From Methanosarcinales archaeon (GTDB taxonomy: Archaea > Halobacteriota > Methanosarcinia > Methanosarcinales > Methanogasteraceae), in assembly GCA_021159385.1 (NCBI GenBank), contig JAGGRW010000191.1:1-42892 (forward strand): a DNA stretch of 42,892 nucleotides, given 5' to 3'. A model generated the notes under the pieces. It ran no database searches. It saw only the letters and a program-made list of their open reading frames with translations, and had not been told where the DNA came from. Both the position numbers and the translations under genes were made by a program. Every line of letters begins with the position of its first letter. Positions within the stretch are counted from its first letter, which is position 1. This document shows positions 1 to 42,892 of this stretch, in pieces.

Positions 1-3000
1 GTTATTTCCATTCGAATTACCCGGGGAGGTTGATTTTGGTATAACACTGCTGCTCAGCCCATAAATGCTGAACCCTGACACATTCGCCCGGACATAACCT
101 GCGTACTCATCCGCATCAGTGGTATTGACACCGACATCGTAGACGACCGGACCGTTAAATCGGGACAGATTAAGCCCCGCTGTGAGTTTTATCCAGTCTC
201 CATTCTCGCCGCTCTTGTTGTACCAGTGCATGCACAGTCCGGACTCATCCAGATCGATCTCTTCATCGATGACATCACCGTCCCCATTTCCATCCAGATC
301 ATTGACTGTGTAGTACACCCGGACCTCTGCCCACGTCACGTTGTTGCTGGTTGTGTTCAAGCCATCGCTCACGTTTATCCGGATGTACTTTCCGAGAGCG
401 CGCTCGCCTGTGCCCAGACCGTACGACGAATTCAGCGGATTTGGTGCGGAATTAAGATCGCTCGCATTCGATACCACCGTCACTGCAACGCTGCCGGAAA
501 CATTCCTGCTTGTTACGAGATTGATCACAGTGTCGGTCTCGTTCATGGCATCGATTGAAAATGAGACGTTCGCGGTGGCGCCCACCTGAACGGTTGTGGT
601 GGCGTTGTTGGGCGTTGTGAAGTTGTGTTCCTCGCTCTCATTCGAGTTTCCAGCCTGATCCGTGCTGTTCACGACAAGGTAGTAGGTCGTGTTCCATTGC
701 AGTCCGGTGAGTTTGATTCTGTGGTCGGTCGTGTCTGTTGTGTCCTGCGCAGTCTCAGTGTACGTCCCTGATCCCGATGTGGTGCCGTACCTGATCAGGC
801 TGTCGCCCGATTCATCGGTGTCCCATGTTATCGTTGCGGAATGAATCGTTTTGTTGATGCGAATTTCGGTTATCACCGGCGGTGTTATGTCCTCCGCCAC
901 AAGATCGATTCCTGCCGATGTGTTGGAATTGCCAGCCGCGTCGGTTACGTTGACTGGCAGGCTGAACGTACCGATCGTGGTCGTATTCGTTGTGAACTGC
1001 CACACCCCGCTGTTATTTGTCATCGCCTGAGACTGTGACCCTCCGATTGCTGTCAGGTTGACTGTGACGCTTGCAATCGCGCTGCTCGCATCGGTAGCGG
1101 TCACATGGAGGATCGCGTTCTCTGTTCCGTCTGCCGCAATCGTTGCGGGGCTCGCGGTTGCAGAGGTTATCGCCGGTGCTATCGTGTCAGTGATGTTAAA
1201 CGACGTCGCCTCTTCGGCGACTGTATTATTATAATGCAGCGTAGCGATTGCTTCGTAATTTCCGAGCGCTGGTGATGCCGTCCAGTCCACTGTCCAGTTG
1301 ACAGATCCACCCACACCTGCGGATTTTGAGGAGAGATTCAGTTCGTCCGCAAGCGTTCTTCCACCTCCGCTCACGTTGTAGATCGCAACTGTGCCATTCA
1401 CATCGGTTGACTCGCTTCTCGCATTCGTGAAGTTGATGCTGAAGGTGATGTTGCTGTTACGCTCGACAGCACCCGGAGTTGCAGTGACAGTGATTGCTCC
1501 GGTCGCGTTGATCATGAGGTTGTATGTCTCGGACGTCTCGGGAACGGTTGCGAGACTCCACGCGTTGATTGCGACCGTCCAGTTTCCGGATTGCGGGTTG
1601 TCAACTGAGATTGCTTCGGGACGATCCTGCGCGGCGGACGATTCAGTCTGATCGCCGTCCGGGTCGAAGAGATACATATCCAGGTCACTACTCGGATTTG
1701 TCCAGTTCAAACTCAGGTTCAGGTTGGCGATTCCGGTCTCGATGTCAAGGGCGTAGTAGACCCAATCCCCTTCAGAAAAATCGTTCGGATAACTCCCGCC
1801 GCTCGCTTCATCGACCGTTCCCTCGATGCTATGGATCGCGGAAGATTCGACCGCCTGCACCACGTTAACCGAAACCGGAATCGTTATGTTTCCTGATCCG
1901 CCGCCAACAGTGATGCTTCCGTTGCAGGCTCCCGGAACGGCAGTTGTCACAGAAATCGTCGCAGCGAATGTTGCGTTCCCGTTTGCAGGGACGATGAGGC
2001 TCGCATCGCTGATTGTGATCCAGTCCCCGGCGTCGCCGCTCGATCGGGTTATGTTGACGGTCACATCGCTATCGTTGCGATTGAATACGGTGAACGTCAT
2101 TGTGTGGTTTCCCTGATGCACATTCCCGACGAACCACTCCGAGCGGTTCACAAGCGTGCCGTTACGAAGCGCGTTGTAGGCGGCTGATACGTTGAGCCTA
2201 CCTGCGCCCCGCTCCAGAATATCGCAATCGACCCAATCAGCGGAGTTCATGAGCGCAATCTCGACCTCTACCGGCGTCAGGTTCGGGTACGCCTGAAGGA
2301 GCAGCGCAGCCGCACCAGCCACGTGAGGGCACGCCATCGATGTGCCGCTCATCGTTGTGTAGTCGCTCCCTGCTCCTTCCCATGACGCACTCGCGGATGT
2401 TATATTGACTCCGGGCGCGGCAAGGTCAATCCCCACTCTCCCGTCGCCTGTGGGTCCTCTTGAACTGAAGTCTGCTATCGCATCGCTGCTATCGGTTGCC
2501 GCAACCGCGATTGCGCCGTACGCAACCGCAGGGCTTCCGATGGTGCACTCGCCGGGTCCGGAGTTTCCGGCGGCAACAACAGCAACACACCCTGAAGCGA
2601 CCGCATTTGAGACAGCCATCCCCAGCGGATCCCTGCCGGTTCCATCCCGCTGCCACGAACCGAAACTCATGCTGAGAACGTCCGCATGATGCTCGACCGA
2701 CCATTCGATCCCTGAAATCACCCATGAGTCGTAACCGACGCCATCCCGATTCATAACCTTCGCATTGAAAAGAGTTGCGTTGTTCGCAACACCGGATACG
2801 TCAGTCGTCGTGTTCCTCTCCCCGGCTGCAATCCCCGCGCAGTGGGTCCCGTGTCCGTACAGGTCATCCGTCGTCGAATCGTCTGTAAAATCATGTTCCA
2901 GAGCAATCCTGCCGCAATCGAGATCCGGGTGAGTGTCATCGATTCCCGTGTCCAGTATTGAGATGTTTACACCGGTCCCGTTGTACCCGATCTCCCAGAG

Positions 3001-3504
3001 CGAGGGCGCGCTGACGATACCATCGCCATAGTCCGCCTCCGACGCCGGAGTTGCAGCTGGCTCTGTGATCGCGATCTTCCGGTCCAGCCAGACCTTCTTC
3101 ACGTCCGGATGGCTGGCAAGACACTCGATCGCACCTGCGGGAACCTTCGCAGACACCACATTGACGATCCAGTGTTGTTTTATCGATTCTGCCGGAATCG
3201 CGCCAAGAGACGCTGTCACTCGCTCCTGTGATTTAATTGCCGGAGTCTTCGCGCTCGTGGAGTCAAACGGTATCCTCTGCCGATCTTTTAGTTCGATCAG
3301 AACCGGGATATTCCCGGCGCAGTTCTCGTCCATCGCAGCCATCAGAAGCGGGTCGATCTTCATGCTCGATTCCTTGCAGATCCCATAGTCCGCCCCCGGT
3401 GGTGGCGCAGTTGCCCCAATTGCCCCAATTTCTGCTGATGCTGCCAACATGAAGAACAGTAGCAGCGTCGAATAGACCAGTCCCCTCTGCTTATGGCACC
3501 TCAC
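1..3504 (-). CDS. Secreted subtilisin-like serine protease (peptidase S8) with a long C-terminal Ig/Fn3-like repeat region; 3' end truncated by the left window edge
   Basis: Absent from the ORF track because it has no stop in the window. My reverse-strand translation is open from GTG at 3504 (alternative ATG at 3451) to base 1 (1168 codons). Signal-like N-terminus LVYSTLLLFFMLAASA. S8 motifs in D-H-S order: DTGIDDTHPDLD (~2950), HGTHCAGIAAG (~2850), GTSMACPHVAGAAALL (~2340). Downstream are NxS/T-rich beta-repeat segments, including an Fn3-like block ITWDTDESGDSLIRYG...YYLVVNSTDQAGN. Confidence 0.85.
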   Translation of the reverse strand, partial: MRCHKQRGLVYSTLLLFFMLAASAEIGAIGATAPPPGADYGICKESSMKIDPLLMAAMDENCAGNIPVLIELKDRQRIPFDSTSAKTPAIKSQERVTASLGAIPAESIKQHWIVNVVSAKVPAGAIECLASHPDVKKVWLDRKIAITEPAATPASEADYGDGIVSAPSLWEIGYNGTGVNISILDTGIDDTHPDLDCGRIALEHDFTDDSTTDDLYGHGTHCAGIAAGERNTTTDVSGVANNATLFNAKVMNRDGVGYDSWVISGIEWSVEHHADVLSMSFGSWQRDGTGRDPLGMAVSNAVASGCVAVVAAGNSGPGECTIGSPAVAYGAIAVAATDSSDAIADFSSRGPTGDGRVGIDLAAPGVNITSASASWEGAGSDYTTMSGTSMACPHVAGAAALLLQAYPNLTPVEVEIALMNSADWVDCDILERGAGRLNVSAAYNALRNGTLVNRSEWFVGNVHQGNHTMTFTVFNRNDSDVTVNITRSSGDAGDWITISDASLIVPANGNATFAATISVTTAVPGACNGSITVGGGSGNITIPVSVNVVQAVESSAIHSIEGTVDEASGGSYPNDFSEGDWVYYALDIETGIANLNLSLNWTNPSSDLDMYLFDPDGDQTESSAAQDRPEAISVDNPQSGNWTVAINAWSLATVPETSETYNLMINATGAITVTATPGAVERNSNITFSINFTNARSESTDVNGTVAIYNVSGGGRTLADELNLSSKSAGVGGSVNWTVDWTASPALGNYEAIATLHYNNTVAEEATSFNITDTIAPAITSATASPATIAADGTENAILHVTATDASSAIASVTVNLTAIGGSQSQAMTNNSGVWQFTTNTTTIGTFSLPVNVTDAAGNSNTSAGIDLVAEDITPPVITEIRINKTIHSATITWDTDESGDSLIRYGTTSGSGTYTETAQDTTDTTDHRIKLTGLQWNTTYYLVVNSTDQAGNSNESEEHNFTTPNNATTTVQVGATANVSFSIDAMNETDTVINLVTSRNVSGSVAVTVVSNASDLNSAPNPLNSSYGLGTGERALGKYIRINVSDGLNTTSNNVTWAEVRVYYTVNDLDGNGDGDVIDEEIDLDESGLCMHWYNKSGENGDWIKLTAGLNLSRFNGPVVYDVGVNTTDADEYAGYVRANVSGFSIYGLSSSVIPKSTSPGNSNGNN

Positions 3505-3610
3505 AGAGAGATAATTCGGTGCGACCGCACATAATACTTTTGCAGGGTAACTACTCAGGTATGTTGATTGATCGCCCGATTGCGATTCTGTACTTTCTGG
3601 CAAGAAAAAT

Positions 3611-3688
3611 AACCGCGGAGGGCGCAGAGGTACGCAGAGTATTTAACCGTTTATTTCCCCTCCGCGTCCCTCTGCGCACTCTGCGGTT
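3611..3688. repeat. Imperfect 30-nt inverted repeat (25/30 complementary) with an 18-nt AT-rich spacer, in the divergent protease/serB intergenic region
   Basis: Arm 3611-3640 is aaccgcggagggcgcagaggtacgcagagt. The reverse complement of 3659-3688 is aaccgcagagtgcgcagagggacgcggagg. A partial third copy, cctctctgcgcctttgcgttaa, lies at 3849-3870. Confidence 0.6.
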
Positions 3689-4034
3689 AAATTCCCTGTT
3701 TGGCTCATGTTATGTTCCGGGTCAAGCAGTGCCGATATAGCGAAGTCGCATGATCGTGTTTTAGGTACCTCGGGTAGTTATTTTGCAGGTATCTGGCGTT
3801 TTCTGTGGTCGCCAACGGTCGCCCTCATATATGTAGAAATCGCGGGCACCTCTCTGCGCCTTTGCGTTAAGAGGAATGCCAGGACGAGAAAAGTACAAAG
3901 ACGCGCAAAACTACCCCCTTCGGCATCTTTTAAAAAACCACAGAAGTAATCAGAATCAGGACGTTTGATTGCGGGAGGCTGATCCACGCCCATCAAGATT
4001 TAAGTACCATTACCGACAACCCGATTGTAACGCA

Positions 4035-4673
4035 ATGATGATGATTGTTTTTGACATGGACAGCACGCTGATCGACGCTGAGACCATCGACGAACTCGCG
4101 GCAGCGGCTGGCGTTGGTGAGAGAGTTTCTGAGATTACAGAGCGTGCCATGAACGGAGAACTCGACTATGGCGAGGCTCTCCGCGAGCGTGTCAGTCTCC
4201 TGAAAGGACTCTCAACCGAGCGTGCAAACGCGACTGCGGATAGCCTCCCGCTGATGCCGGGTGCAAAGGAGCTGGTGGACGCTGCAAAGCACATGGGATG
4301 CCAAACCGCCATGATTACGTGCGGTTTCATGATCGCTGCACGGCGCATCGGCGACCTGCTTGGCATAGACTATGTGATCGCAAACGACCTTGCTACGGAT
4401 AATGGAACGCTCACCGGAGAGGTCACAGGCAAGCTCACTGAGTGCGACTCGAAAGCCCACATGTTCGAAGACCTCACTCGCAGGTGCGGAATCGATCCGC
4501 AGGAGTGCATAGCAGTAGGCGATGGCGCAAACGACATCTACCTCTTCAAGAACGCCGGGTATTCAATTGCGTTCAACGCGAAGCCTGTTCTGAAAGAATA
4601 TGCAGATGCATCGGTCAATCAAAAAGACTTAAGAGCGATCATCCCAATCATTAGAGCGTATATGAGAGATTGA
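4035..4673 (+). CDS. serB: Phosphoserine phosphatase (HAD superfamily, SerB type)
   Basis: ORF 3969..4673; the likely true start is ATG 4035 (MMMIVFDMDSTLID). HAD motif I DxDxT (FDMDSTL), SerB-typical NGELDYGEALRERVSLLKGL and GDGANDIYLFKNAGYSIAFNAKP. Confidence 0.9.
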   Translation: MMMIVFDMDSTLIDAETIDELAAAAGVGERVSEITERAMNGELDYGEALRERVSLLKGLSTERANATADSLPLMPGAKELVDAAKHMGCQTAMITCGFMIAARRIGDLLGIDYVIANDLATDNGTLTGEVTGKLTECDSKAHMFEDLTRRCGIDPQECIAVGDGANDIYLFKNAGYSIAFNAKPVLKEYADASVNQKDLRAIIPIIRAYMRD

Positions 4674-4747
4674 CAGAATGCGAAAATCGCAGGCGAACAC
4701 CGTATCCGTTGATCAGCAACATGCTGGAAAAGGAGGATACCAAGTAA

Positions 4748-5605
4748 ATGTTGAAGGAACTGCAGGAAAAAAAAGCGATACTTAAGAATGAACTTGAAGA
4801 ATTTCGAAAGAAACGCAATGAACTGAATACCGAAGCAAGCAAATGGTCTGCGCAGCGGAACGAACTGAACCGGACGTCACGGACGCTTCTGGATAAGGCG
4901 CAGTATTACAAGCAGGAACGAGATAAACATAACAGAAATGTTAGCGAGTCAAAGGCGAATAGGGACAAGTGTAACAAAAAAATCAACGCGATCGATGCAA
5001 CGATCGACAGGATCAAGAAGAGCTGTAATCTGTCCGGACCATCGGTGAGTGAACTCAAAAAGGAGATTGAAAGCCTTGAATTCAGGCAGCAGACTCATGT
5101 GATGTCCCCGGATAAAGAGAGAGAACTCGTAACAACGATTGCTTCGCTCATCAATGAATACAAGGCAAAGATGGCAGAGATCGAGAGGAATGTGGAACTC
5201 AAATTGGCGTATGAAGAGCTGGAAGATCTGCGCAATGAGGCAGCCCTCTGTCATGAAAAAGTTACGGAATATGCAGATAAGGCGCAGGAATTCCATGACC
5301 TGATGATCAAAGTCTTCAAGGAAGGAGATAGCATCAGAATTAAGTCGGATCGCGTTCATAGAAAATTTGTAAAGATTCAGGATGAAGCGGATCGTTATCA
5401 CCAGCAGTTCATCAAGACCCAGAAGGAGATCAGAGAACTGGATAAGACGATTCACAGCATCACGAAGCGAGGTAGGGAGGATCGGAGGAAAGTAGAACGG
5501 CTGAAGATCAGAAAGGAAGCAGAGGTCGTGTACACACAGTTCAGGCAGGGAGAGAAGATCAGCACAGAGGATCTGATGTTACTTCAGCGGTCTGATCTCC
5601 TGTAA
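4748..5605 (+). CDS. Archaeal coiled-coil protein (COG1340-like), function unknown
   Basis: 285-aa ORF rich in K/E/R heptad-like sequence throughout (LKELQEKKAILKNELEEFRKKRNELN...), with no enzymatic motifs. The family assignment is from memory. Confidence 0.6.
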   Translation: MLKELQEKKAILKNELEEFRKKRNELNTEASKWSAQRNELNRTSRTLLDKAQYYKQERDKHNRNVSESKANRDKCNKKINAIDATIDRIKKSCNLSGPSVSELKKEIESLEFRQQTHVMSPDKERELVTTIASLINEYKAKMAEIERNVELKLAYEELEDLRNEAALCHEKVTEYADKAQEFHDLMIKVFKEGDSIRIKSDRVHRKFVKIQDEADRYHQQFIKTQKEIRELDKTIHSITKRGREDRRKVERLKIRKEAEVVYTQFRQGEKISTEDLMLLQRSDLL

Positions 5606-5713
5606 CCCGTAACCTGCAACGTCCGGGTTTCCCCTTATGTAGATGTAGTATGCATCTGCACTTCCGCAATCTACTACCGCCCCGCCAAAAAGCGGGGTTG
5701 GGAAATACAACTC

Positions 5714-6856
5714 ATGAAGACACTCATACTGTGTCTGGATCGAGATGACGATCTCGGGCGAAAGGCAGGCGTCGCAAGTCCGGTCATCGGTAGATCTGCA
5801 AACATCGAAGCTGCAACGAAGCTTGCGATAGCAGATCCTGCAGATTCGGACGTTAATACGATCTTCGGCGGGATCGAGGAGTATGACCGGCTAACAGGGC
5901 TGGGAATCGACGCCGAGATTGTGAGCATGGCAGGAGACCGCGACGTTGGTGTTGTGTCTGACAACAAGATTGCTTCGCAGATGGACGACCTCATGAGCGA
6001 GTATGCGTTCGACAACGCGACCCTTGTATCGGATGGCGCAGAGGACGAGTCTGTGCTTCCGATCATCCAGTCCAGACTCGCGGTCAACTCGGTAAAAAGG
6101 ATACGAGTCAAGCAGAGCGAGAGCATAGAGGGCACGTACTATCTCCTGAAAGAGTTTCTCAGTGATCCGAAGGTTCGGGGTGCGCTATTCATCCCTATCG
6201 GGCTTGCTTGCATCGCTTATGCGGCGTCCTCCCTTGTGGGCAGACCCGAACTTGCGGTCGCAGCCATAATTGGCTCAGTCGGGGCATATCTGCTGTACAG
6301 TGGTTATGGAGTAGGAGAGTCGATAGAACGGCACCGCGAGAGCGCAACCGAGTCCCTGTACCGCGGCAAGATCGGCTTCGTCACGTATCTCGCAGCGATC
6401 CTGATCGGGGTCATCGCCACAGTCCAGGGCGCAAACGCCTGCTGGGAAGGGCTCACCAGCGAGATCTTCCCGGGATATCTCCTGCTATCGATGATCTTCG
6501 TGCAGGCGTCGGTCTGGTGGTATGTTGCTGCCGGAGTCTCACTCGGCTTCGGAAAGATCGTTGATCTGCACCTCGATAGACGGGTCATCGGGCGGGTGTG
6601 GGCGTTTCCGTTCTCGGTTGTTGCCATCGGACTTCTGCTGTGGGGTGCAAGTGCGTACATTCTCGCAGCCACTGGCGAGTATGCCGGGTACGGCATCCAG
6701 CACCTCGCATTGTCGATCGGCGGCGCTATCGTGATCGCGCTCACCGGAATCTATGTTTCGACGAGAGACACGAGAGGTACGGGAGCTGTGAGGGGCACGA
6801 GAGATGACAGAAATCAGGAAGGGGAGATGCAACATGTTGATACTCATAATTCTTGA
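5714..6856 (+). CDS. DUF373-family archaeal membrane protein
   Basis: 380-aa ORF. Soluble N-domain with [24 protein letters not shown]...[13 protein letters not shown], followed by about 6 hydrophobic helices. Overlaps gpmI by 23 nt. Confidence 0.65.
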
Positions 6857-8336
6857 CGGGTTCGGGCTGAGCGAATCCGACAGCGGCAATGCAATCGCAC
6901 ACGCAAACACACCAAACCTCGACCGCCTGCGCGAACGTTATCCGACATGCACGCTCTCTGCGTCAGGGGAGGCTGTCGGGCTTCCCGATGGGCAGATGGG
7001 AAACTCTGAAGTGGGGCACCTGAATATTGGTGCCGGACGTGTCGTGTACCAGGATTTAACCCGCATAAGTAAGGCGATATCCGACAAAACGTTCTTCGAG
7101 AATCCGGTTATCCTGAAAGCGGTCGAACATGCGAAGACGCACGATTCGTGCCTGCATCTGATGGGTCTCGTCTCGGACGGCGGCGTGCACAGCCATCTCT
7201 CGCACCTTCTCGCCTTAATGAGGCTCGCGTCAGAGAAGAACGTTCGCGCGCAGGTTCATGCGTTTCTTGACGGCAGGGATGTGCCGCCGAGAAGCGCGCT
7301 CGAATACATAAATGCGGTCGACGGATACGAGGGATGCCGGATTGGCACAGTTTCCGGGAGATACTACGCAATGGACCGTGATAACCGCTGGGAGCGGGTG
7401 GAGAAGGCATATCGCGCCCTTGTCGCAGGAGAAGGCGAATCCGCGGTGAGCGCAGAGGACGCCGTTCTGAAGGCGTACGAGCGCGGCGAGGACGACGAGT
7501 TCGTGCTGCCAACAGCAATCGAGGGCTCAGCTCCGATCGCTGACCGCGACTCGATCATCTTCTTCAACTTCAGGCCCGACCGCGCCCGCCAGATCACACG
7601 CGCGTTCGTGGATTCGGATTTCGATCATTTCAAGCGCAGGAAGCTCTCCAACCTCTATTTTGCGTGCATGACCGAATACGACGCGACGATCGACGCGGAT
7701 GTTGCATACCCGCATGAGAAGATCAAAAACACGCTCGGAGAGGTTCTGTCGAGAGCGGGTTTGCGGCAACTGCGCATCGCAGAGACCGAGAAGTATGCGC
7801 ATGTCACGTTCTTCTTCAATGGCGGCGTCGAGGCACCGAACCCGGGCGAGGATCGCTGCCTGATACCGTCTCCGAAGGTTGCAACGTACGATCTGTTGCC
7901 TGAGATGAGTGCTTACGAGGTTACCGATGCTCTTCTCGAACGGATCGGGTCGTACGACGTTGTGATCCTGAATTATGCGAACTGCGACATGGTCGGGCAC
8001 ACCGGCATATTCGAGGCTGCCGTGACCGCTGTGGAGACGGTTGACAGTTGCGTCGGCAGGGTTGAGGGCGCAGTCCGGAAGATTCACGGGTCTGCGATCA
8101 TTATTGCGGATCACGGCAACGCTGAAGTGATGGCAGAGGAAGACGGGACCCCCCACACCGCACACACCACGAACCCGGTTCCGCTGATACTTGTTTCGGA
8201 GGAGGTGGGGTCGGGAGTGGGCGTCCGGGACGGAAAACTTGCTGATGTTGCGCCAACGATTCTTGAGCTGCTCGGGATCCCGAAACCCGCGGAGATGACA
8301 GGGGAGTCGGTTATAGTGTCGGGACGTTCGGGATAG
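6834..8336 (+). CDS. gpmI: 2,3-bisphosphoglycerate-independent phosphoglycerate mutase (iPGM)
   Basis: ORF 6804..8336; the likely start is ATG 6834 ([11 protein letters not shown]). Phosphoserine motif [23 protein letters not shown], and C-terminal metal-site ADHGNAE. Confidence 0.9.
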
Positions 8337-8438
8337 GGGGTTTGACGTATGGCGCGCCAGTGGATAACTGAATCAAACCACAACACCATATACGCAGCCG
8401 GGCAAAGCAACGTCGAGTTTGAAAAGAATACGATCGAC

Positions 8439-10463
8439 ATGGATCCTGCATATCATGCGCTACAAAAATATTTCGGTTACACCACATTCCTACCACTCCA
8501 AAAGGATATTATCCAGGATATCCTGCTGAAAAAAGATGTTTTTGTCCTGATGCCAACGGGTGGCGGCAAATCTCTGTGTTATCAATTGCCAGCCCTTCTC
8601 CTCGATGGCGTAACGATTGTTGTGTCTCCGCTCATCGCTTTGATGAAGGATCAGGTTGACGCTTTGAAGGCGAATGGGATCGCCGCAGCCCATATCAATA
8701 GCTCTCTTAGTTATGATGAGATGCAAAATGTAAAATTGGACCTTGCAGAGCATATAGTCAGTATTCTGTACGTGGCTCCGGAAAGACTAATGGTTCCCGA
8801 CTTCTTATCGGCTTTGAAGCGTTTGAATGTCAGTTTGATCGCTATTGACGAAGCCCACTGCATATCAGAATGGGGGCATGATTTCAGACCCGGATACCGT
8901 CAGTTGGAAGTGCTCAAAGAACATTTTCCAAAAGTTCCTCTGGTTGCGCTGACCGCAACCGCCACATCACGAGTGCAGGAGGATATCACAACACAGCTAA
9001 AACTGTCCGATCCAAAGACATATAAGGCGAGTTTTAACCGAAAAAATCTATTTTATCAGGTTAAACCAAAAGACAATGCATACGATCAGTTACTTCAGTA
9101 TCTAAAGGGTCATAAAAATGATTCGGGGATCATTTATTGTTTCAGTCGTAAATCTGCCGATGATCTGGCAAACAAACTTAAAAAAGAGGGTCATCGTGCT
9201 TTGCCTTATCACGCAGGGTTAAAATCCGATTTAAGGGCTGAAACGCAGGATAAATTCATTAAAGACGATGTTGAGATAATTGTGGCGACAGTAGCGTTTG
9301 GGATGGGGATAGACAAATCCAATGTCCGTTTCGTGATCCATTACGATCTGCCGAAGAACCTTGAAACGTATTATCAGGAGACTGGAAGGGCTGGAAGAGA
9401 CGGAGAAGACAGTGATTGCATCATCTTCTTCAGTCGTTCCGATATGGGAAAAATATCGTATTTTATCGAGCAAAAAGAGGATGAAACAGAAAAACAGATC
9501 GCGTATAAGAAATTACGTGATATGGTTTCTTTCTGTGAGACTGGAACCTGCCGCAGGAAAGTTTTGTTGGAATATTTCGGCGAAATGTATGATGAAGTGA
9601 ATTGCGGCAATTGTGATAACTGCCTGGATCCAAAAGAGACGATCGATGGAACAATCATCGCTCAAAAGATCGTGTCGTGTGTTTCCCAGATAGGCGAAAG
9701 ATTTGGAATAAATTATATAGCTGATATTTTGTGCGGTTCGAGGATTCAAAAGATAATCCGCAACCGGCACAATATTGTAGCCGCTCATGGTGATGGGAAG
9801 GAATACTCAAAGAAGCAGTGGCAGGCTTTTACAAAGGAACTCGTTCGACTTGGTTACCTGAAGTCGGAAGGTGACAGGTACCCGATCATAAAACTGACAC
9901 CGGATGGTTGTGATATTTTATCCGGGGCTAAAGGGGTTTTGTTGACAAAACCGGAAGAAGAAGTTAAGATATTGCAAAAGGATGTTGATGGTAGTTTCGA
10001 TCACGACTTATTTGAAATTTTAAGGAGTTTGAGAAAGAAACTTGCCGATGATGCCAGTATGCCGCCGTACATCATTTTCCATGACTCAAGTTTGATAGAG
10101 ATGGCGACATATTTCCCGCGAAATCGATCAGACTTTCGGACGATTGTAGGTGTCGGTGAAAGCAAGTTGGAGACATACGGGGAACTGTTTTTAAATGAAA
10201 TAATTAGTTACTGTGAGAAACGCGAACATGCGCCACCTTTTCCCATCGAAGAAGAGGCGTATTCTGATAAATCCGGAGCATACTCGGTAAAGAAGATTCA
10301 AGAAACCCATCCGCGAGCGTATGAGCCGTGGACAGAGGACGAAGATGAAATGTTAACCGCTGACTACAAAGCTGGCAAAACCATCGAAGAGCTTATGGGA
10401 CTATTCGGGCGGCAAAGGGGCGGCATCAAGTCGAGATTAATGAAATTGGGGCTGCTTTCATAG
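8439..10463 (+). CDS. recQ: ATP-dependent DNA helicase RecQ with HRDC region and an extra C-terminal HTH-like tail
   Basis: ORF 8349..10463; the conserved core starts near ATG 8439 (MDPAYHALQKYFGY). Walker A MPTGGGKSLCYQLPA, DEAH box AIDEAHCISEWGHDFRP, Zn motif CRRKVLLEYFGE...CGNCDNC. Tail is EPWTEDEDEMLTADYKAGKTIEELMGLFGRQRGGIKSRL. Visibly AT-richer than its flanks (hand count 21/60 GC at 9001-9060). Confidence 0.9.
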   Translation: MDPAYHALQKYFGYTTFLPLQKDIIQDILLKKDVFVLMPTGGGKSLCYQLPALLLDGVTIVVSPLIALMKDQVDALKANGIAAAHINSSLSYDEMQNVKLDLAEHIVSILYVAPERLMVPDFLSALKRLNVSLIAIDEAHCISEWGHDFRPGYRQLEVLKEHFPKVPLVALTATATSRVQEDITTQLKLSDPKTYKASFNRKNLFYQVKPKDNAYDQLLQYLKGHKNDSGIIYCFSRKSADDLANKLKKEGHRALPYHAGLKSDLRAETQDKFIKDDVEIIVATVAFGMGIDKSNVRFVIHYDLPKNLETYYQETGRAGRDGEDSDCIIFFSRSDMGKISYFIEQKEDETEKQIAYKKLRDMVSFCETGTCRRKVLLEYFGEMYDEVNCGNCDNCLDPKETIDGTIIAQKIVSCVSQIGERFGINYIADILCGSRIQKIIRNRHNIVAAHGDGKEYSKKQWQAFTKELVRLGYLKSEGDRYPIIKLTPDGCDILSGAKGVLLTKPEEEVKILQKDVDGSFDHDLFEILRSLRKKLADDASMPPYIIFHDSSLIEMATYFPRNRSDFRTIVGVGESKLETYGELFLNEIISYCEKREHAPPFPIEEEAYSDKSGAYSVKKIQETHPRAYEPWTEDEDEMLTADYKAGKTIEELMGLFGRQRGGIKSRLMKLGLLS

Positions 10464-11615
10464 CACTTTAACGTACTCCACAGCCCCCCGACACATCAGA
10501 TGCACGCCCACGCACTCGGGAACCGTGTTCACGCCCTCCGCAATCTCGAAATGGCTCCCGCGAAGGTCGCAGGCTGCTGGCTTATCAGCCGTGACCGCAA
10601 TCTCCCGATCGGAGAAGACGACGGCGTCTGTCAGCGGATCGAACCGCTCAATCGTCGCAAGCGTCAGCGGGACGACCCGCAGGCTTGATCCACCGTGCAG
10701 GGACGTGGGAAGCCGGATCAGCCGTTTTATGTCGCCTGTGACCGGTTCATCGACACTTGCCCTGACCTCCTGCATGGCTTTCAGAATCAACCGGTTCCAG
10801 AGTGATTTCGGAACCCCTGCAAGAAATTTAATCTCTCCGTTCCTGATGCGTCCGATGTTCGCATCGCTAACAGAATCGAGAAGCCCGCCGTCAACCAGTT
10901 TCTTTGCTTTCATCGCCCCAATGCCGTCCAGTTCCTGCAGTTTGTTCACCGCGGTTTCAGGATCCTTGAGAGCCTGCAAATATCCAACAATCCACCGATT
11001 GATCTTGCGACTCCATCCGTGCCGCGTTTCTTTCGGAATCTCTGAAATCGACGAAGCAATGGACGTGGGCTTAATTGCAAGCCCTGCCCCGCTCACATAA
11101 TCCACAATCTCCCGCCGTTCCGCGCTCTCGAGCGTCCGCACCATCGGGTCGCGCACATGAACATGGTACCCGCGCCCTCCGGAGAAGACAATATCCATTG
11201 TTTCCTCTGAAAACCCGAAGTCATCTGTCAGAAAATCGAGCAGTCTCATGGTCTCACTCTTGACCCGCGCAAGCATCGCAGGATATGACCCCGGCGCATC
11301 CGGGAGGTGGTCTGCGTCCAGATCAAAGATCAGGTCTGCTCCAAGCCAGTTTTTGTCTGCCATCGTGCCAGCCCCGGGGTGCTCGTAATACGCGACCGAT
11401 GAGAACGCGTGCGCTGGAGCCATGCTCCGCAGGTATTCAAGTGCTTCCGGACGTGAGTGGAATGATGTATGCCTGCGCATCACGATCTTCGGCAGCGCAT
11501 CAAAGAGGATGAAGCCCCATTCCCGGTGCTCGAAGTCTGGCGGTAGCTGGATCGGGTACTCGAGGTAATATTCCTTGAATTTCTCTCGCAGGAAGTTTTT
11601 TGTGCGTTCGTTCAT
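10458..11615 (-). CDS. priS: Archaeal/eukaryotic-type DNA primase small (catalytic) subunit PriS
   Basis: 385-aa ORF. Catalytic DLIFDLDADH and FSGGRGYHVHV motifs. GC-rich (39/60 at 10501-10560). Its stop overlaps the recQ stop convergently (6 nt). Confidence 0.9.
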   Translation of the reverse strand: MNERTKNFLREKFKEYYLEYPIQLPPDFEHREWGFILFDALPKIVMRRHTSFHSRPEALEYLRSMAPAHAFSSVAYYEHPGAGTMADKNWLGADLIFDLDADHLPDAPGSYPAMLARVKSETMRLLDFLTDDFGFSEETMDIVFSGGRGYHVHVRDPMVRTLESAERREIVDYVSGAGLAIKPTSIASSISEIPKETRHGWSRKINRWIVGYLQALKDPETAVNKLQELDGIGAMKAKKLVDGGLLDSVSDANIGRIRNGEIKFLAGVPKSLWNRLILKAMQEVRASVDEPVTGDIKRLIRLPTSLHGGSSLRVVPLTLATIERFDPLTDAVVFSDREIAVTADKPAACDLRGSHFEIAEGVNTVPECVGVHLMCRGAVEYVKVL

Positions 11616-11659
11616 TTACGTGTTCACCCGATCAGAGAATTTCGGACGGAGTATCGTCT

Positions 11660-12019
11660 TTATTCACACCACACCACCTCCTTTTCTATCTCAGGTCTGA
11701 TATACGGACTCATGCCTCTGGTAGTGATCAGGTCTACATCTTTTCCGAATAGGTCTTCGAGAAAGAAGAGCAGATCCATAAAGTTGTCAAAGGTTGGTTT
11801 GTCGAATTCCACAAGCAGATCGATATCACTCGTCTCTTTCTGCTCTCTTCTCGCGTACGATCCGAATACGCCTATTTTCTTTACCCCATACCTTTTCTCT
11901 ATCTCTTTTTTGTGTTCTGCTATGGTTTCGATTGTGGTCATGGTCGTACCCTCCAGAGCGGCTCTGAGCCTTTTTGTTGCGTTCTCAAAATTTTCAAGCT
12001 GCACTTTTGCCTCAATCAT
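11660..12019 (-). CDS. Minimal nucleotidyltransferase (MNT, Pol-beta superfamily) carrying an N-terminal remnant of an HI0074-like HEPN partner
   Basis: NTase motif GVFGSYARREQKETSDIDLLVEF. The first ~26 codons (IEAKVQLENFENATKRLRAALEG) look like the start of a nucleotidyltransferase substrate-binding (HEPN) protein. An internal ATG at 11941 (MTTIETIAEHKK) could be the real MNT start. Confidence 0.75.
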   Translation of the reverse strand: MIEAKVQLENFENATKRLRAALEGTTMTTIETIAEHKKEIEKRYGVKKIGVFGSYARREQKETSDIDLLVEFDKPTFDNFMDLLFFLEDLFGKDVDLITTRGMSPYIRPEIEKEVVWCE

Positions 12020-12392
12020 AGATATTCACCCCGCTTTTGCGTATAATTGTTTTAAAATTTGGATTCACTCGATTCAGATCGACTACATCTATACTTTTAA
12101 GAGTGCGCAGTTCATCGATCTCGCCTCTTATCTTTGCTATCACACCAAGCGATATTTTTGATCCTGCATCGACTGCTATATCAAAATCAGAGGTCTCTGT
12201 GGCATCGCCTTTCGCTCTTGACCCGAAAAGAAAGATTCGTGCGTCGGGGAGGTACTTTGCTATTATATTTGTGGCATCTGCGAGTATCCCATCCGCGGAT
12301 AGGGGCTTTGGGTGTACTATCTGTTTCATTGCGGCATCTCCAAGTGATTTACTCTTATCTTCGCGGTCATGAGATTGTGAAGTTGCAGTCAT
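12012..12392 (-). CDS. Minimal nucleotidyltransferase (HI0073-like MNT)
   Basis: Motif IFLFGSRAKGDATETSDFDIAVD. C-terminus is VDLNRVNPNFKTIIRKSGVNIY. ATGA start/stop overlap with the upstream SNF2 gene. Confidence 0.8.
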   Translation of the reverse strand: MTATSQSHDREDKSKSLGDAAMKQIVHPKPLSADGILADATNIIAKYLPDARIFLFGSRAKGDATETSDFDIAVDAGSKISLGVIAKIRGEIDELRTLKSIDVVDLNRVNPNFKTIIRKSGVNIYD

Positions 12393-15300
12393 GAGATAAA
12401 ATCGATCACTACCAGTTTCAATAAATCCGGATCGTATGGCTCTAAAGGCTCTATGTGGCGCTCTTCCTTTCTCTTAAAAAAATCATCAAGTCTTCCCATC
12501 AATTTTTTCCAGTCCCCTGACTTCTGATACTCTCGCCATAATTTCCTGATCTCTCTGAGCCGTCGTTTGGTGAGAGGTATCTTCAACATTCTTTCTTTTA
12601 CCTGTTCCCATTTTTCTTCAGGCGTCCTATCTTCAGGAAACTCGAAGAAGTAGTTATTGACTTCTATGTCCAGTTCTTTGATGATGGTCTGGATGAACTT
12701 TGTGCTTTTATCTCGTATAATCTCTGGCAAAGACGTATCAATCTTCTGTTTTTGTTCTATCTCCTTGTATGTCAGTTCGATATCACTCAACACCTCTCCA
12801 TTAATCTCGTATATTCTATCAAAAAAATCAGGGATTACTCTCGCTTCATTTTTATCACATGAAATAAAGTCCACGATTGAACTCTTCGTTTTGATGATGC
12901 CCATAGTAGTTAGATCATAGAGATACCAGAAATGAAAGTCATCAGCATACTTATAATAAAAGAATATACCTCTCATTTTAGTAGTTTCCAGCCCACTATA
13001 AATCCCGTGTGGCAACTTTTCCAGTTCATCGAGTGCCATTTCTCTGGAAAAGTCCTTCAGAGGCTGATAGAATTTTTCACCTCCGCCGAATAATTCCTCT
13101 TCGAGTTCATCAAGAAGTGAATCATCTTTATCCTTTATCCGTCTGATCGTCCCAAATACCTTGGGATGGATTTCTTCGCCTAATATGGTCTGATCAAGCC
13201 CTATGGAGTCATCTATATTGATTATCTTCTGCTGAAGAATCGCCACCAGTTTGAGGAGATCTTCCAGTTCCTGTTCAGGGAAAAAGTTGTGGATGAAAAT
13301 TTTGTCATAAGGTGACCCAATCCTATCAATTCTCCCAGCTCTTTGAATCATTCTTGTTGGGTTCCAGTGCAGATCGTAATTTATGAGGATCCTTGCGGAT
13401 TGCAGATTCTGCCCTTCGGAAAGCACGTCCGTGCTGAAAAGGATATCTATGTTCTTATCAGTGAACTCTTTTACGATTTCCATTCTCTGCTTTGAGGGAG
13501 TTGTGCCGCATATCTTGACCACGTTCAGATTTTTAAAATTACTTGAATTAGATATATTATTAAAAATATAGTCAGTTGTATCGGCGTAGTACGAGAATAC
13601 AATTACCTGTTCATCACCACTGAATTTAAGCAACAACTCCTCCAATTTTCGAAGTTTCGCATCTTCGTCCGGACTGATATCTTTTATCCGATCAGAGATA
13701 CTTTCAAACATCCGTATATCGTGATCTATGTCCTCAAAAATCTCCTCCATCCTATATGCGGTCAAGTCAAAATCTTCCAGTTCTTCTGATATTTCGTCTA
13801 TTTCCTCATCCAGCATCATCAGATACTTATTAAAAGATTTTTTGGTCAGCAACTTTCCGTTTTCCATATACTTCTTGAGATTTATAAGAAATGTAATATG
13901 TTTTCGTATACTTCTTCTAAAAGCCTCAATACTGGATTCAAGTCTCTTTAAAAGGATCGTCCTGAAGATACCTTCCAGAGCTATCATCCTGCCGAGATCA
14001 AATTCTTCGTTTCTGGTGAGTTTCTCTTCCTTCTTGTATTGCAGCAGATGGTAATTGGGCATTTTTAATTTGTTGGTGATTATATCTGATATCTCGTTAT
14101 ACATACCCATATAGGCATCATTGAGGCGATAATCAACGTTTTCAAGCTCTCTTTTTGGAAATTTTATCTTTTTATTCTTTATTGTCGCATCTGGATAGTT
14201 CTTTATTATGTAGTCTCTTGTGCGCCTGATTGATATCTCATTCAAAACATCGCTCAACAGAGACGGATCTTCCAGTTTGTCCACCAGTTTGAAGAAATCA
14301 AAAAGATCGGAAATGTTCTCCCTGATAAAGGCTGTTTTGTTCATGCCCACAAGGAGCATCAACTGCCAGTAGAGGTCCCAGATGGTGTTGTTGATGGGTG
14401 TTGCGGTGAGGAACACTATGTACGGTCTTCTACCATCTTTTGCTATATGGTCATATACGAGTGTAAAGAAGTTCTCCCATTTATTGGACAGGGGATTCCT
14501 CAGGTTGTGGCTTTCGTCTACCACTATGAGTTCAACATCCTCAAGTCTTTCCGACGTTGCTCTTCTTGCTTTCTGCAAATATTCTTCAGATGCAAGTTCT
14601 TCCAGCGACATAATACTCTCGGTAAGTATCAGATCCTTGACCTCGCTGCGCCACATCTCCCTGAGTTGTGCGGGACATATTACAAGAAACCTCTTTCGTT
14701 GATAGAAACCAAACTCTTCAATGATCTTTTTAGCGAGCCACGTCTTTCCCATTCCCACTGAATCTGCAACAAGCACTCCGCCATATTTTTCAAGCCGCGA
14801 AAGGATCCGGGTGACCGCATCTGCCTGAAATTCGGTCAACTCCACCATAGAACGTGGTCGATCCGGATCGCCATCCTCTTCACCCCATCTAATCTCGTCT
14901 TTCTGTAACTCATAGAGAGATTTGATGTAGACCTGATATGGAGTGTATTCGTTGGTTCCGAATCTCGAATCCTCAAGTATCTGTATCAGTTCTTCCCTGA
15001 AATCTCTGGTACATTCGTGATTCCAGAACTTCTCGAACCACTCTCTCCTTGTGTACTGGGCTGCTGCCTGAAGGGATACAGAGTTGAGTTCGGTGTTGTG
15101 TGTCAGACCTGCGACTGTGAAGTTTGAAGAGCCTACGATCACCAGATCATCGAAGATATACGCTTTGCCGTGGAGAAAGCCACCCTCGTATATTTTCACT
15201 TCCACGTTGTCTTTTTTGAGAAAGTCGATCAGCGATTTGACCGAATCCTCGCAATCCGTGATCAGGTCGAATCCTTCGATCTCGTTTTTAACCCTGAATA

Positions 15301-15532
15301 ACAGTTCATCCCCAAATGTGCGGTCGGTTTTTATCTCGGGTGCCCTGCCAATGAGAAGACGGAAACTGTTTACACCGTCCAGTTCCTCGCGCAATATGGC
15401 ATAAGCTCCAACGTTGAAGAAGGCTGTTGCTATATCGAAATTTACCTCATTTGAATCCCTGAGCGTCTCTTTGAGAAAGGTTGAGAGCCTGTTATCTTCG
15501 CTGTTATCGATTATCTCGCGTGGTACTGGCAT
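12389..15532 (-). CDS. PLD-family (single HKD) nuclease domain fused to an SNF2-family helicase/translocase
   Basis: 1047 aa. N-terminal HKD motif HGKAYIFDDLVIVGSSNFTVAG. SNF2/SF2 motifs ADSVGMGKTW (I), LIVVDESHNLRN (II, DExH), FLTATPINN (III), LSEGQNLQ (V), HWNPTRMIQRAGRIDRIGS (VI). About 300 aa of unassigned C-terminus. Confidence 0.85.
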   Translation of the reverse strand: MPVPREIIDNSEDNRLSTFLKETLRDSNEVNFDIATAFFNVGAYAILREELDGVNSFRLLIGRAPEIKTDRTFGDELLFRVKNEIEGFDLITDCEDSVKSLIDFLKKDNVEVKIYEGGFLHGKAYIFDDLVIVGSSNFTVAGLTHNTELNSVSLQAAAQYTRREWFEKFWNHECTRDFREELIQILEDSRFGTNEYTPYQVYIKSLYELQKDEIRWGEEDGDPDRPRSMVELTEFQADAVTRILSRLEKYGGVLVADSVGMGKTWLAKKIIEEFGFYQRKRFLVICPAQLREMWRSEVKDLILTESIMSLEELASEEYLQKARRATSERLEDVELIVVDESHNLRNPLSNKWENFFTLVYDHIAKDGRRPYIVFLTATPINNTIWDLYWQLMLLVGMNKTAFIRENISDLFDFFKLVDKLEDPSLLSDVLNEISIRRTRDYIIKNYPDATIKNKKIKFPKRELENVDYRLNDAYMGMYNEISDIITNKLKMPNYHLLQYKKEEKLTRNEEFDLGRMIALEGIFRTILLKRLESSIEAFRRSIRKHITFLINLKKYMENGKLLTKKSFNKYLMMLDEEIDEISEELEDFDLTAYRMEEIFEDIDHDIRMFESISDRIKDISPDEDAKLRKLEELLLKFSGDEQVIVFSYYADTTDYIFNNISNSSNFKNLNVVKICGTTPSKQRMEIVKEFTDKNIDILFSTDVLSEGQNLQSARILINYDLHWNPTRMIQRAGRIDRIGSPYDKIFIHNFFPEQELEDLLKLVAILQQKIINIDDSIGLDQTILGEEIHPKVFGTIRRIKDKDDSLLDELEEELFGGGEKFYQPLKDFSREMALDELEKLPHGIYSGLETTKMRGIFFYYKYADDFHFWYLYDLTTMGIIKTKSSIVDFISCDKNEARVIPDFFDRIYEINGEVLSDIELTYKEIEQKQKIDTSLPEIIRDKSTKFIQTIIKELDIEVNNYFFEFPEDRTPEEKWEQVKERMLKIPLTKRRLREIRKLWREYQKSGDWKKLMGRLDDFFKRKEERHIEPLEPYDPDLLKLVVIDFIS

Positions 15533-15534
15533 AT

Positions 15535-16305
15535 TTAGTCCTCGGTAAGTTTCAGTTGAACGGTTCTATGTGGGTGGATATTATGTGGATTGGGCTGAGG
15601 CGGATAGAATATCCCTATGATCAACCAGGAACCAAATCGAAAATGCGTTCCCATGAAGAAGTACATGTCCCTCGTCTTCATGAAATCGAAGAATCTCGCT
15701 TTTATCTTCTCTTCTATGACCTTCCGGTCATTTTCTCTCCGCATGACGTTTCTTGCCAGTTCGTTTAATTCCCAGTCGATCAAGATTATGTTATGACCTC
15801 TGCATTCTGGTTCATCCCTGCATCTGAAGCGATACTTCAGTTCCACAGGCATCTTCACCCGTTCTCGACGCTCCAGATAATCGCCTGCGATGGAAAAATA
15901 GGTCTGTTCATCATAAATATCAGTGCTGTTCACTGTTACATCGATTCCCTGCAATTCGGGTTTGATCACGCCAAGACTGGCGTTCTCTTCACTTAATTTT
16001 TCGATGGAAGAGACCAGTGGTAAAATCCGCTCCCGCACCTCTTCATCGGTTAATCGTGAGCTCATATTCTGGTGATGGATAACCTTTCTGCTCTCTCTTC
16101 TTTTATCGTTGTCCGGATTTGCAAGAGTAACTTCTATCAGGTCTCTTTTCCTGAAATCGATCAGTCCCTCCCCGTAACTGAACCTGAAAGGATACAACCG
16201 CCTCCACTGGTTGTTCTCATTTATTCCAGCTACGCACACCAGATGGTCGTGTTTCCTGCTTTGTTCTGGCGTTGCTCTGACCAGCACAAGGATTTGTTCT
16301 TTCAA
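15535..16305 (-). CDS. Hypothetical protein (256 aa), no family recognised
   Basis: Tightly packed in the operon (4-nt overlap upstream, 2-nt gap downstream). Notable strings are HLVCVAGINENNQWRRLYPFRF, FRCRDEPECRGHNIILIDWE and FFMGTHFRFGSWLIIGIFYPP. Confidence 0.6.
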   Translation of the reverse strand: MKEQILVLVRATPEQSRKHDHLVCVAGINENNQWRRLYPFRFSYGEGLIDFRKRDLIEVTLANPDNDKRRESRKVIHHQNMSSRLTDEEVRERILPLVSSIEKLSEENASLGVIKPELQGIDVTVNSTDIYDEQTYFSIAGDYLERRERVKMPVELKYRFRCRDEPECRGHNIILIDWELNELARNVMRRENDRKVIEEKIKARFFDFMKTRDMYFFMGTHFRFGSWLIIGIFYPPQPNPHNIHPHRTVQLKLTED

Positions 16306-17162
16306 AGGTGAATTACCTCCTTATTTTGCTGCATTTCGATTTGACTGGCAATAACACCTCTGTGGCACAGGTTTACATCTGCTTCGAAGCATAAGAGAGC
16401 CGCCCTGTGATCTTCACCCAATCCGATGATTCGCTCTACCTCTTCAGGATGTTCTTTCAGTGTCGTGGCTTCATATCGCTTGAATAACATCTGGTAGTCC
16501 CTTCTGGTTACGAGATTTTTTCTTGATTCTCCGTCGATCCCGAGTTCAGGGATGTGGGTGTACCCGATGTCCACTTTTCCCAGATAATTCTCCAGTTTGC
16601 TTCTTGTAAAACTGAAATTCATGCTGAAAGGGTTCTTTCTGACATCGATCAGGAGGTCTATCTGGTTTTTTATCATGGTGTTCAGGAAGGAATCGATGTC
16701 TCTGCCCTCGTAGCCGATTGTGAAAAGAGCGGGGGGGCATTTATTTCTGGTGGCAGGGACAATCTCACTCTTCACCGTGTATTCAGGGTATTTACTGTAT
16801 ACATATTCTCTTATCTCACGGTCGGAATTGAACCTGCTGGTGACTCGTTTTACTTTCATAGACGCCTTGCGGTCTGCACTGGCGGCAGCTTTTCTTCCTG
16901 CTTCAGTCGGTGTCAGGTGCGTTCCGTCTTCTGCCAGGAGCCCAGCCTGTTCGAGTTTATAGAGGTCAGCGTAACATACATTGGAAAAAGGACCGTACCT
17001 ATAGGGAAAGAAGTTATAGAACTTGATGAGACGCCCCACAGTTTCCTCCTGGGCGAGCAGAAAGAGAGTTTTTACGAGCATGAATCTGGATGAGTTCTCG
17101 TTCTCTGATAGGCTTTCCACTACTTTCAGGAGGATTCGCTGTTTGTGGGTCAGGAGTTTCAT
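16302..17162 (-). CDS. Fusion of an N-terminal Panacea/DUF4065 (SocA/YwgA-like) winged-helix domain with a C-terminal DUF488 domain
   Basis: The N-terminal part, LVKTLFLLAQEE...FYNFFPYRYGPFSNVCYADLYKLEQAGLL, fits the K-L-x-Y-L...Y-GP pattern of Panacea-type domains. The C-terminal part, TIGYEGRDIDSFLNTMIKNQIDLLIDVRKNPFS...HIPELG...ALLCFEADVNLCHRGVIA, fits DUF488 (YeaO-like). Both assignments are from memory of the family motifs. Confidence 0.65.
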   Translation of the reverse strand: MKLLTHKQRILLKVVESLSENENSSRFMLVKTLFLLAQEETVGRLIKFYNFFPYRYGPFSNVCYADLYKLEQAGLLAEDGTHLTPTEAGRKAAASADRKASMKVKRVTSRFNSDREIREYVYSKYPEYTVKSEIVPATRNKCPPALFTIGYEGRDIDSFLNTMIKNQIDLLIDVRKNPFSMNFSFTRSKLENYLGKVDIGYTHIPELGIDGESRKNLVTRRDYQMLFKRYEATTLKEHPEEVERIIGLGEDHRAALLCFEADVNLCHRGVIASQIEMQQNKEVIHL

Positions 17163-17479
17163 CTCCCCACACTCCTCGCCTTATCAAGCCTGTTCTTCAC
17201 CAGTTCAGCCACCGCCCAGTAAACCTCTTTCCGCTCATCGTCCGTTAAGCCGATAGCGTCAAAGACCACATCATCCAGTGCTTTTCTGTCGGGCAGGGGT
17301 TCAGGCTCCTGCTCGCGGATGGGTTTTGCGGGGTCGAAGCCGAGTTCGGTGATGATGGATTGAATATCTCGTTTTGATATTTGACTAAATAGTTTTTCAA
17401 TATCTTTTATGTCTCTCACTTTTGGAATGAGCAAATCTTTTACTTCATATACTGGCGTTTTTAGCGCCCCCTCCCCCAA
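17159..17479 (-). CDS. Detached C-terminal tail module of an Eco57I/type IIG-like DNA methyltransferase (106 aa, TTG start in the track)
   Basis: Residues GEGALKTPVYEVKDLLIPKV...RDIQSIITELG align without gaps to the last 48 aa of the upstream 1171-aa ORF. The ORF then continues with a tail, RKALDDVVFDAIGLTDDERKEVYWAVAELVKNRL, that the large ORF lacks. It overlaps both neighbours (19 nt and 4 nt). Confidence 0.55.
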   Translation of the reverse strand: MGEGALKTPVYEVKDLLIPKVRDIKDIEKLFSQISKRDIQSIITELGFDPAKPIREQEPEPLPDRKALDDVVFDAIGLTDDERKEVYWAVAELVKNRLDKARSVGR

Positions 17480-20400
17480 AGAACCAAGCCGAGTTCAGCG
17501 AAGGTGGATTGGACCGGGCGCACATTCATCGCGACCAAAACCTCTTCACATTTATTGTTATCAACAAAAACAGGATTCAAAATAACAAAATTCAATATTT
17601 CAGGACCATACGTCGTTAATAAACCCTCTCTCAAATTTATTCGTCCATAAGTTTCGCTTATCAGTATTCCAATTGTAGAATTTAAAATTAAACCCAGAGA
17701 CCATTTTTTGTATGGATCAAATTTTCCAACAAATACAACATCCCCAATTAACACATTGGCTTCATCTGGAAGTATAGGTGTCCAATTCCTCTTGTCACGG
17801 AACCGCAAAAAAAGATAATCTTGCTTTTCTTGCTTATTTAACTCCCACCACATCCCCCTGCTTGCACAAGTGGGTCTTTCATGGAAACCTTGAGATTCCC
17901 CCCATTCGATATATTTCAACGCCTTTGTCCCCACCAGTTCCTCTTTCGACTTATGACACATAAAAACTTTATACTTCAAATCCCCTGGATTAATCACAAT
18001 CGATTTACACTCCTTTGGTGACTTTATCACCGGTTTCAAAAACTCCTCTTCGATCTGCCATTTCTTCTGCGCCTCGTCATCGAGATAGAAAAACTCATTC
18101 GCCCCTGTCTTAATTCCGAATCGAACCTCCGCAATCTCCCCCAGCCTAACAAGCTTCCCTGCCCCCTTCTCAAGAATCGTAAAGAAAATATCCGGCGCCC
18201 GCAGGTACTTCCCGCCCCACTTGTTGCCAGCATATCTCCCTTTCCTGAACCGTCCCTGCTTCTTGTCATAATCTTCAGGATACTCCCAGCCATCCTCCAG
18301 AAGGGCACCCTGCCCGACAGGAAAGACACGGTACTCATCCGTTTTCACAATCTCGTCAGCCCGCTCCATCCTCAAAAGGTTTCCAACGTTCGATACTTCC
18401 TCAAACGGTTTTTTGAACATCACAAAACGGGCTGTATGCGACAGCAGGGGCCACTCGATGCCGCCTCTGTAATCCGGATCGTCCAGCCTGCTCTGGACCG
18501 ATCCTTCTTTGACGATGCCTCCTCTGATCACTGGCGCGCCGAAGAGCGCGATTACCGTGTTCACGTCCGCATGTTCGAAGCTGCGACTGACCTGATTGTC
18601 ATAGATGGCATGAATCGGCACATACTTCAGCAGAAACTCCTGCAATCCTTTTCCATAGTCCACATCCAGCCACGAGTTTGATGTGATGAAGCAGAACGTT
18701 CCACGGGGGTTCAGGAGCCCCAGCCCGTGGAAGTAGAAGTAAACGTAATAATCGCTCTTCTTGCTGATCTTCTCGACAACCGGAAAGAGCGCGGTAACTG
18801 ACCTGACAAGTTTGTCCTTGTATCCGGTTCGATCATCCTTTGTAATCTCTACCTTCATCCTATTCGGCGGGGAGATCTTCTCCTGCCTCACATACGGGGG
18901 GTTTCCAATCACGATATCAAAACCACCCTTCTCCCCAAAAATCTCCGAAAAAGCAATCTCCCATACAAAAGGCTTCTTCTCAGGAACTTCTATCTCTACC
19001 TTGACCTTTTCAAGCGTTTCCTTCTCTTCGACAAGTTTCTTTCTCTTGTTTCTGAGTTTCTCTTTCTCTTCTCTGGAAATACCGGTTTCATTTCCTGATA
19101 AATCCAGCTGTATGTGTTTGGATCTTTTGTCTATGTCCTCAACCTTCTCGTCTATCCCCCGGATCTGCTCATCCACAATCTCGATAAAGATCCGTATCTC
19201 TTCCTTTTCCAGCGCTTCCTTGGATTTGAACCTGGCATCAGGATAGTTGTGGTAATATTTCTCTTTTTCAGCTTTTAGAGCATTCAGTTTCTTTTTGATG
19301 ATAGGCGTTGCATCAGCATCCCTCAAATGGAGATTGATACCCCCGATCTCCTGTACCAGAGAATCCCCAACCCTCAGATTCATGTTCAGATTCGGAAGAA
19401 GCGGACGAGTCTTCAGATCCTTCGGTTTAAGATCCGCCTCCACGATCAGTTGAAGCCACAGTCTCAACTCTGCAGCATGTACAGCCCACGGCATCACATC
19501 CACACCGTAAATGGACTTTCCGATGATCCCTTTTTTGATATCAAAATCTGTACGTTGAAGACCAATATTTTTGTATACTTCCCTGTACAGTTCTGTCAGG
19601 GCAATAAGATGACCTACGAGAAAAGCACCTGAACCGCAGGCGGGGTCTACAATGGAGAGATTCTCAAGTACGTCTTCAAGTGTGTGCCACATCCTCTGGT
19701 CTGTGAAGAATTTTCTGGACTTCTCTTTCTCTGCGTCAAAAACAAAATCATAGATGATCTCTCTGGGAACGTCATCGAGATGCTTTGCAAGGAATTCGGT
19801 GATGGTTCTGCGAACCATGAAATCTACTTCAACCCGTGGAGTGTAGAAGATGCCCATATCATTTCGGTCGTAAATCTCTTCGGCGACGTTTGCCAGCGAC
19901 TCATAAACATATCCTATCATCTGCGGGTCAACTGCAACTTCAACATCCAGTGGAACATCTTCTTTGATTGTAAAGTTGTATTTATTGTAAAAACCCATAA
20001 CATCGCTGATAAATTCATCTTCGAGGGAAATACCGAGTTTATCCTGATCAGTTTCCTTGAAAAGACCGCCGTTCAGGAATGGCGTTGCTCTCAAAACCTT
20101 CTTTACTTCTTCAGGCAGGTTTTCCGAGTCAAAGAATATATTGTTGAACGATTCAAAGAAAAGCACACCGAGCCAGTCTTTGTAAAAACTGTCTTTCTCT
20201 GTTTGACCATCTCGCACCCCTTTTTTATACAAACCCCAGAACCAATCCATAAATTTCGGATCGTTGTTCAGCCATCTTTTTTTGGAGATGAAATATATGA
20301 ACATTGTCCGGTTGAGGAACTGGAGGGTGAATTCATGGGCGTCTTTTGTCGAGATACTGCCATCAACGAGATGGTTTCTGATTCGGAAGAATCGTTTCTT

Positions 20401-20976
20401 GTAATCCTCAAAGAATTCGTCTGTTACCCTTGAAACACTAAAAGCCTTTTTCCAGCCCAGCCATGCGTCCCTCCAGTTATTCCAGTCTTTATTGAATCTA
20501 AGTTTTGCAACCGTATCTATATCGGTGTAGTACAGTTCCTGTTTATTTAAGAGAAGTTTTGACAATTTTAGCTTATGCTTTCCGATTTTCACCTTTTCAA
20601 ATTCCGGGAATACGAATAACAGTTCGCTGTAGTCTACAGTAAAAATGATCAATAGCCTGAGGTATCGCTCTGCAAACACCTTTGAGATATATCTTACAAA
20701 GGAAGGACTCATAGATTCGGTCTCTACAAGAAATACAGGAAGTTTATCATCCAGACTCAATATCGTGTAAATATCTTTAATTTTGGCTTTTTCGTCTTTG
20801 GCAAAATCGAAACCCTCGATATCTCGTTTAAAAGACGGGTCGAGGATAGAACTTTGAGGGTAATCCAGGTCTCTGAATAGGTTAAATAGATCGTCAGGAG
20901 ATGTGATCCTCTCGATTTTGTCTCTTATCTGGTATCGGAAGTCCGTATCGAGAGTTTTCTTCGGGTGTTTCTCCAT
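17461..20976 (-). CDS. Large N6-adenine DNA methyltransferase (Eco57I/type IIG/PglX-like architecture) with a C-terminal specificity-like region
   Basis: 1171 aa. SAM motif I IVDPACGSGAFLVG lies upstream of motif IV VIGNPPYVRQE. Family-typical helix FLNRTMFIYFISKKRWL. A coiled, K/E-rich insert separates the motifs. I could not identify a clear PD-(D/E)xK nuclease motif. Confidence 0.85.
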   Translation of the reverse strand: MEKHPKKTLDTDFRYQIRDKIERITSPDDLFNLFRDLDYPQSSILDPSFKRDIEGFDFAKDEKAKIKDIYTILSLDDKLPVFLVETESMSPSFVRYISKVFAERYLRLLIIFTVDYSELLFVFPEFEKVKIGKHKLKLSKLLLNKQELYYTDIDTVAKLRFNKDWNNWRDAWLGWKKAFSVSRVTDEFFEDYKKRFFRIRNHLVDGSISTKDAHEFTLQFLNRTMFIYFISKKRWLNNDPKFMDWFWGLYKKGVRDGQTEKDSFYKDWLGVLFFESFNNIFFDSENLPEEVKKVLRATPFLNGGLFKETDQDKLGISLEDEFISDVMGFYNKYNFTIKEDVPLDVEVAVDPQMIGYVYESLANVAEEIYDRNDMGIFYTPRVEVDFMVRRTITEFLAKHLDDVPREIIYDFVFDAEKEKSRKFFTDQRMWHTLEDVLENLSIVDPACGSGAFLVGHLIALTELYREVYKNIGLQRTDFDIKKGIIGKSIYGVDVMPWAVHAAELRLWLQLIVEADLKPKDLKTRPLLPNLNMNLRVGDSLVQEIGGINLHLRDADATPIIKKKLNALKAEKEKYYHNYPDARFKSKEALEKEEIRIFIEIVDEQIRGIDEKVEDIDKRSKHIQLDLSGNETGISREEKEKLRNKRKKLVEEKETLEKVKVEIEVPEKKPFVWEIAFSEIFGEKGGFDIVIGNPPYVRQEKISPPNRMKVEITKDDRTGYKDKLVRSVTALFPVVEKISKKSDYYVYFYFHGLGLLNPRGTFCFITSNSWLDVDYGKGLQEFLLKYVPIHAIYDNQVSRSFEHADVNTVIALFGAPVIRGGIVKEGSVQSRLDDPDYRGGIEWPLLSHTARFVMFKKPFEEVSNVGNLLRMERADEIVKTDEYRVFPVGQGALLEDGWEYPEDYDKKQGRFRKGRYAGNKWGGKYLRAPDIFFTILEKGAGKLVRLGEIAEVRFGIKTGANEFFYLDDEAQKKWQIEEEFLKPVIKSPKECKSIVINPGDLKYKVFMCHKSKEELVGTKALKYIEWGESQGFHERPTCASRGMWWELNKQEKQDYLFLRFRDKRNWTPILPDEANVLIGDVVFVGKFDPYKKWSLGLILNSTIGILISETYGRINLREGLLTTYGPEILNFVILNPVFVDNNKCEEVLVAMNVRPVQSTFAELGLVLWGRGR

Positions 20977-21241
20977 ATTCTTCGCCCTCTCTACAGATTG
21001 AGGTTACGACGTCTTTAATGATGCTTTGCATAGAGCACGGTGAAAGTGAAATGCGTGATTATGCCCTTATGCCCTTGCGCGCATCGATCCCCCCTAATCT
21101 TACAGGCAGCCTCCCAGAGCCATGTTTCCAGTGTTCTTATATCGAATTTGTTATCAGACATCCACGAAAACACCTTTTTGACCGAATGGTATTAAGCGCA
21201 TCCCATTTCGCAGTATCATTCCTCGTCCTGGCGATTTATCT

Positions 21242-22282
21242 TTAACCCCACGGCTCGAGCAGGCATGCCGGACACTGATCCACAAGTTCACAGTCCCCGC
21301 ATGATCTCGGGTCTTTGGAGCAGCCAGCACGCCTGAGATACTGCGCAGCGACTTCCGCTTCACCGTCGCTGCCCTCGTCGTCGTCGCCGCCACCGCCGCC
21401 ACTGCTGCTGGTTGAGGCTGGCACTCCCTGCGGATAATAGCCTGACCACGCAACATCGGTGAGCCCGATACCCCTGCACTGCTCAGTCAGATCCTCCATC
21501 ATATCCTGCCCCGGTCCGGGATGGTAGTATAGTATGAAATTCGGTCTGAACCCGATCAATCGATACGGTATCGACGGATCAAGGTCTGCGATGAATGATG
21601 CGATCTTCGTGATCTGGTGCTCGGTTATGCCCGGTATCACCACTGTTCTGAATACGCGGATCTCATCTCTTGCAACTTCTGCAAGGCTCCTCGCATTCCT
21701 GAGAACGGGCCCAGATGGCGCGCCTGTCAGCATCCGGTGTACATCGTCGTCATACGCCTTGATCTCATAAGAGATCGACGTTGATATATCAGCCACCCGC
21801 CGGAGCGTCTTAGGTGTACAGAAACCATTGGTTGCGATTCCGACGCCGATATCCGGATAACGTTCTCGCATCTCCCGAACCACCTCCTCGATGTAGGGCA
21901 TATTGATCGTCGGCTCGCCTCCCGTGAAACTGATCTTGTCGGTGTCCGGCAACATTTTGGACATCGCCTCCGCCGCGAGCGCATCCGGCGCCACATAGCC
22001 CCGGTAGAACCAGTTCGCATCAGGATACTGCGATATTCTGTATGCGTTGCAGTAGATGCACCGGAAAGAGCATCCGAGCATGGTGACTGCGTAACTATGA
22101 AGCGTCTTTGAGAGCATCGTGTATGCGATATGTGGCATGCCTGCCCTACACACGCCATGCTCGCCTTCGAGCCGGTTTGTCCCGCATCGCCATTCGCAGA
22201 GATTGCACCTCGTAAATTCGGATAGGTATTGCATTATTCGCGATTTCACTCCTTGTTGGGTGTTGAAATACGTTGTGGTCAT
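21242..22282 (-). CDS. Radical SAM enzyme (PflA/activase-like) with an acidic/Gly linker and a C-terminal Cys cluster
   Basis: CxxxCxxC in LGCSFRCIYCNAY. N-terminal CNLCEWRCGTNRLEGEHGVC. C-terminal SSSGGGGGDDDEGSDGE, then C-x6-C-x2-C-x5-C-x2-C (CSKDPRSCGDCELVDQCPAC). Confidence 0.8.
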   Translation of the reverse strand: MTTTYFNTQQGVKSRIMQYLSEFTRCNLCEWRCGTNRLEGEHGVCRAGMPHIAYTMLSKTLHSYAVTMLGCSFRCIYCNAYRISQYPDANWFYRGYVAPDALAAEAMSKMLPDTDKISFTGGEPTINMPYIEEVVREMRERYPDIGVGIATNGFCTPKTLRRVADISTSISYEIKAYDDDVHRMLTGAPSGPVLRNARSLAEVARDEIRVFRTVVIPGITEHQITKIASFIADLDPSIPYRLIGFRPNFILYYHPGPGQDMMEDLTEQCRGIGLTDVAWSGYYPQGVPASTSSSGGGGGDDDEGSDGEAEVAAQYLRRAGCSKDPRSCGDCELVDQCPACLLEPWG

Positions 22283-22339
22283 GCGGATGTGGATGTGGCT
22301 ATGGGGGTGTGTGCGGATGCAGATGCCATGATAGAGCTG

Positions 22340-24187
22340 TCAACTCAACTGCGCATGGAGCCGTATGATGTCGGATTTCGTGAGAATCCCGACCACCTTC
22401 CTGGGATCACTGGAATCGACCACCGGAAGCCTTCCGATGTCGTTTAGAACCAGTTTGCGCAGCGCGTCCTCAAGCGACTCATCCGGATACGTCACAAGCA
22501 CCGTCGTCGCCATGACCTCTTCCACGCGCACAACCTCGCGATCCTCGGGCGGCACCTGCTCCGCATCCCTGAACGTGACAACTCCGACGAGGCAACCTTC
22601 GTCGATCACGGGGTACCCGATGTGCCCGTACTTGTCGATCAGGTTGAGCACCGTCTGAACGCTGTTTAACGGGTGCACGGACATGACGTCAACATGCATT
22701 GCATCGTGAACAGTTGCACCCTCCAAAATGTCAATCGTCAGTTCCTCGCGGTGCGCCGGCGAATCCACCCTCGCTGGTACCTGTTTCTCGTAGATCGTCC
22801 AGTTGCTTGAAACAAGATACGCAAGGGTCGAGGCGAACATCAAGGGCGGCAGCAGATTGTAATTTCCTGTGAGTTCTGAGACCATGACAATCGCAGCGAT
22901 CGGAACGTGCGCAACACCAGCAAGCATCGCTGCCATCCCGATCAAGACGAACGATGTCGCCTGCAACTCGCCGATTATCCCGGGGAAGAGCGCGTGCGCC
23001 AGTATCCCGAACGCGCCACCGAGTGTGCCACCGATCGCGAGCGATGGTGCGAAGACACCACCACTGCCACCGGAACCAAGTGTGAACGACGTGGCAAGCA
23101 TCTTGGCTATGACAAGCAGTACCAGAACTTCCAACGTCAGTGTTCCATCGATTGCGGATTGTATCGACTCATAGCCCCCTCCAAAGATCTCGTAGCCGGA
23201 TCCGCAGGTCTGCTGCATGAACAGGACGAGCAGCCCAAGCAGGAGACCGCCGATCATCGGCTTAACGTAATTCGGTATCCTGAGTGCTCCGAAGAAGTCG
23301 CGCATTCCGTGAAACGTCTTGATATGCACGATTCCGACGAGACCGCAGAGGATGCCGAGCAATGCATCGAAGATCAGTTCGGATGGATGGGTGAACGTGT
23401 ACTCAGGAGTTATGAAGAGAGAACCCCAGCCAAAGATTGAGGAGAAGACCGTGTACGCGATTATCGATGATATGAACGCAGGAACAAGCGATTCAAACTC
23501 CGAATCACGTTTATACAGCACACTGATTGCGAATAGAGCACCTCCGAACGGTGCACGAAAGACGCTACCGATCCCGCCTGCCGCACCACATATCAGCATC
23601 ATCCTGCGACCCTTGTCGTCGAGTTTCAGTTTATCTGCAAGATATGACCCGAAACCGGCACCGATCTGCGTGATCGGTCCTTCTCTCCCCGCGCTCCCGC
23701 CGGTGCTGATGGTGATCGTGGAGGCAATCGTCTTGACGATCGGAATCCTGCTTTGGATTACTCCTTTATTCTGATGATATGAATCGATCGCCGCATCGGT
23801 TCCCTCGCCCACCGCCTCCGGCGCATACAGATACGTGATGATGCCAACAACAATCCCACCTATGGCTGGCAGTCCTACGAGAAACCACGTGTGTGGGTCC
23901 GCAAGCGCGCCGGGCGGTGCGACTATGGATATCGGCAGTAGCGAATGCTCGCAACCGGTTGGGGTGCAGTAGTAATGCCCGATGCCTCCGAGTACCCAGT
24001 GCGACACAATGCATAGCAGCGCGTAGAAGATCGCAGCGCACCCACCGGAAGCCAGACCGATCAGGATGCTGTACGGAACCCAGTGTTCAATGTAGTCGAG
24101 ATTGAGTTTGCGCAGGTGATCCATAGCGATTACCGACGACATCTTCCTGCGATTCTTCAATTGCGATCCCTCAATATATAGCTGCAA
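22340..24187 (-). CDS. ClC-family chloride channel/antiporter with a C-terminal CBS pair
   Basis: GSAGREGPITQIG and GGSGGVFAPSL selectivity motifs, about 10 or more TM helices, two CBS-like repeats at the C-terminus. The track start at 24187 is TTG; ATG at 24142 (MSSVIAMDHL) is an alternative. Confidence 0.88.
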   Translation of the reverse strand: MQLYIEGSQLKNRRKMSSVIAMDHLRKLNLDYIEHWVPYSILIGLASGGCAAIFYALLCIVSHWVLGGIGHYYCTPTGCEHSLLPISIVAPPGALADPHTWFLVGLPAIGGIVVGIITYLYAPEAVGEGTDAAIDSYHQNKGVIQSRIPIVKTIASTITISTGGSAGREGPITQIGAGFGSYLADKLKLDDKGRRMMLICGAAGGIGSVFRAPFGGALFAISVLYKRDSEFESLVPAFISSIIAYTVFSSIFGWGSLFITPEYTFTHPSELIFDALLGILCGLVGIVHIKTFHGMRDFFGALRIPNYVKPMIGGLLLGLLVLFMQQTCGSGYEIFGGGYESIQSAIDGTLTLEVLVLLVIAKMLATSFTLGSGGSGGVFAPSLAIGGTLGGAFGILAHALFPGIIGELQATSFVLIGMAAMLAGVAHVPIAAIVMVSELTGNYNLLPPLMFASTLAYLVSSNWTIYEKQVPARVDSPAHREELTIDILEGATVHDAMHVDVMSVHPLNSVQTVLNLIDKYGHIGYPVIDEGCLVGVVTFRDAEQVPPEDREVVRVEEVMATTVLVTYPDESLEDALRKLVLNDIGRLPVVDSSDPRKVVGILTKSDIIRLHAQLS

Positions 24188-24227
24188 CTGAAGATATTTA
24201 AGGGCGTTGGGATCGCTGCATCTGTCG

Positions 24228-24273
24228 ATCCGGCATCCTCTGCCAATCCGGCATCCTCTGCCAATCCGGCATC
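24228..24273. repeat. 18-bp tandem repeat (atccggcatcctctgcca), 2 full copies plus a partial copy, in the divergent ClC / PEL-CTERM gene intergenic region
   Basis: Identical units at 24228-24245 and 24246-24263; the third copy matches for 10 nt (24264-24273). Confidence 0.8.
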
Positions 24274-24450
24274 ATCCGAGTTAGGTCTCGAGAAACCCGC
24301 GCCGCCATGCGCCGTGCGCCACGCGGATGGGGTATAGTGGATTTGCGAAGTGCCTGCGGGCGGACGAACCGAAATGCTTATGAACGATTGAGTGGATTAG
24401 TTTGTATCGAGATCACTGCTGGTCTCGGTGAGGGTAGGGAGGAAAGAAAG

Positions 24451-24993
24451 ATGAAAAGATATCGACAGATGACAGTGTTATCGCTTTTGATGACACTGGT
24501 TGTGGCTGGTGGTGCCAGCGCGATGGTTGCGCCAGCCAGTTCGAGCGAGATACGTGTAGAGCCTATGGAACAGACGATAGTCCCTGGAACAACTGGTGTT
24601 TATACGGTTTCTGTGAGAACGAGTGCAGTTGGAGAATGGCATTCCATCTGGTTCAATACGCAGAATGGCAAATTGCTTGCGAAGATGACCGCGGACACTG
24701 AGCCGATGGGTGTTGCACCAATGCCCGAAACCACGTCGTGTGCACCAACCGCTTCAATCGCGTGGAAGCCAGAGGACGCAGGCGAGTGGTACACGTTTAC
24801 GCTGGAGGTCACACCGGACGAGGATATGGAACAGGGCACGGATTGTTCTATTGTAGTAAGCGATGATGGAACCGATAGCAGTGTACATGCCCAGATCACT
24901 GCGTCGGCAAATCCGGCTCCGGAGCTTCCCACCATCGCGCTTGTCGGCATCGGGCTTGTCGGCCTGGTTGCGCTTGGAAGACGGAAGAGGTGA
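24451..24993 (+). CDS. Secreted protein with a PEF-CTERM-like (PELPT) archaeosortase-type C-terminal sorting signal
   Basis: ORF 24307..24993; the likely start is ATG 24451, preceded by gggagg. Signal peptide MKRYRQMTVLSLLMTLVVAGGASA. C-terminus is PAPELPTIALVGIGLVGLVALGRRKR (motif + TM + basic tail). Confidence 0.75.
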   Translation: MKRYRQMTVLSLLMTLVVAGGASAMVAPASSSEIRVEPMEQTIVPGTTGVYTVSVRTSAVGEWHSIWFNTQNGKLLAKMTADTEPMGVAPMPETTSCAPTASIAWKPEDAGEWYTFTLEVTPDEDMEQGTDCSIVVSDDGTDSSVHAQITASANPAPELPTIALVGIGLVGLVALGRRKR

Positions 24994-25217
24994 AGGCAGA
25001 CGCCTTCGCCACCACCTTTTTATTTTTTGTGGTAATGGCAGATAGACAGGTCATGCATGTGTGGCGCGATAATTCAAAAGGTTTATAAAGGATTCGGTTG
25101 ACCACTGTTGGTATTGGGTGAACGTGACCCGGTATGGAGGTAATTATGAACCGAACGGGATATACTGATAAACTGGAGTCTGGCAAGAGTTTTGAAGTTT
25201 GTAGGGGCGGTGCCGCG

Positions 25218-25793
25218 ATGAGACTCAATCGACTGATCATTTCGATCGTTGTGGCGGCGGTTGTTTTATCAGCATTGCCGTCGAGCGCGTCGTCAGAAGT
25301 TACGTGCTGCTCACCTCCAAATGTGATTTCGTGCGATGCGGACGGCAATCAGAAAGAAGAGTTCGTCACGGGCGATTCGGTATATATAACCGCTACAGGT
25401 CTCAGGAGTAATGGGTGGTATTATGTTATTATACAGGATCATCTGGTGGGTGATGGTGATAGTTTCAATATCAGTGAGGATCCTTCTGACGCGTGGTGGC
25501 ATGAGCACCCATGGACAAAAGTGGACTTCTTCATAACTAACAGCAGTGGTTGTAGTGAATCCCCGATCCTGATCTGGGGCAGCATTCCGCATGGCAACCA
25601 AAAGACGTATGACATCGTTGTAAATGCATTTGGCATATCCCCCTTCTTAACATATAACGACAGTATTGACGGTCTTGACTCCGTCGGCGTCAGCGGTGGC
25701 GGCGGCTTCGTAGCACCAGTCCCGGAACTTCCGACCATCATCCTCACAGCAATCGGACTGATCGGCGCAATCGCACTCGGGAGACGAAGATAA
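25218..25793 (+). CDS. Secreted protein with a PEF-CTERM-like (PELPT) C-terminal sorting signal
   Basis: ORF 25134..25793; the likely start is ATG 25218 (MRLNRLIISIVVAAVVLSALPSSASS). C-terminus is PVPELPTIILTAIGLIGAIALGRRR. Confidence 0.75.
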   Translation: MRLNRLIISIVVAAVVLSALPSSASSEVTCCSPPNVISCDADGNQKEEFVTGDSVYITATGLRSNGWYYVIIQDHLVGDGDSFNISEDPSDAWWHEHPWTKVDFFITNSSGCSESPILIWGSIPHGNQKTYDIVVNAFGISPFLTYNDSIDGLDSVGVSGGGGFVAPVPELPTIILTAIGLIGAIALGRRR

Positions 25794-25797
25794 CCAC

Positions 25798-26031
25798 ATG
25801 TTGACAGTAACCACCCTCGCAAACGTGCAGCACATCCTTGCAATCGAACAGATCGCGATAGGTGGCATGTTAGCCACGATCTCCCTGATCGCATCGCTCT
25901 CTGTTGCCGAGATCATGGTTGAGTCGAAGTGGTGGAACAGGTGGGCATCGAGCACGCTTGAGATGCACAACATCCCGCTCCTCCTCGTCTTCTCTGCGAT
26001 CGTCATCTTCAAGGTGCTGATGGTTCTGTAG
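25798..26031 (+). CDS. Possible small membrane protein (77 aa)
   Basis: Starts 5 nt after the preceding stop. Two hydrophobic segments (IGGMLATISLIASLSVA; IPLLLVFSAIVIFKVLMVL). Followed by oligo-T tracts. No homology recognised. Confidence 0.35.
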   Translation: MLTVTTLANVQHILAIEQIAIGGMLATISLIASLSVAEIMVESKWWNRWASSTLEMHNIPLLLVFSAIVIFKVLMVL

Positions 26032-26083
26032 CGCGTGAAATGACAGAATCGGGAATGTTGCCGTTTTAAACGGTAATCCCCCC

Positions 26084-26100
26084 TTTTTGGAGGAGTTTTT
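26084..26100 (+). terminator. Candidate archaeal oligo-T termination signal
   Basis: T5 at 26084-26088 and T5 at 26096-26100, just after the palindrome ccgttttaaacgg (26061-26073) and downstream of the 24451-26031 gene group. Confidence 0.3.
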
Positions 26101-26285
26101 AACTAACCTGAAGAACTCTGCAAAACCGATACCAGTGTGCCTGAATGGATGGTCAACCTGATGTGGCTCATGTGGTGCCACCCGCGATATCAGAGAGTCC
26201 AGATCACTGCCAACCAAAAGACCTAAAACCAGTCCCAACAGGTTAATATCCAGTCCCCCAAAACCAGAGTTCAACAGAAATAAAG

Positions 26286-27785
26286 GTGTTACCATTGACA
26301 AGCGTCCTCTTGCTCGCCTCACCGGATGTCCAGCGCGACTTCGATTTCGTCGCGAGAATTCCGAATCTCGGAATCACGTCGATTGCCGGGAACATAAACG
26401 ATCTCTGCGATGTGAAGGTAGCTGACCTGAACGTTGCGGACGACCCCCACGAATTCGTGCGCAGAACAATCGAAAAGTACCACGTCGATCTCGTTGGGCT
26501 CAGTTGCATGAGTTTCCAGTACGCGGGAATGCTTGAGATCGCAAAGATCGTTGCGGAGTACGACAATGTCAAAGTCGTCTTCGGCGGGTATCATCCAACA
26601 CTCGAGTACAAGGAGATTGCTGGGAGTCCGGACCTTGCGTACATCGATTTTATCATGCGCGGCGAGGGGGAAGCAACATTTAGAGAGCTTGTTGCGACCA
26701 TGAGTCTCCCGGATCCGCAGTACGACGGTGTTCCTGGCTTGTCCTACCGGGAAAACAAAGATGGCGATGGCACAATGACCATGAAGCACAACCCGCCACG
26801 CCCGCTTCTTGACCTATCCGAGATCAGACTACCGGATCGGGGTGCAAGACTGCTCAAGAAAGGGTTCTACGGATTTTGCCACACGGTAGACGTCGTTGAG
26901 ACGAGCAGGGGCTGCACGCAGGGCTGCAAGTTCTGCAGCATCGACCGCATGTACGGGCGCAGCTTCAGAACGTACACAATCGAGCGCGTGATTGAGGACA
27001 TCGCTGACGCGAAGGCGCACGGCGCGCAGAACATCTTCTTTGTTGACGACAACATAACGCTCAACACAAAAAGGATGAAGCGTCTCTGCGAGGCGATAAT
27101 CGACGCGGGGCTCGATGACATCTACTACCAGACGCAGGCGAGTACGAGCGGGATTGCAAAAAGCAAGGAGGTCGTGGACCTGATGGCAAAAGCCGGATTT
27201 GACGGGGTCTTTCTCGGAATCGAGAATGCGCTCCCGAGAAACATCGAGTTCTTCGGAAAGACCGGGATGGCGACCGATTCGGAGAGGGCTGTTTCGTACC
27301 TGCGCGAGCACAGAATCATCGTCTCCGGCGGGATCATCAGCGGGAACCCGGAGGACACCGCGGAGGACGTGCGCAGGAACTACGAACTCGCAAAGAAACT
27401 GAAGCTCGATGTCCCGATCTTCTACATCATGACTCCGTATCCGAAGACGGTACTTCGCAAGGAGTTAATCGAGATGGGGCTCGTCACAAATCCCGATGAT
27501 GTCACGAGATACGATGGAATCTACGCAAACGTAAAAACAAAGCACCTGAGTACAGATGAACTGCAATACATCGTCTGGAAGATGAATGTCGATTATTACG
27601 GTCTGAAATGGTATCTCTCAAACAACATCATCAGACGGTACCCGAAATGGTACCTGAAGCGGACGCTCGAACTGATCCCGAAGTACACGTCGCGGAGATT
27701 GAAGATGGCTCTCGGGCTAAAATCGGAGAGAGAGTGTTTTGAAGAGGATATGGAGTCAGGGGTGCTCTGCAAGGGCGGGGTGTGA
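26286..27785 (+). CDS. B12-binding-domain (class B) radical SAM enzyme
   Basis: 499 aa. N-terminal Rossmann-like B12-binding region (VDLVGLSCMSFQY...VVFGGYHPT). Radical SAM core VETSRGCTQGCKFCSI (CxxxCxxC). Confidence 0.8.
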   Translation: MLPLTSVLLLASPDVQRDFDFVARIPNLGITSIAGNINDLCDVKVADLNVADDPHEFVRRTIEKYHVDLVGLSCMSFQYAGMLEIAKIVAEYDNVKVVFGGYHPTLEYKEIAGSPDLAYIDFIMRGEGEATFRELVATMSLPDPQYDGVPGLSYRENKDGDGTMTMKHNPPRPLLDLSEIRLPDRGARLLKKGFYGFCHTVDVVETSRGCTQGCKFCSIDRMYGRSFRTYTIERVIEDIADAKAHGAQNIFFVDDNITLNTKRMKRLCEAIIDAGLDDIYYQTQASTSGIAKSKEVVDLMAKAGFDGVFLGIENALPRNIEFFGKTGMATDSERAVSYLREHRIIVSGGIISGNPEDTAEDVRRNYELAKKLKLDVPIFYIMTPYPKTVLRKELIEMGLVTNPDDVTRYDGIYANVKTKHLSTDELQYIVWKMNVDYYGLKWYLSNNIIRRYPKWYLKRTLELIPKYTSRRLKMALGLKSERECFEEDMESGVLCKGGV

Positions 27786-28126
27786 ATGTTTGGGTAAGCT
27801 CTGGTCATTCTGCTGATGCGTGGTTCTGTCTTTGGATTGGTACTTGAATTGTCATGGCACCACTCCTCTTCGGAAATACCGAAAAAACCCGTCTTTGGAA
27901 CAATAGACCTGTTGCGATTCCCAAGCTCAACTCCTGTTTCATACCAGGTCTCGTTGAATCGCGGGCGGCGGGGGTGGTGCGCCGGGCGGGGCGCGGTCGA
28001 TGATGGTATCGACGATCCGATCAGGTCGGCAGTGTGTCAGTAACACTGATATTCAATAAAGACGTTTGAACTGTCGAACAGCGAAATTGGTTGCCTCCAC
28101 GTCAGCACACCGGATTGTGCCCATAC

Positions 28127-28477
28127 ATGAGCGACACGAACGATATGAACAACATGAACAACATGAACAACATGAAGACCATCCACATCATCGTAACCGG
28201 CAGGGTGCAGGGCGTAGGATTCCGCTACTTCACGATCGCTCGCGCAAAGAGTCTCGGCATCCGCGGCTGGGTCAGGAACCTGCCCGACGGCAGCGTCGAG
28301 ACTCTGATCCATGGGCAGGATGAGGCGATCGATGAGATGATCGGACTCTTGCGAGAGGGTCCTCTCACGGCAGTGGTCGCGGATTTGAAGATCGAGGAGC
28401 GGGGGGAGATTACGGCGGAAGAACTGTCCGGATCTGCCGGACCCGCCGGATCGCTCGGATTCACCATGAGGTTGTAG
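28127..28477 (+). CDS. acyP: Acylphosphatase
   Basis: IIVTGRVQGVGFRYFTIARAKSLGIRGWVRNLPDGSVE matches the acylphosphatase signature. Several in-frame ATGs (28127, 28145, 28154, 28163, 28172) make the start ambiguous. Confidence 0.85.
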   Translation: MSDTNDMNNMNNMNNMKTIHIIVTGRVQGVGFRYFTIARAKSLGIRGWVRNLPDGSVETLIHGQDEAIDEMIGLLREGPLTAVVADLKIEERGEITAEELSGSAGPAGSLGFTMRL

Positions 28478-29113
28478 ATGGAAGACGATTTGATCGGAAA
28501 GTTGAGGAAGATACGAGGATTCAGGGTCATCGAGAGCGACGAGCAGAGTATACTCGTAGATGTCCGGGACTTCGGAATGGATTCGCGGGAGCTGATCCGC
28601 CGCCTCAGAGAAGACGGAATCGTTGTGCATGAGTGCGACGGTGGCAGTGGCAGTGACCGTGGCGGCGATTGCATCAGGATCGATTCCAAATCTGTTAACC
28701 GGGAGCTGATCGATGTTCTCAGCAGCGCGATATCCGACTGGGGGCAGGACCTTGCCCGAAGGAACATCGAGGCTGTGATGAAGGATGGGGTCTGCGTGGG
28801 GAGACGGGATTGTGAATATTATCCGTGCCATTTTGAGGGGCAGGACTGTACGTTCTGTTTCTGCCCGTTCTATCCGTGCGGCGATACGCGAACCGGCGGC
28901 AGGTACGTTGAAAGCTCGACCGGCAAGACGGTCTGGAGTTGCGTCGGATGCACGATCATCCACGAGCACGAGGTTGCGTGTGAGGTGCTCGACGGGCTGA
29001 TGGCGCTTGAGCCCGGAGAGGATGTTTTGTCGGTGTTTCGGGATGTGATCGTTCCGCGTCTGCGCGATCGCGATGCCGGCACTGACGCAGGTACCGACGC
29101 CGACGCCGGGTGA
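28478..29113 (+). CDS. Cysteine-rich small domain protein with an N-terminal segment resembling only the C-terminal lobe of a CobD/HisC-type aminotransferase
   Basis: The N-terminal part, [31 protein letters not shown]...CIRID, resembles an aminotransferase C-terminal domain. The C-terminal part is Cys-dense: [25 protein letters not shown]...[11 protein letters not shown]. Its 3' end forms the left copy of the island direct repeat. Confidence 0.6.
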
Positions 29114-29154
29114 TGCGAACCGCGCAACAGGGGACTCGCGCCGGTTCGTGATCG
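28886..29154. repeat. Left copy of a ~270-bp direct repeat (att-like), covering the last 228 nt of the Cys-rich-domain gene plus 41 nt downstream
   Basis: Aligns with 34921-35191. The 122-nt block 28955-29076 is identical to 34991-35112. The flanking parts carry scattered substitutions and a 1-nt indel. Confidence 0.9.
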
Positions 29155-29204
29155 TTGCAGGTAGGGGGAGGGTTTTGGCATCAATCAAAGACCGATGGAA
29201 AGCG

Positions 29205-29212
29205 TTATGATT
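29205..29212 (+). promoter_or_regulatory. TATA-like box (ttatgatt) of cassette 1
   Basis: Lies 46 nt upstream of ATG 29251. The segment 29196-29253 is clearly homologous to 34065-34122 (same box, same 46-nt spacing). Confidence 0.45.
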
Positions 29213-29250
29213 CATCCTGTACGAACAATGGAAATGAAGAGGCGAGTATT

Positions 29251-29502
29251 ATGACGAAACTAACGTTAAATATCCCTCCCGGGCTTGAAACCCGCATGGG
29301 ACTTCTGATTGAGGGGGGATTATACTACACGAAGGATGAACTCATTGCAGATGCGGTTCGGAGGTTGCTTGCAGTTGAACTTGAAACACTTGTTCAGCAC
29401 AAATATTACTGGAACAAGTTAACAGCAGAGCGTGATGTTGAGGTAACAGAGGACGAGTTGGACCGATTGATCCACGAAATCCGCGCTGAGATGATCGATT
29501 GA
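29251..29502 (+). CDS. vapB: RHH/CopG-like antitoxin (VapB-like)
   Basis: ORF 29155..29502; the likely start is ATG 29251 (MTKLTLNIPPGLETRMGLLIEGGLYYTKDELIADAVRRLL = beta strand + helices). 4-nt overlap with the PIN gene. Confidence 0.7.
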   Translation: MTKLTLNIPPGLETRMGLLIEGGLYYTKDELIADAVRRLLAVELETLVQHKYYWNKLTAERDVEVTEDELDRLIHEIRAEMID

Positions 29503-29945
29503 AACGGGTGTATCTGGACACCAATGTGCTTGTTATGGGCATTCTGAAGCATGAATCAAATTCAAGACGAGTGCTCGAATTGACAAACCGTGGAGAGATC
29601 CACGCCATTATATGTGATTACAGCATCGAGGAGCTTAAGAGAGTTCTCCGACGGCTGCTTCCACGTAAAGAAGCCAATTATAGGTTATATCTGTTCATAA
29701 AGTACGCAGCATCAAATCCGTTCATAAAAATTGTGAAATACCAATACTACGAGCACAGAGAAGACCATTTCAAAGAATATATTGTCAAAAAAGATTTGCC
29801 GCATCTGATTGTTGCGATTGAAACGAAAACAGATGCAATTATTGTGAAGGACAGGCATTTCACCGGTCAAAAGTTGATCCGCGTCATGACTCCACGCGAG
29901 TTCCTGCGAGAGCTGGGTAAAGATATGTTTGAAGGCGATTTGTGA
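29499..29945 (+). CDS. vapC: PIN-domain toxin (VapC-like)
   Basis: TTG start overlapping the antitoxin stop (TTGA). N-terminal KRVYLDTNVLV acidic motif. C-terminal TDAIIVKDRHF. Confidence 0.75.
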   Translation: MKRVYLDTNVLVMGILKHESNSRRVLELTNRGEIHAIICDYSIEELKRVLRRLLPRKEANYRLYLFIKYAASNPFIKIVKYQYYEHREDHFKEYIVKKDLPHLIVAIETKTDAIIVKDRHFTGQKLIRVMTPREFLRELGKDMFEGDL

Positions 29946-30019
29946 GACTTTATGGGTTGATTTTTTGTTTAAATAATTCTTAAAGGTTGTTGAGACCCAT
30001 AAGTTGCTGGAGGAAGAAG

Positions 30020-30286
30020 ATGTATAAGTACGCAATAGAGATATTCTATAGTGAGGAGGATGAAGGCTACGTTGCAATAGTTCCGGAGTTGGCAGGTTGC
30101 TCAAGCTTCGGAAATACCGAGGAGGCGGCGTTAAAGGAGATTATGACTGCGATAGAGCTCTGGTTGCAAGCTGCCGGAAAGGAGGGGAGGGAGATCCCAC
30201 AACCAGTGGGGAAACCGCTATTGCGAGCGATCGTTGGTGGGGACATCGCGGTTCACCATGCACGCCCACAAGTGGCTGTCGTATAA
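30020..30286 (+). CDS. Solo HicB-family antitoxin-like protein
   Basis: ATG 30020 preceded by ggagg. MYKYAIEIFYSEEDEGYVAIVPELAGCSSFGNTEEAALKEIMTAIELWL is the HicB N-domain pattern. The C-terminal ~25 aa read into the GC-rich junction repeat. No adjacent HicA. Confidence 0.65.
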   Translation: MYKYAIEIFYSEEDEGYVAIVPELAGCSSFGNTEEAALKEIMTAIELWLQAAGKEGREIPQPVGKPLLRAIVGGDIAVHHARPQVAVV

Positions 30287-30348
30287 CCGAAGTGTACCCC
30301 GCTTCGCGTGCACGCAACAGGCGAGGGTGGTTCGCGATTTCTGCAGAG

Positions 30349-30403
30349 CCCGCCGCCGGTTCGGTGCTGATGCGGACGTGCGCGATGGCGGGCGGCGGGC
30401 GGG
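30349..30403. repeat. GC-rich junction repeat A
   Basis: Core ccgccgccggttcggtgctgatgcgga (30350-30376) and tgcgcgatggcgggcgg (30379-30395) are identical to 33984-34010 and 34013-34029. The outer 8-bp arms cccgccgc / gcggcggg are complementary. Confidence 0.85.
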
Positions 30404-30412
30404 AACATAAGA

Positions 30413-30419
30413 TTATAAT
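30413..30419 (+). promoter_or_regulatory. TATA-like box (ttataat) of cassette 3
   Basis: Lies 47 nt upstream of the TTG start at 30460, followed by SD-like gaggtgagg (30446-30454). Confidence 0.4.
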
Positions 30420-30459
30420 CAATCAAGTACCAACCCCCACATCAAGAGGTGAGGTATAA

Positions 30460-30726
30460 TTGACAACCGTTACCGTGAGTTTCAAAGGTGCTCAAGAGAA
30501 GATCCTTGAGGAGATGCTAGATCTGGGCATAGTTAGAACCAAAACCGAAGCCATTCGCGTAGCTATGTTGAACTTCGCTCTCACCAGTGGACTGATGTCG
30601 AAAGAGAAGATTCTTGGGGCGATTCACAAACAGGCAAAATCCATTCGCGTGAACGAGGCTGATCTTCAAGGAATGATAGAACGTGCCAAAGAGGAACAGG
30701 GCTCTCCACGCTTGCACAATGTTTGA
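30460..30726 (+). CDS. RHH/CopG-like DNA-binding (antitoxin-like) protein
   Basis: 88 aa. TVTVSFKGAQEKILEEMLDLGIVRTKTEAIRVAMLNF has a strand-helix-helix layout. An internally deleted copy of this gene lies at 39289-39377. Confidence 0.55.
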   Translation: MTTVTVSFKGAQEKILEEMLDLGIVRTKTEAIRVAMLNFALTSGLMSKEKILGAIHKQAKSIRVNEADLQGMIERAKEEQGSPRLHNV

Positions 30727-30753
30727 ATTTGACAAATAAGTAGGTGAATAAAA

Positions 30754-30966
30754 ATGCAGACGTTTACGGCAGTATTACATAAAGAAGAGGATATGTATGT
30801 GGCAGAGTGTTCAGAAGTTGGCACAGTCAGTCAGGGGAAGACCATAGAGGAGGCTATAAACAATCTTAAAGAGGCTACTGAGCTTTATCTGGATGAGTTT
30901 CCGTTAAAGGAAGAAAGAAAAACGCTGATGACAACATTTGAGGTGGCAGCCAGTGCCAAAGCTTAG
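30754..30966 (+). CDS. hicB: HicB-family antitoxin
   Basis: 70 aa. FTAVLHKEEDMYVAECSEVGTVSQGKTIEEAINNLKEATELYLDE. Overlaps the hicA start. Confidence 0.75.
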   Translation: MQTFTAVLHKEEDMYVAECSEVGTVSQGKTIEEAINNLKEATELYLDEFPLKEERKTLMTTFEVAASAKA

Positions 30967-31183
30967 GAAAGTTTCAGGAGAAAAGGTGATCAGAATTCTC
31001 TGTAACAAAATGGGGTTTCGGATTAGTGGTAGAACCGGTAGCCATGTCAGATTATCGAAGACGACTTCCGGGGGAAGAATAGGAACTGTTGTCCCTATGC
31101 ATGGAGAGCTAAAGATAGGGACGCTGAAAGGAGTTCTAAAATTAGCAATGGTTGATGAAGATGAATTTTCAAAGTATTTATGA
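30953..31183 (+). CDS. hicA: HicA-family mRNA interferase toxin
   Basis: ORF 30938..31183; the likely start is GTG 30953 (PKLRKVSGEKVIRILCNKMGFRISGRTGSHVRLSK). Contains the G-S-H motif typical of HicA/YcfA. Confidence 0.75.
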   Translation: MPKLRKVSGEKVIRILCNKMGFRISGRTGSHVRLSKTTSGGRIGTVVPMHGELKIGTLKGVLKLAMVDEDEFSKYL

Positions 31184-31230
31184 CGTGCTGAACTCTCACA
31201 ATACTCCCGGATTGTTTGGTGCAAACGCAA

Positions 31231-31282
31231 GCGATGGCGGGCGGGCGGCAGATGCGCATGTGGGGCGGCGGGTGGTGGGAAC
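31231..31282. repeat. GC-rich junction repeat B (rearranged or duplicated version of the right half of repeats A and C)
   Basis: gcgatggcgggcgggcggcag followed by atgcgcatgtggggcggcgggtggtgggaac. Compare gcgcgatggcgggcggcgggcgggaac in A. Confidence 0.6.
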
Positions 31283-31367
31283 GTGGTATCCGATGACATG
31301 CGAGGAAGGATAAACTCCCAGAAATTAAGCGTAATATTTATGCAGCATCAACAGATATTAGTATACA

Positions 31368-31544
31368 ATGGATGGACTTGTTGCGGATGCTGTTCGGAGA
31401 TTGCCAGAGAGGCTCGAACTTGCAACACTTGTTCAGCCGCACAAATACTACTGGAACAGGTTAACAGCAGAGCGCGATATTGAGGTAACAGAGGTCGAAT
31501 TGGACCGATTAATTCATGAAATCCGCGCAGAGATGGTGAAGTGA
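31368..31544 (+). pseudogene. N-terminally truncated paralog (58 codons, still open) of the 29251 RHH antitoxin
   Basis: 31373-31547 aligns at nucleotide level with 29335-29508. It encodes MDGLVADAVRRLPERLELATLVQPHKYYWNRLTAERDIEVTEVELDRLIHEIRAEMVK, versus ...ELIADAVRRLLAVELETLVQHKYYWNKLTAERDVEVTEDELDRLIHEIRAEMID. It lacks the DNA-binding beta strand. Confidence 0.7.
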
Positions 31545-31638
31545 AACAAACGCGATCGATCGTTCAACCAGATGGATATGTATACGAAGTAGGTTCGGAT
31601 ATACTGCGTTAGGCGAAATGCGTAGGAGGTATTGAGAT

Positions 31639-32547
31639 ATGTCAATTATAATTGATGGAGAACGAGGAAAAAAGGTGGCGGAACTCCTCTATACTTCATT
31701 CTCTACTAACGGTATTCATGGAAGAACAGATATGCCTGAAGACATAACGCCCAATGGTGTAGTAAGAGGCTCTCTTGACCATATACTCTTTATAACCCTC
31801 ACAGTTTCTATTGACTACCAACGAGATGCCCCATCGTTATGGGCGAGTTCAAGAAAAACATTTGACGATCCAGAAACGAGATACTTATTTGATCCAAAAC
31901 TACTCTATGAAACTCCTTCCGACAAGATTATTGAAAATATGCAAAAGTATGGGCTATCTAAGAAACCTCAAAAAGATGCTTATATTTGGCGAACAGTTGG
32001 TGTTACTTTTTATAAAAAATGGGAAAGCAATCCCTGTAACTTCCTTAAAAACTGCAACTGGGATTCATCACTCATTTTAAAACGCCTAAAAAACGATACT
32101 CACCTATATAACGGAAGATCATTACCGGATTATCCGTACCTCCGTGGTCCTAAGATTGGGCCATTATGGTTGAGGATGCTTAGAGACAATGTAGGCATAA
32201 CACAATTGAGAAATTTGGAGAAGGTTCCTATCCCTGTAGATATACATGTAGCAAGAGCTACATTAGCTACTGGGATTGTTAGAGGGCAGTTCAGAGGTAA
32301 ATTAGATGAAGTGTTTGAATATATACGAAAAGCTTGGTTTGAGAGTGTAAAAGGACTTAGCATTAAGAACAGAGAGGTGATAGCGTTGGACGTGGACGAG
32401 CCTCTTTGGCATCTTTCTAAGTACGGTTGTGCAATGCGAGATAAGACGACTGGCAACTGTCCACTTTATCATAGATGTGAAGCAAAAGAGTTTTGCGTTC
32501 AAGGAATGGTTAAAATAGAAGGTAATATTGTGGAGTTGGACTCATGA
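31639..32547 (+). CDS. HhH-GPD-superfamily DNA glycosylase-like protein with a C-terminal four-Cys cluster
   Basis: 302 aa. Helix-hairpin-helix plus catalytic Asp region YLRGPKIGPLWLRMLRDNVG...IPVDIHVARATLATGIV (compare EndoIII LPGVGRKTA...VDTHIFRV). C-terminal C-x9-C-x5-C-x5-C (CAMRDKTTGNCPLYHRCEAKEFC). AT-rich. Confidence 0.6.
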   Translation: MSIIIDGERGKKVAELLYTSFSTNGIHGRTDMPEDITPNGVVRGSLDHILFITLTVSIDYQRDAPSLWASSRKTFDDPETRYLFDPKLLYETPSDKIIENMQKYGLSKKPQKDAYIWRTVGVTFYKKWESNPCNFLKNCNWDSSLILKRLKNDTHLYNGRSLPDYPYLRGPKIGPLWLRMLRDNVGITQLRNLEKVPIPVDIHVARATLATGIVRGQFRGKLDEVFEYIRKAWFESVKGLSIKNREVIALDVDEPLWHLSKYGCAMRDKTTGNCPLYHRCEAKEFCVQGMVKIEGNIVELDS

Positions 32548-33005
32548 AAACATTATGTATAGTTCCTTGTGGGAATAGGAAGATATGGAATAAAAAACCA
32601 AATGCAGGACCTACCCAAGCAAGAGATGTATATACCGGACTGTTCGCTAAAAAGTGTAGAGAATATGCAGAGAAATTTTACCGAACCTCTTGGTGTATTC
32701 TATCTATTCTATCTGCAAAATATGGATTTCTATTTCCAGACGAAATTGTCCAAGGTCCTTATAATGTAAGTTTTAATGACAAAAGCACAAATCCAATCTC
32801 TCTAAGTGAACTCTCTAATCAAATAATAGAGAAAAAATTGAATAAGTTTGATAGAATTGTGGTTTTGGGTGGAAGAAATTATGTAAATATGATAAAGGCA
32901 GTGTTTCACCAAAAGGAAATTCATACGCCATTAACTGATTGCCAAGGAATTGGATATATGATGGGAAAGCTTAACGACTCTATTCAAAGAGGAGTTCCGC
33001 TATGA
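32544..33005 (+). CDS. DUF6884-like (YaaA-related, SAKYG motif) protein
   Basis: 153 aa. ATGA overlap with the upstream gene. IVPCGNRK...ARDVYTGLFAKKCREYAEKF...WCILSILSAKYGFLFPDEIVQGPYNVSF matches my memory of the DUF6884 pattern and needs HMM confirmation. Confidence 0.5.
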   Translation: MKTLCIVPCGNRKIWNKKPNAGPTQARDVYTGLFAKKCREYAEKFYRTSWCILSILSAKYGFLFPDEIVQGPYNVSFNDKSTNPISLSELSNQIIEKKLNKFDRIVVLGGRNYVNMIKAVFHQKEIHTPLTDCQGIGYMMGKLNDSIQRGVPL

Positions 33006-33026
33006 CCTACGCACTATCACCTAACA

Positions 33027-33094
33027 GAGCGTATCTGGCTACGGGGCTTCGCACCTCCGCCCAAATTCCCCTTCGGGAAACTTCAGATACGCTC
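33027..33094. repeat. Perfect 11-bp inverted repeat (gagcgtatctg / cagatacgctc) enclosing a 46-nt GC-rich segment related to junction repeat C; candidate structured element
   Basis: Arms at 33027-33037 and 33084-33094. The enclosed cttcgcacctccgcccaaattcccc resembles cttcgtgaccctccgcaaacccc at 33963-33985. Confidence 0.6.
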
Positions 33095-33230
33095 GGAACG
33101 TTGTGCGAAAGCACACCATAACGAGGTGTTGAAATGAAGATAAATTGGATAATTGAGGAAAAAGATATTTGCCATATAAAAAAAATTCGTTGATTCTCAA
33201 AGTGGCAAATCGTTTGTAAAAAAAAGGATT

Positions 33231-33905
33231 GTGAGAAATGTAGAAGGGGCCATTCCTGACTTTAATAGAGATATATTCTGGAAGGAAATGATTTCTTGCC
33301 TTTTAACAACTCAACAGCGTTCAGGTCCTGAAAGTTCCGTAACTCGGTTTATTTGCACTGATCCGTTTCCTTTAAATTTAAATGAATGTAAGAACAAAAG
33401 CAATCTTAAAGAATTTGTAGAAGATACAATTACCAATTTTGGAGGCCTGTGGCGTGCAAAGACGATAGGAGACGCGGTTCTTTGCAATTTTAAATGGCTT
33501 AAATACGGTGGCTGGCAGGAAATTGAAGCGGCTGCAGAAAGGCTTGTAGAACCAAGGAGGCGAAGTCCCCGATTCGATGACAAATTCATTGAAAGAGAAG
33601 CCGCAAAGGTTGCAATTGATAAACTCAAAGGGTTTGGCCCAAAACAGTCGAGAAATTTATGGCAATCGTTGGGGCTTACAAGATTTGAGATACCAGTCGA
33701 TAGCAGAATTACAAAATGGTTTAATAAAAATGGTTTCCCTGTTAGGCTTTCAGCAGGTGCGTTGTCTGATGAAAACTATTACAACTTTGTAATGGATGGT
33801 ATACAACAAGCTTGTAAGGCAAGCGAGGTTTATCCTTGCGTTTTGGATGCGGCAATCTTTGCAAGTTTTGATCAGGAATGGCCTGAAGATAAATTGATTT
33901 GGTGA
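33231..33905 (+). CDS. Ogg2/AGOG-like HhH-GPD DNA glycosylase-like protein (the N-terminus probably lies upstream, across an A8 frameshift)
   Basis: FWKEMISCLLTTQQRS and the HhH region LKGFGPKQSRNLWQSLGLTRFEIPVDSRITKWF (Lys in the hairpin, Asp in VDSR) fit archaeal Ogg-type glycosylases. The track start is GTG 33231. See the finding on ATG 33134. Confidence 0.6.
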   Translation: MRNVEGAIPDFNRDIFWKEMISCLLTTQQRSGPESSVTRFICTDPFPLNLNECKNKSNLKEFVEDTITNFGGLWRAKTIGDAVLCNFKWLKYGGWQEIEAAAERLVEPRRRSPRFDDKFIEREAAKVAIDKLKGFGPKQSRNLWQSLGLTRFEIPVDSRITKWFNKNGFPVRLSAGALSDENYYNFVMDGIQQACKASEVYPCVLDAAIFASFDQEWPEDKLIW

Positions 33906-33981
33906 AATGAGTGGTGTGCCATCATATAACACAACACATACGCTGCGGGCTTACGCCTTGCGCTTCGTGACCCTCCGCAAA

Positions 33982-34040
33982 CCCCGCCGCCGGTTCGGTG
34001 CTGATGCGGATATGCGCGATGGCGGGCGGGGCGGCAGGGG
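33982..34040. repeat. GC-rich junction repeat C
   Basis: ccccgccgccggttcggtgctgatgcggatatgcgcgatggcgggcggggcggcagggg. It shares 27-nt and 17-nt identical blocks with repeat A. Its 3' flank through 34119 is homologous to 29131-29250. Confidence 0.85.
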
Positions 34041-34073
34041 TTGGAAATTTTCGATGAGAAAAGTCCGAAAGCG

Positions 34074-34080
34074 TTATAAT
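34074..34080 (+). promoter_or_regulatory. TATA-like box (ttataat) of the last cassette
   Basis: Lies 46 nt upstream of ATG 34120. aaagcgttataatctatcc compares with aaagcgttatgattcatcc at 29198-29216. SD-like aaggagtg lies at 34107-34114. Confidence 0.45.
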
Positions 34081-34119
34081 CTATCCTATACGAAGAATGG
34101 ACAGAAAGGAGTGAATAGA

Positions 34120-34350
34120 ATGACCCCGAGAAAGAGTGAAATACCGATCGAAATGAAAGAAATGGATGAATTAGAACAAATGATCGAAGAAAAACTGGAA
34201 AAAGTTGATCTTATGCAAGCAGTCCATAGAGCAAGATTGAGAAGTGCGAGATTGCTGAATGAACAGGGAATATCCACGCTTGCTTTGATCATCTCAAAAA
34301 CTTTGATAGATGTAATCGAACATCCGGAAAAGATGGAGATGCTGGCTTAA
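34120..34350 (+). CDS. Small helical antitoxin-like protein (76 aa) upstream of a decayed PIN gene
   Basis: ORF 33907..34350; the likely start is ATG 34120. The stop abuts the ATG of the PIN remnant (taaATG at 34348-34353). No specific family recognised. Confidence 0.5.
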   Translation: MTPRKSEIPIEMKEMDELEQMIEEKLEKVDLMQAVHRARLRSARLLNEQGISTLALIISKTLIDVIEHPEKMEMLA

Positions 34351-34795
34351 ATGAAGGTATACATGGATACCTCTGTGCTGGCGGTTCCCACACACTTCAA
34401 GAATATAGAATTGGATCAATATAAATCTGTTTCCAAATTGGTTGGGGTGTGCAAGAGTAAAGGTAATAGAGATCGTTATATCCTTCTATGCTTTGCACGA
34501 ACTGTTTTTACTATCCTTTGATTACTTCGATGAAAAAACAGCCAGAACAATCGGCAAGACGTCCGTAACAGAGATTTTGAACATCTAGGGTGTGGAATTG
34601 ATAGAACTGCTTTCACGGAAGAACAGACTGTTGTATCAGGAGCAATTCAATATGAACGACCGAACCGATATTCCACATGCTATCTCTGCATTCGTGGAGG
34701 GGTGTGATAGTATAATCACATACGACACTCATTTTGATCAGATCTCCCATCTGATAAACGTATCAACGCCAGAAAGTTTTATAGATTCGATTTGA
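34351..34795 (+). pseudogene. PIN-domain (VapC-like) toxin pseudogene with at least two frame disruptions
   Basis: Frame 1 gives MKVYMDTSVLAV...CKSKG, with a stop at about 34519. A shifted frame gives VIEIVISFYALHELFLLSFDYFDEKTARTIGK...ILNI*. A third frame (34592..34795) gives the PIN C-terminus DIPHAISAFVEGCDSIITYDTHFDQI. Confidence 0.75.
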
Positions 34796-34920
34796 TAGAA
34801 CTCGTAGGATGCGAAGTATCTGAGGCAGATGGGGGACCGTGTTGGGATAACGCCCGTAGATGCAATTGCGCTTGCAAATTATCGGTAACAGCCGCCCATT
34901 CGGCACAGACGCGGGCGATT

Positions 34921-35191
34921 ACGCGAACCGGCGGCAGGTACGTCGAAAGTTCGACCGGTAGGACGGTCTGGAGTTGTGTCGGGTGCGACAATCATCCACG
35001 AGCACGAGGTTGCGTGTGAGGTGCTCGACGGGCTGATGGCGCTTGAGCCCGGAGAGGATGTTTTGTCGGTGTTTCGGGATGTGATCGTTCCGCGTCTGCG
35101 CGATCGCGATGCTGGTACTGATGCCGGTACCGACGCCGACGCCGGGTGATGCAAACCGCGCAACTTTGGGACTCGCGTCGTTTCGCGATCG
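34921..35191. repeat. Right copy of the ~270-bp direct repeat; a non-functional duplicate of the 3' end of the 28478..29113 gene
   Basis: See the left copy. It has a 1-nt insertion relative to copy 1 (tgcacgatcatcc vs tgcgacaatcatcc) and no 5' gene body upstream. Confidence 0.9.
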
Positions 35192-35240
35192 CTGATCCGG
35201 CATCGGCGTGGGCTGGCTGTCGATTCGGTTGAGAGCAGGT

Positions 35241-35248
35241 TTTATATA
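35241..35248 (+). promoter_or_regulatory. TATA box candidate (tttatata) for the S-layer-like gene
   Basis: Lies 67 nt upstream of ATG 35315. SD ggagg at 35301-35305. Confidence 0.4.
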
Positions 35249-35314
35249 GTTTGTGAGTTTTATTGTGTTATGATGCTGCTTTGTTTGCGCATCACGACAA
35301 GGAGGAACAATAAT

Positions 35315-38300
35315 ATGAATGGATGCATAAAATACGTGAGTGTACTGATTATGTTGATGGCGTTTATAACAGTCAGCGCAGCCGACGAGCCACCCGAACT
35401 TATATCATGTGACATATATCCAGCCCCGCCAGTTGAGCAGGGTACCCACATATCGATTGACTGTCTGTTCTCTGAGATCGTAGGCTATGAAATCCGCATC
35501 GAGAATGCTACAGGTCTGGTCAAAAAGATCGATAACGGCAATGCAATGGATCCAGAGAAGGCGTGGTGGAACACAACCACTGGAACCTCCGCTGGGACCT
35601 ATACCGTAAACGTGACCATGGACAATTCCACATCGGGATCGTCCTCGTATAACGATACACATACCATCGAGGTCACTGCCGCAGCCGCTGAGCCACCTAA
35701 ACTTATATCATGTGACATATATCCAGCCCCGCCAGTTGAGCAGGGTACCCACATATCGATTGACTGTCTGTTCTCTGAGATCGTAGGCTATGAAATCCGC
35801 ATCGAGAATGCTACAGGTCTGGTCAAAAAGATCGATAACGGCAATGCAATGGATCCAGAGAAGGCGTGGTGGAACACAACCACTGGAACCTCCGCTGGGA
35901 CCTATACCGTAAACGTGACCATGGACAATTCCACATCGGGATCGTCCTCGTATAACGATACACATACCATCGAGGTCACTGCCGCAGCCGCTGAGCCACC
36001 TAAACTTATATCATGTGACATATATCCAGCCCCGCCAGTTGAGCAGGGTACCCACATATCGATTGACTGTCTGTTCTCTGAGATCGTAGGCTATGAAATC
36101 CGCATCGAGAATGCTACAGGTCTGGTCAAAAAGATCGATAACGGCAATGCAATGGATCCAGAGAAGGCGTGGTGGAACACAACCACGGGAACCTCCGCTG
36201 GGACCTATAACGTAAACGTGACCATGGACAATTCCACATCGGGATTGTCATCGCATAACAGTACGAACACCATCGAGGTCACTACTGCCACAGGCGACAC
36301 CACAGCACCAACCGTAACAGGTCACACACCGACCGATGGCAAAACAGACGTTCCGATATCGACAGCGATAAGCGTAACGTTCAGCGAGGCGATGAATAAG
36401 ACATCTGTGAAAAATGCGTTCACTATCGATCCTGATGTTGGTGGATCGTTTGACTGGAATGATGATGATACAATAACCTTCACTCCAGATGATGACCTTG
36501 CGTATGATGCAACATACAACGTGACTATTGAAACGGAAGCAAAAGATCTGGCAGGCAACAATCTGGATAATCCTATCAGCTGGGGCTTTACCACAGAATC
36601 ATTAGGACACTCCACCGGCTTCCGAATCTGGGATGCAAACAGGAAACCCCCCATGGATCTCAACTACACATGGGATGCCCGCAGTTTCACCGGATTCTAT
36701 TATGATCTCGATGATGATACCAGCACAGAAACACTGACCATTCATCTGGACAGTGACGATGATCGAACCATCGAAGAGGGCCATCTCGAGTATGTCACCG
36801 AAGCAGCCGATATCGACTTTGAATGCAATGAGTGGGGCAAATACAAAGTGATCGGTTTCATGGCAGAGAAGTATTTCGCAGGATATGGCGACAAAACCGA
36901 TGATAAGATAACATCCGATACCATAAGCCTCGTCTCAAAGGATATGCTGAGCAAGGTTCTGATCGATGAAGACGAGAAACATACGATCTCAACGGGTGCA
37001 TCGCTCGAACTGAAGGAAGACTACGAGTTAAAGATCATACAACTCGACATCGATGGAGGTCAAGCGCAGATCGAACTGATGAAGAACGGAAAGAGCGTTG
37101 ACACTGATATCGTGAGATCGCCAGACACGTATGTGTACACGAAAGATCTCGGAAAACTGGATGATGTCCCACTTGTTGCGGTCAACATCAACAGCGTCTT
37201 TGCTGGCACAGAGTCGGATATGCTTGTAATCGAAGGAATCTTCCAGATATCAGATGATACAATCTCTGTAGATACCGGTGACGACTACGGCGATATGGAG
37301 ATCAAGTCTTCTTCAGGTTATAAGATCAAGATGGAAAACACCGATGACATCGATCTCGAAGAGGATGAAATCGTTGATATCATGGGGAACATCAAGTTCC
37401 TCGTTGCTGACAATAGCACTCTTCGATTTGCACTCTACGAAGATATAACCTCAGAGCCGGGCACGCATGACATTCGTGGAACGGTCTACAATACCACAGA
37501 GAAGCCAACATGGGATCACATGAACTTCGAAGGTTTCTACTATGACATCGATGATGACCTCGGCACCGAAGAATTGCGTGTTGAAAACATCGGCAACACT
37601 ATCGATGAAGGCAATCTCGTCTACACAACAAAACCTGAACCGGTCGGATTTGATCTCGACAGATGGGGATCTTACGAGGTTATCGGTTTCATGGCAGAGA
37701 AGTACTTTGCAGGATATGGCAGTGGAACCAAGAAGGAGCTAACATCCGATACCATCAGCCTCATCGCAAAGGATATGCTGAGCAAGGTCTTGGTCGATGT
37801 CGAGGATGACCGCATGATCTCCACAGGCGCGTCGCTCCCATTGTACGAGGGTTACGAGTTAAAGATCATACAGCTCGATACCGACGGAGGTCAAGCACAG
37901 CTAGAACTGCTGAAGAACGGAAAGAGTGTTGACACTGATATCGTGAAATCACCGGACACGTATGTGTACAAGAAAGATCTCGGAAAACTGGATGATGTCC
38001 CTATAATTGCGATCCGCATCGGCAACGTCTTTGCTGGCACAGAGACGGATATGGTTACAATCGAGGGCGCATTCCAGATATCAGACGACCCTATCTCTGT
38101 AGACACAGGTGACGAATACGGCGAGATGGAGATCACAACCGCCTCATCCGGTGGAATCACGATGAAGAACAAAGAGAACGATATCGATCTCGAAGGCGAC
38201 GAGACCATCATGATAACGGATACTATCGGCTTCAAGGTCTCAGACGACGAAGACCGGTACTACCTCTTTGTCAGACGGACGGTCGGCTCACTCGACTCGC

Positions 38301-39244
38301 TTGAGATCGAATTCTCTGAATCCCCTATCGTGGATGAGGAAATAACGATTACCGTAACAGCAGCATCAGATGGTGATCCGGTCGAGGGCGCGGAGGTCAC
38401 ATTCGACGGAACGAATCTCGGACTCACCGACTCGAGCGGAGAGGTCAGGCACACGCCGGATGAGGCTGGTACGTTCACAGTCATGGCAAGCAAGGGGGAC
38501 TATGATTCCGCATCCAGTGACGTTAAAATTCTGACTGAGGACGAGGCAGAGAAGGATCAACTCGAAATCGAGATGCCGGATGTTGTCGATCCCGGCGATG
38601 ACGTGATCATCAAGGTGCTGTCGGACGGCGATCCGGTCGAGGGCGCGACCGTTACGTGGGACGACGAGGAGATCGGGGAGACCGATGGGACAGGTAGCCT
38701 GACATATACCGCTGATGACGTGGGAACCTACACGGTTACAGCGACAAAAAGCGGGTATCTTGATGCAAGCGAGAAGATCACAGTCTCCCTGCCATCTGCG
38801 GAGTTTGAGCTAACTGGTTTCACTGTCGTTCCCGAAGAGGTGGCTGCCAAGAAGGAGTTCACGGTCACAGTCGATGTCACGAACACGGGCGATCTCGAGG
38901 GCACGTACCGCGCAGAACTGATGATCGATGACGGCAACGGCACCGTCGAGAGCGCAGGATTGCAGAACGTCACACTTGCGCCGGGCGAGGTTGAGACGAT
39001 CGAGTTCACGCACAAGATCGCAAGCGCAGGCGTCTACACGGTACGGATCGACACCGAATCCGAAGAGATCACGGTCACGAAATCCAGGTCAAATTCGGGT
39101 GTGATTGCTGCCATCTTCATTGTGCTGGCTGTTCTTGGTGGTATCGGCTATGTGCTGATCAGTTCTGCGCCGGAAGGCGGGTGGACTGTCGAGAAACTGA
39201 CTGACGCGATAAAAGAGCTGTTCCAGAGGAAAGGGCATCTGTGA
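35315..39244 (+). CDS. Large S-layer-like surface protein: signal peptide, 3 x 101-aa repeats, SbsA/Big_5-like Ig domain, two DUF1608 (Methanosarcinales S-layer duplication) domains, CARDB/Ig-like domains, C-terminal TM anchor
   Basis: ORF 35270..39244; the likely start is ATG 35315 (MNGCIKYVSVLIMLMAFITVSAA). Ig-like DTTAPTVTGHTPTDGKTDVPISTAISVTFSEAMN. Two copies of the pattern SFTGFYYDLDDD...VIGFMAEKYFAGY...KVLIDEDEK...IIQLDIDGGQAQIELMKNGKSVD...FQISDD. TM anchor VIAAIFIVLAVLGGIGYVLI. Many NxS/T sequons. Confidence 0.85.
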   Translation: MNGCIKYVSVLIMLMAFITVSAADEPPELISCDIYPAPPVEQGTHISIDCLFSEIVGYEIRIENATGLVKKIDNGNAMDPEKAWWNTTTGTSAGTYTVNVTMDNSTSGSSSYNDTHTIEVTAAAAEPPKLISCDIYPAPPVEQGTHISIDCLFSEIVGYEIRIENATGLVKKIDNGNAMDPEKAWWNTTTGTSAGTYTVNVTMDNSTSGSSSYNDTHTIEVTAAAAEPPKLISCDIYPAPPVEQGTHISIDCLFSEIVGYEIRIENATGLVKKIDNGNAMDPEKAWWNTTTGTSAGTYNVNVTMDNSTSGLSSHNSTNTIEVTTATGDTTAPTVTGHTPTDGKTDVPISTAISVTFSEAMNKTSVKNAFTIDPDVGGSFDWNDDDTITFTPDDDLAYDATYNVTIETEAKDLAGNNLDNPISWGFTTESLGHSTGFRIWDANRKPPMDLNYTWDARSFTGFYYDLDDDTSTETLTIHLDSDDDRTIEEGHLEYVTEAADIDFECNEWGKYKVIGFMAEKYFAGYGDKTDDKITSDTISLVSKDMLSKVLIDEDEKHTISTGASLELKEDYELKIIQLDIDGGQAQIELMKNGKSVDTDIVRSPDTYVYTKDLGKLDDVPLVAVNINSVFAGTESDMLVIEGIFQISDDTISVDTGDDYGDMEIKSSSGYKIKMENTDDIDLEEDEIVDIMGNIKFLVADNSTLRFALYEDITSEPGTHDIRGTVYNTTEKPTWDHMNFEGFYYDIDDDLGTEELRVENIGNTIDEGNLVYTTKPEPVGFDLDRWGSYEVIGFMAEKYFAGYGSGTKKELTSDTISLIAKDMLSKVLVDVEDDRMISTGASLPLYEGYELKIIQLDTDGGQAQLELLKNGKSVDTDIVKSPDTYVYKKDLGKLDDVPIIAIRIGNVFAGTETDMVTIEGAFQISDDPISVDTGDEYGEMEITTASSGGITMKNKENDIDLEGDETIMITDTIGFKVSDDEDRYYLFVRRTVGSLDSLEIEFSESPIVDEEITITVTAASDGDPVEGAEVTFDGTNLGLTDSSGEVRHTPDEAGTFTVMASKGDYDSASSDVKILTEDEAEKDQLEIEMPDVVDPGDDVIIKVLSDGDPVEGATVTWDDEEIGETDGTGSLTYTADDVGTYTVTATKSGYLDASEKITVSLPSAEFELTGFTVVPEEVAAKKEFTVTVDVTNTGDLEGTYRAELMIDDGNGTVESAGLQNVTLAPGEVETIEFTHKIASAGVYTVRIDTESEEITVTKSRSNSGVIAAIFIVLAVLGGIGYVLISSAPEGGWTVEKLTDAIKELFQRKGHL
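35387..36295 (+). repeat. Three tandem 303-bp coding repeats (units starting at 35387, 35690, 35993)
   Basis: Units 1 and 2 are essentially identical; the duplicated antisense ORFs 35405..35662 and 35708..35965 have identical translations. Unit 3 diverges only near its 3' end. Confidence 0.95.
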
Positions 39245-39288
39245 GTGCGCAGGTGCGGATACGGATCACGCGAATCGAGGAGCAAGTC

Positions 39289-39377
39289 ACCGTTAAGTTT
39301 CAAAGGTACTCAGGAAAGGATTCTTGAGGAATGGGACGACCTTCGGGATATGATCGAACGTGCCAGAGTAGAGCGAG
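39289..39377 (+). pseudogene. Internally deleted remnant of the RHH gene family seen at 30460..30726
   Basis: accgttaagtttcaaaggtactcaggaaaggattcttgaggaa aligns with 30466-30513. gaccttcgggatatgatcgaacgtgccagagtagagcgag aligns with 30661-30700. The frame hits a stop after about 13 codons. Confidence 0.6.
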
Positions 39378-39550
39378 TTTGGTGAACGACCGTACGACTG
39401 AAGCGTTGGAACACCTACACTTGGAAAAACGCGGGAGTTTCTCTCTCGCATCTCTCGTTGAATCAGAAGCCAGAACGAGAAAGACACCATGATGCAAAGA
39501 ATGAAAAGTCACAACTTTTCGGCATCCTTTTTACCCAACCTTCGCGAAGC

Positions 39551-42400
39551 TCACACCCCGCCCACCATCAGCTTGAAGATGAGGAGCGCAACCGTCACCA
39601 TGATTATCGAGTGTTTGAGTCCTGAGAGCACACTTCCCTCGCCCATAACGCCAGCGATCAGTCCGGAGCAGAACCCCTGGATGAGTGACGCATGGAAGAA
39701 CAGGCGTTTGTACATATCAAGATCAAAAGCTCCAAGGAGTCCGGCGTTGCCGCCTGACGCTGCCATCTGTTCACCAGCCTCAGCCATCTTGGTCAGGAAC
39801 GAGTCAGTGATCACATAGATGACCCCGACGAATACGAGGAACGAGATGTAGATGATTATAATATAAATCATCATATTCATCACCCGTTCCCGCTTGAGCG
39901 TCTGCTCGGTCTCGGCATCCCGTGCAGCGACCTCGAGCACCCCCCCAACATCGCCGCTCGATTCATTCGCTTTGTTTATCAGCGTGATCGATCTCGACAC
40001 GACGTGCGTCCTGATGCGGTTTGCGAACCGAACCAGCGAGTCATTGACGTCGAGCCCCCAGTTGATGTCGTTCCAGACCAGTTTGATCTGCTTGCTCAGC
40101 GTGCCGATGTCCGACTTCGCCATCAGTTTGATCGAGTCCCGCATCGTCATGCCGGTCTCGTTCGTGCTCGCCAGTTTGTCGAGAAAACCCGGAATCTGCT
40201 TCTGGAGCTTATTCTCGCGCATCGTCTTCGCCTCGTGGAAGAACGCAAGCGGAATGAGCGCTATGAACATCGAGTACACGATAGTGTCGTCCAGGAAGTT
40301 GATGATCAGGCTTGTATTCAGGAGTTCGTGCCTGTGAGTCATGTATGAGGCGGCAAAGAAGATCAGTGCCAGCGGAATGCTCGCAACGAGGATTCCTGCC
40401 GGCTGCATCTTAACGGATTTCAACGGGTCGCGGAGAACCTGCTTGAATGCAATCGTCTTCTTGGACTTTGCAAAGCCCTCCCACCTCTTCTTCAGCGCAA
40501 GCGTCTCTTCCATCGCAGCATCCACCGGAGCGTTCTTCTCAAGCTTCAGGTTCGCGAGTTCAGGCGGTATCACAATCTCGTGATCGAGTCTGGTGCGCGT
40601 GCCGAGCAGTTTAGGAACGCCGCCTGCTGTCGGTGAGATTATGTTGATCATGAAGATGAACATAACCGAACCGATCGGAATCACGCCATAGATTAGTGCC
40701 TGGAGCATCACGTCGTTCCCTGACCCCATCAGAACCATCATCACGCCCATGATGATCATAAATAGCGGACCAGCTACAAAAGCGGTGACATAAGACTCTG
40801 CAATCAGCGCAAGCGTCTCGAGATACGCTTTCTGGTCGATCACAGCTTCCTTCAGGTACTGCTCCGACTTATCCTTGAAGTATCTGGGAATGTCGCCACC
40901 GCTGTCGATCACCGAGAGCAGGTTATGTGTCAAATCCTGAAACTTGCTGGAGACTGTCATCTGGGAGACGTTTCTGAGTGCGGTCCTGAGATCGTGTCCG
41001 AAATAATCCATGTCCCGGACGATCATATCCACCTCCTTTGAGACCTCGCCATACGTGTCCCCGCATCCGGCGAGCGATCTGAATATCTCGACTATGTTCA
41101 TGCCGCCGTTTGAGAGCGCGTACATGAAGGTGACCGCATACGGGAGGTTCTGGTTAATAGAGGTCTTTCGCTCGCCGGCTTTGATTGACGGGTACGTCAG
41201 GAAGAGTGCGTACACGATCCCGCCAAGAACAAGGCTCAGGAAGACGACAACGAAGACCGAGAGGAATATCTCCTTGAAATCGAGCAGCCATGCGGTTCGC
41301 TCGCTGAATGTCAACTTTGTGATCTGGTCCGGAAGTCCGATGACGACAACTGCCATGAATGAAGCGATCAAGCCGAGAATCGCTCCGGTAAGCCCCGCAG
41401 CTATGGAGTAGAACATCGAGTTTGAGAGATACATCTCGTACGATATTGGTATGCGCGCCTGCTGCAGTTGGGTGCGCAGATCATCATACTTTGCTGATTG
41501 TGCTTTGAACCGGTCGCCTAAAGCGATGAACGGGACCATCATAAAGAGGCGCAACAGGCGGGTGAATTGTTTTACGAACTTGTCATACGCAGCAGCAGCT
41601 TCCTCACCCTCCGTTGGAACAGAGGTGTCGTACATCGCAGAGAAGATTTGCACACTGTGCGCATCTCCACGCTCTCCGATTCCAGTGTCCCCTCCCGTCT
41701 CCAGTCCGAACAACTCTGGCAGCTGGTCTGCCGAAACCGATGGGAGTTCCGGCACAAACTCAGGCTCTTCGGTTTCAAGCTCCTTCATCTGATCCATGAG
41801 AAGCGATTCTGCGTAGTCATCGCCAGTCAGTTCCCCCTGCGCGTCCAATCCGACTTCTTCGCGCTCAGATTCTTCATGAGCGGGCTCCTCTGCCAGAATG
41901 TCCGGCGGGGTTGGGGTGGGGGGTTCCGGTCGAGCACTCTCTGCTGCTGCGCGAAGACCCCTCGCGGGAGCGGCTTCTTGTGTCCTGGCATCATCCACCA
42001 AAACATCCGGTGGGGCTGGAGCAGTAGTCCCGGATCGGGCGCCCTCTGCTGCTGCGCGAAGACCTTTTCGGGGGGCGGCTTCTTTGGTCTTTGCTGCACT
42101 GCTTGCTGTTGCATTGAATATGTTCAATACGGCTTCTTCGGGATTGGATTTGTCAGGAACAGTCTCCTCCACCAGAATGTCCGGCGGAGCTGGAGTTTCG
42201 GGTCTGACATTCTCTGCTGCTGCGCGAAGACCCCTCGCGGGAGCGGCTTCTTGTGTCCTGGCATCATCCACCAAAACATCCGGTGGGGCTGGAGCAGTAG
42301 TCCCGGATCGGGCGCCCTCTGCCGCGGCGCGAAGACCATTTTTAGCCGTTTTGGGTTTTAACTCTCCCCTAGCATCGGTTGCCTTGTTCCTGAGACCCAT
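39551..42400 (-). CDS. FlaJ/TadC-like (T2SS-F family) polytopic membrane protein of an archaeal type IV pilus/archaellum-like system, with a ~330-aa repetitive N-terminal extension
   Basis: 949 aa. The C-terminal ~600 aa have two T2SSF-like repeats with multiple TM helices (NLPYAVTFMYALSNGGMNIVEIFRSLA...; LIKLMAKSDIGTLSKQIKLVWNDINWGLD...). The N-terminus has Ala/Pro-rich repeats GLRAAAEGARSGTTAPAPPDVLVDDARTQEAAPARGLRAAAE. Confidence 0.75.
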   Translation of the reverse strand: MGLRNKATDARGELKPKTAKNGLRAAAEGARSGTTAPAPPDVLVDDARTQEAAPARGLRAAAENVRPETPAPPDILVEETVPDKSNPEEAVLNIFNATASSAAKTKEAAPRKGLRAAAEGARSGTTAPAPPDVLVDDARTQEAAPARGLRAAAESARPEPPTPTPPDILAEEPAHEESEREEVGLDAQGELTGDDYAESLLMDQMKELETEEPEFVPELPSVSADQLPELFGLETGGDTGIGERGDAHSVQIFSAMYDTSVPTEGEEAAAAYDKFVKQFTRLLRLFMMVPFIALGDRFKAQSAKYDDLRTQLQQARIPISYEMYLSNSMFYSIAAGLTGAILGLIASFMAVVVIGLPDQITKLTFSERTAWLLDFKEIFLSVFVVVFLSLVLGGIVYALFLTYPSIKAGERKTSINQNLPYAVTFMYALSNGGMNIVEIFRSLAGCGDTYGEVSKEVDMIVRDMDYFGHDLRTALRNVSQMTVSSKFQDLTHNLLSVIDSGGDIPRYFKDKSEQYLKEAVIDQKAYLETLALIAESYVTAFVAGPLFMIIMGVMMVLMGSGNDVMLQALIYGVIPIGSVMFIFMINIISPTAGGVPKLLGTRTRLDHEIVIPPELANLKLEKNAPVDAAMEETLALKKRWEGFAKSKKTIAFKQVLRDPLKSVKMQPAGILVASIPLALIFFAASYMTHRHELLNTSLIINFLDDTIVYSMFIALIPLAFFHEAKTMRENKLQKQIPGFLDKLASTNETGMTMRDSIKLMAKSDIGTLSKQIKLVWNDINWGLDVNDSLVRFANRIRTHVVSRSITLINKANESSGDVGGVLEVAARDAETEQTLKRERVMNMMIYIIIIYISFLVFVGVIYVITDSFLTKMAEAGEQMAASGGNAGLLGAFDLDMYKRLFFHASLIQGFCSGLIAGVMGEGSVLSGLKHSIIMVTVALLIFKLMVGGV
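41938..42337. repeat. Direct repeat, period 273 nt (two ~127-nt copies; 112 nt identical) inside the FlaJ-like N-terminal extension
   Basis: 41938-42049 is identical to 42211-42322. The next 15 nt differ at 2 positions. Confidence 0.9.
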
Positions 42401-42411
42401 AACCCCTCTTT

Positions 42412-42892
42412 TCAGATACCGTATTCATCAAGAACTTTTTCATACAGTACAAAATCGTCAGAACTTGCAAATTTCTCAATCAAATCGTCAGAAAGGTTCT
42501 CAAGCAACTTATCCAGAACTATCAGTAGATTTTTAACATCCGCGTCCCCACCCCCAGCCGGTGCGCCCCCTGATGCCCCTTGCACCTCCTTCAGTCCTGC
42601 TATCTCGTCGTTTGCGGTCAGGAGGTTCTCGCGTGCTGCTTCCAACTCCGATGTCAGCCGGTCGTACTCGGATCTCGTCTCTAAAACCTCGTTTCGTGCA
42701 GATTCAAGCTCTGCTGCCAGCGCATCCGCATCCGCACCCCCAACTCCTGTCGAAGCCTCTTGCATCTCCTTCAGTCCCGCTATCTCGTCGTTTGCGGTTA
42801 TGAGGTTCTCGCGTGCTGCTTCCAACTCCGATGTCAGCCGGTCGTACTCAGATCGCGTCTCTAAAACCTCGTTTCGTGCAGATTCAAGCTCT
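42412..42892 (-). CDS. Coiled-coil repeat protein upstream of the FlaJ-like gene; 5' end beyond the right window edge
   Basis: ORF 42412..42825 continues open to the window end in the same repeat register. 180-nt (60-aa) tandem units (42601-42780 vs 42781-42892) encode ELESARNEVLETRSEYDRLTSELEAARENL(I/L)TANDEIAGLKE. C-terminal tail is LLIVLDKLLENLSDDLIEKFASSDDFVLYEKVLDEYGI. Confidence 0.6.
   Translation of the reverse strand, partial: ELESARNEVLETRSEYDRLTSELEAARENLITANDEIAGLKEMQEASTGVGGADADALAAELESARNEVLETRSEYDRLTSELEAARENLLTANDEIAGLKEVQGASGGAPAGGGDADVKNLLIVLDKLLENLSDDLIEKFASSDDFVLYEKVLDEYGI

Follow-up and report, generated by a model that had tools for sequence, protein, structure and literature searches.

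We suggest that the low-GC island lying between a radical SAM gene and priS in this Methanosarcinales archaeon is fairly probably a horizontally acquired composite, in which a core restriction-modification-like (R-M-like) pair, consisting of an adenine DNA methyltransferase (MTase) and an HKD(PLD)-SNF2 fusion, is accompanied by an independent PDC-M19 cassette held as cargo in the slot between the two core genes, and by a further cargo of two minimal nucleotidyltransferases (MNTs), with the core perhaps impaired in this genome.

Seven ORFs run along the minus strand of the window (the whole 42,892-nt stretch of DNA that was analysed) at positions 11660-20976, and their successive junctions along the operon are overlaps of 19 nt, 4 nt and 4 nt, a gap of 2 nt, and overlaps of 4 nt and 8 nt. 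Recomputation of ORFs and base composition reproduced the ORFs, coordinates, junctions and GC dip described in the first-pass annotation, with a GC content of 0.434 for the island against 0.560 for priS, 0.554 for the radical SAM gene and 0.554 for CLC. The GC-rich flanks described there hold for priS and the radical SAM gene; RecQ, on the far side of priS, is low too (0.435). A second low-GC patch is seen in the window at 29-34.5 kb. The intergenic region upstream of the operon (20977..21241, minus strand, GC 0.457) contains the upstream boundary of the island: homology at the DNA level begins at window positions ~21184-21053 for the related islands L001-L003 and at 21117 for contig L143, and the radical SAM gene beyond this boundary is not common to these loci. 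Integration signatures were looked for and not found: the window has no tRNA genes, and the ends of the island are not flanked by direct repeats. The 3' end of RecQ and the tail of the methylase share a 16-nt perfect inverted repeat, which suggested a domain common to both, an idea rejected after protein comparison gave a chance-level result. The operon comprises six genes, one of them interrupted, and not seven, because the 106-aa ORF is the C-terminus of the methylase and not a gene of its own.

The first of the core genes (17461..20976, minus strand) encodes an N6-adenine DNA methyltransferase of the Eco57I/MmeI/CamA type that includes a target-recognition domain (TRD) and ends prematurely after 1,171 aa. 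Matches to Pfam Eco57I (1.6e-31) and MmeI_Mtase (3.7e-11), and the motifs DPACGSG at residue 444 and NPPY at 692, agree with the NPPY adenine methylase of this length recognised at first pass; PADLOC models matched are REase_MTase_IIG (1e-47), DrmMI (4e-22) and PglX (3e-16). The profile of the MTase family, which has 4,845 homologues with a usual length of about 1,210-1,250 aa, matches CamA (7lni) over the MTase and TRD (profile positions 367-1141). Judged by these similarities, the protein is a gamma-class N6-adenine MTase with a fused TRD. The second core gene (12389..15532, minus strand) encodes a 1,047-aa protein with a single HKD motif, an SNF2/SF2 motor and an unassigned C-terminal region of ~250 aa. 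Its earlier description as a PLD(HKD)-SNF2 fusion is borne out by PLDc_2 (residues 95-170), by SNF2-rel_dom, ResIII and Helicase_C across 230-740, and by the HxKx4D (121-128), GMGKT (260) and DESH (339) motifs, which are intact here and invariant in a family of 2,113 homologues. PADLOC matches to this protein include 'HKD+Snf2' C3a139 (4.5e-61), DrmD (2e-44) and HmaA (2e-30), and the NCBIfam DISARM_DrmD model gave 183.1 bits against a cut-off of 610.

Relatives of these two genes are adjacent and on the same strand in 11 of the 12 metagenome loci that have 5 kb or more of sequence to either side, and the adjacency persists to 26 % identity, in either gene order. Further to that, MTase and PLD-SNF2 divergences are correlated (Spearman 0.52, p 8e-4, n 38), the same architecture recurs in five more loci seeded on either partner (L144-L148), and the pair is also plasmid-borne in cultured D. 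radiophilus ATCC 27603 (pRadio5) and T. profundus DT5432. This supports a real, conserved pair with a presumptive restriction-modification logic, and upholds the proposed pairing of a modification module with a PLD nuclease/translocase, its R-M function being predicted from domains and gene context. The survey of co-occurrence has a second outcome: PLD-SNF2 stays with the methylase, whereas the DUF488 and 256-aa proteins, also expected to be conserved with it, travel as a pair of their own. The slot between the core genes holds different cargo locus by locus, including PIN, MNT, DUF2851, DUF3800, Schlafen/AlbA_2, IS200, AAA_14/DUF4143, radical SAM, HigB+HTH-M78, DUF262 and AbiEii; L067 retains DUF488-M19B-PLD-SNF2 at 84-91 % identity.

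The searched literature contained no name for the MTase + HKD-SNF2 pair. However, the label "undescribed" given to the system at first pass does not stand: HKD-SWI2/SNF2 fusions were noted in bacterial R-M systems by Aravind and colleagues in 2012 (PMC3417536), Type IIG-like (Cj0031-like) CDSs beside PLD+SNF CDSs are listed in Table 3 of Milman et al. 2023 (PMC9881135), and every piece of the island matches a PADLOC model. The arrangement in these reports is like ours in placing an Eco57I/Cj0031-type adenine methylase CDS beside a PLD + SNF2 helicase CDS. They are brief comparative-genomic notes on bacteria, without a name, census, slot concept or experiments; what the window contributes is an archaeal case in which cargo is embedded and the methylase interrupted.

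The interruption is a 149-bp insertion (17337..17485, minus strand), a recombination scar which breaks the MTase frame and carries a diverged second copy of the ~50 codons before it. In blastn against contig L143, identity is 99.86 % over 21117-17486 and resumes over 17362-17139 at 97.3 %; the insertion is missing from L143, whose MTase (P0241) has 1,222 aa. An imperfect 26-nt direct repeat (17337-17362 and 17486-17511) has the same spacing of 149, and the peptide encoded by the insertion, LGEGALKTPVYE...ELG, fits the MTase family consensus. The insertion brings a stop codon and splits off the MTase tail, near-invariant across the family, which is now found in a 106-aa ORF with a TTG start (17159..17479, minus strand). 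Residues 1-47 of this ORF are insertion-encoded, homology begins at 'FDP' (residue ~48), and residues 52-106 match P0241 exactly, the latter reading through from ...STFAELG directly into FDPTKPIREQ...SVGR. This ORF contains no internal Met, and its TTG lacks an obvious ribosome-binding site. The first-pass annotation was therefore right about the identity of this conserved methylase tail but not about its being a separate gene, as it was displaced by an insertion that L143 lacks. A mobile methylase inserted into a small gene was the first idea, as in L001-L003 the tail follows directly on MTase residues 1-57; it was dropped on seeing from full-length homologues (~1,220-1,240 aa) that both ends are native to the MTase, and L001-L003 thus carry in-frame deletions at GFDxAK microhomology.

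Because the scar removes the conserved last ~55 residues of the MTase, the core system in this genome may be impaired. An interrupted MTase together with a seemingly intact nuclease arm would be self-toxic in a classical R-M pair, unless the truncated MTase is still active, the tail can act in trans or the system is silent, or unless the insertion is an artefact of assembly or strain. A reading that goes further, and that we consider possible but doubtful, takes the whole locus as a decaying non-functional remnant, with the MTase inactivated by the insertion and the rest drifting. The stop codon and the detached tail fit this, as does the readiness with which relatives in the island lineage lose MTase and PLD-SNF2. 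However, all other ORFs are intact and their catalytic motifs kept, and the event must be recent, since the MTase body is almost identical to the intact allele. At the same time, an intact HKD-SNF2 alongside a dead methylase should be counter-selected, and the insertion could also reflect strain heterogeneity in the assembly.

In the composite that we favour, the slot is occupied by PDC-M19. PDC-M19A (16302..17162, minus strand), a 286-aa protein with a C-terminal DUF488 domain, matches the PADLOC model PDLC04505 at 7.9e-81 over residues 5-282. The DUF488 domain, seen also at first pass, is confirmed by Pfam (5e-24 at 156-273). For the N-terminal half, Pfam gave no match at E<=5 in the window protein and six diverse homologues, and the Panacea-like (DUF4065) domain once proposed was found in none of these seven proteins. 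PADLOC showed no more than weak similarity, to a single Type I S-subunit model (9e-8) and to DarG (1e-3), and a PDB sequence search with this protein returned nothing. The adjacent gene, PDC-M19B (15535..16305, minus strand; TTG start, AGGAGG ahead), encodes 256 aa, of which residues 3-237 align to PDLC04507 at 3.7e-119. Initially called an orphan, it belongs to a conserved family with at least 143 homologous clusters. Its AlphaFold2 model (pLDDT 83, pTM 0.82) was matched by Foldseek to RPA, Teb1, TEBP, POT1 and CST with probabilities of 0.93-1.0 and E ~1e-4, but with a TM of only ~0.25, so that the structural comparison proposed for this protein yields an OB-fold match with low global similarity. 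The model points to a putative tandem OB fold, presumably ssDNA-binding.

Both PDC-M19 HMMs are matched here by neighbouring same-strand genes with a 4-nt overlap, and homologues of the two are adjacent in at least 28 loci. At least 23-28 loci have the pair without MTase or PLD-SNF2, and these coreless pairs adjoin Type I R-M, an SMC-like ATPase (L039), RecQ (L052) or housekeeping genes. In five loci related to the island (L001-L003, L006, L008), the PDC-M19 pair is intact, with a dN/dS of about 0.2, and MTase and PLD-SNF2 are remnants. We conclude from this distribution that PDC-M19 is an autonomous cassette which appears to move independently of the core. PADLOC obtained the family from genes lying inside BREX, DISARM and R-M loci, PDCs being defined by embedding (Payne et al. 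2024 preprint, 10.1101/2024.01.29.577857). In the window, the DUF488 and 256-aa proteins and the smaller MNT match PDC-M19 and PDC-S09 over their full length and lie inside a locus of the DNA-modification type, in keeping with the method; to PDC-M19 the present analysis adds the predicted tandem OB fold and a solo copy in Methanosarcina. No literature was found on PDC-M19 and DUF488-N3. For DUF488 itself, published work covers a CTP-binding ParB-CTPase/DUF488-HTH fusion and a DUF488 protein from plasmids of Methanoperedens, with no further function.

It is also conceivable, though we would not bet on it, that PDC-M19 is not immune at all, being either a replication/repair accessory (an OB-fold ssDNA binder with a DUF488 enzyme) or a selfish addiction cassette hitch-hiking in defence loci. 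M19B occurs alone in many Methanosarcina species at a conserved chromosomal position, 6-9 kb from priS and among non-defence neighbours (the window shares priS alone with these loci, in a different orientation), and this makes it harder to see PDC-M19 as purely defensive. The RecQ and SMC-like ATPase neighbours of coreless pairs point in the same direction, and literature searches yielded no experimental defence data. Against this stand the derivation of the family from genes embedded in defence loci, the position of the pair within or next to R-M-type loci both here and in L016, and its patchy distribution; viral contigs contained no M19B relatives, and a viral origin is rejected.

The two remaining genes, correctly assigned as MNT nucleotidyltransferases at first pass, encode 126 aa (12012..12392, minus strand; Pfam Polbeta 2e-15; PADLOC PDC-S09 4e-9, a weak match) and 119 aa (11660..12019, minus strand; Pfam NTP_transf_2 7e-17; PDC-S09, PDLC04906, 3e-35 over the full length). 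Against NCBIfam MntA they score 54.5 and 48.4 bits, with a cut-off of 60 bits, the 126-aa protein at 8.5e-15 likewise falling below the cut-off. No HEPN ORF was found in the island, and the locus thus lacks the MNT-HEPN pair of Type VII toxin-antitoxin systems. Homologues of the 119-aa MNT occupy the MTase/PLD-SNF2 slot in three other loci (L078, L107, L111).

Returning to the core, we regard it as improbable that the MTase is a bifunctional Type IIG enzyme with an N-terminal nuclease, and PLD-SNF2 a second, independent effector. The top PADLOC matches are indeed to REase_MTase_IIG, aligned from residue 177 on, and the protein has a conserved N-terminal extension of ~360 aa that includes an alpha/beta domain. 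However, the AlphaFold2 model of residues 1-420 (pLDDT 80) gave no significant PDB match in Foldseek, with a best E of 0.097 and neither MmeI nor any other PD-(D/E)xK enzyme among the matches, a result which does not by itself mean that there is no nuclease. MmeI and BrxX profile matches fall within the MTase core only, the invariant columns of the family show no clear D...(D/E)xK motif, and the near-obligate PLD-SNF2 partner argues for a nuclease in trans. A PDB sequence search with the intact methylase P0241 returned nothing.

The evidence supports placing the locus outside DISARM, BREX and Type I. As had been observed at first pass, DrmA/DrmB, PglZ/BrxC/BrxL and HsdR/HsdS are absent in Pfam, PADLOC and NCBIfam scans; similarity to DrmA (2e-22) is confined to the helicase core of PLD-SNF2, DUF1998/DrmB gave no match, and PglX NCBIfam models reach 37-56 bits against cut-offs of 400-900. 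Class 1 DISARM (DrmD, DrmMI, DrmA, DrmB, DrmC) shares with the window the SNF2 helicase, N6-adenine methylase and PLD nuclease domains, but its DrmC is a separate protein, whereas the PLD domain here is fused to SNF2. Hma/Type-2 BR systems (Payne et al.; Rakesh & Krishnan 2026, PMC12839542) likewise combine an HKD-Swi2/Snf2 effector with an N6-adenine methylase in a proposed R-M-like logic, and are centred on a DUF499 AAA+ ATPase, with DUF3780 in 98 % of members (PMC12839542). That the core is a variant of such systems, working in a BREX/DISARM-like manner and not simply by cleavage, seems to us quite unlikely. The N-terminal HKD fused to a Swi2/Snf2 helicase that marks the Type-2 BR effector is found in the window protein, and the HmaA and DrmD matches of PLD-SNF2 and the DrmMI and PglX matches of the MTase lean the same way. 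However, HmaA similarity covers the helicase core only, DrmD falls far short of its cut-off, and the MTase, an Eco57I/CamA-type enzyme, has a TRD of its own. DUF499 was found neither in the island proteins and other large window ORFs (Pfam, PADLOC), nor in L144-L148, nor among the neighbours of more distant relatives; DUF3780 had no match in the island proteins or among the annotated genes of L144-L148; and DrmA, DrmB, PglZ and BrxC are also absent from the island, the rest of the window and the surroundings of the sampled PLD-SNF2 relatives.

Among restriction systems proper, Type III (Mod + Res) and Type ISP enzymes resemble the core in coupling a methylase/recognition subunit to an SF2 ATP-dependent motor bearing a nuclease. 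In Type III, Res combines a PD-(D/E)xK nuclease with a Rad25-like helicase, and the Mod methylase belongs to the beta class, whereas the window has an HKD/PLD nuclease, an SNF2-type motor and a gamma-class Eco57I/CamA-type MTase. SauUSI (Type IV) and NgoAVII/CglI combine a PLD-family nuclease with an SF2 ATPase in ATP-dependent DNA cleavage, and thus provide a precedent for HKD + helicase as a restriction endonuclease. SauUSI targets modified DNA via DUF3427 and has no partner methylase, unlike the pair described here; in NgoAVII/CglI, PLD and helicase are separate proteins and the methylases are C5 enzymes.

Least credible, and in our view very unlikely, is the first-pass view of one integrated novel system of all six or seven genes, with the DUF488, 256-aa and MNT proteins as obligate accessory subunits of the methylase/PLD-SNF2 machine: tight overlapping same-strand junctions, and a gene order repeated in close relatives (intact in L067; as remnants in L001-L003, L006 and L008), speak for it, but outside this one island lineage the three modules are fully separate, with the core pair carrying other cargo at all other sampled loci, the M19 pair occurring without the core, M19B alone in Methanosarcina, and the M19 pair outlasting core decay.

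In the composite reading, the core MTase would mark host DNA at a specific motif through its own TRD, and HKD-SNF2 would act as the ATP-driven restriction arm, its SNF2 motor translocating on DNA and two copies of its single HKD motif coming together as a PLD-type nuclease site for the cleavage of unmodified DNA. This would be the logic of Type III/ISP enzymes and SauUSI, with the methylase probably giving sequence recognition; we infer methylation, cleavage and protection by the core from domains and gene context. The variable slot would gather unrelated defence or toxin-antitoxin cargo, here the translationally coupled DUF488 and tandem OB-fold, probably ssDNA-binding, proteins of PDC-M19, which would function and spread apart from the core, and the two small nucleotidyltransferases downstream would be more cargo of the same sort. 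More tentatively, and as something we hold possible without expecting it, the pair might constitute a distinct ATP-dependent R-M class (a Type IIG-like methylase, PLD nuclease and SNF2 motor with Type III/ISP-like logic) widespread in archaea and bacteria, its slot a docking bay for mobile defence cassettes, and PDC-M19 an immune module of an ssDNA-sensing OB-fold and DUF488, related to a domesticated Methanosarcina gene.

These findings do not overturn current understanding and their significance is modest. The pair is carried by archaea, Nitrospirota, Deltaproteobacteria, cyanobacterial plasmids, Deinococcus and Thermococcus, with thousands of homologues whose only annotation is 'N-6 DNA methylase' or 'helicase-related protein', and the cultured carriers make it directly testable. 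The 256-aa protein gains the hypothesis of an RPA-like tandem OB-fold, and its solo, syntenic homologue in Methanosarcina comes as a surprise, which raises the question of whether PDC-M19 is truly a defence system. The locus itself is a clean natural case of defence genes embedded in the fixed slot of another system, and its relatives show such cargo outliving the system that hosts it.

We conclude that the island at 11660-20976 is a composite of known, uncharacterised kinds of module, and not a categorically new seven-gene system as the first-pass annotation had proposed: a methylase and an HKD-SNF2 protein form a core pair with a variable slot between their genes, and an independent cassette is lodged in that slot. 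The physical description of the locus held up on the window sequence, with seven minus-strand ORFs at the coordinates claimed and junctions of 19-nt, 4-nt and 4-nt overlaps, a 2-nt gap, then 4-nt and 8-nt overlaps. The reported dip in GC is also real (0.434, against 0.554-0.560 in the flanks; priS 0.560, radical SAM 0.554, CLC channel 0.554), but it is not unique in the window, as RecQ, which lies beyond priS, has a GC of 0.435 and the region at 29-34.5 kb is also low.

The second low-GC patch (29000-34500, GC 0.37-0.47) holds small plus-strand ORFs, one of which (32544-33002) matches PADLOC PDC-M57A (2e-14) while the others had no matches, and the patch may be a further small islet, mobile or defensive. 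Other window genes, among them priS and an S-layer gene (PF07752), suggest a Methanosarcinales-like archaeon, as do the organisms in which the closest loci occur. RecQ, just past priS (8349-10463, plus strand), is of bacterial type (TIGR01389, 770 bits). Its 3' end shares a perfect 16-nt inverted repeat, AAACCCATCCGCGAGC, with the methylase tail (10303-10318 and 17311-17326). The chance expectation for the region, roughly estimated, is ~0.02-0.05 repeats of this kind; no similarity was seen when the two were compared as proteins at the repeat.

The 1,171-aa protein (17461..20976) belongs to the Eco57I/MmeI type of N6-adenine methyltransferases (Pfam 1.6e-31) and has the motifs DPACGSG at residue 444 and NPPY at 692; its family profile aligns to the methylase and target-recognition domain of CamA and, weakly, to BrxX and MmeI. 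Residues 1-420 were modelled at a pLDDT of 80, with an alpha/beta domain at ~60-160. A Foldseek search of this model against the PDB returned no significant match, and thus gives no evidence for an MmeI-type nuclease; most simply, the nuclease would be the HKD domain of the partner protein. That partner (1,047 aa, 12389..15532) carries a single HKD motif (HGKAYIFD, residues 121-128), an SNF2/SF2 motor with GMGKT at 260 and DESH at 339, and a C-terminal stretch of ~250 residues with no assigned domain. Across an alignment of 16 family members, with a mean column identity of 73%, none of its catalytic positions varies.

The two core genes travel together. When a metagenome scan was seeded with the HKD-SNF2 alignment and the window proteins were mapped onto the resulting 80 loci, a methylase related to the 1,171-aa protein lay on the same strand as HKD-SNF2 in 11 of the 12 loci that have flanks of 5 kb or more in both directions. 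The pairing occurs in both gene orders and at HKD-SNF2 identities down to 26%, and the divergence of the two partners is correlated (Spearman 0.52, p 8e-4, n 38). Loci fetched via either partner show the same layout (L144/L145; L146, Helarchaeota; L147, Candidatus Loosdrechtia; L148, Nitrospirota). Between 0.1 and 8 kb separates the two genes, and this stretch is filled differently at each locus, for example with PIN, MNT with a probable HEPN, DUF2851, DUF3800, Schlafen/AlbA_2, IS200, AAA_14/DUF4143, radical SAM, HigB with an HTH-peptidase M78, DUF262 or AbiEii.

Judging from these domains and the gene context, the methylase would place a mark on a host motif, and HKD-SNF2 would translocate along DNA at the expense of ATP and cut unmodified DNA once two HKD domains meet, for which SauUSI and NgoAVII/CglI offer precedents. 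Sequence recognition would probably come to HKD-SNF2 from the methylase, in the manner of Type III enzymes; the slot genes would be co-transcribed passengers, each with its own activity.

The cassette in the window consists of a 286-aa protein (16302..17162) with a C-terminal DUF488 domain, matching PADLOC PDC-M19A (8e-81), and a 256-aa protein (15535..16305), which had been taken for an orphan and in fact matches PDC-M19B at 4e-119. Both small proteins at the far end of the island (12012..12392 and 11660..12019) are minimal nucleotidyltransferases, one matching PDC-S09 over its full length. A genome scan with the 256-aa family alignment yielded 62 loci, in at least 28 of which the DUF488 and 256-aa genes are adjacent and mostly overlapping; none of these cassette loci has a full-length methylase or HKD-SNF2 alongside. 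They span Methanosarcinales, ANME, Methanoperedens, Altiarchaeota, DPANN and one Desulfobacteraceae MAG; found beside the cassette are, among others, a Type I R-M operon (L016), an SMC-like ATPase (L039), RecQ (L052) and ordinary housekeeping genes. The L052 RecQ (7144-8892, Aenigmatarchaeota) is 54% identical to that of the window and is oriented divergently to the adjoining pair, and an Altiarchaeota locus (L012:9150-12643) has two tandem pairs whose proteins are 51-53% and 63-64% identical to their window counterparts. No relatives of the 256-aa family were found in viral contigs.

An AlphaFold2 model of the 256-aa protein built from the family alignment (pLDDT 83, pTM 0.82) matched tandem OB-fold ssDNA binders in Foldseek (Pyrococcus RPA, Teb1, TEBP-alpha, POT1, CST), and also single OB domains, RecO-N and mtSSB among them, with probabilities of 0.9-1.0 and E about 1e-4 at a low global TM of about 0.25. 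The protein is therefore probably composed of two OB folds, with ssDNA binding predicted. Many Methanosarcina species carry a solo homologue (loci L019-L061, e.g. L023:10001-10708), 50-55% identical and at a conserved chromosomal position beside Big_1, PEGA, aminotransferase and Vut_1 genes, which cautions against a purely defensive role. There priS lies 6-9 kb upstream of the homologue; in the window it directly adjoins the island.

Relatives of the island record the decay of its core. In L067, DUF488, the 256-aa gene and HKD-SNF2 are intact at 84-91% identity. In L001-L003 the methylase is reduced to residues 1-57, joined in frame at a GFDxAK microhomology to the C-terminal ~55 aa (L001:3709-4056, L002:5544-5861, L003:8473-8814), and L001 and L003 additionally hold a 41-residue HKD-SNF2 stub. 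The methylase remnant, of 106-116 aa, has kept its reading frame open in each of the three MAGs, which differ from one another, and its dN/dS of 0.23-0.48 is not clearly neutral. In L006 (2697-2889) and L008 (2222-2390), from a Desulfobacteraceae MAG and an ANME-2 MAG, just the last 64 residues of HKD-SNF2 are left after the cassette; the piece has its own ATG and an open reading frame, and represents either a remnant or a small gene in its own right. The cassette is intact in all these relatives, with a dN/dS of about 0.2, while the core decays; it is thus under selection of its own, independent of the host system.

The methylase of the window is itself interrupted. The 106-aa ORF does represent its detached tail, but is not a native separate piece, as homologues of ~1,210-1,250 aa carry the tail. 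In a near-identical Logan contig (L143, from SRR14000037) the 1,222-aa methylase P0241 reads without interruption from STFAELG into FDPTKPIREQ and on to SVGR, whereas in the window STFAELG is followed by LVLWGRGR and a stop, and reading resumes in another frame. The window holds 149 extra bases (17337-17485) absent from L143, with a 26-nt imperfect direct repeat at their borders and encoding a second copy of the preceding ~50 residues that is closer to the family consensus. DNA identity between the two contigs, compared over window positions 17139-21117, is 99.86% from 21117 to 17486 and falls beyond the insertion to 97.3%, across the methylase tail and the start of the DUF488 gene. Because this step coincides exactly with the insertion, it suggests that the methylase body together with its specificity domain was recently swapped in an allelic replacement by recombination, with an imprecise right-hand crossover. 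The detached tail ranks among the most conserved regions of the family, so the methylase may be impaired in this genome; alternatively, the extra bases represent a variant of the strain or of the assembly.

Scanning the island and the rest of the window gave no match to DrmA/DrmB, PglZ/BrxC or HsdR/S, in agreement with the first reading. DISARM thus does not fit for want of DrmA/DrmB, nor BREX for want of PglZ/BrxC, and equivalog scores for both lie far under the cut-offs. The nearest named system is the Hma/Type-2 BREX-related one, which shares an HKD-Swi2/Snf2 effector with the window core. However, that system is defined by a DUF499 ATPase, with DUF3780 in 98% (PMC12839542); neither was matched anywhere in the window, island included, and DUF499 was not found beside any of the HKD-SNF2 relatives sampled. 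Milman et al. (PMC9881135) list Cj0031-like Type II R-M CDSs with an adjoining PLD+SNF CDS. PDC-M19 and PDC-S09, which the cassette and one nucleotidyltransferase match, are 'guilt-by-embedding' candidates of PADLOC. The methylase-slot-HKD-SNF2 layout is also present on plasmids of cultured Deinococcus radiophilus ATCC 27603 (pRadio5, L149) and Thermococcus profundus DT5432 (L150), with DUF262 or AbiEii as cargo and generic RefSeq annotations for the pair ('N-6 DNA methylase' or 'DNA methyltransferase', and 'helicase-related protein'), and these strains are ready experimental models.

Follow-up and report, generated by a model that had tools for sequence, protein, structure and literature searches.

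Within the window, by which we mean the whole 42,892-nucleotide stretch of DNA that was analysed, two overlapping genes on the forward strand make up the feature described here: a 302-aa glycosylase-like gene of the HhH-GPD superfamily (31639-32547), assigned from domain profiles, a structural model and alignment, and a 153-aa DUF6884 gene (32544-33005), which share an ATGA overlap (32544-32547), as a preliminary description of this DNA had reported. Upstream on the same strand are a 58-aa ORF (31368-31544) from the ORF list, a truncated paralog of an RHH antitoxin, and the 5' end of a gene cassette (31608-31638), consisting of an R'-type core, GTTAGGC, followed by a conserved leader whose ribosome-binding site, AGGAGG, is 8 nt ahead of the glycosylase ATG. 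Downstream, again on the forward strand, follow a conserved hairpin element of about 90 nt (33018-33107), identified by covariance model and covariation as the attC of the cassette, a frameshifted Ogg2-like HhH glycosylase gene (33134-33905) that represents the next cassette and has homologs of 249-258 aa, and an attC remnant of that cassette (33923-34034), whose 5' half aligns to an attC in L108, one of the related loci that we denote by L and a number. Hairpin and Ogg2-like gene had both been overlooked before, whereas the AT-richness noted at the time is borne out by a GC content of 0.39 in the cassette versus 0.52-0.54 in the flanking host DNA. The roughly 6 kb around the pair form a toxin-antitoxin island.

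The Ogg-like gene is disrupted by one extra A in an A8 run (33178-33185). Its homolog in Thermodesulfovibrio is an attC-flanked cassette of its own, and the gene lies beside the pair in the window lineage only and is no conserved partner. Its attC remnant runs into a GC-rich repeat, R3 (33974-34034), with a weak covariance-model match (E=9.4). Whether the GC-rich repeats R1-R3 are attCs of this family too was considered and rejected, the sole model match being that very weak one at R3; they look like attC remnants fused to another repeat. Together with a 9-nt duplication in the DUF6884 gene, the frameshifted neighbour shows that the window copy is worn.

The 302-aa protein contains the active-site stretch GPKIGPLWLRML...PVDIHVARA, from which an HhH/Asp signature had been read, and a cluster of four cysteines, C264-x9-C274-x5-C280-x5-C286, likewise described correctly. 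Conservation across 57 diverse homologs is at least 90% for D201, H203 and each cysteine. The core residues are a GPK172 hairpin, D201, H203 and W233, with a Lys172-to-Asp201 spacing of 29; K172 is invariant among close homologs, whereas some distant members have R, T or M instead, which leaves lyase activity uncertain. The AF2 model (pLDDT 97) has the two-domain helical fold with a helix-hairpin-helix motif that defines the HhH-GPD superfamily, and the catalytic Asp expected after the hairpin is D201, which aligns to the catalytic-Asp region of AGOG. Foldseek gave Qng1/DUF2419 queuosine glycosidase as the best PDB match (E=2e-7), then EndoIII, Mig.Mth and MutY, with probability 1.0 to EndoIII, MutY, Mig, MagIII and Qng1. 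PDB searches with the single 302-aa and 153-aa sequences returned nothing useful, and AGOG was reached by the family profile only (Pyrobaculum AGOG, 1xqo, E=2.4e-6, at the catalytic-Asp region); the same profile aligns the Cys region, loosely, to the FeS region of ROS1/EndoIII. The AGOG models themselves fall short of their cut-offs (Pfam PF09171, 15.6 bits vs 26.1, with residues 194-261 alone matching; NCBIfam, 17.6 bits vs 383). UniRef names the family 'Iron-sulfur cluster loop'. In Endonuclease III and MutY the [4Fe-4S] loop is a C-terminal Cys-x6-Cys-x2-Cys-x5-Cys; the spacing here is x9/x5/x5 as against x6/x2/x5, and C264, C274, C280 and C286 are predicted to bind a [4Fe-4S] centre. Profile and model thus support an HhH-GPD-superfamily glycosylase-like protein with an AGOG/Qng1-like core, confirming the assignment proposed earlier.

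The smaller protein had been called DUF6884-like, with an ILSAKYGF motif, and Pfam DUF6884 (PF21818) indeed matches it with 54.9 bits against a cut-off of 30. Both family motifs, CxxxK and LSAxxG (PMC11701544), are present, as C9GNRK13 and L56SAKYG61, and C9, K13, S57, A58 and G61 are invariant in 34 homologs. The duplication mentioned above is a lineage-specific tandem one (32696-32713) that inserts Ile-Leu-Ser directly before the LSAxxG motif. The best Foldseek match of the DUF6884 model is AF0587 (2q07, E=1.6e-3), for which a literature search found nothing informative; YaaA was absent from the top 50 matches, and the relation of DUF6884 to YaaA comes from a weak Pfam match and from PMC11701544. 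Among the PADLOC models PDC-M57A matches the 153-aa protein (E=2e-14), and those for DpdC do not at E≤0.01, whereas fused homologs of the pair do match the DpdC models. DpdC is itself a DUF6884 member (PMC12235509) and converts 7-cyano-7-deazaguanine (preQ0) in DNA to the 7-amido form, i.e. preQ0-DNA to ADG-DNA (PMC10164549). Another member, YfjM of B. subtilis, was recovered in pull-downs with abasic and ribonucleotide lesions.

That the two genes belong together, as the preliminary description required, is seen directly in other genomes. Wherever metagenome loci leave room downstream of the glycosylase gene, a full DUF6884 gene follows at the same overlap in 45 of 65 and a remnant in 10 more, and eight of the ten long homologs are glycosylase-DUF6884 fusions, in both domain orders. 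The two genes are translationally coupled, and we have little doubt that they form a functionally coupled pair. All-against-all clustering of 429 neighbour ORFs revealed no third conserved gene, i.e. none present in more than five loci.

Conservation 5' of the glycosylase gene starts, across loci, exactly at GTTAGGCGAAATGCGTAGGAG; the sequence preceding it varies by locus and is often the attC of another cassette. In the window the cassette runs from G|TTAGGC at 31608 to the attC, a 1.49-kb unit (31609-33100), with the crossover expected between G31608 and T31609. The hairpin, lying 3' of the ORFs, has the features of an attC site: an R'' core ACCTAAC (33019-33025) of the form RYYYAAC, an R' core GTTGTGC (33100-33106) one base off GTTRRRY (other copies read GTTAGGC, GTTAGAC or GTTAGAT), an L''/L' stem pairing about 33027-33038 with 33084-33094, and an interior of two variable inner hairpins and a 5-nt unpaired spacer. 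The covariance model scores 76.3 bits here (E=8.5e-18). Over 26 elements 87% of the cells are paired, compared with 22-40% in slid controls, and 10 of the 17 pairs show compensatory changes. Of the 68 matches of the model in related loci, 65 are on the gene strand; this narrow model recognises an attC in only about a third of the loci. Rfam and tRNA scans of the window gave no matches, and the attC hairpin is therefore not a catalogued RNA.

By a published criterion (PMC9668308), an attC array consists of two or more attCs that point the same way and are separated by less than 4 kb. Such arrays were found in related loci (seven attCs in L010, five in L055, four each in L044 and L108, three each in L054, L008 and L031), where the element also flanks other cassettes, which argues against a mere 3' UTR of the pair's operon. 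The window itself has one intact attC and remnants, so that this singleton makes no two-attC cluster there. In L010 and L004 the pair adjoins a recombinase of the XerA/integron-integrase type, which passes the NF040815 cut-off (244 bits vs 220) and stays below that of TIGR02249 (218 bits vs 265); the subset of window ORFs that was scanned included no tyrosine recombinase or integrase. A general link to an integrase was considered and dropped, since the one in L010 has a single weak relative among the neighbours. The glycosylase-DUF6884 unit is in all very probably an integron-type gene cassette with its own attC, and its recognition as such is new here.

It had instead been proposed that the pair occupies the toxin position behind an antitoxin and replaced a toxin gene in a mobile cassette. 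The underlying observation was accurate: the 58-codon ORF corresponds to residues ~26-83 of the 83-aa RHH protein encoded at 29251-29502, without about the first 25 codons and the DNA-binding beta-strand among them; 31416-31547 and 29377-29505 are 87-95% identical; and the homology breaks off at the stop codon, where the PIN gene starts in the other copy (TTGAAACGG vs GTGAAACAA). The glycosylase ORF starts 95 nt past the remnant's stop codon, at the place taken by the PIN toxin in the paralogous cassette, and this position together with the surrounding island could suggest a toxin, or a toxin replacement, in an RHH-PIN type cassette. The remnant, however, accompanies the pair in this lineage alone: tblastn among the loci detects it in L026 only, and L112, from the same population, has a 58-aa gene there. 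A type II toxin would be expected to show conserved adjacency to a cognate antitoxin, and yet the pair stands alone as a cassette in more than 100 other loci with no conserved antitoxin candidate adjoining. We therefore hold a toxin role to be extremely improbable. The toxin position is functionally meaningless, and the unit that matters is the attC-bearing cassette; judging from the loci compared, the RHH remnant is no conserved companion of the two genes and probably does no more than provide them with upstream sequence or a promoter, its position being a by-product of cassette insertion or recombination.

A close relative turned up in just 15 of 185,579 species genomes, which supports a sporadic, mobile pair rather than a core repair gene, as had been anticipated. 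Whole-cassette nucleotide identity reaches 89.7% between the window archaeon and a bacterial MAG and 85% between Argoarchaeum and WOR-3, TA06 or Petrotoga, and is merely 68% between the window archaeon and Staphylothermus; protein identity is 65-98% across phyla. By these identities the cassette has crossed between Bacteria and Archaea. The carriers, which include Petrotoga, Staphylothermus, Methanoliparum thermophilum and Hakubella thermalkaliphila, are in many cases thermophiles or anaerobes, and one may consider whether the pair is a mobile base-excision repair unit, in which the glycosylase removes a damaged host purine (8-oxoG, hypoxanthine or an alkylated base), DUF6884 binds or processes the abasic site, and spread helps hosts in hot, anoxic, hydrocarbon-rich habitats. 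AGOG, closest in sequence among proteins of known function, is an 8-oxoguanine glycosylase/lyase; the lesion binding of YfjM and the relation of DUF6884 to YaaA, an oxidative-stress protein, would fit, as would the very high sequence conservation, and adaptive genes of many kinds ride integron cassettes. On the other hand, one would not expect a repair unit to be so sporadic, or to be surrounded by restriction-modification and candidate-defence cassettes; standard repair enzymes are already present in the hosts, and the only DUF6884 enzyme whose reaction is defined has a modified base, and no lesion, as its substrate. Housekeeping glycosylases, moreover, protected E. coli in 0 of 6 cases, while overexpressed Fpg alone gave ~100-fold protection against one Vibrio phage (Getz et al., 10.1101/2025.10.29.685425). 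Since the repair and defence enzymes of the HhH fold are separate classes, the fold alone cannot choose between them, and on the whole we regard a repair role as less likely, though a serious alternative.

The defence-island setting suggested earlier is borne out by the genes nearby. Other cassettes in the arrays encode BsaWI- and MvaI/BcnI-type restriction-modification systems as well as PDC-M57B, PDC-S61, PDC-S19 and PD-Lambda-3_B (PADLOC), and type ISP, type I, GmrSD and DUF499 genes lie beside the pair in Petrotoga, TA06, Omnitrophota and Staphylothermus; many of the neighbours are also housekeeping genes. In a WOR-3 array a PDC-M57B gene, with a DUF6884-like ORF ahead of it, is two cassettes away from the pair. 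The commonest neighbour family is that of the DNA methyltransferases (N6_N4 and N6, 9 of 141), one of which lies directly 3' of the pair in TA06 and WOR-3, and the structural matches include Mig.Mth (1kea), a plasmid-borne FeS HhH glycosylase adjoining a restriction-modification system. Both would be expected of a restriction-modification companion like Vsr or Mig.Mth, which mends mismatches from deaminated methylated bases and so travels with DNA methyltransferases. Yet more than 90% of the scanned neighbours are not methyltransferases, the core is AGOG/Qng1-like rather than Mig-like, and each restriction-modification system in the arrays is a separate cassette with its own attC, so that adjacency reflects the array and no operon. 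The neighbouring methylases are moreover of the N4-C/N6-A type, whose deamination products are dealt with by general enzymes. A companion role is accordingly very improbable.

The kinship with DpdC, which sits in a modification operon, raises the further alternative that the pair remodels a 7-deazaguanine or other base in its own DNA, or that it serves a virus in evading host defences. Among the 25 commonest neighbour families, however, there are no preQ0-synthesis and no dpd genes (dpdA/dpdB; TGT, DndB-type), and a hydrolytic glycosylase acting on the cell's own modified DNA would be self-damaging. As for viruses, a few phages encode DUF6884 proteins (PHROG 5935; Listeria, Caulobacter and Fusobacterium phages) and Halogranum tailed virus 1 a distant copy of the glycosylase, but no close relative of the latter was found in IMG/VR (2.9 million viral contigs), in 50,697 phage records or in plasmid collections, and plasmid and phage records gave distant matches only. 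A viral origin of the cassette was rejected on the same results. We consider self-modification or counter-defence very improbable; of the base-excision defence or counter-defence module envisaged in the preliminary description, the first half remains as our own inference, and the second is unlikely.

Brig1, offered at the time as the precedent for an antiviral glycosylase, has a fold of the uracil-DNA-glycosylase type, unlike HhH. A nearer precedent exists in the HhH enzymes termed 'Dag', which are carried on Vibrio integron cassettes and defend against 7-deazaguanine phages (Getz et al., 10.1101/2025.10.29.685425). Our preferred explanation of the cassette, at about even odds, is a base-excision antiviral defence against modified DNA, a small modification-dependent module that would be a two-protein relative of the single-gene Dag glycosylases. 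The two proteins would cooperate, with a non-canonical purine in DNA as their substrate. DUF6884 may find and flip the base, perhaps converting it chemically, and the glycosylase would excise it, so that abasic sites or nicks block replication of the invading DNA. More tentatively, the target might be a 7-deazaguanine-type base. The full form of this proposal, a two-protein immune module in which a DpdC-like DUF6884 protein reads 7-deazaguanine (e.g. dPreQ0) and an iron-sulfur AGOG/Qng1-like glycosylase excises it, is likewise possible and still doubtful; in it the invariant Cys and Lys of DUF6884 may attack the dPreQ0 nitrile covalently, or hydrate it, and then pass the base to the glycosylase. 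Enzyme activity, substrate and phage phenotype are putative for every member of the family. Several observations count against this explanation. The 7-deazaguanine link is a remote resemblance (Qng1 TM-scores of 0.55-0.59, DpdC models not reached by the window protein at E≤0.01), the 25 commonest neighbour families include no preQ0-pathway or dpd genes, the cross-phylum identity is unusually conservative for a defence gene, the lesion binding of YfjM points to repair, and thermophilic or anaerobic carriers would fit damage repair too. The limited share of loci with a recognised attC, the many housekeeping neighbours, the single intact attC in the window and the absence of an integrase from the window ORFs scanned also weigh on that side, as do the changes of Lys172 in distant members and the 3-residue insertion beside the DUF6884 motif of the window copy.

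If the defence reading is true, the 302-aa 'iron-sulfur cluster loop' family and the short DUF6884 family would gain a concrete, testable role, and the antiviral glycosylases, so far single enzymes of Bacteria, would come to include a two-component system present in Archaea as well. The two-protein immune module would, if real, be the first defence system in which a member of a DNA-modification enzyme family is aimed at DNA that carries modifications; no antiviral glycosylase system borne on a cassette would have been documented in Archaea before it. Were the role repair instead, the Rosetta-stone fusions would still establish glycosylase and partner as a new pair in base excision. The cross-domain transfer is well resolved, a 1.5-kb unit with its recombination site being 85-90% identical between methanogen-related archaea and WOR-3, TA06 and Petrotoga, and Petrotoga spp. 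and Staphylothermus hellenicus are cultured carriers.

Among known systems, AGOG (PF09171; 1xqo) is the sole function-known relative at the sequence level: its IPIPVD...W region aligns, over ~65 residues and below the Pfam cut-off, and its Lys-to-Asp spacing of ~30 residues is near the 29 found here. AGOG is a chromosomal repair gene, with, to our knowledge, no Cys cluster and no DUF6884 partner. The best structural match, the queuosine-5'-monophosphate N-glycosidase Qng1 (DUF2419; PDB 7u07 and related entries), aligns over ~305 columns at 12-15% identity, without a match at the sequence level; it has an HhH-type fold and cuts the glycosidic bond of a 7-deazaguanine nucleotide, although a free nucleotide and not DNA. 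Qng1 is mainly eukaryotic, and we know of no FeS cluster in it. DpdC belongs to the same DUF6884 family as the window partner and acts on a base within duplex DNA, but its models span ~310 positions and it works with DpdA/DpdB in a modification operon, whereas the window protein has 153 aa and shows neither a DpdC model match at E≤0.01 nor dpdA/dpdB among the commonest neighbour families. PDC-M57 combines a DUF6884-like M57A, which the window partner matches, with M57B; the 302-aa glycosylase matches no PADLOC model, so that the pairing differs from the catalogued one, and a literature search for 'PDC-M57' found no paper.

The archaeal attC clusters of Ghaly et al. (Sci Adv 2022, PMC9668308) share with the window and related loci the RYYYAAC/GTTRRRY cores, the paired L box and tandem arrays of one orientation. 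Further points in common are toxin-antitoxin cassettes, transfer across domains and the lack of an integrase in most arrays; the window cassette differs in having two genes and a singleton attC with remnants. The Dag enzymes (10.1101/2025.10.29.685425), like the window pair, combine an HhH fold and integron cassettes with AT-rich, horizontally moved DNA near defence genes. A Lys/Asp catalytic pair and a conserved Trp are common to Dag and the window glycosylase, as compared by description only, and some Dag proteins cluster structurally near AGOG, with a possible shared 7-deazaguanine link. The Dag paper mentions neither an iron-sulfur cluster nor an accessory gene. Dag proteins are described as single-gene effectors and were found in Bacteria, whereas the module described here looks like an obligate unit of two genes, or a fusion, with a DUF6884 partner; it has a conserved four-Cys cluster and occurs in both Archaea and Bacteria.

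The glycosylase gene and its DUF6884 partner very probably form a two-gene cassette of the integron type, and this, together with the crossing of a domain boundary by that cassette, is the main new fact of the analysis. Many loci share an element of ~90-100 nt immediately 3' of the DUF6884 stop codon, which reads, in order, GCCTAAC, a 12-nt arm, two variable hairpins around CGCCCAAATT, a complementary arm, a spacer of 4-5 nt and GTTAGRC. These parts are those of an integron attC site: its RYYYAAC and GTTRRRY cores and its L box. Conservation 5' of the glycosylase gene starts exactly at GTTAGGCGAAATGCGTAGGAG across loci (31608 in the window), and further 5' there is usually a different element with the same layout. 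Pairing in the R and L helices amounts to 87% over 26 elements and falls to 22-40% if the 3' partner is slid; compensatory changes are seen at ten pairs, with a covariation score of 0.45, compared with at most 0.10 in the slid controls. A covariance model trained on these attC elements was then run on the window and 100 related loci. It found one strong site in the window (33018-33107, 76 bits, E=8.5e-18) and 68 sites in the related loci, of which 65 share the strand of the genes and many form arrays with a spacing of 0.7-2.8 kb. Earlier work has described attC clusters in Archaea and the capture of cassettes across domains (PMC9668308). The window itself does not hold the two attCs that define a cluster, and no integrase was found among its scanned ORFs.

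In the window the cassette spans 31609 to 33100, and all the ORFs of the preliminary description are present, namely those of the glycosylase (31639-32547, 302 aa), of the DUF6884 protein (32544-33005, 153 aa), which overlaps the former by ATGA, and of the RHH remnant (31368-31544, 58 aa). The AT-richness described there is also real (GC 0.37-0.39 in the region vs 0.52-0.54 in the flanks). So is the truncated RHH paralog, which corresponds to the RHH gene 29251-29502 shortened at its 5' end: positions 31416-31547 are 87-95% identical to 29377-29505, and in the alignment the likeness extends from about codon 26 to the stop codon, where cassette 1, the RHH-PIN unit, runs on into its PIN gene. 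A Pfam scan confirmed the PIN and RHH identities in cassette 1. The DNA is archaeal, and among its genes are those of a Methanosarcinales-type S-layer protein (PF07752) and of PriS, the small primase subunit. The S-layer protein (1324 aa, 35270-39244) starts with three near-identical repeats of ~120 residues (…EPPKLISCDIYPAPPVEQGTHISIDCLFSEIVGYEIRIENATGL…). Glycosylase copies identical to that of the window occur in the assemblies of SAMN18353073 and SRR14000037/38.

The window's arrangement shows wear, in the form of a duplication in the DUF6884 gene and a frameshift in the Ogg2-like glycosylase gene of the next cassette downstream (33134-33905), whose own attC is kept as a 5' half only. The duplication, a 9-nt tandem repeat at 32696-32713 (TATTCTATC twice), adds Ile-Leu-Ser directly before the conserved LSAKYG motif; it is found in three independent assemblies of the window's population, and neither in L026 and L030, two related loci, nor in any 150-aa homolog. 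Comparison with L026, whose copy is intact, shows the frameshift to be a +1 caused by one extra A in the A8 run at 33178-33185; it leaves the N-terminal 19 codons (ATG at 33134) in a different frame and recurs in one of the population's assemblies. In L026, a locus of the same lineage, the RHH remnant, the pair and the Ogg-like gene are all present but follow another set of cassettes, which indicates that the island is being reshuffled. Ogg-like homologs, with lengths of 249-258 aa and identities of up to 93%, are found widely in Bacteria, e.g. in Thermodesulfovibrio and Smithella, and adjoin GmrSD, HicA and CRISPR genes.

Several repeats were also observed around these genes. Direct repeats of ~270-310 nt, with 85-97% identity over the repeat segments found, lie at 28885-29157 and 34920-35194, and each is a copy of the 3' end of a Cys-rich 'zf-like' gene (28478-29113). 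They flank the entire AT-rich island of 6 kb with its toxin-antitoxin and glycosylase cassettes, with no integrase between them, as though this island had inserted into the end of that gene or had duplicated it. Between cassettes lie GC-rich repeats R1-R3 (30340-30400, 31217-31275 and 33974-34034), which have GCGATGGCGGGCGG in common; R1 and R3, with 91% identity across 56 nt, contain a CCCGCCGCC/GGCGGCGGG inverted repeat and are preceded by xTATAAC, as in the attC 5' half. They may represent another type of attC or else an element that has inserted into attCs. A further RHH-PIN-like cassette is found at 34121-34795, its upstream 34067-34124 being 76% identical to that of cassette 1 (29198-29255), with a PIN gene apparently split into two ORFs (34351-34521 and 34592-34795). 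A separate defence island occupies 12389-20976 on the minus strand, where it encodes an HKD(PLD)-Snf2 helicase (12389-15532), strong matches to PADLOC candidate system proteins PDC-M19 B (15535-16305, E=4e-119) and PDC-M19 A with DUF488 (16302-17162, E=8e-81), and a type IIG restriction-methylase (17461-20976).

Relatedness among copies of the complete cassette, with its attC, is at odds with taxonomy. Nucleotide identity is 89.7% between the window archaeon and a bacterial MAG and 85% between Argoarchaeum and WOR-3, TA06 or Petrotoga, yet just 68% between the window archaeon and Staphylothermus. The WOR-3 array (L010) has seven attCs, and an XerA/integron-integrase-type recombinase adjoins the pair there. 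Its other cassettes include two complete type II restriction-modification systems with their methylases (BsaWI-type and MvaI/BcnI-type), PDC-M57B and PDC-S61. Another locus, L044, has a PDC-S19 cassette, and in Thermodesulfovibrio (L108) a homolog of the Ogg-like gene forms its own attC-flanked cassette beside PD-Lambda-3_B. One may consider an obligate partnership of the pair with restriction-modification, as methyltransferases are its commonest neighbours; however, they account for only 9 of 141 neighbours and lie in separate cassettes within arrays, which makes such a partnership unlikely. Two cassettes downstream of the L010 pair (12326-14054, WOR-3 bacterium UBA6260), a 138-aa DUF6884-like ORF with an FSDLYG motif (hhalign E=1e-4) precedes the PDC-M57B protein (E=3e-54), and thus DUF6884 proteins have at least two different partners within one array.

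The two genes, treated as a pair from the outset, are almost certainly one functionally coupled unit, given their shared overlap, their linkage and their fusions. TA06, WOR-3, Omnitrophota and Argoarchaeum carry the pair with this 4-nt overlap, as do Petrotoga isolates and Staphylothermus hellenicus, the latter in a complete genome. Of the 65 metagenome loci with 460 nt or more of downstream sequence, 45 have a DUF6884 gene of full length that begins at the overlap, ten have a remnant of its 5' end and ten have none. In 8/10 longer homologs DUF6884 is fused to the glycosylase domain, N-terminally in some and C-terminally in others; from such fusions (P0124, P0133 and P0135) one would expect the two proteins to share a defined interface. 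Clustering of neighbour ORFs revealed no third gene conserved beside the pair. Variants were seen as well. At L014 (7656-9787) the glycosylase has an N-terminal extension of ~115 aa, and the DUF6884 gene is left with about its first nine codons, which run on as an unrelated 294-aa ORF; in L037-L040 and L050-L052 DUF6884 is shortened to 42 or 69 codons, with an attC directly after it in L037-L040. An uncultured archaeon (L017, 1484-5386) clusters two HhH glycosylases with one DUF6884 protein: a truncated DUF6884-like ORF (hhalign E=8e-8), a Tag-like glycosylase with a C-terminal Cys cluster (PADLOC 'OGG' model, E=4e-20) and the 302-aa glycosylase, followed by apparent type I restriction-modification genes.

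The 302-aa protein falls outside every curated family in Pfam and NCBIfam, with matches to AGOG that stay below threshold, and belongs to a small unnamed family (740 clusters at 90% identity; 594 representatives at 50% identity among 1.84 billion proteins) whose UniRef members are called 'Iron-sulfur cluster loop'. In an alignment of 57 diverse members, T53, W68, W117, W177, D201, H203, W233, C264, C274, C280 and C286 are at least 90% conserved; K172, in a G-P-K hairpin, is invariant in close homologs and varies in some distant ones. The very confident AlphaFold2 model (pLDDT 97) has as top PDB matches the queuosine-monophosphate glycosidase Qng1/DUF2419 (E=2e-7, TM 0.55-0.59), followed by Endonuclease III, Mig.Mth, MutY and MagIII. 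The family profile matches AGOG across the IPIPVD...W segment (E=2.4e-6), and its Cys-rich tail aligns with the iron-sulfur region of ROS1 and EndoIII. Residues, model and profile thus bear out the HhH-glycosylase reading of the preliminary description: the protein is a member of the HhH-GPD enzyme superfamily, its core is AGOG/Qng1-like, and it has a four-Cys cluster of unusual spacing. The sole viral relative found is gene 212 of Halogranum tailed virus 1 (KC292026.1 103109-103654; annotated 'endonuclease III'), at 27% identity, Foldseek E=1e-8 and a target-normalised TM of 0.79; haloarchaeal megaplasmids also hold distant copies.

As had been proposed, the 153-aa protein is DUF6884-like: it passes the Pfam threshold and has both the CxxxK and LSAxxG motifs. 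Its matches further include PDC-M57A, a candidate-defence model of PADLOC (E=2e-14), and PHROG 5935, and the fused homologs match the PADLOC DpdC models. DpdC has been named as an example of the family ('DUF6884, e.g. dpdC', PMC12235509), and a further member, YfjM of B. subtilis, was pulled down on abasic and ribonucleotide lesions (PMC11701544). Foldseek with the good AF2 model of the 153-aa protein (pLDDT 89.7) gave a weak match to AF0587, and YaaA was absent from the top 50 matches.

What, then, might the cassette do? Close relatives occur in just 15 of 185,579 species genomes, which excludes a core repair gene, and no antitoxin is kept beside the pair across loci, which excludes a toxin role. 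The earlier idea of mobile base excision distinct from housekeeping largely stands, the pair being sporadic and cassette-borne, while its placement in a toxin slot was wrong. Viral counter-defence, also suggested earlier, is unlikely, as viral, phage and plasmid collections yielded no close relative of the glycosylase. Two readings remain. A mobile repair module seems to us the less likely, though a serious rival; a cassette-borne antiviral glycosylase module is the one we favour, with about an even chance of being right. In such an antiviral module, the DUF6884 protein would find and flip a modified base and possibly convert it, its invariant Cys perhaps attacking a nitrile, if the analogy with QueF holds; the glycosylase would cut out the base handed on to it, and the resulting abasic sites or nicks could stall the invading DNA.

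Our preference for defence comes from the neighbouring restriction-modification and candidate-defence genes and from likeness to known systems. The precedent is provided by the Dag glycosylases, HhH enzymes on Vibrio integron cassettes that destroy 7-deazaguanine-modified phage DNA (Getz et al., bioRxiv 10.1101/2025.10.29.685425). Two independent, remote links point to the same 7-deazaguanine chemistry, namely the structural resemblance of the glycosylase to Qng1 and the membership of its partner in the DUF6884 family of DpdC. Finally, PADLOC already catalogues, as PDC-M57, a candidate system with a DUF6884 protein like the partner found here.
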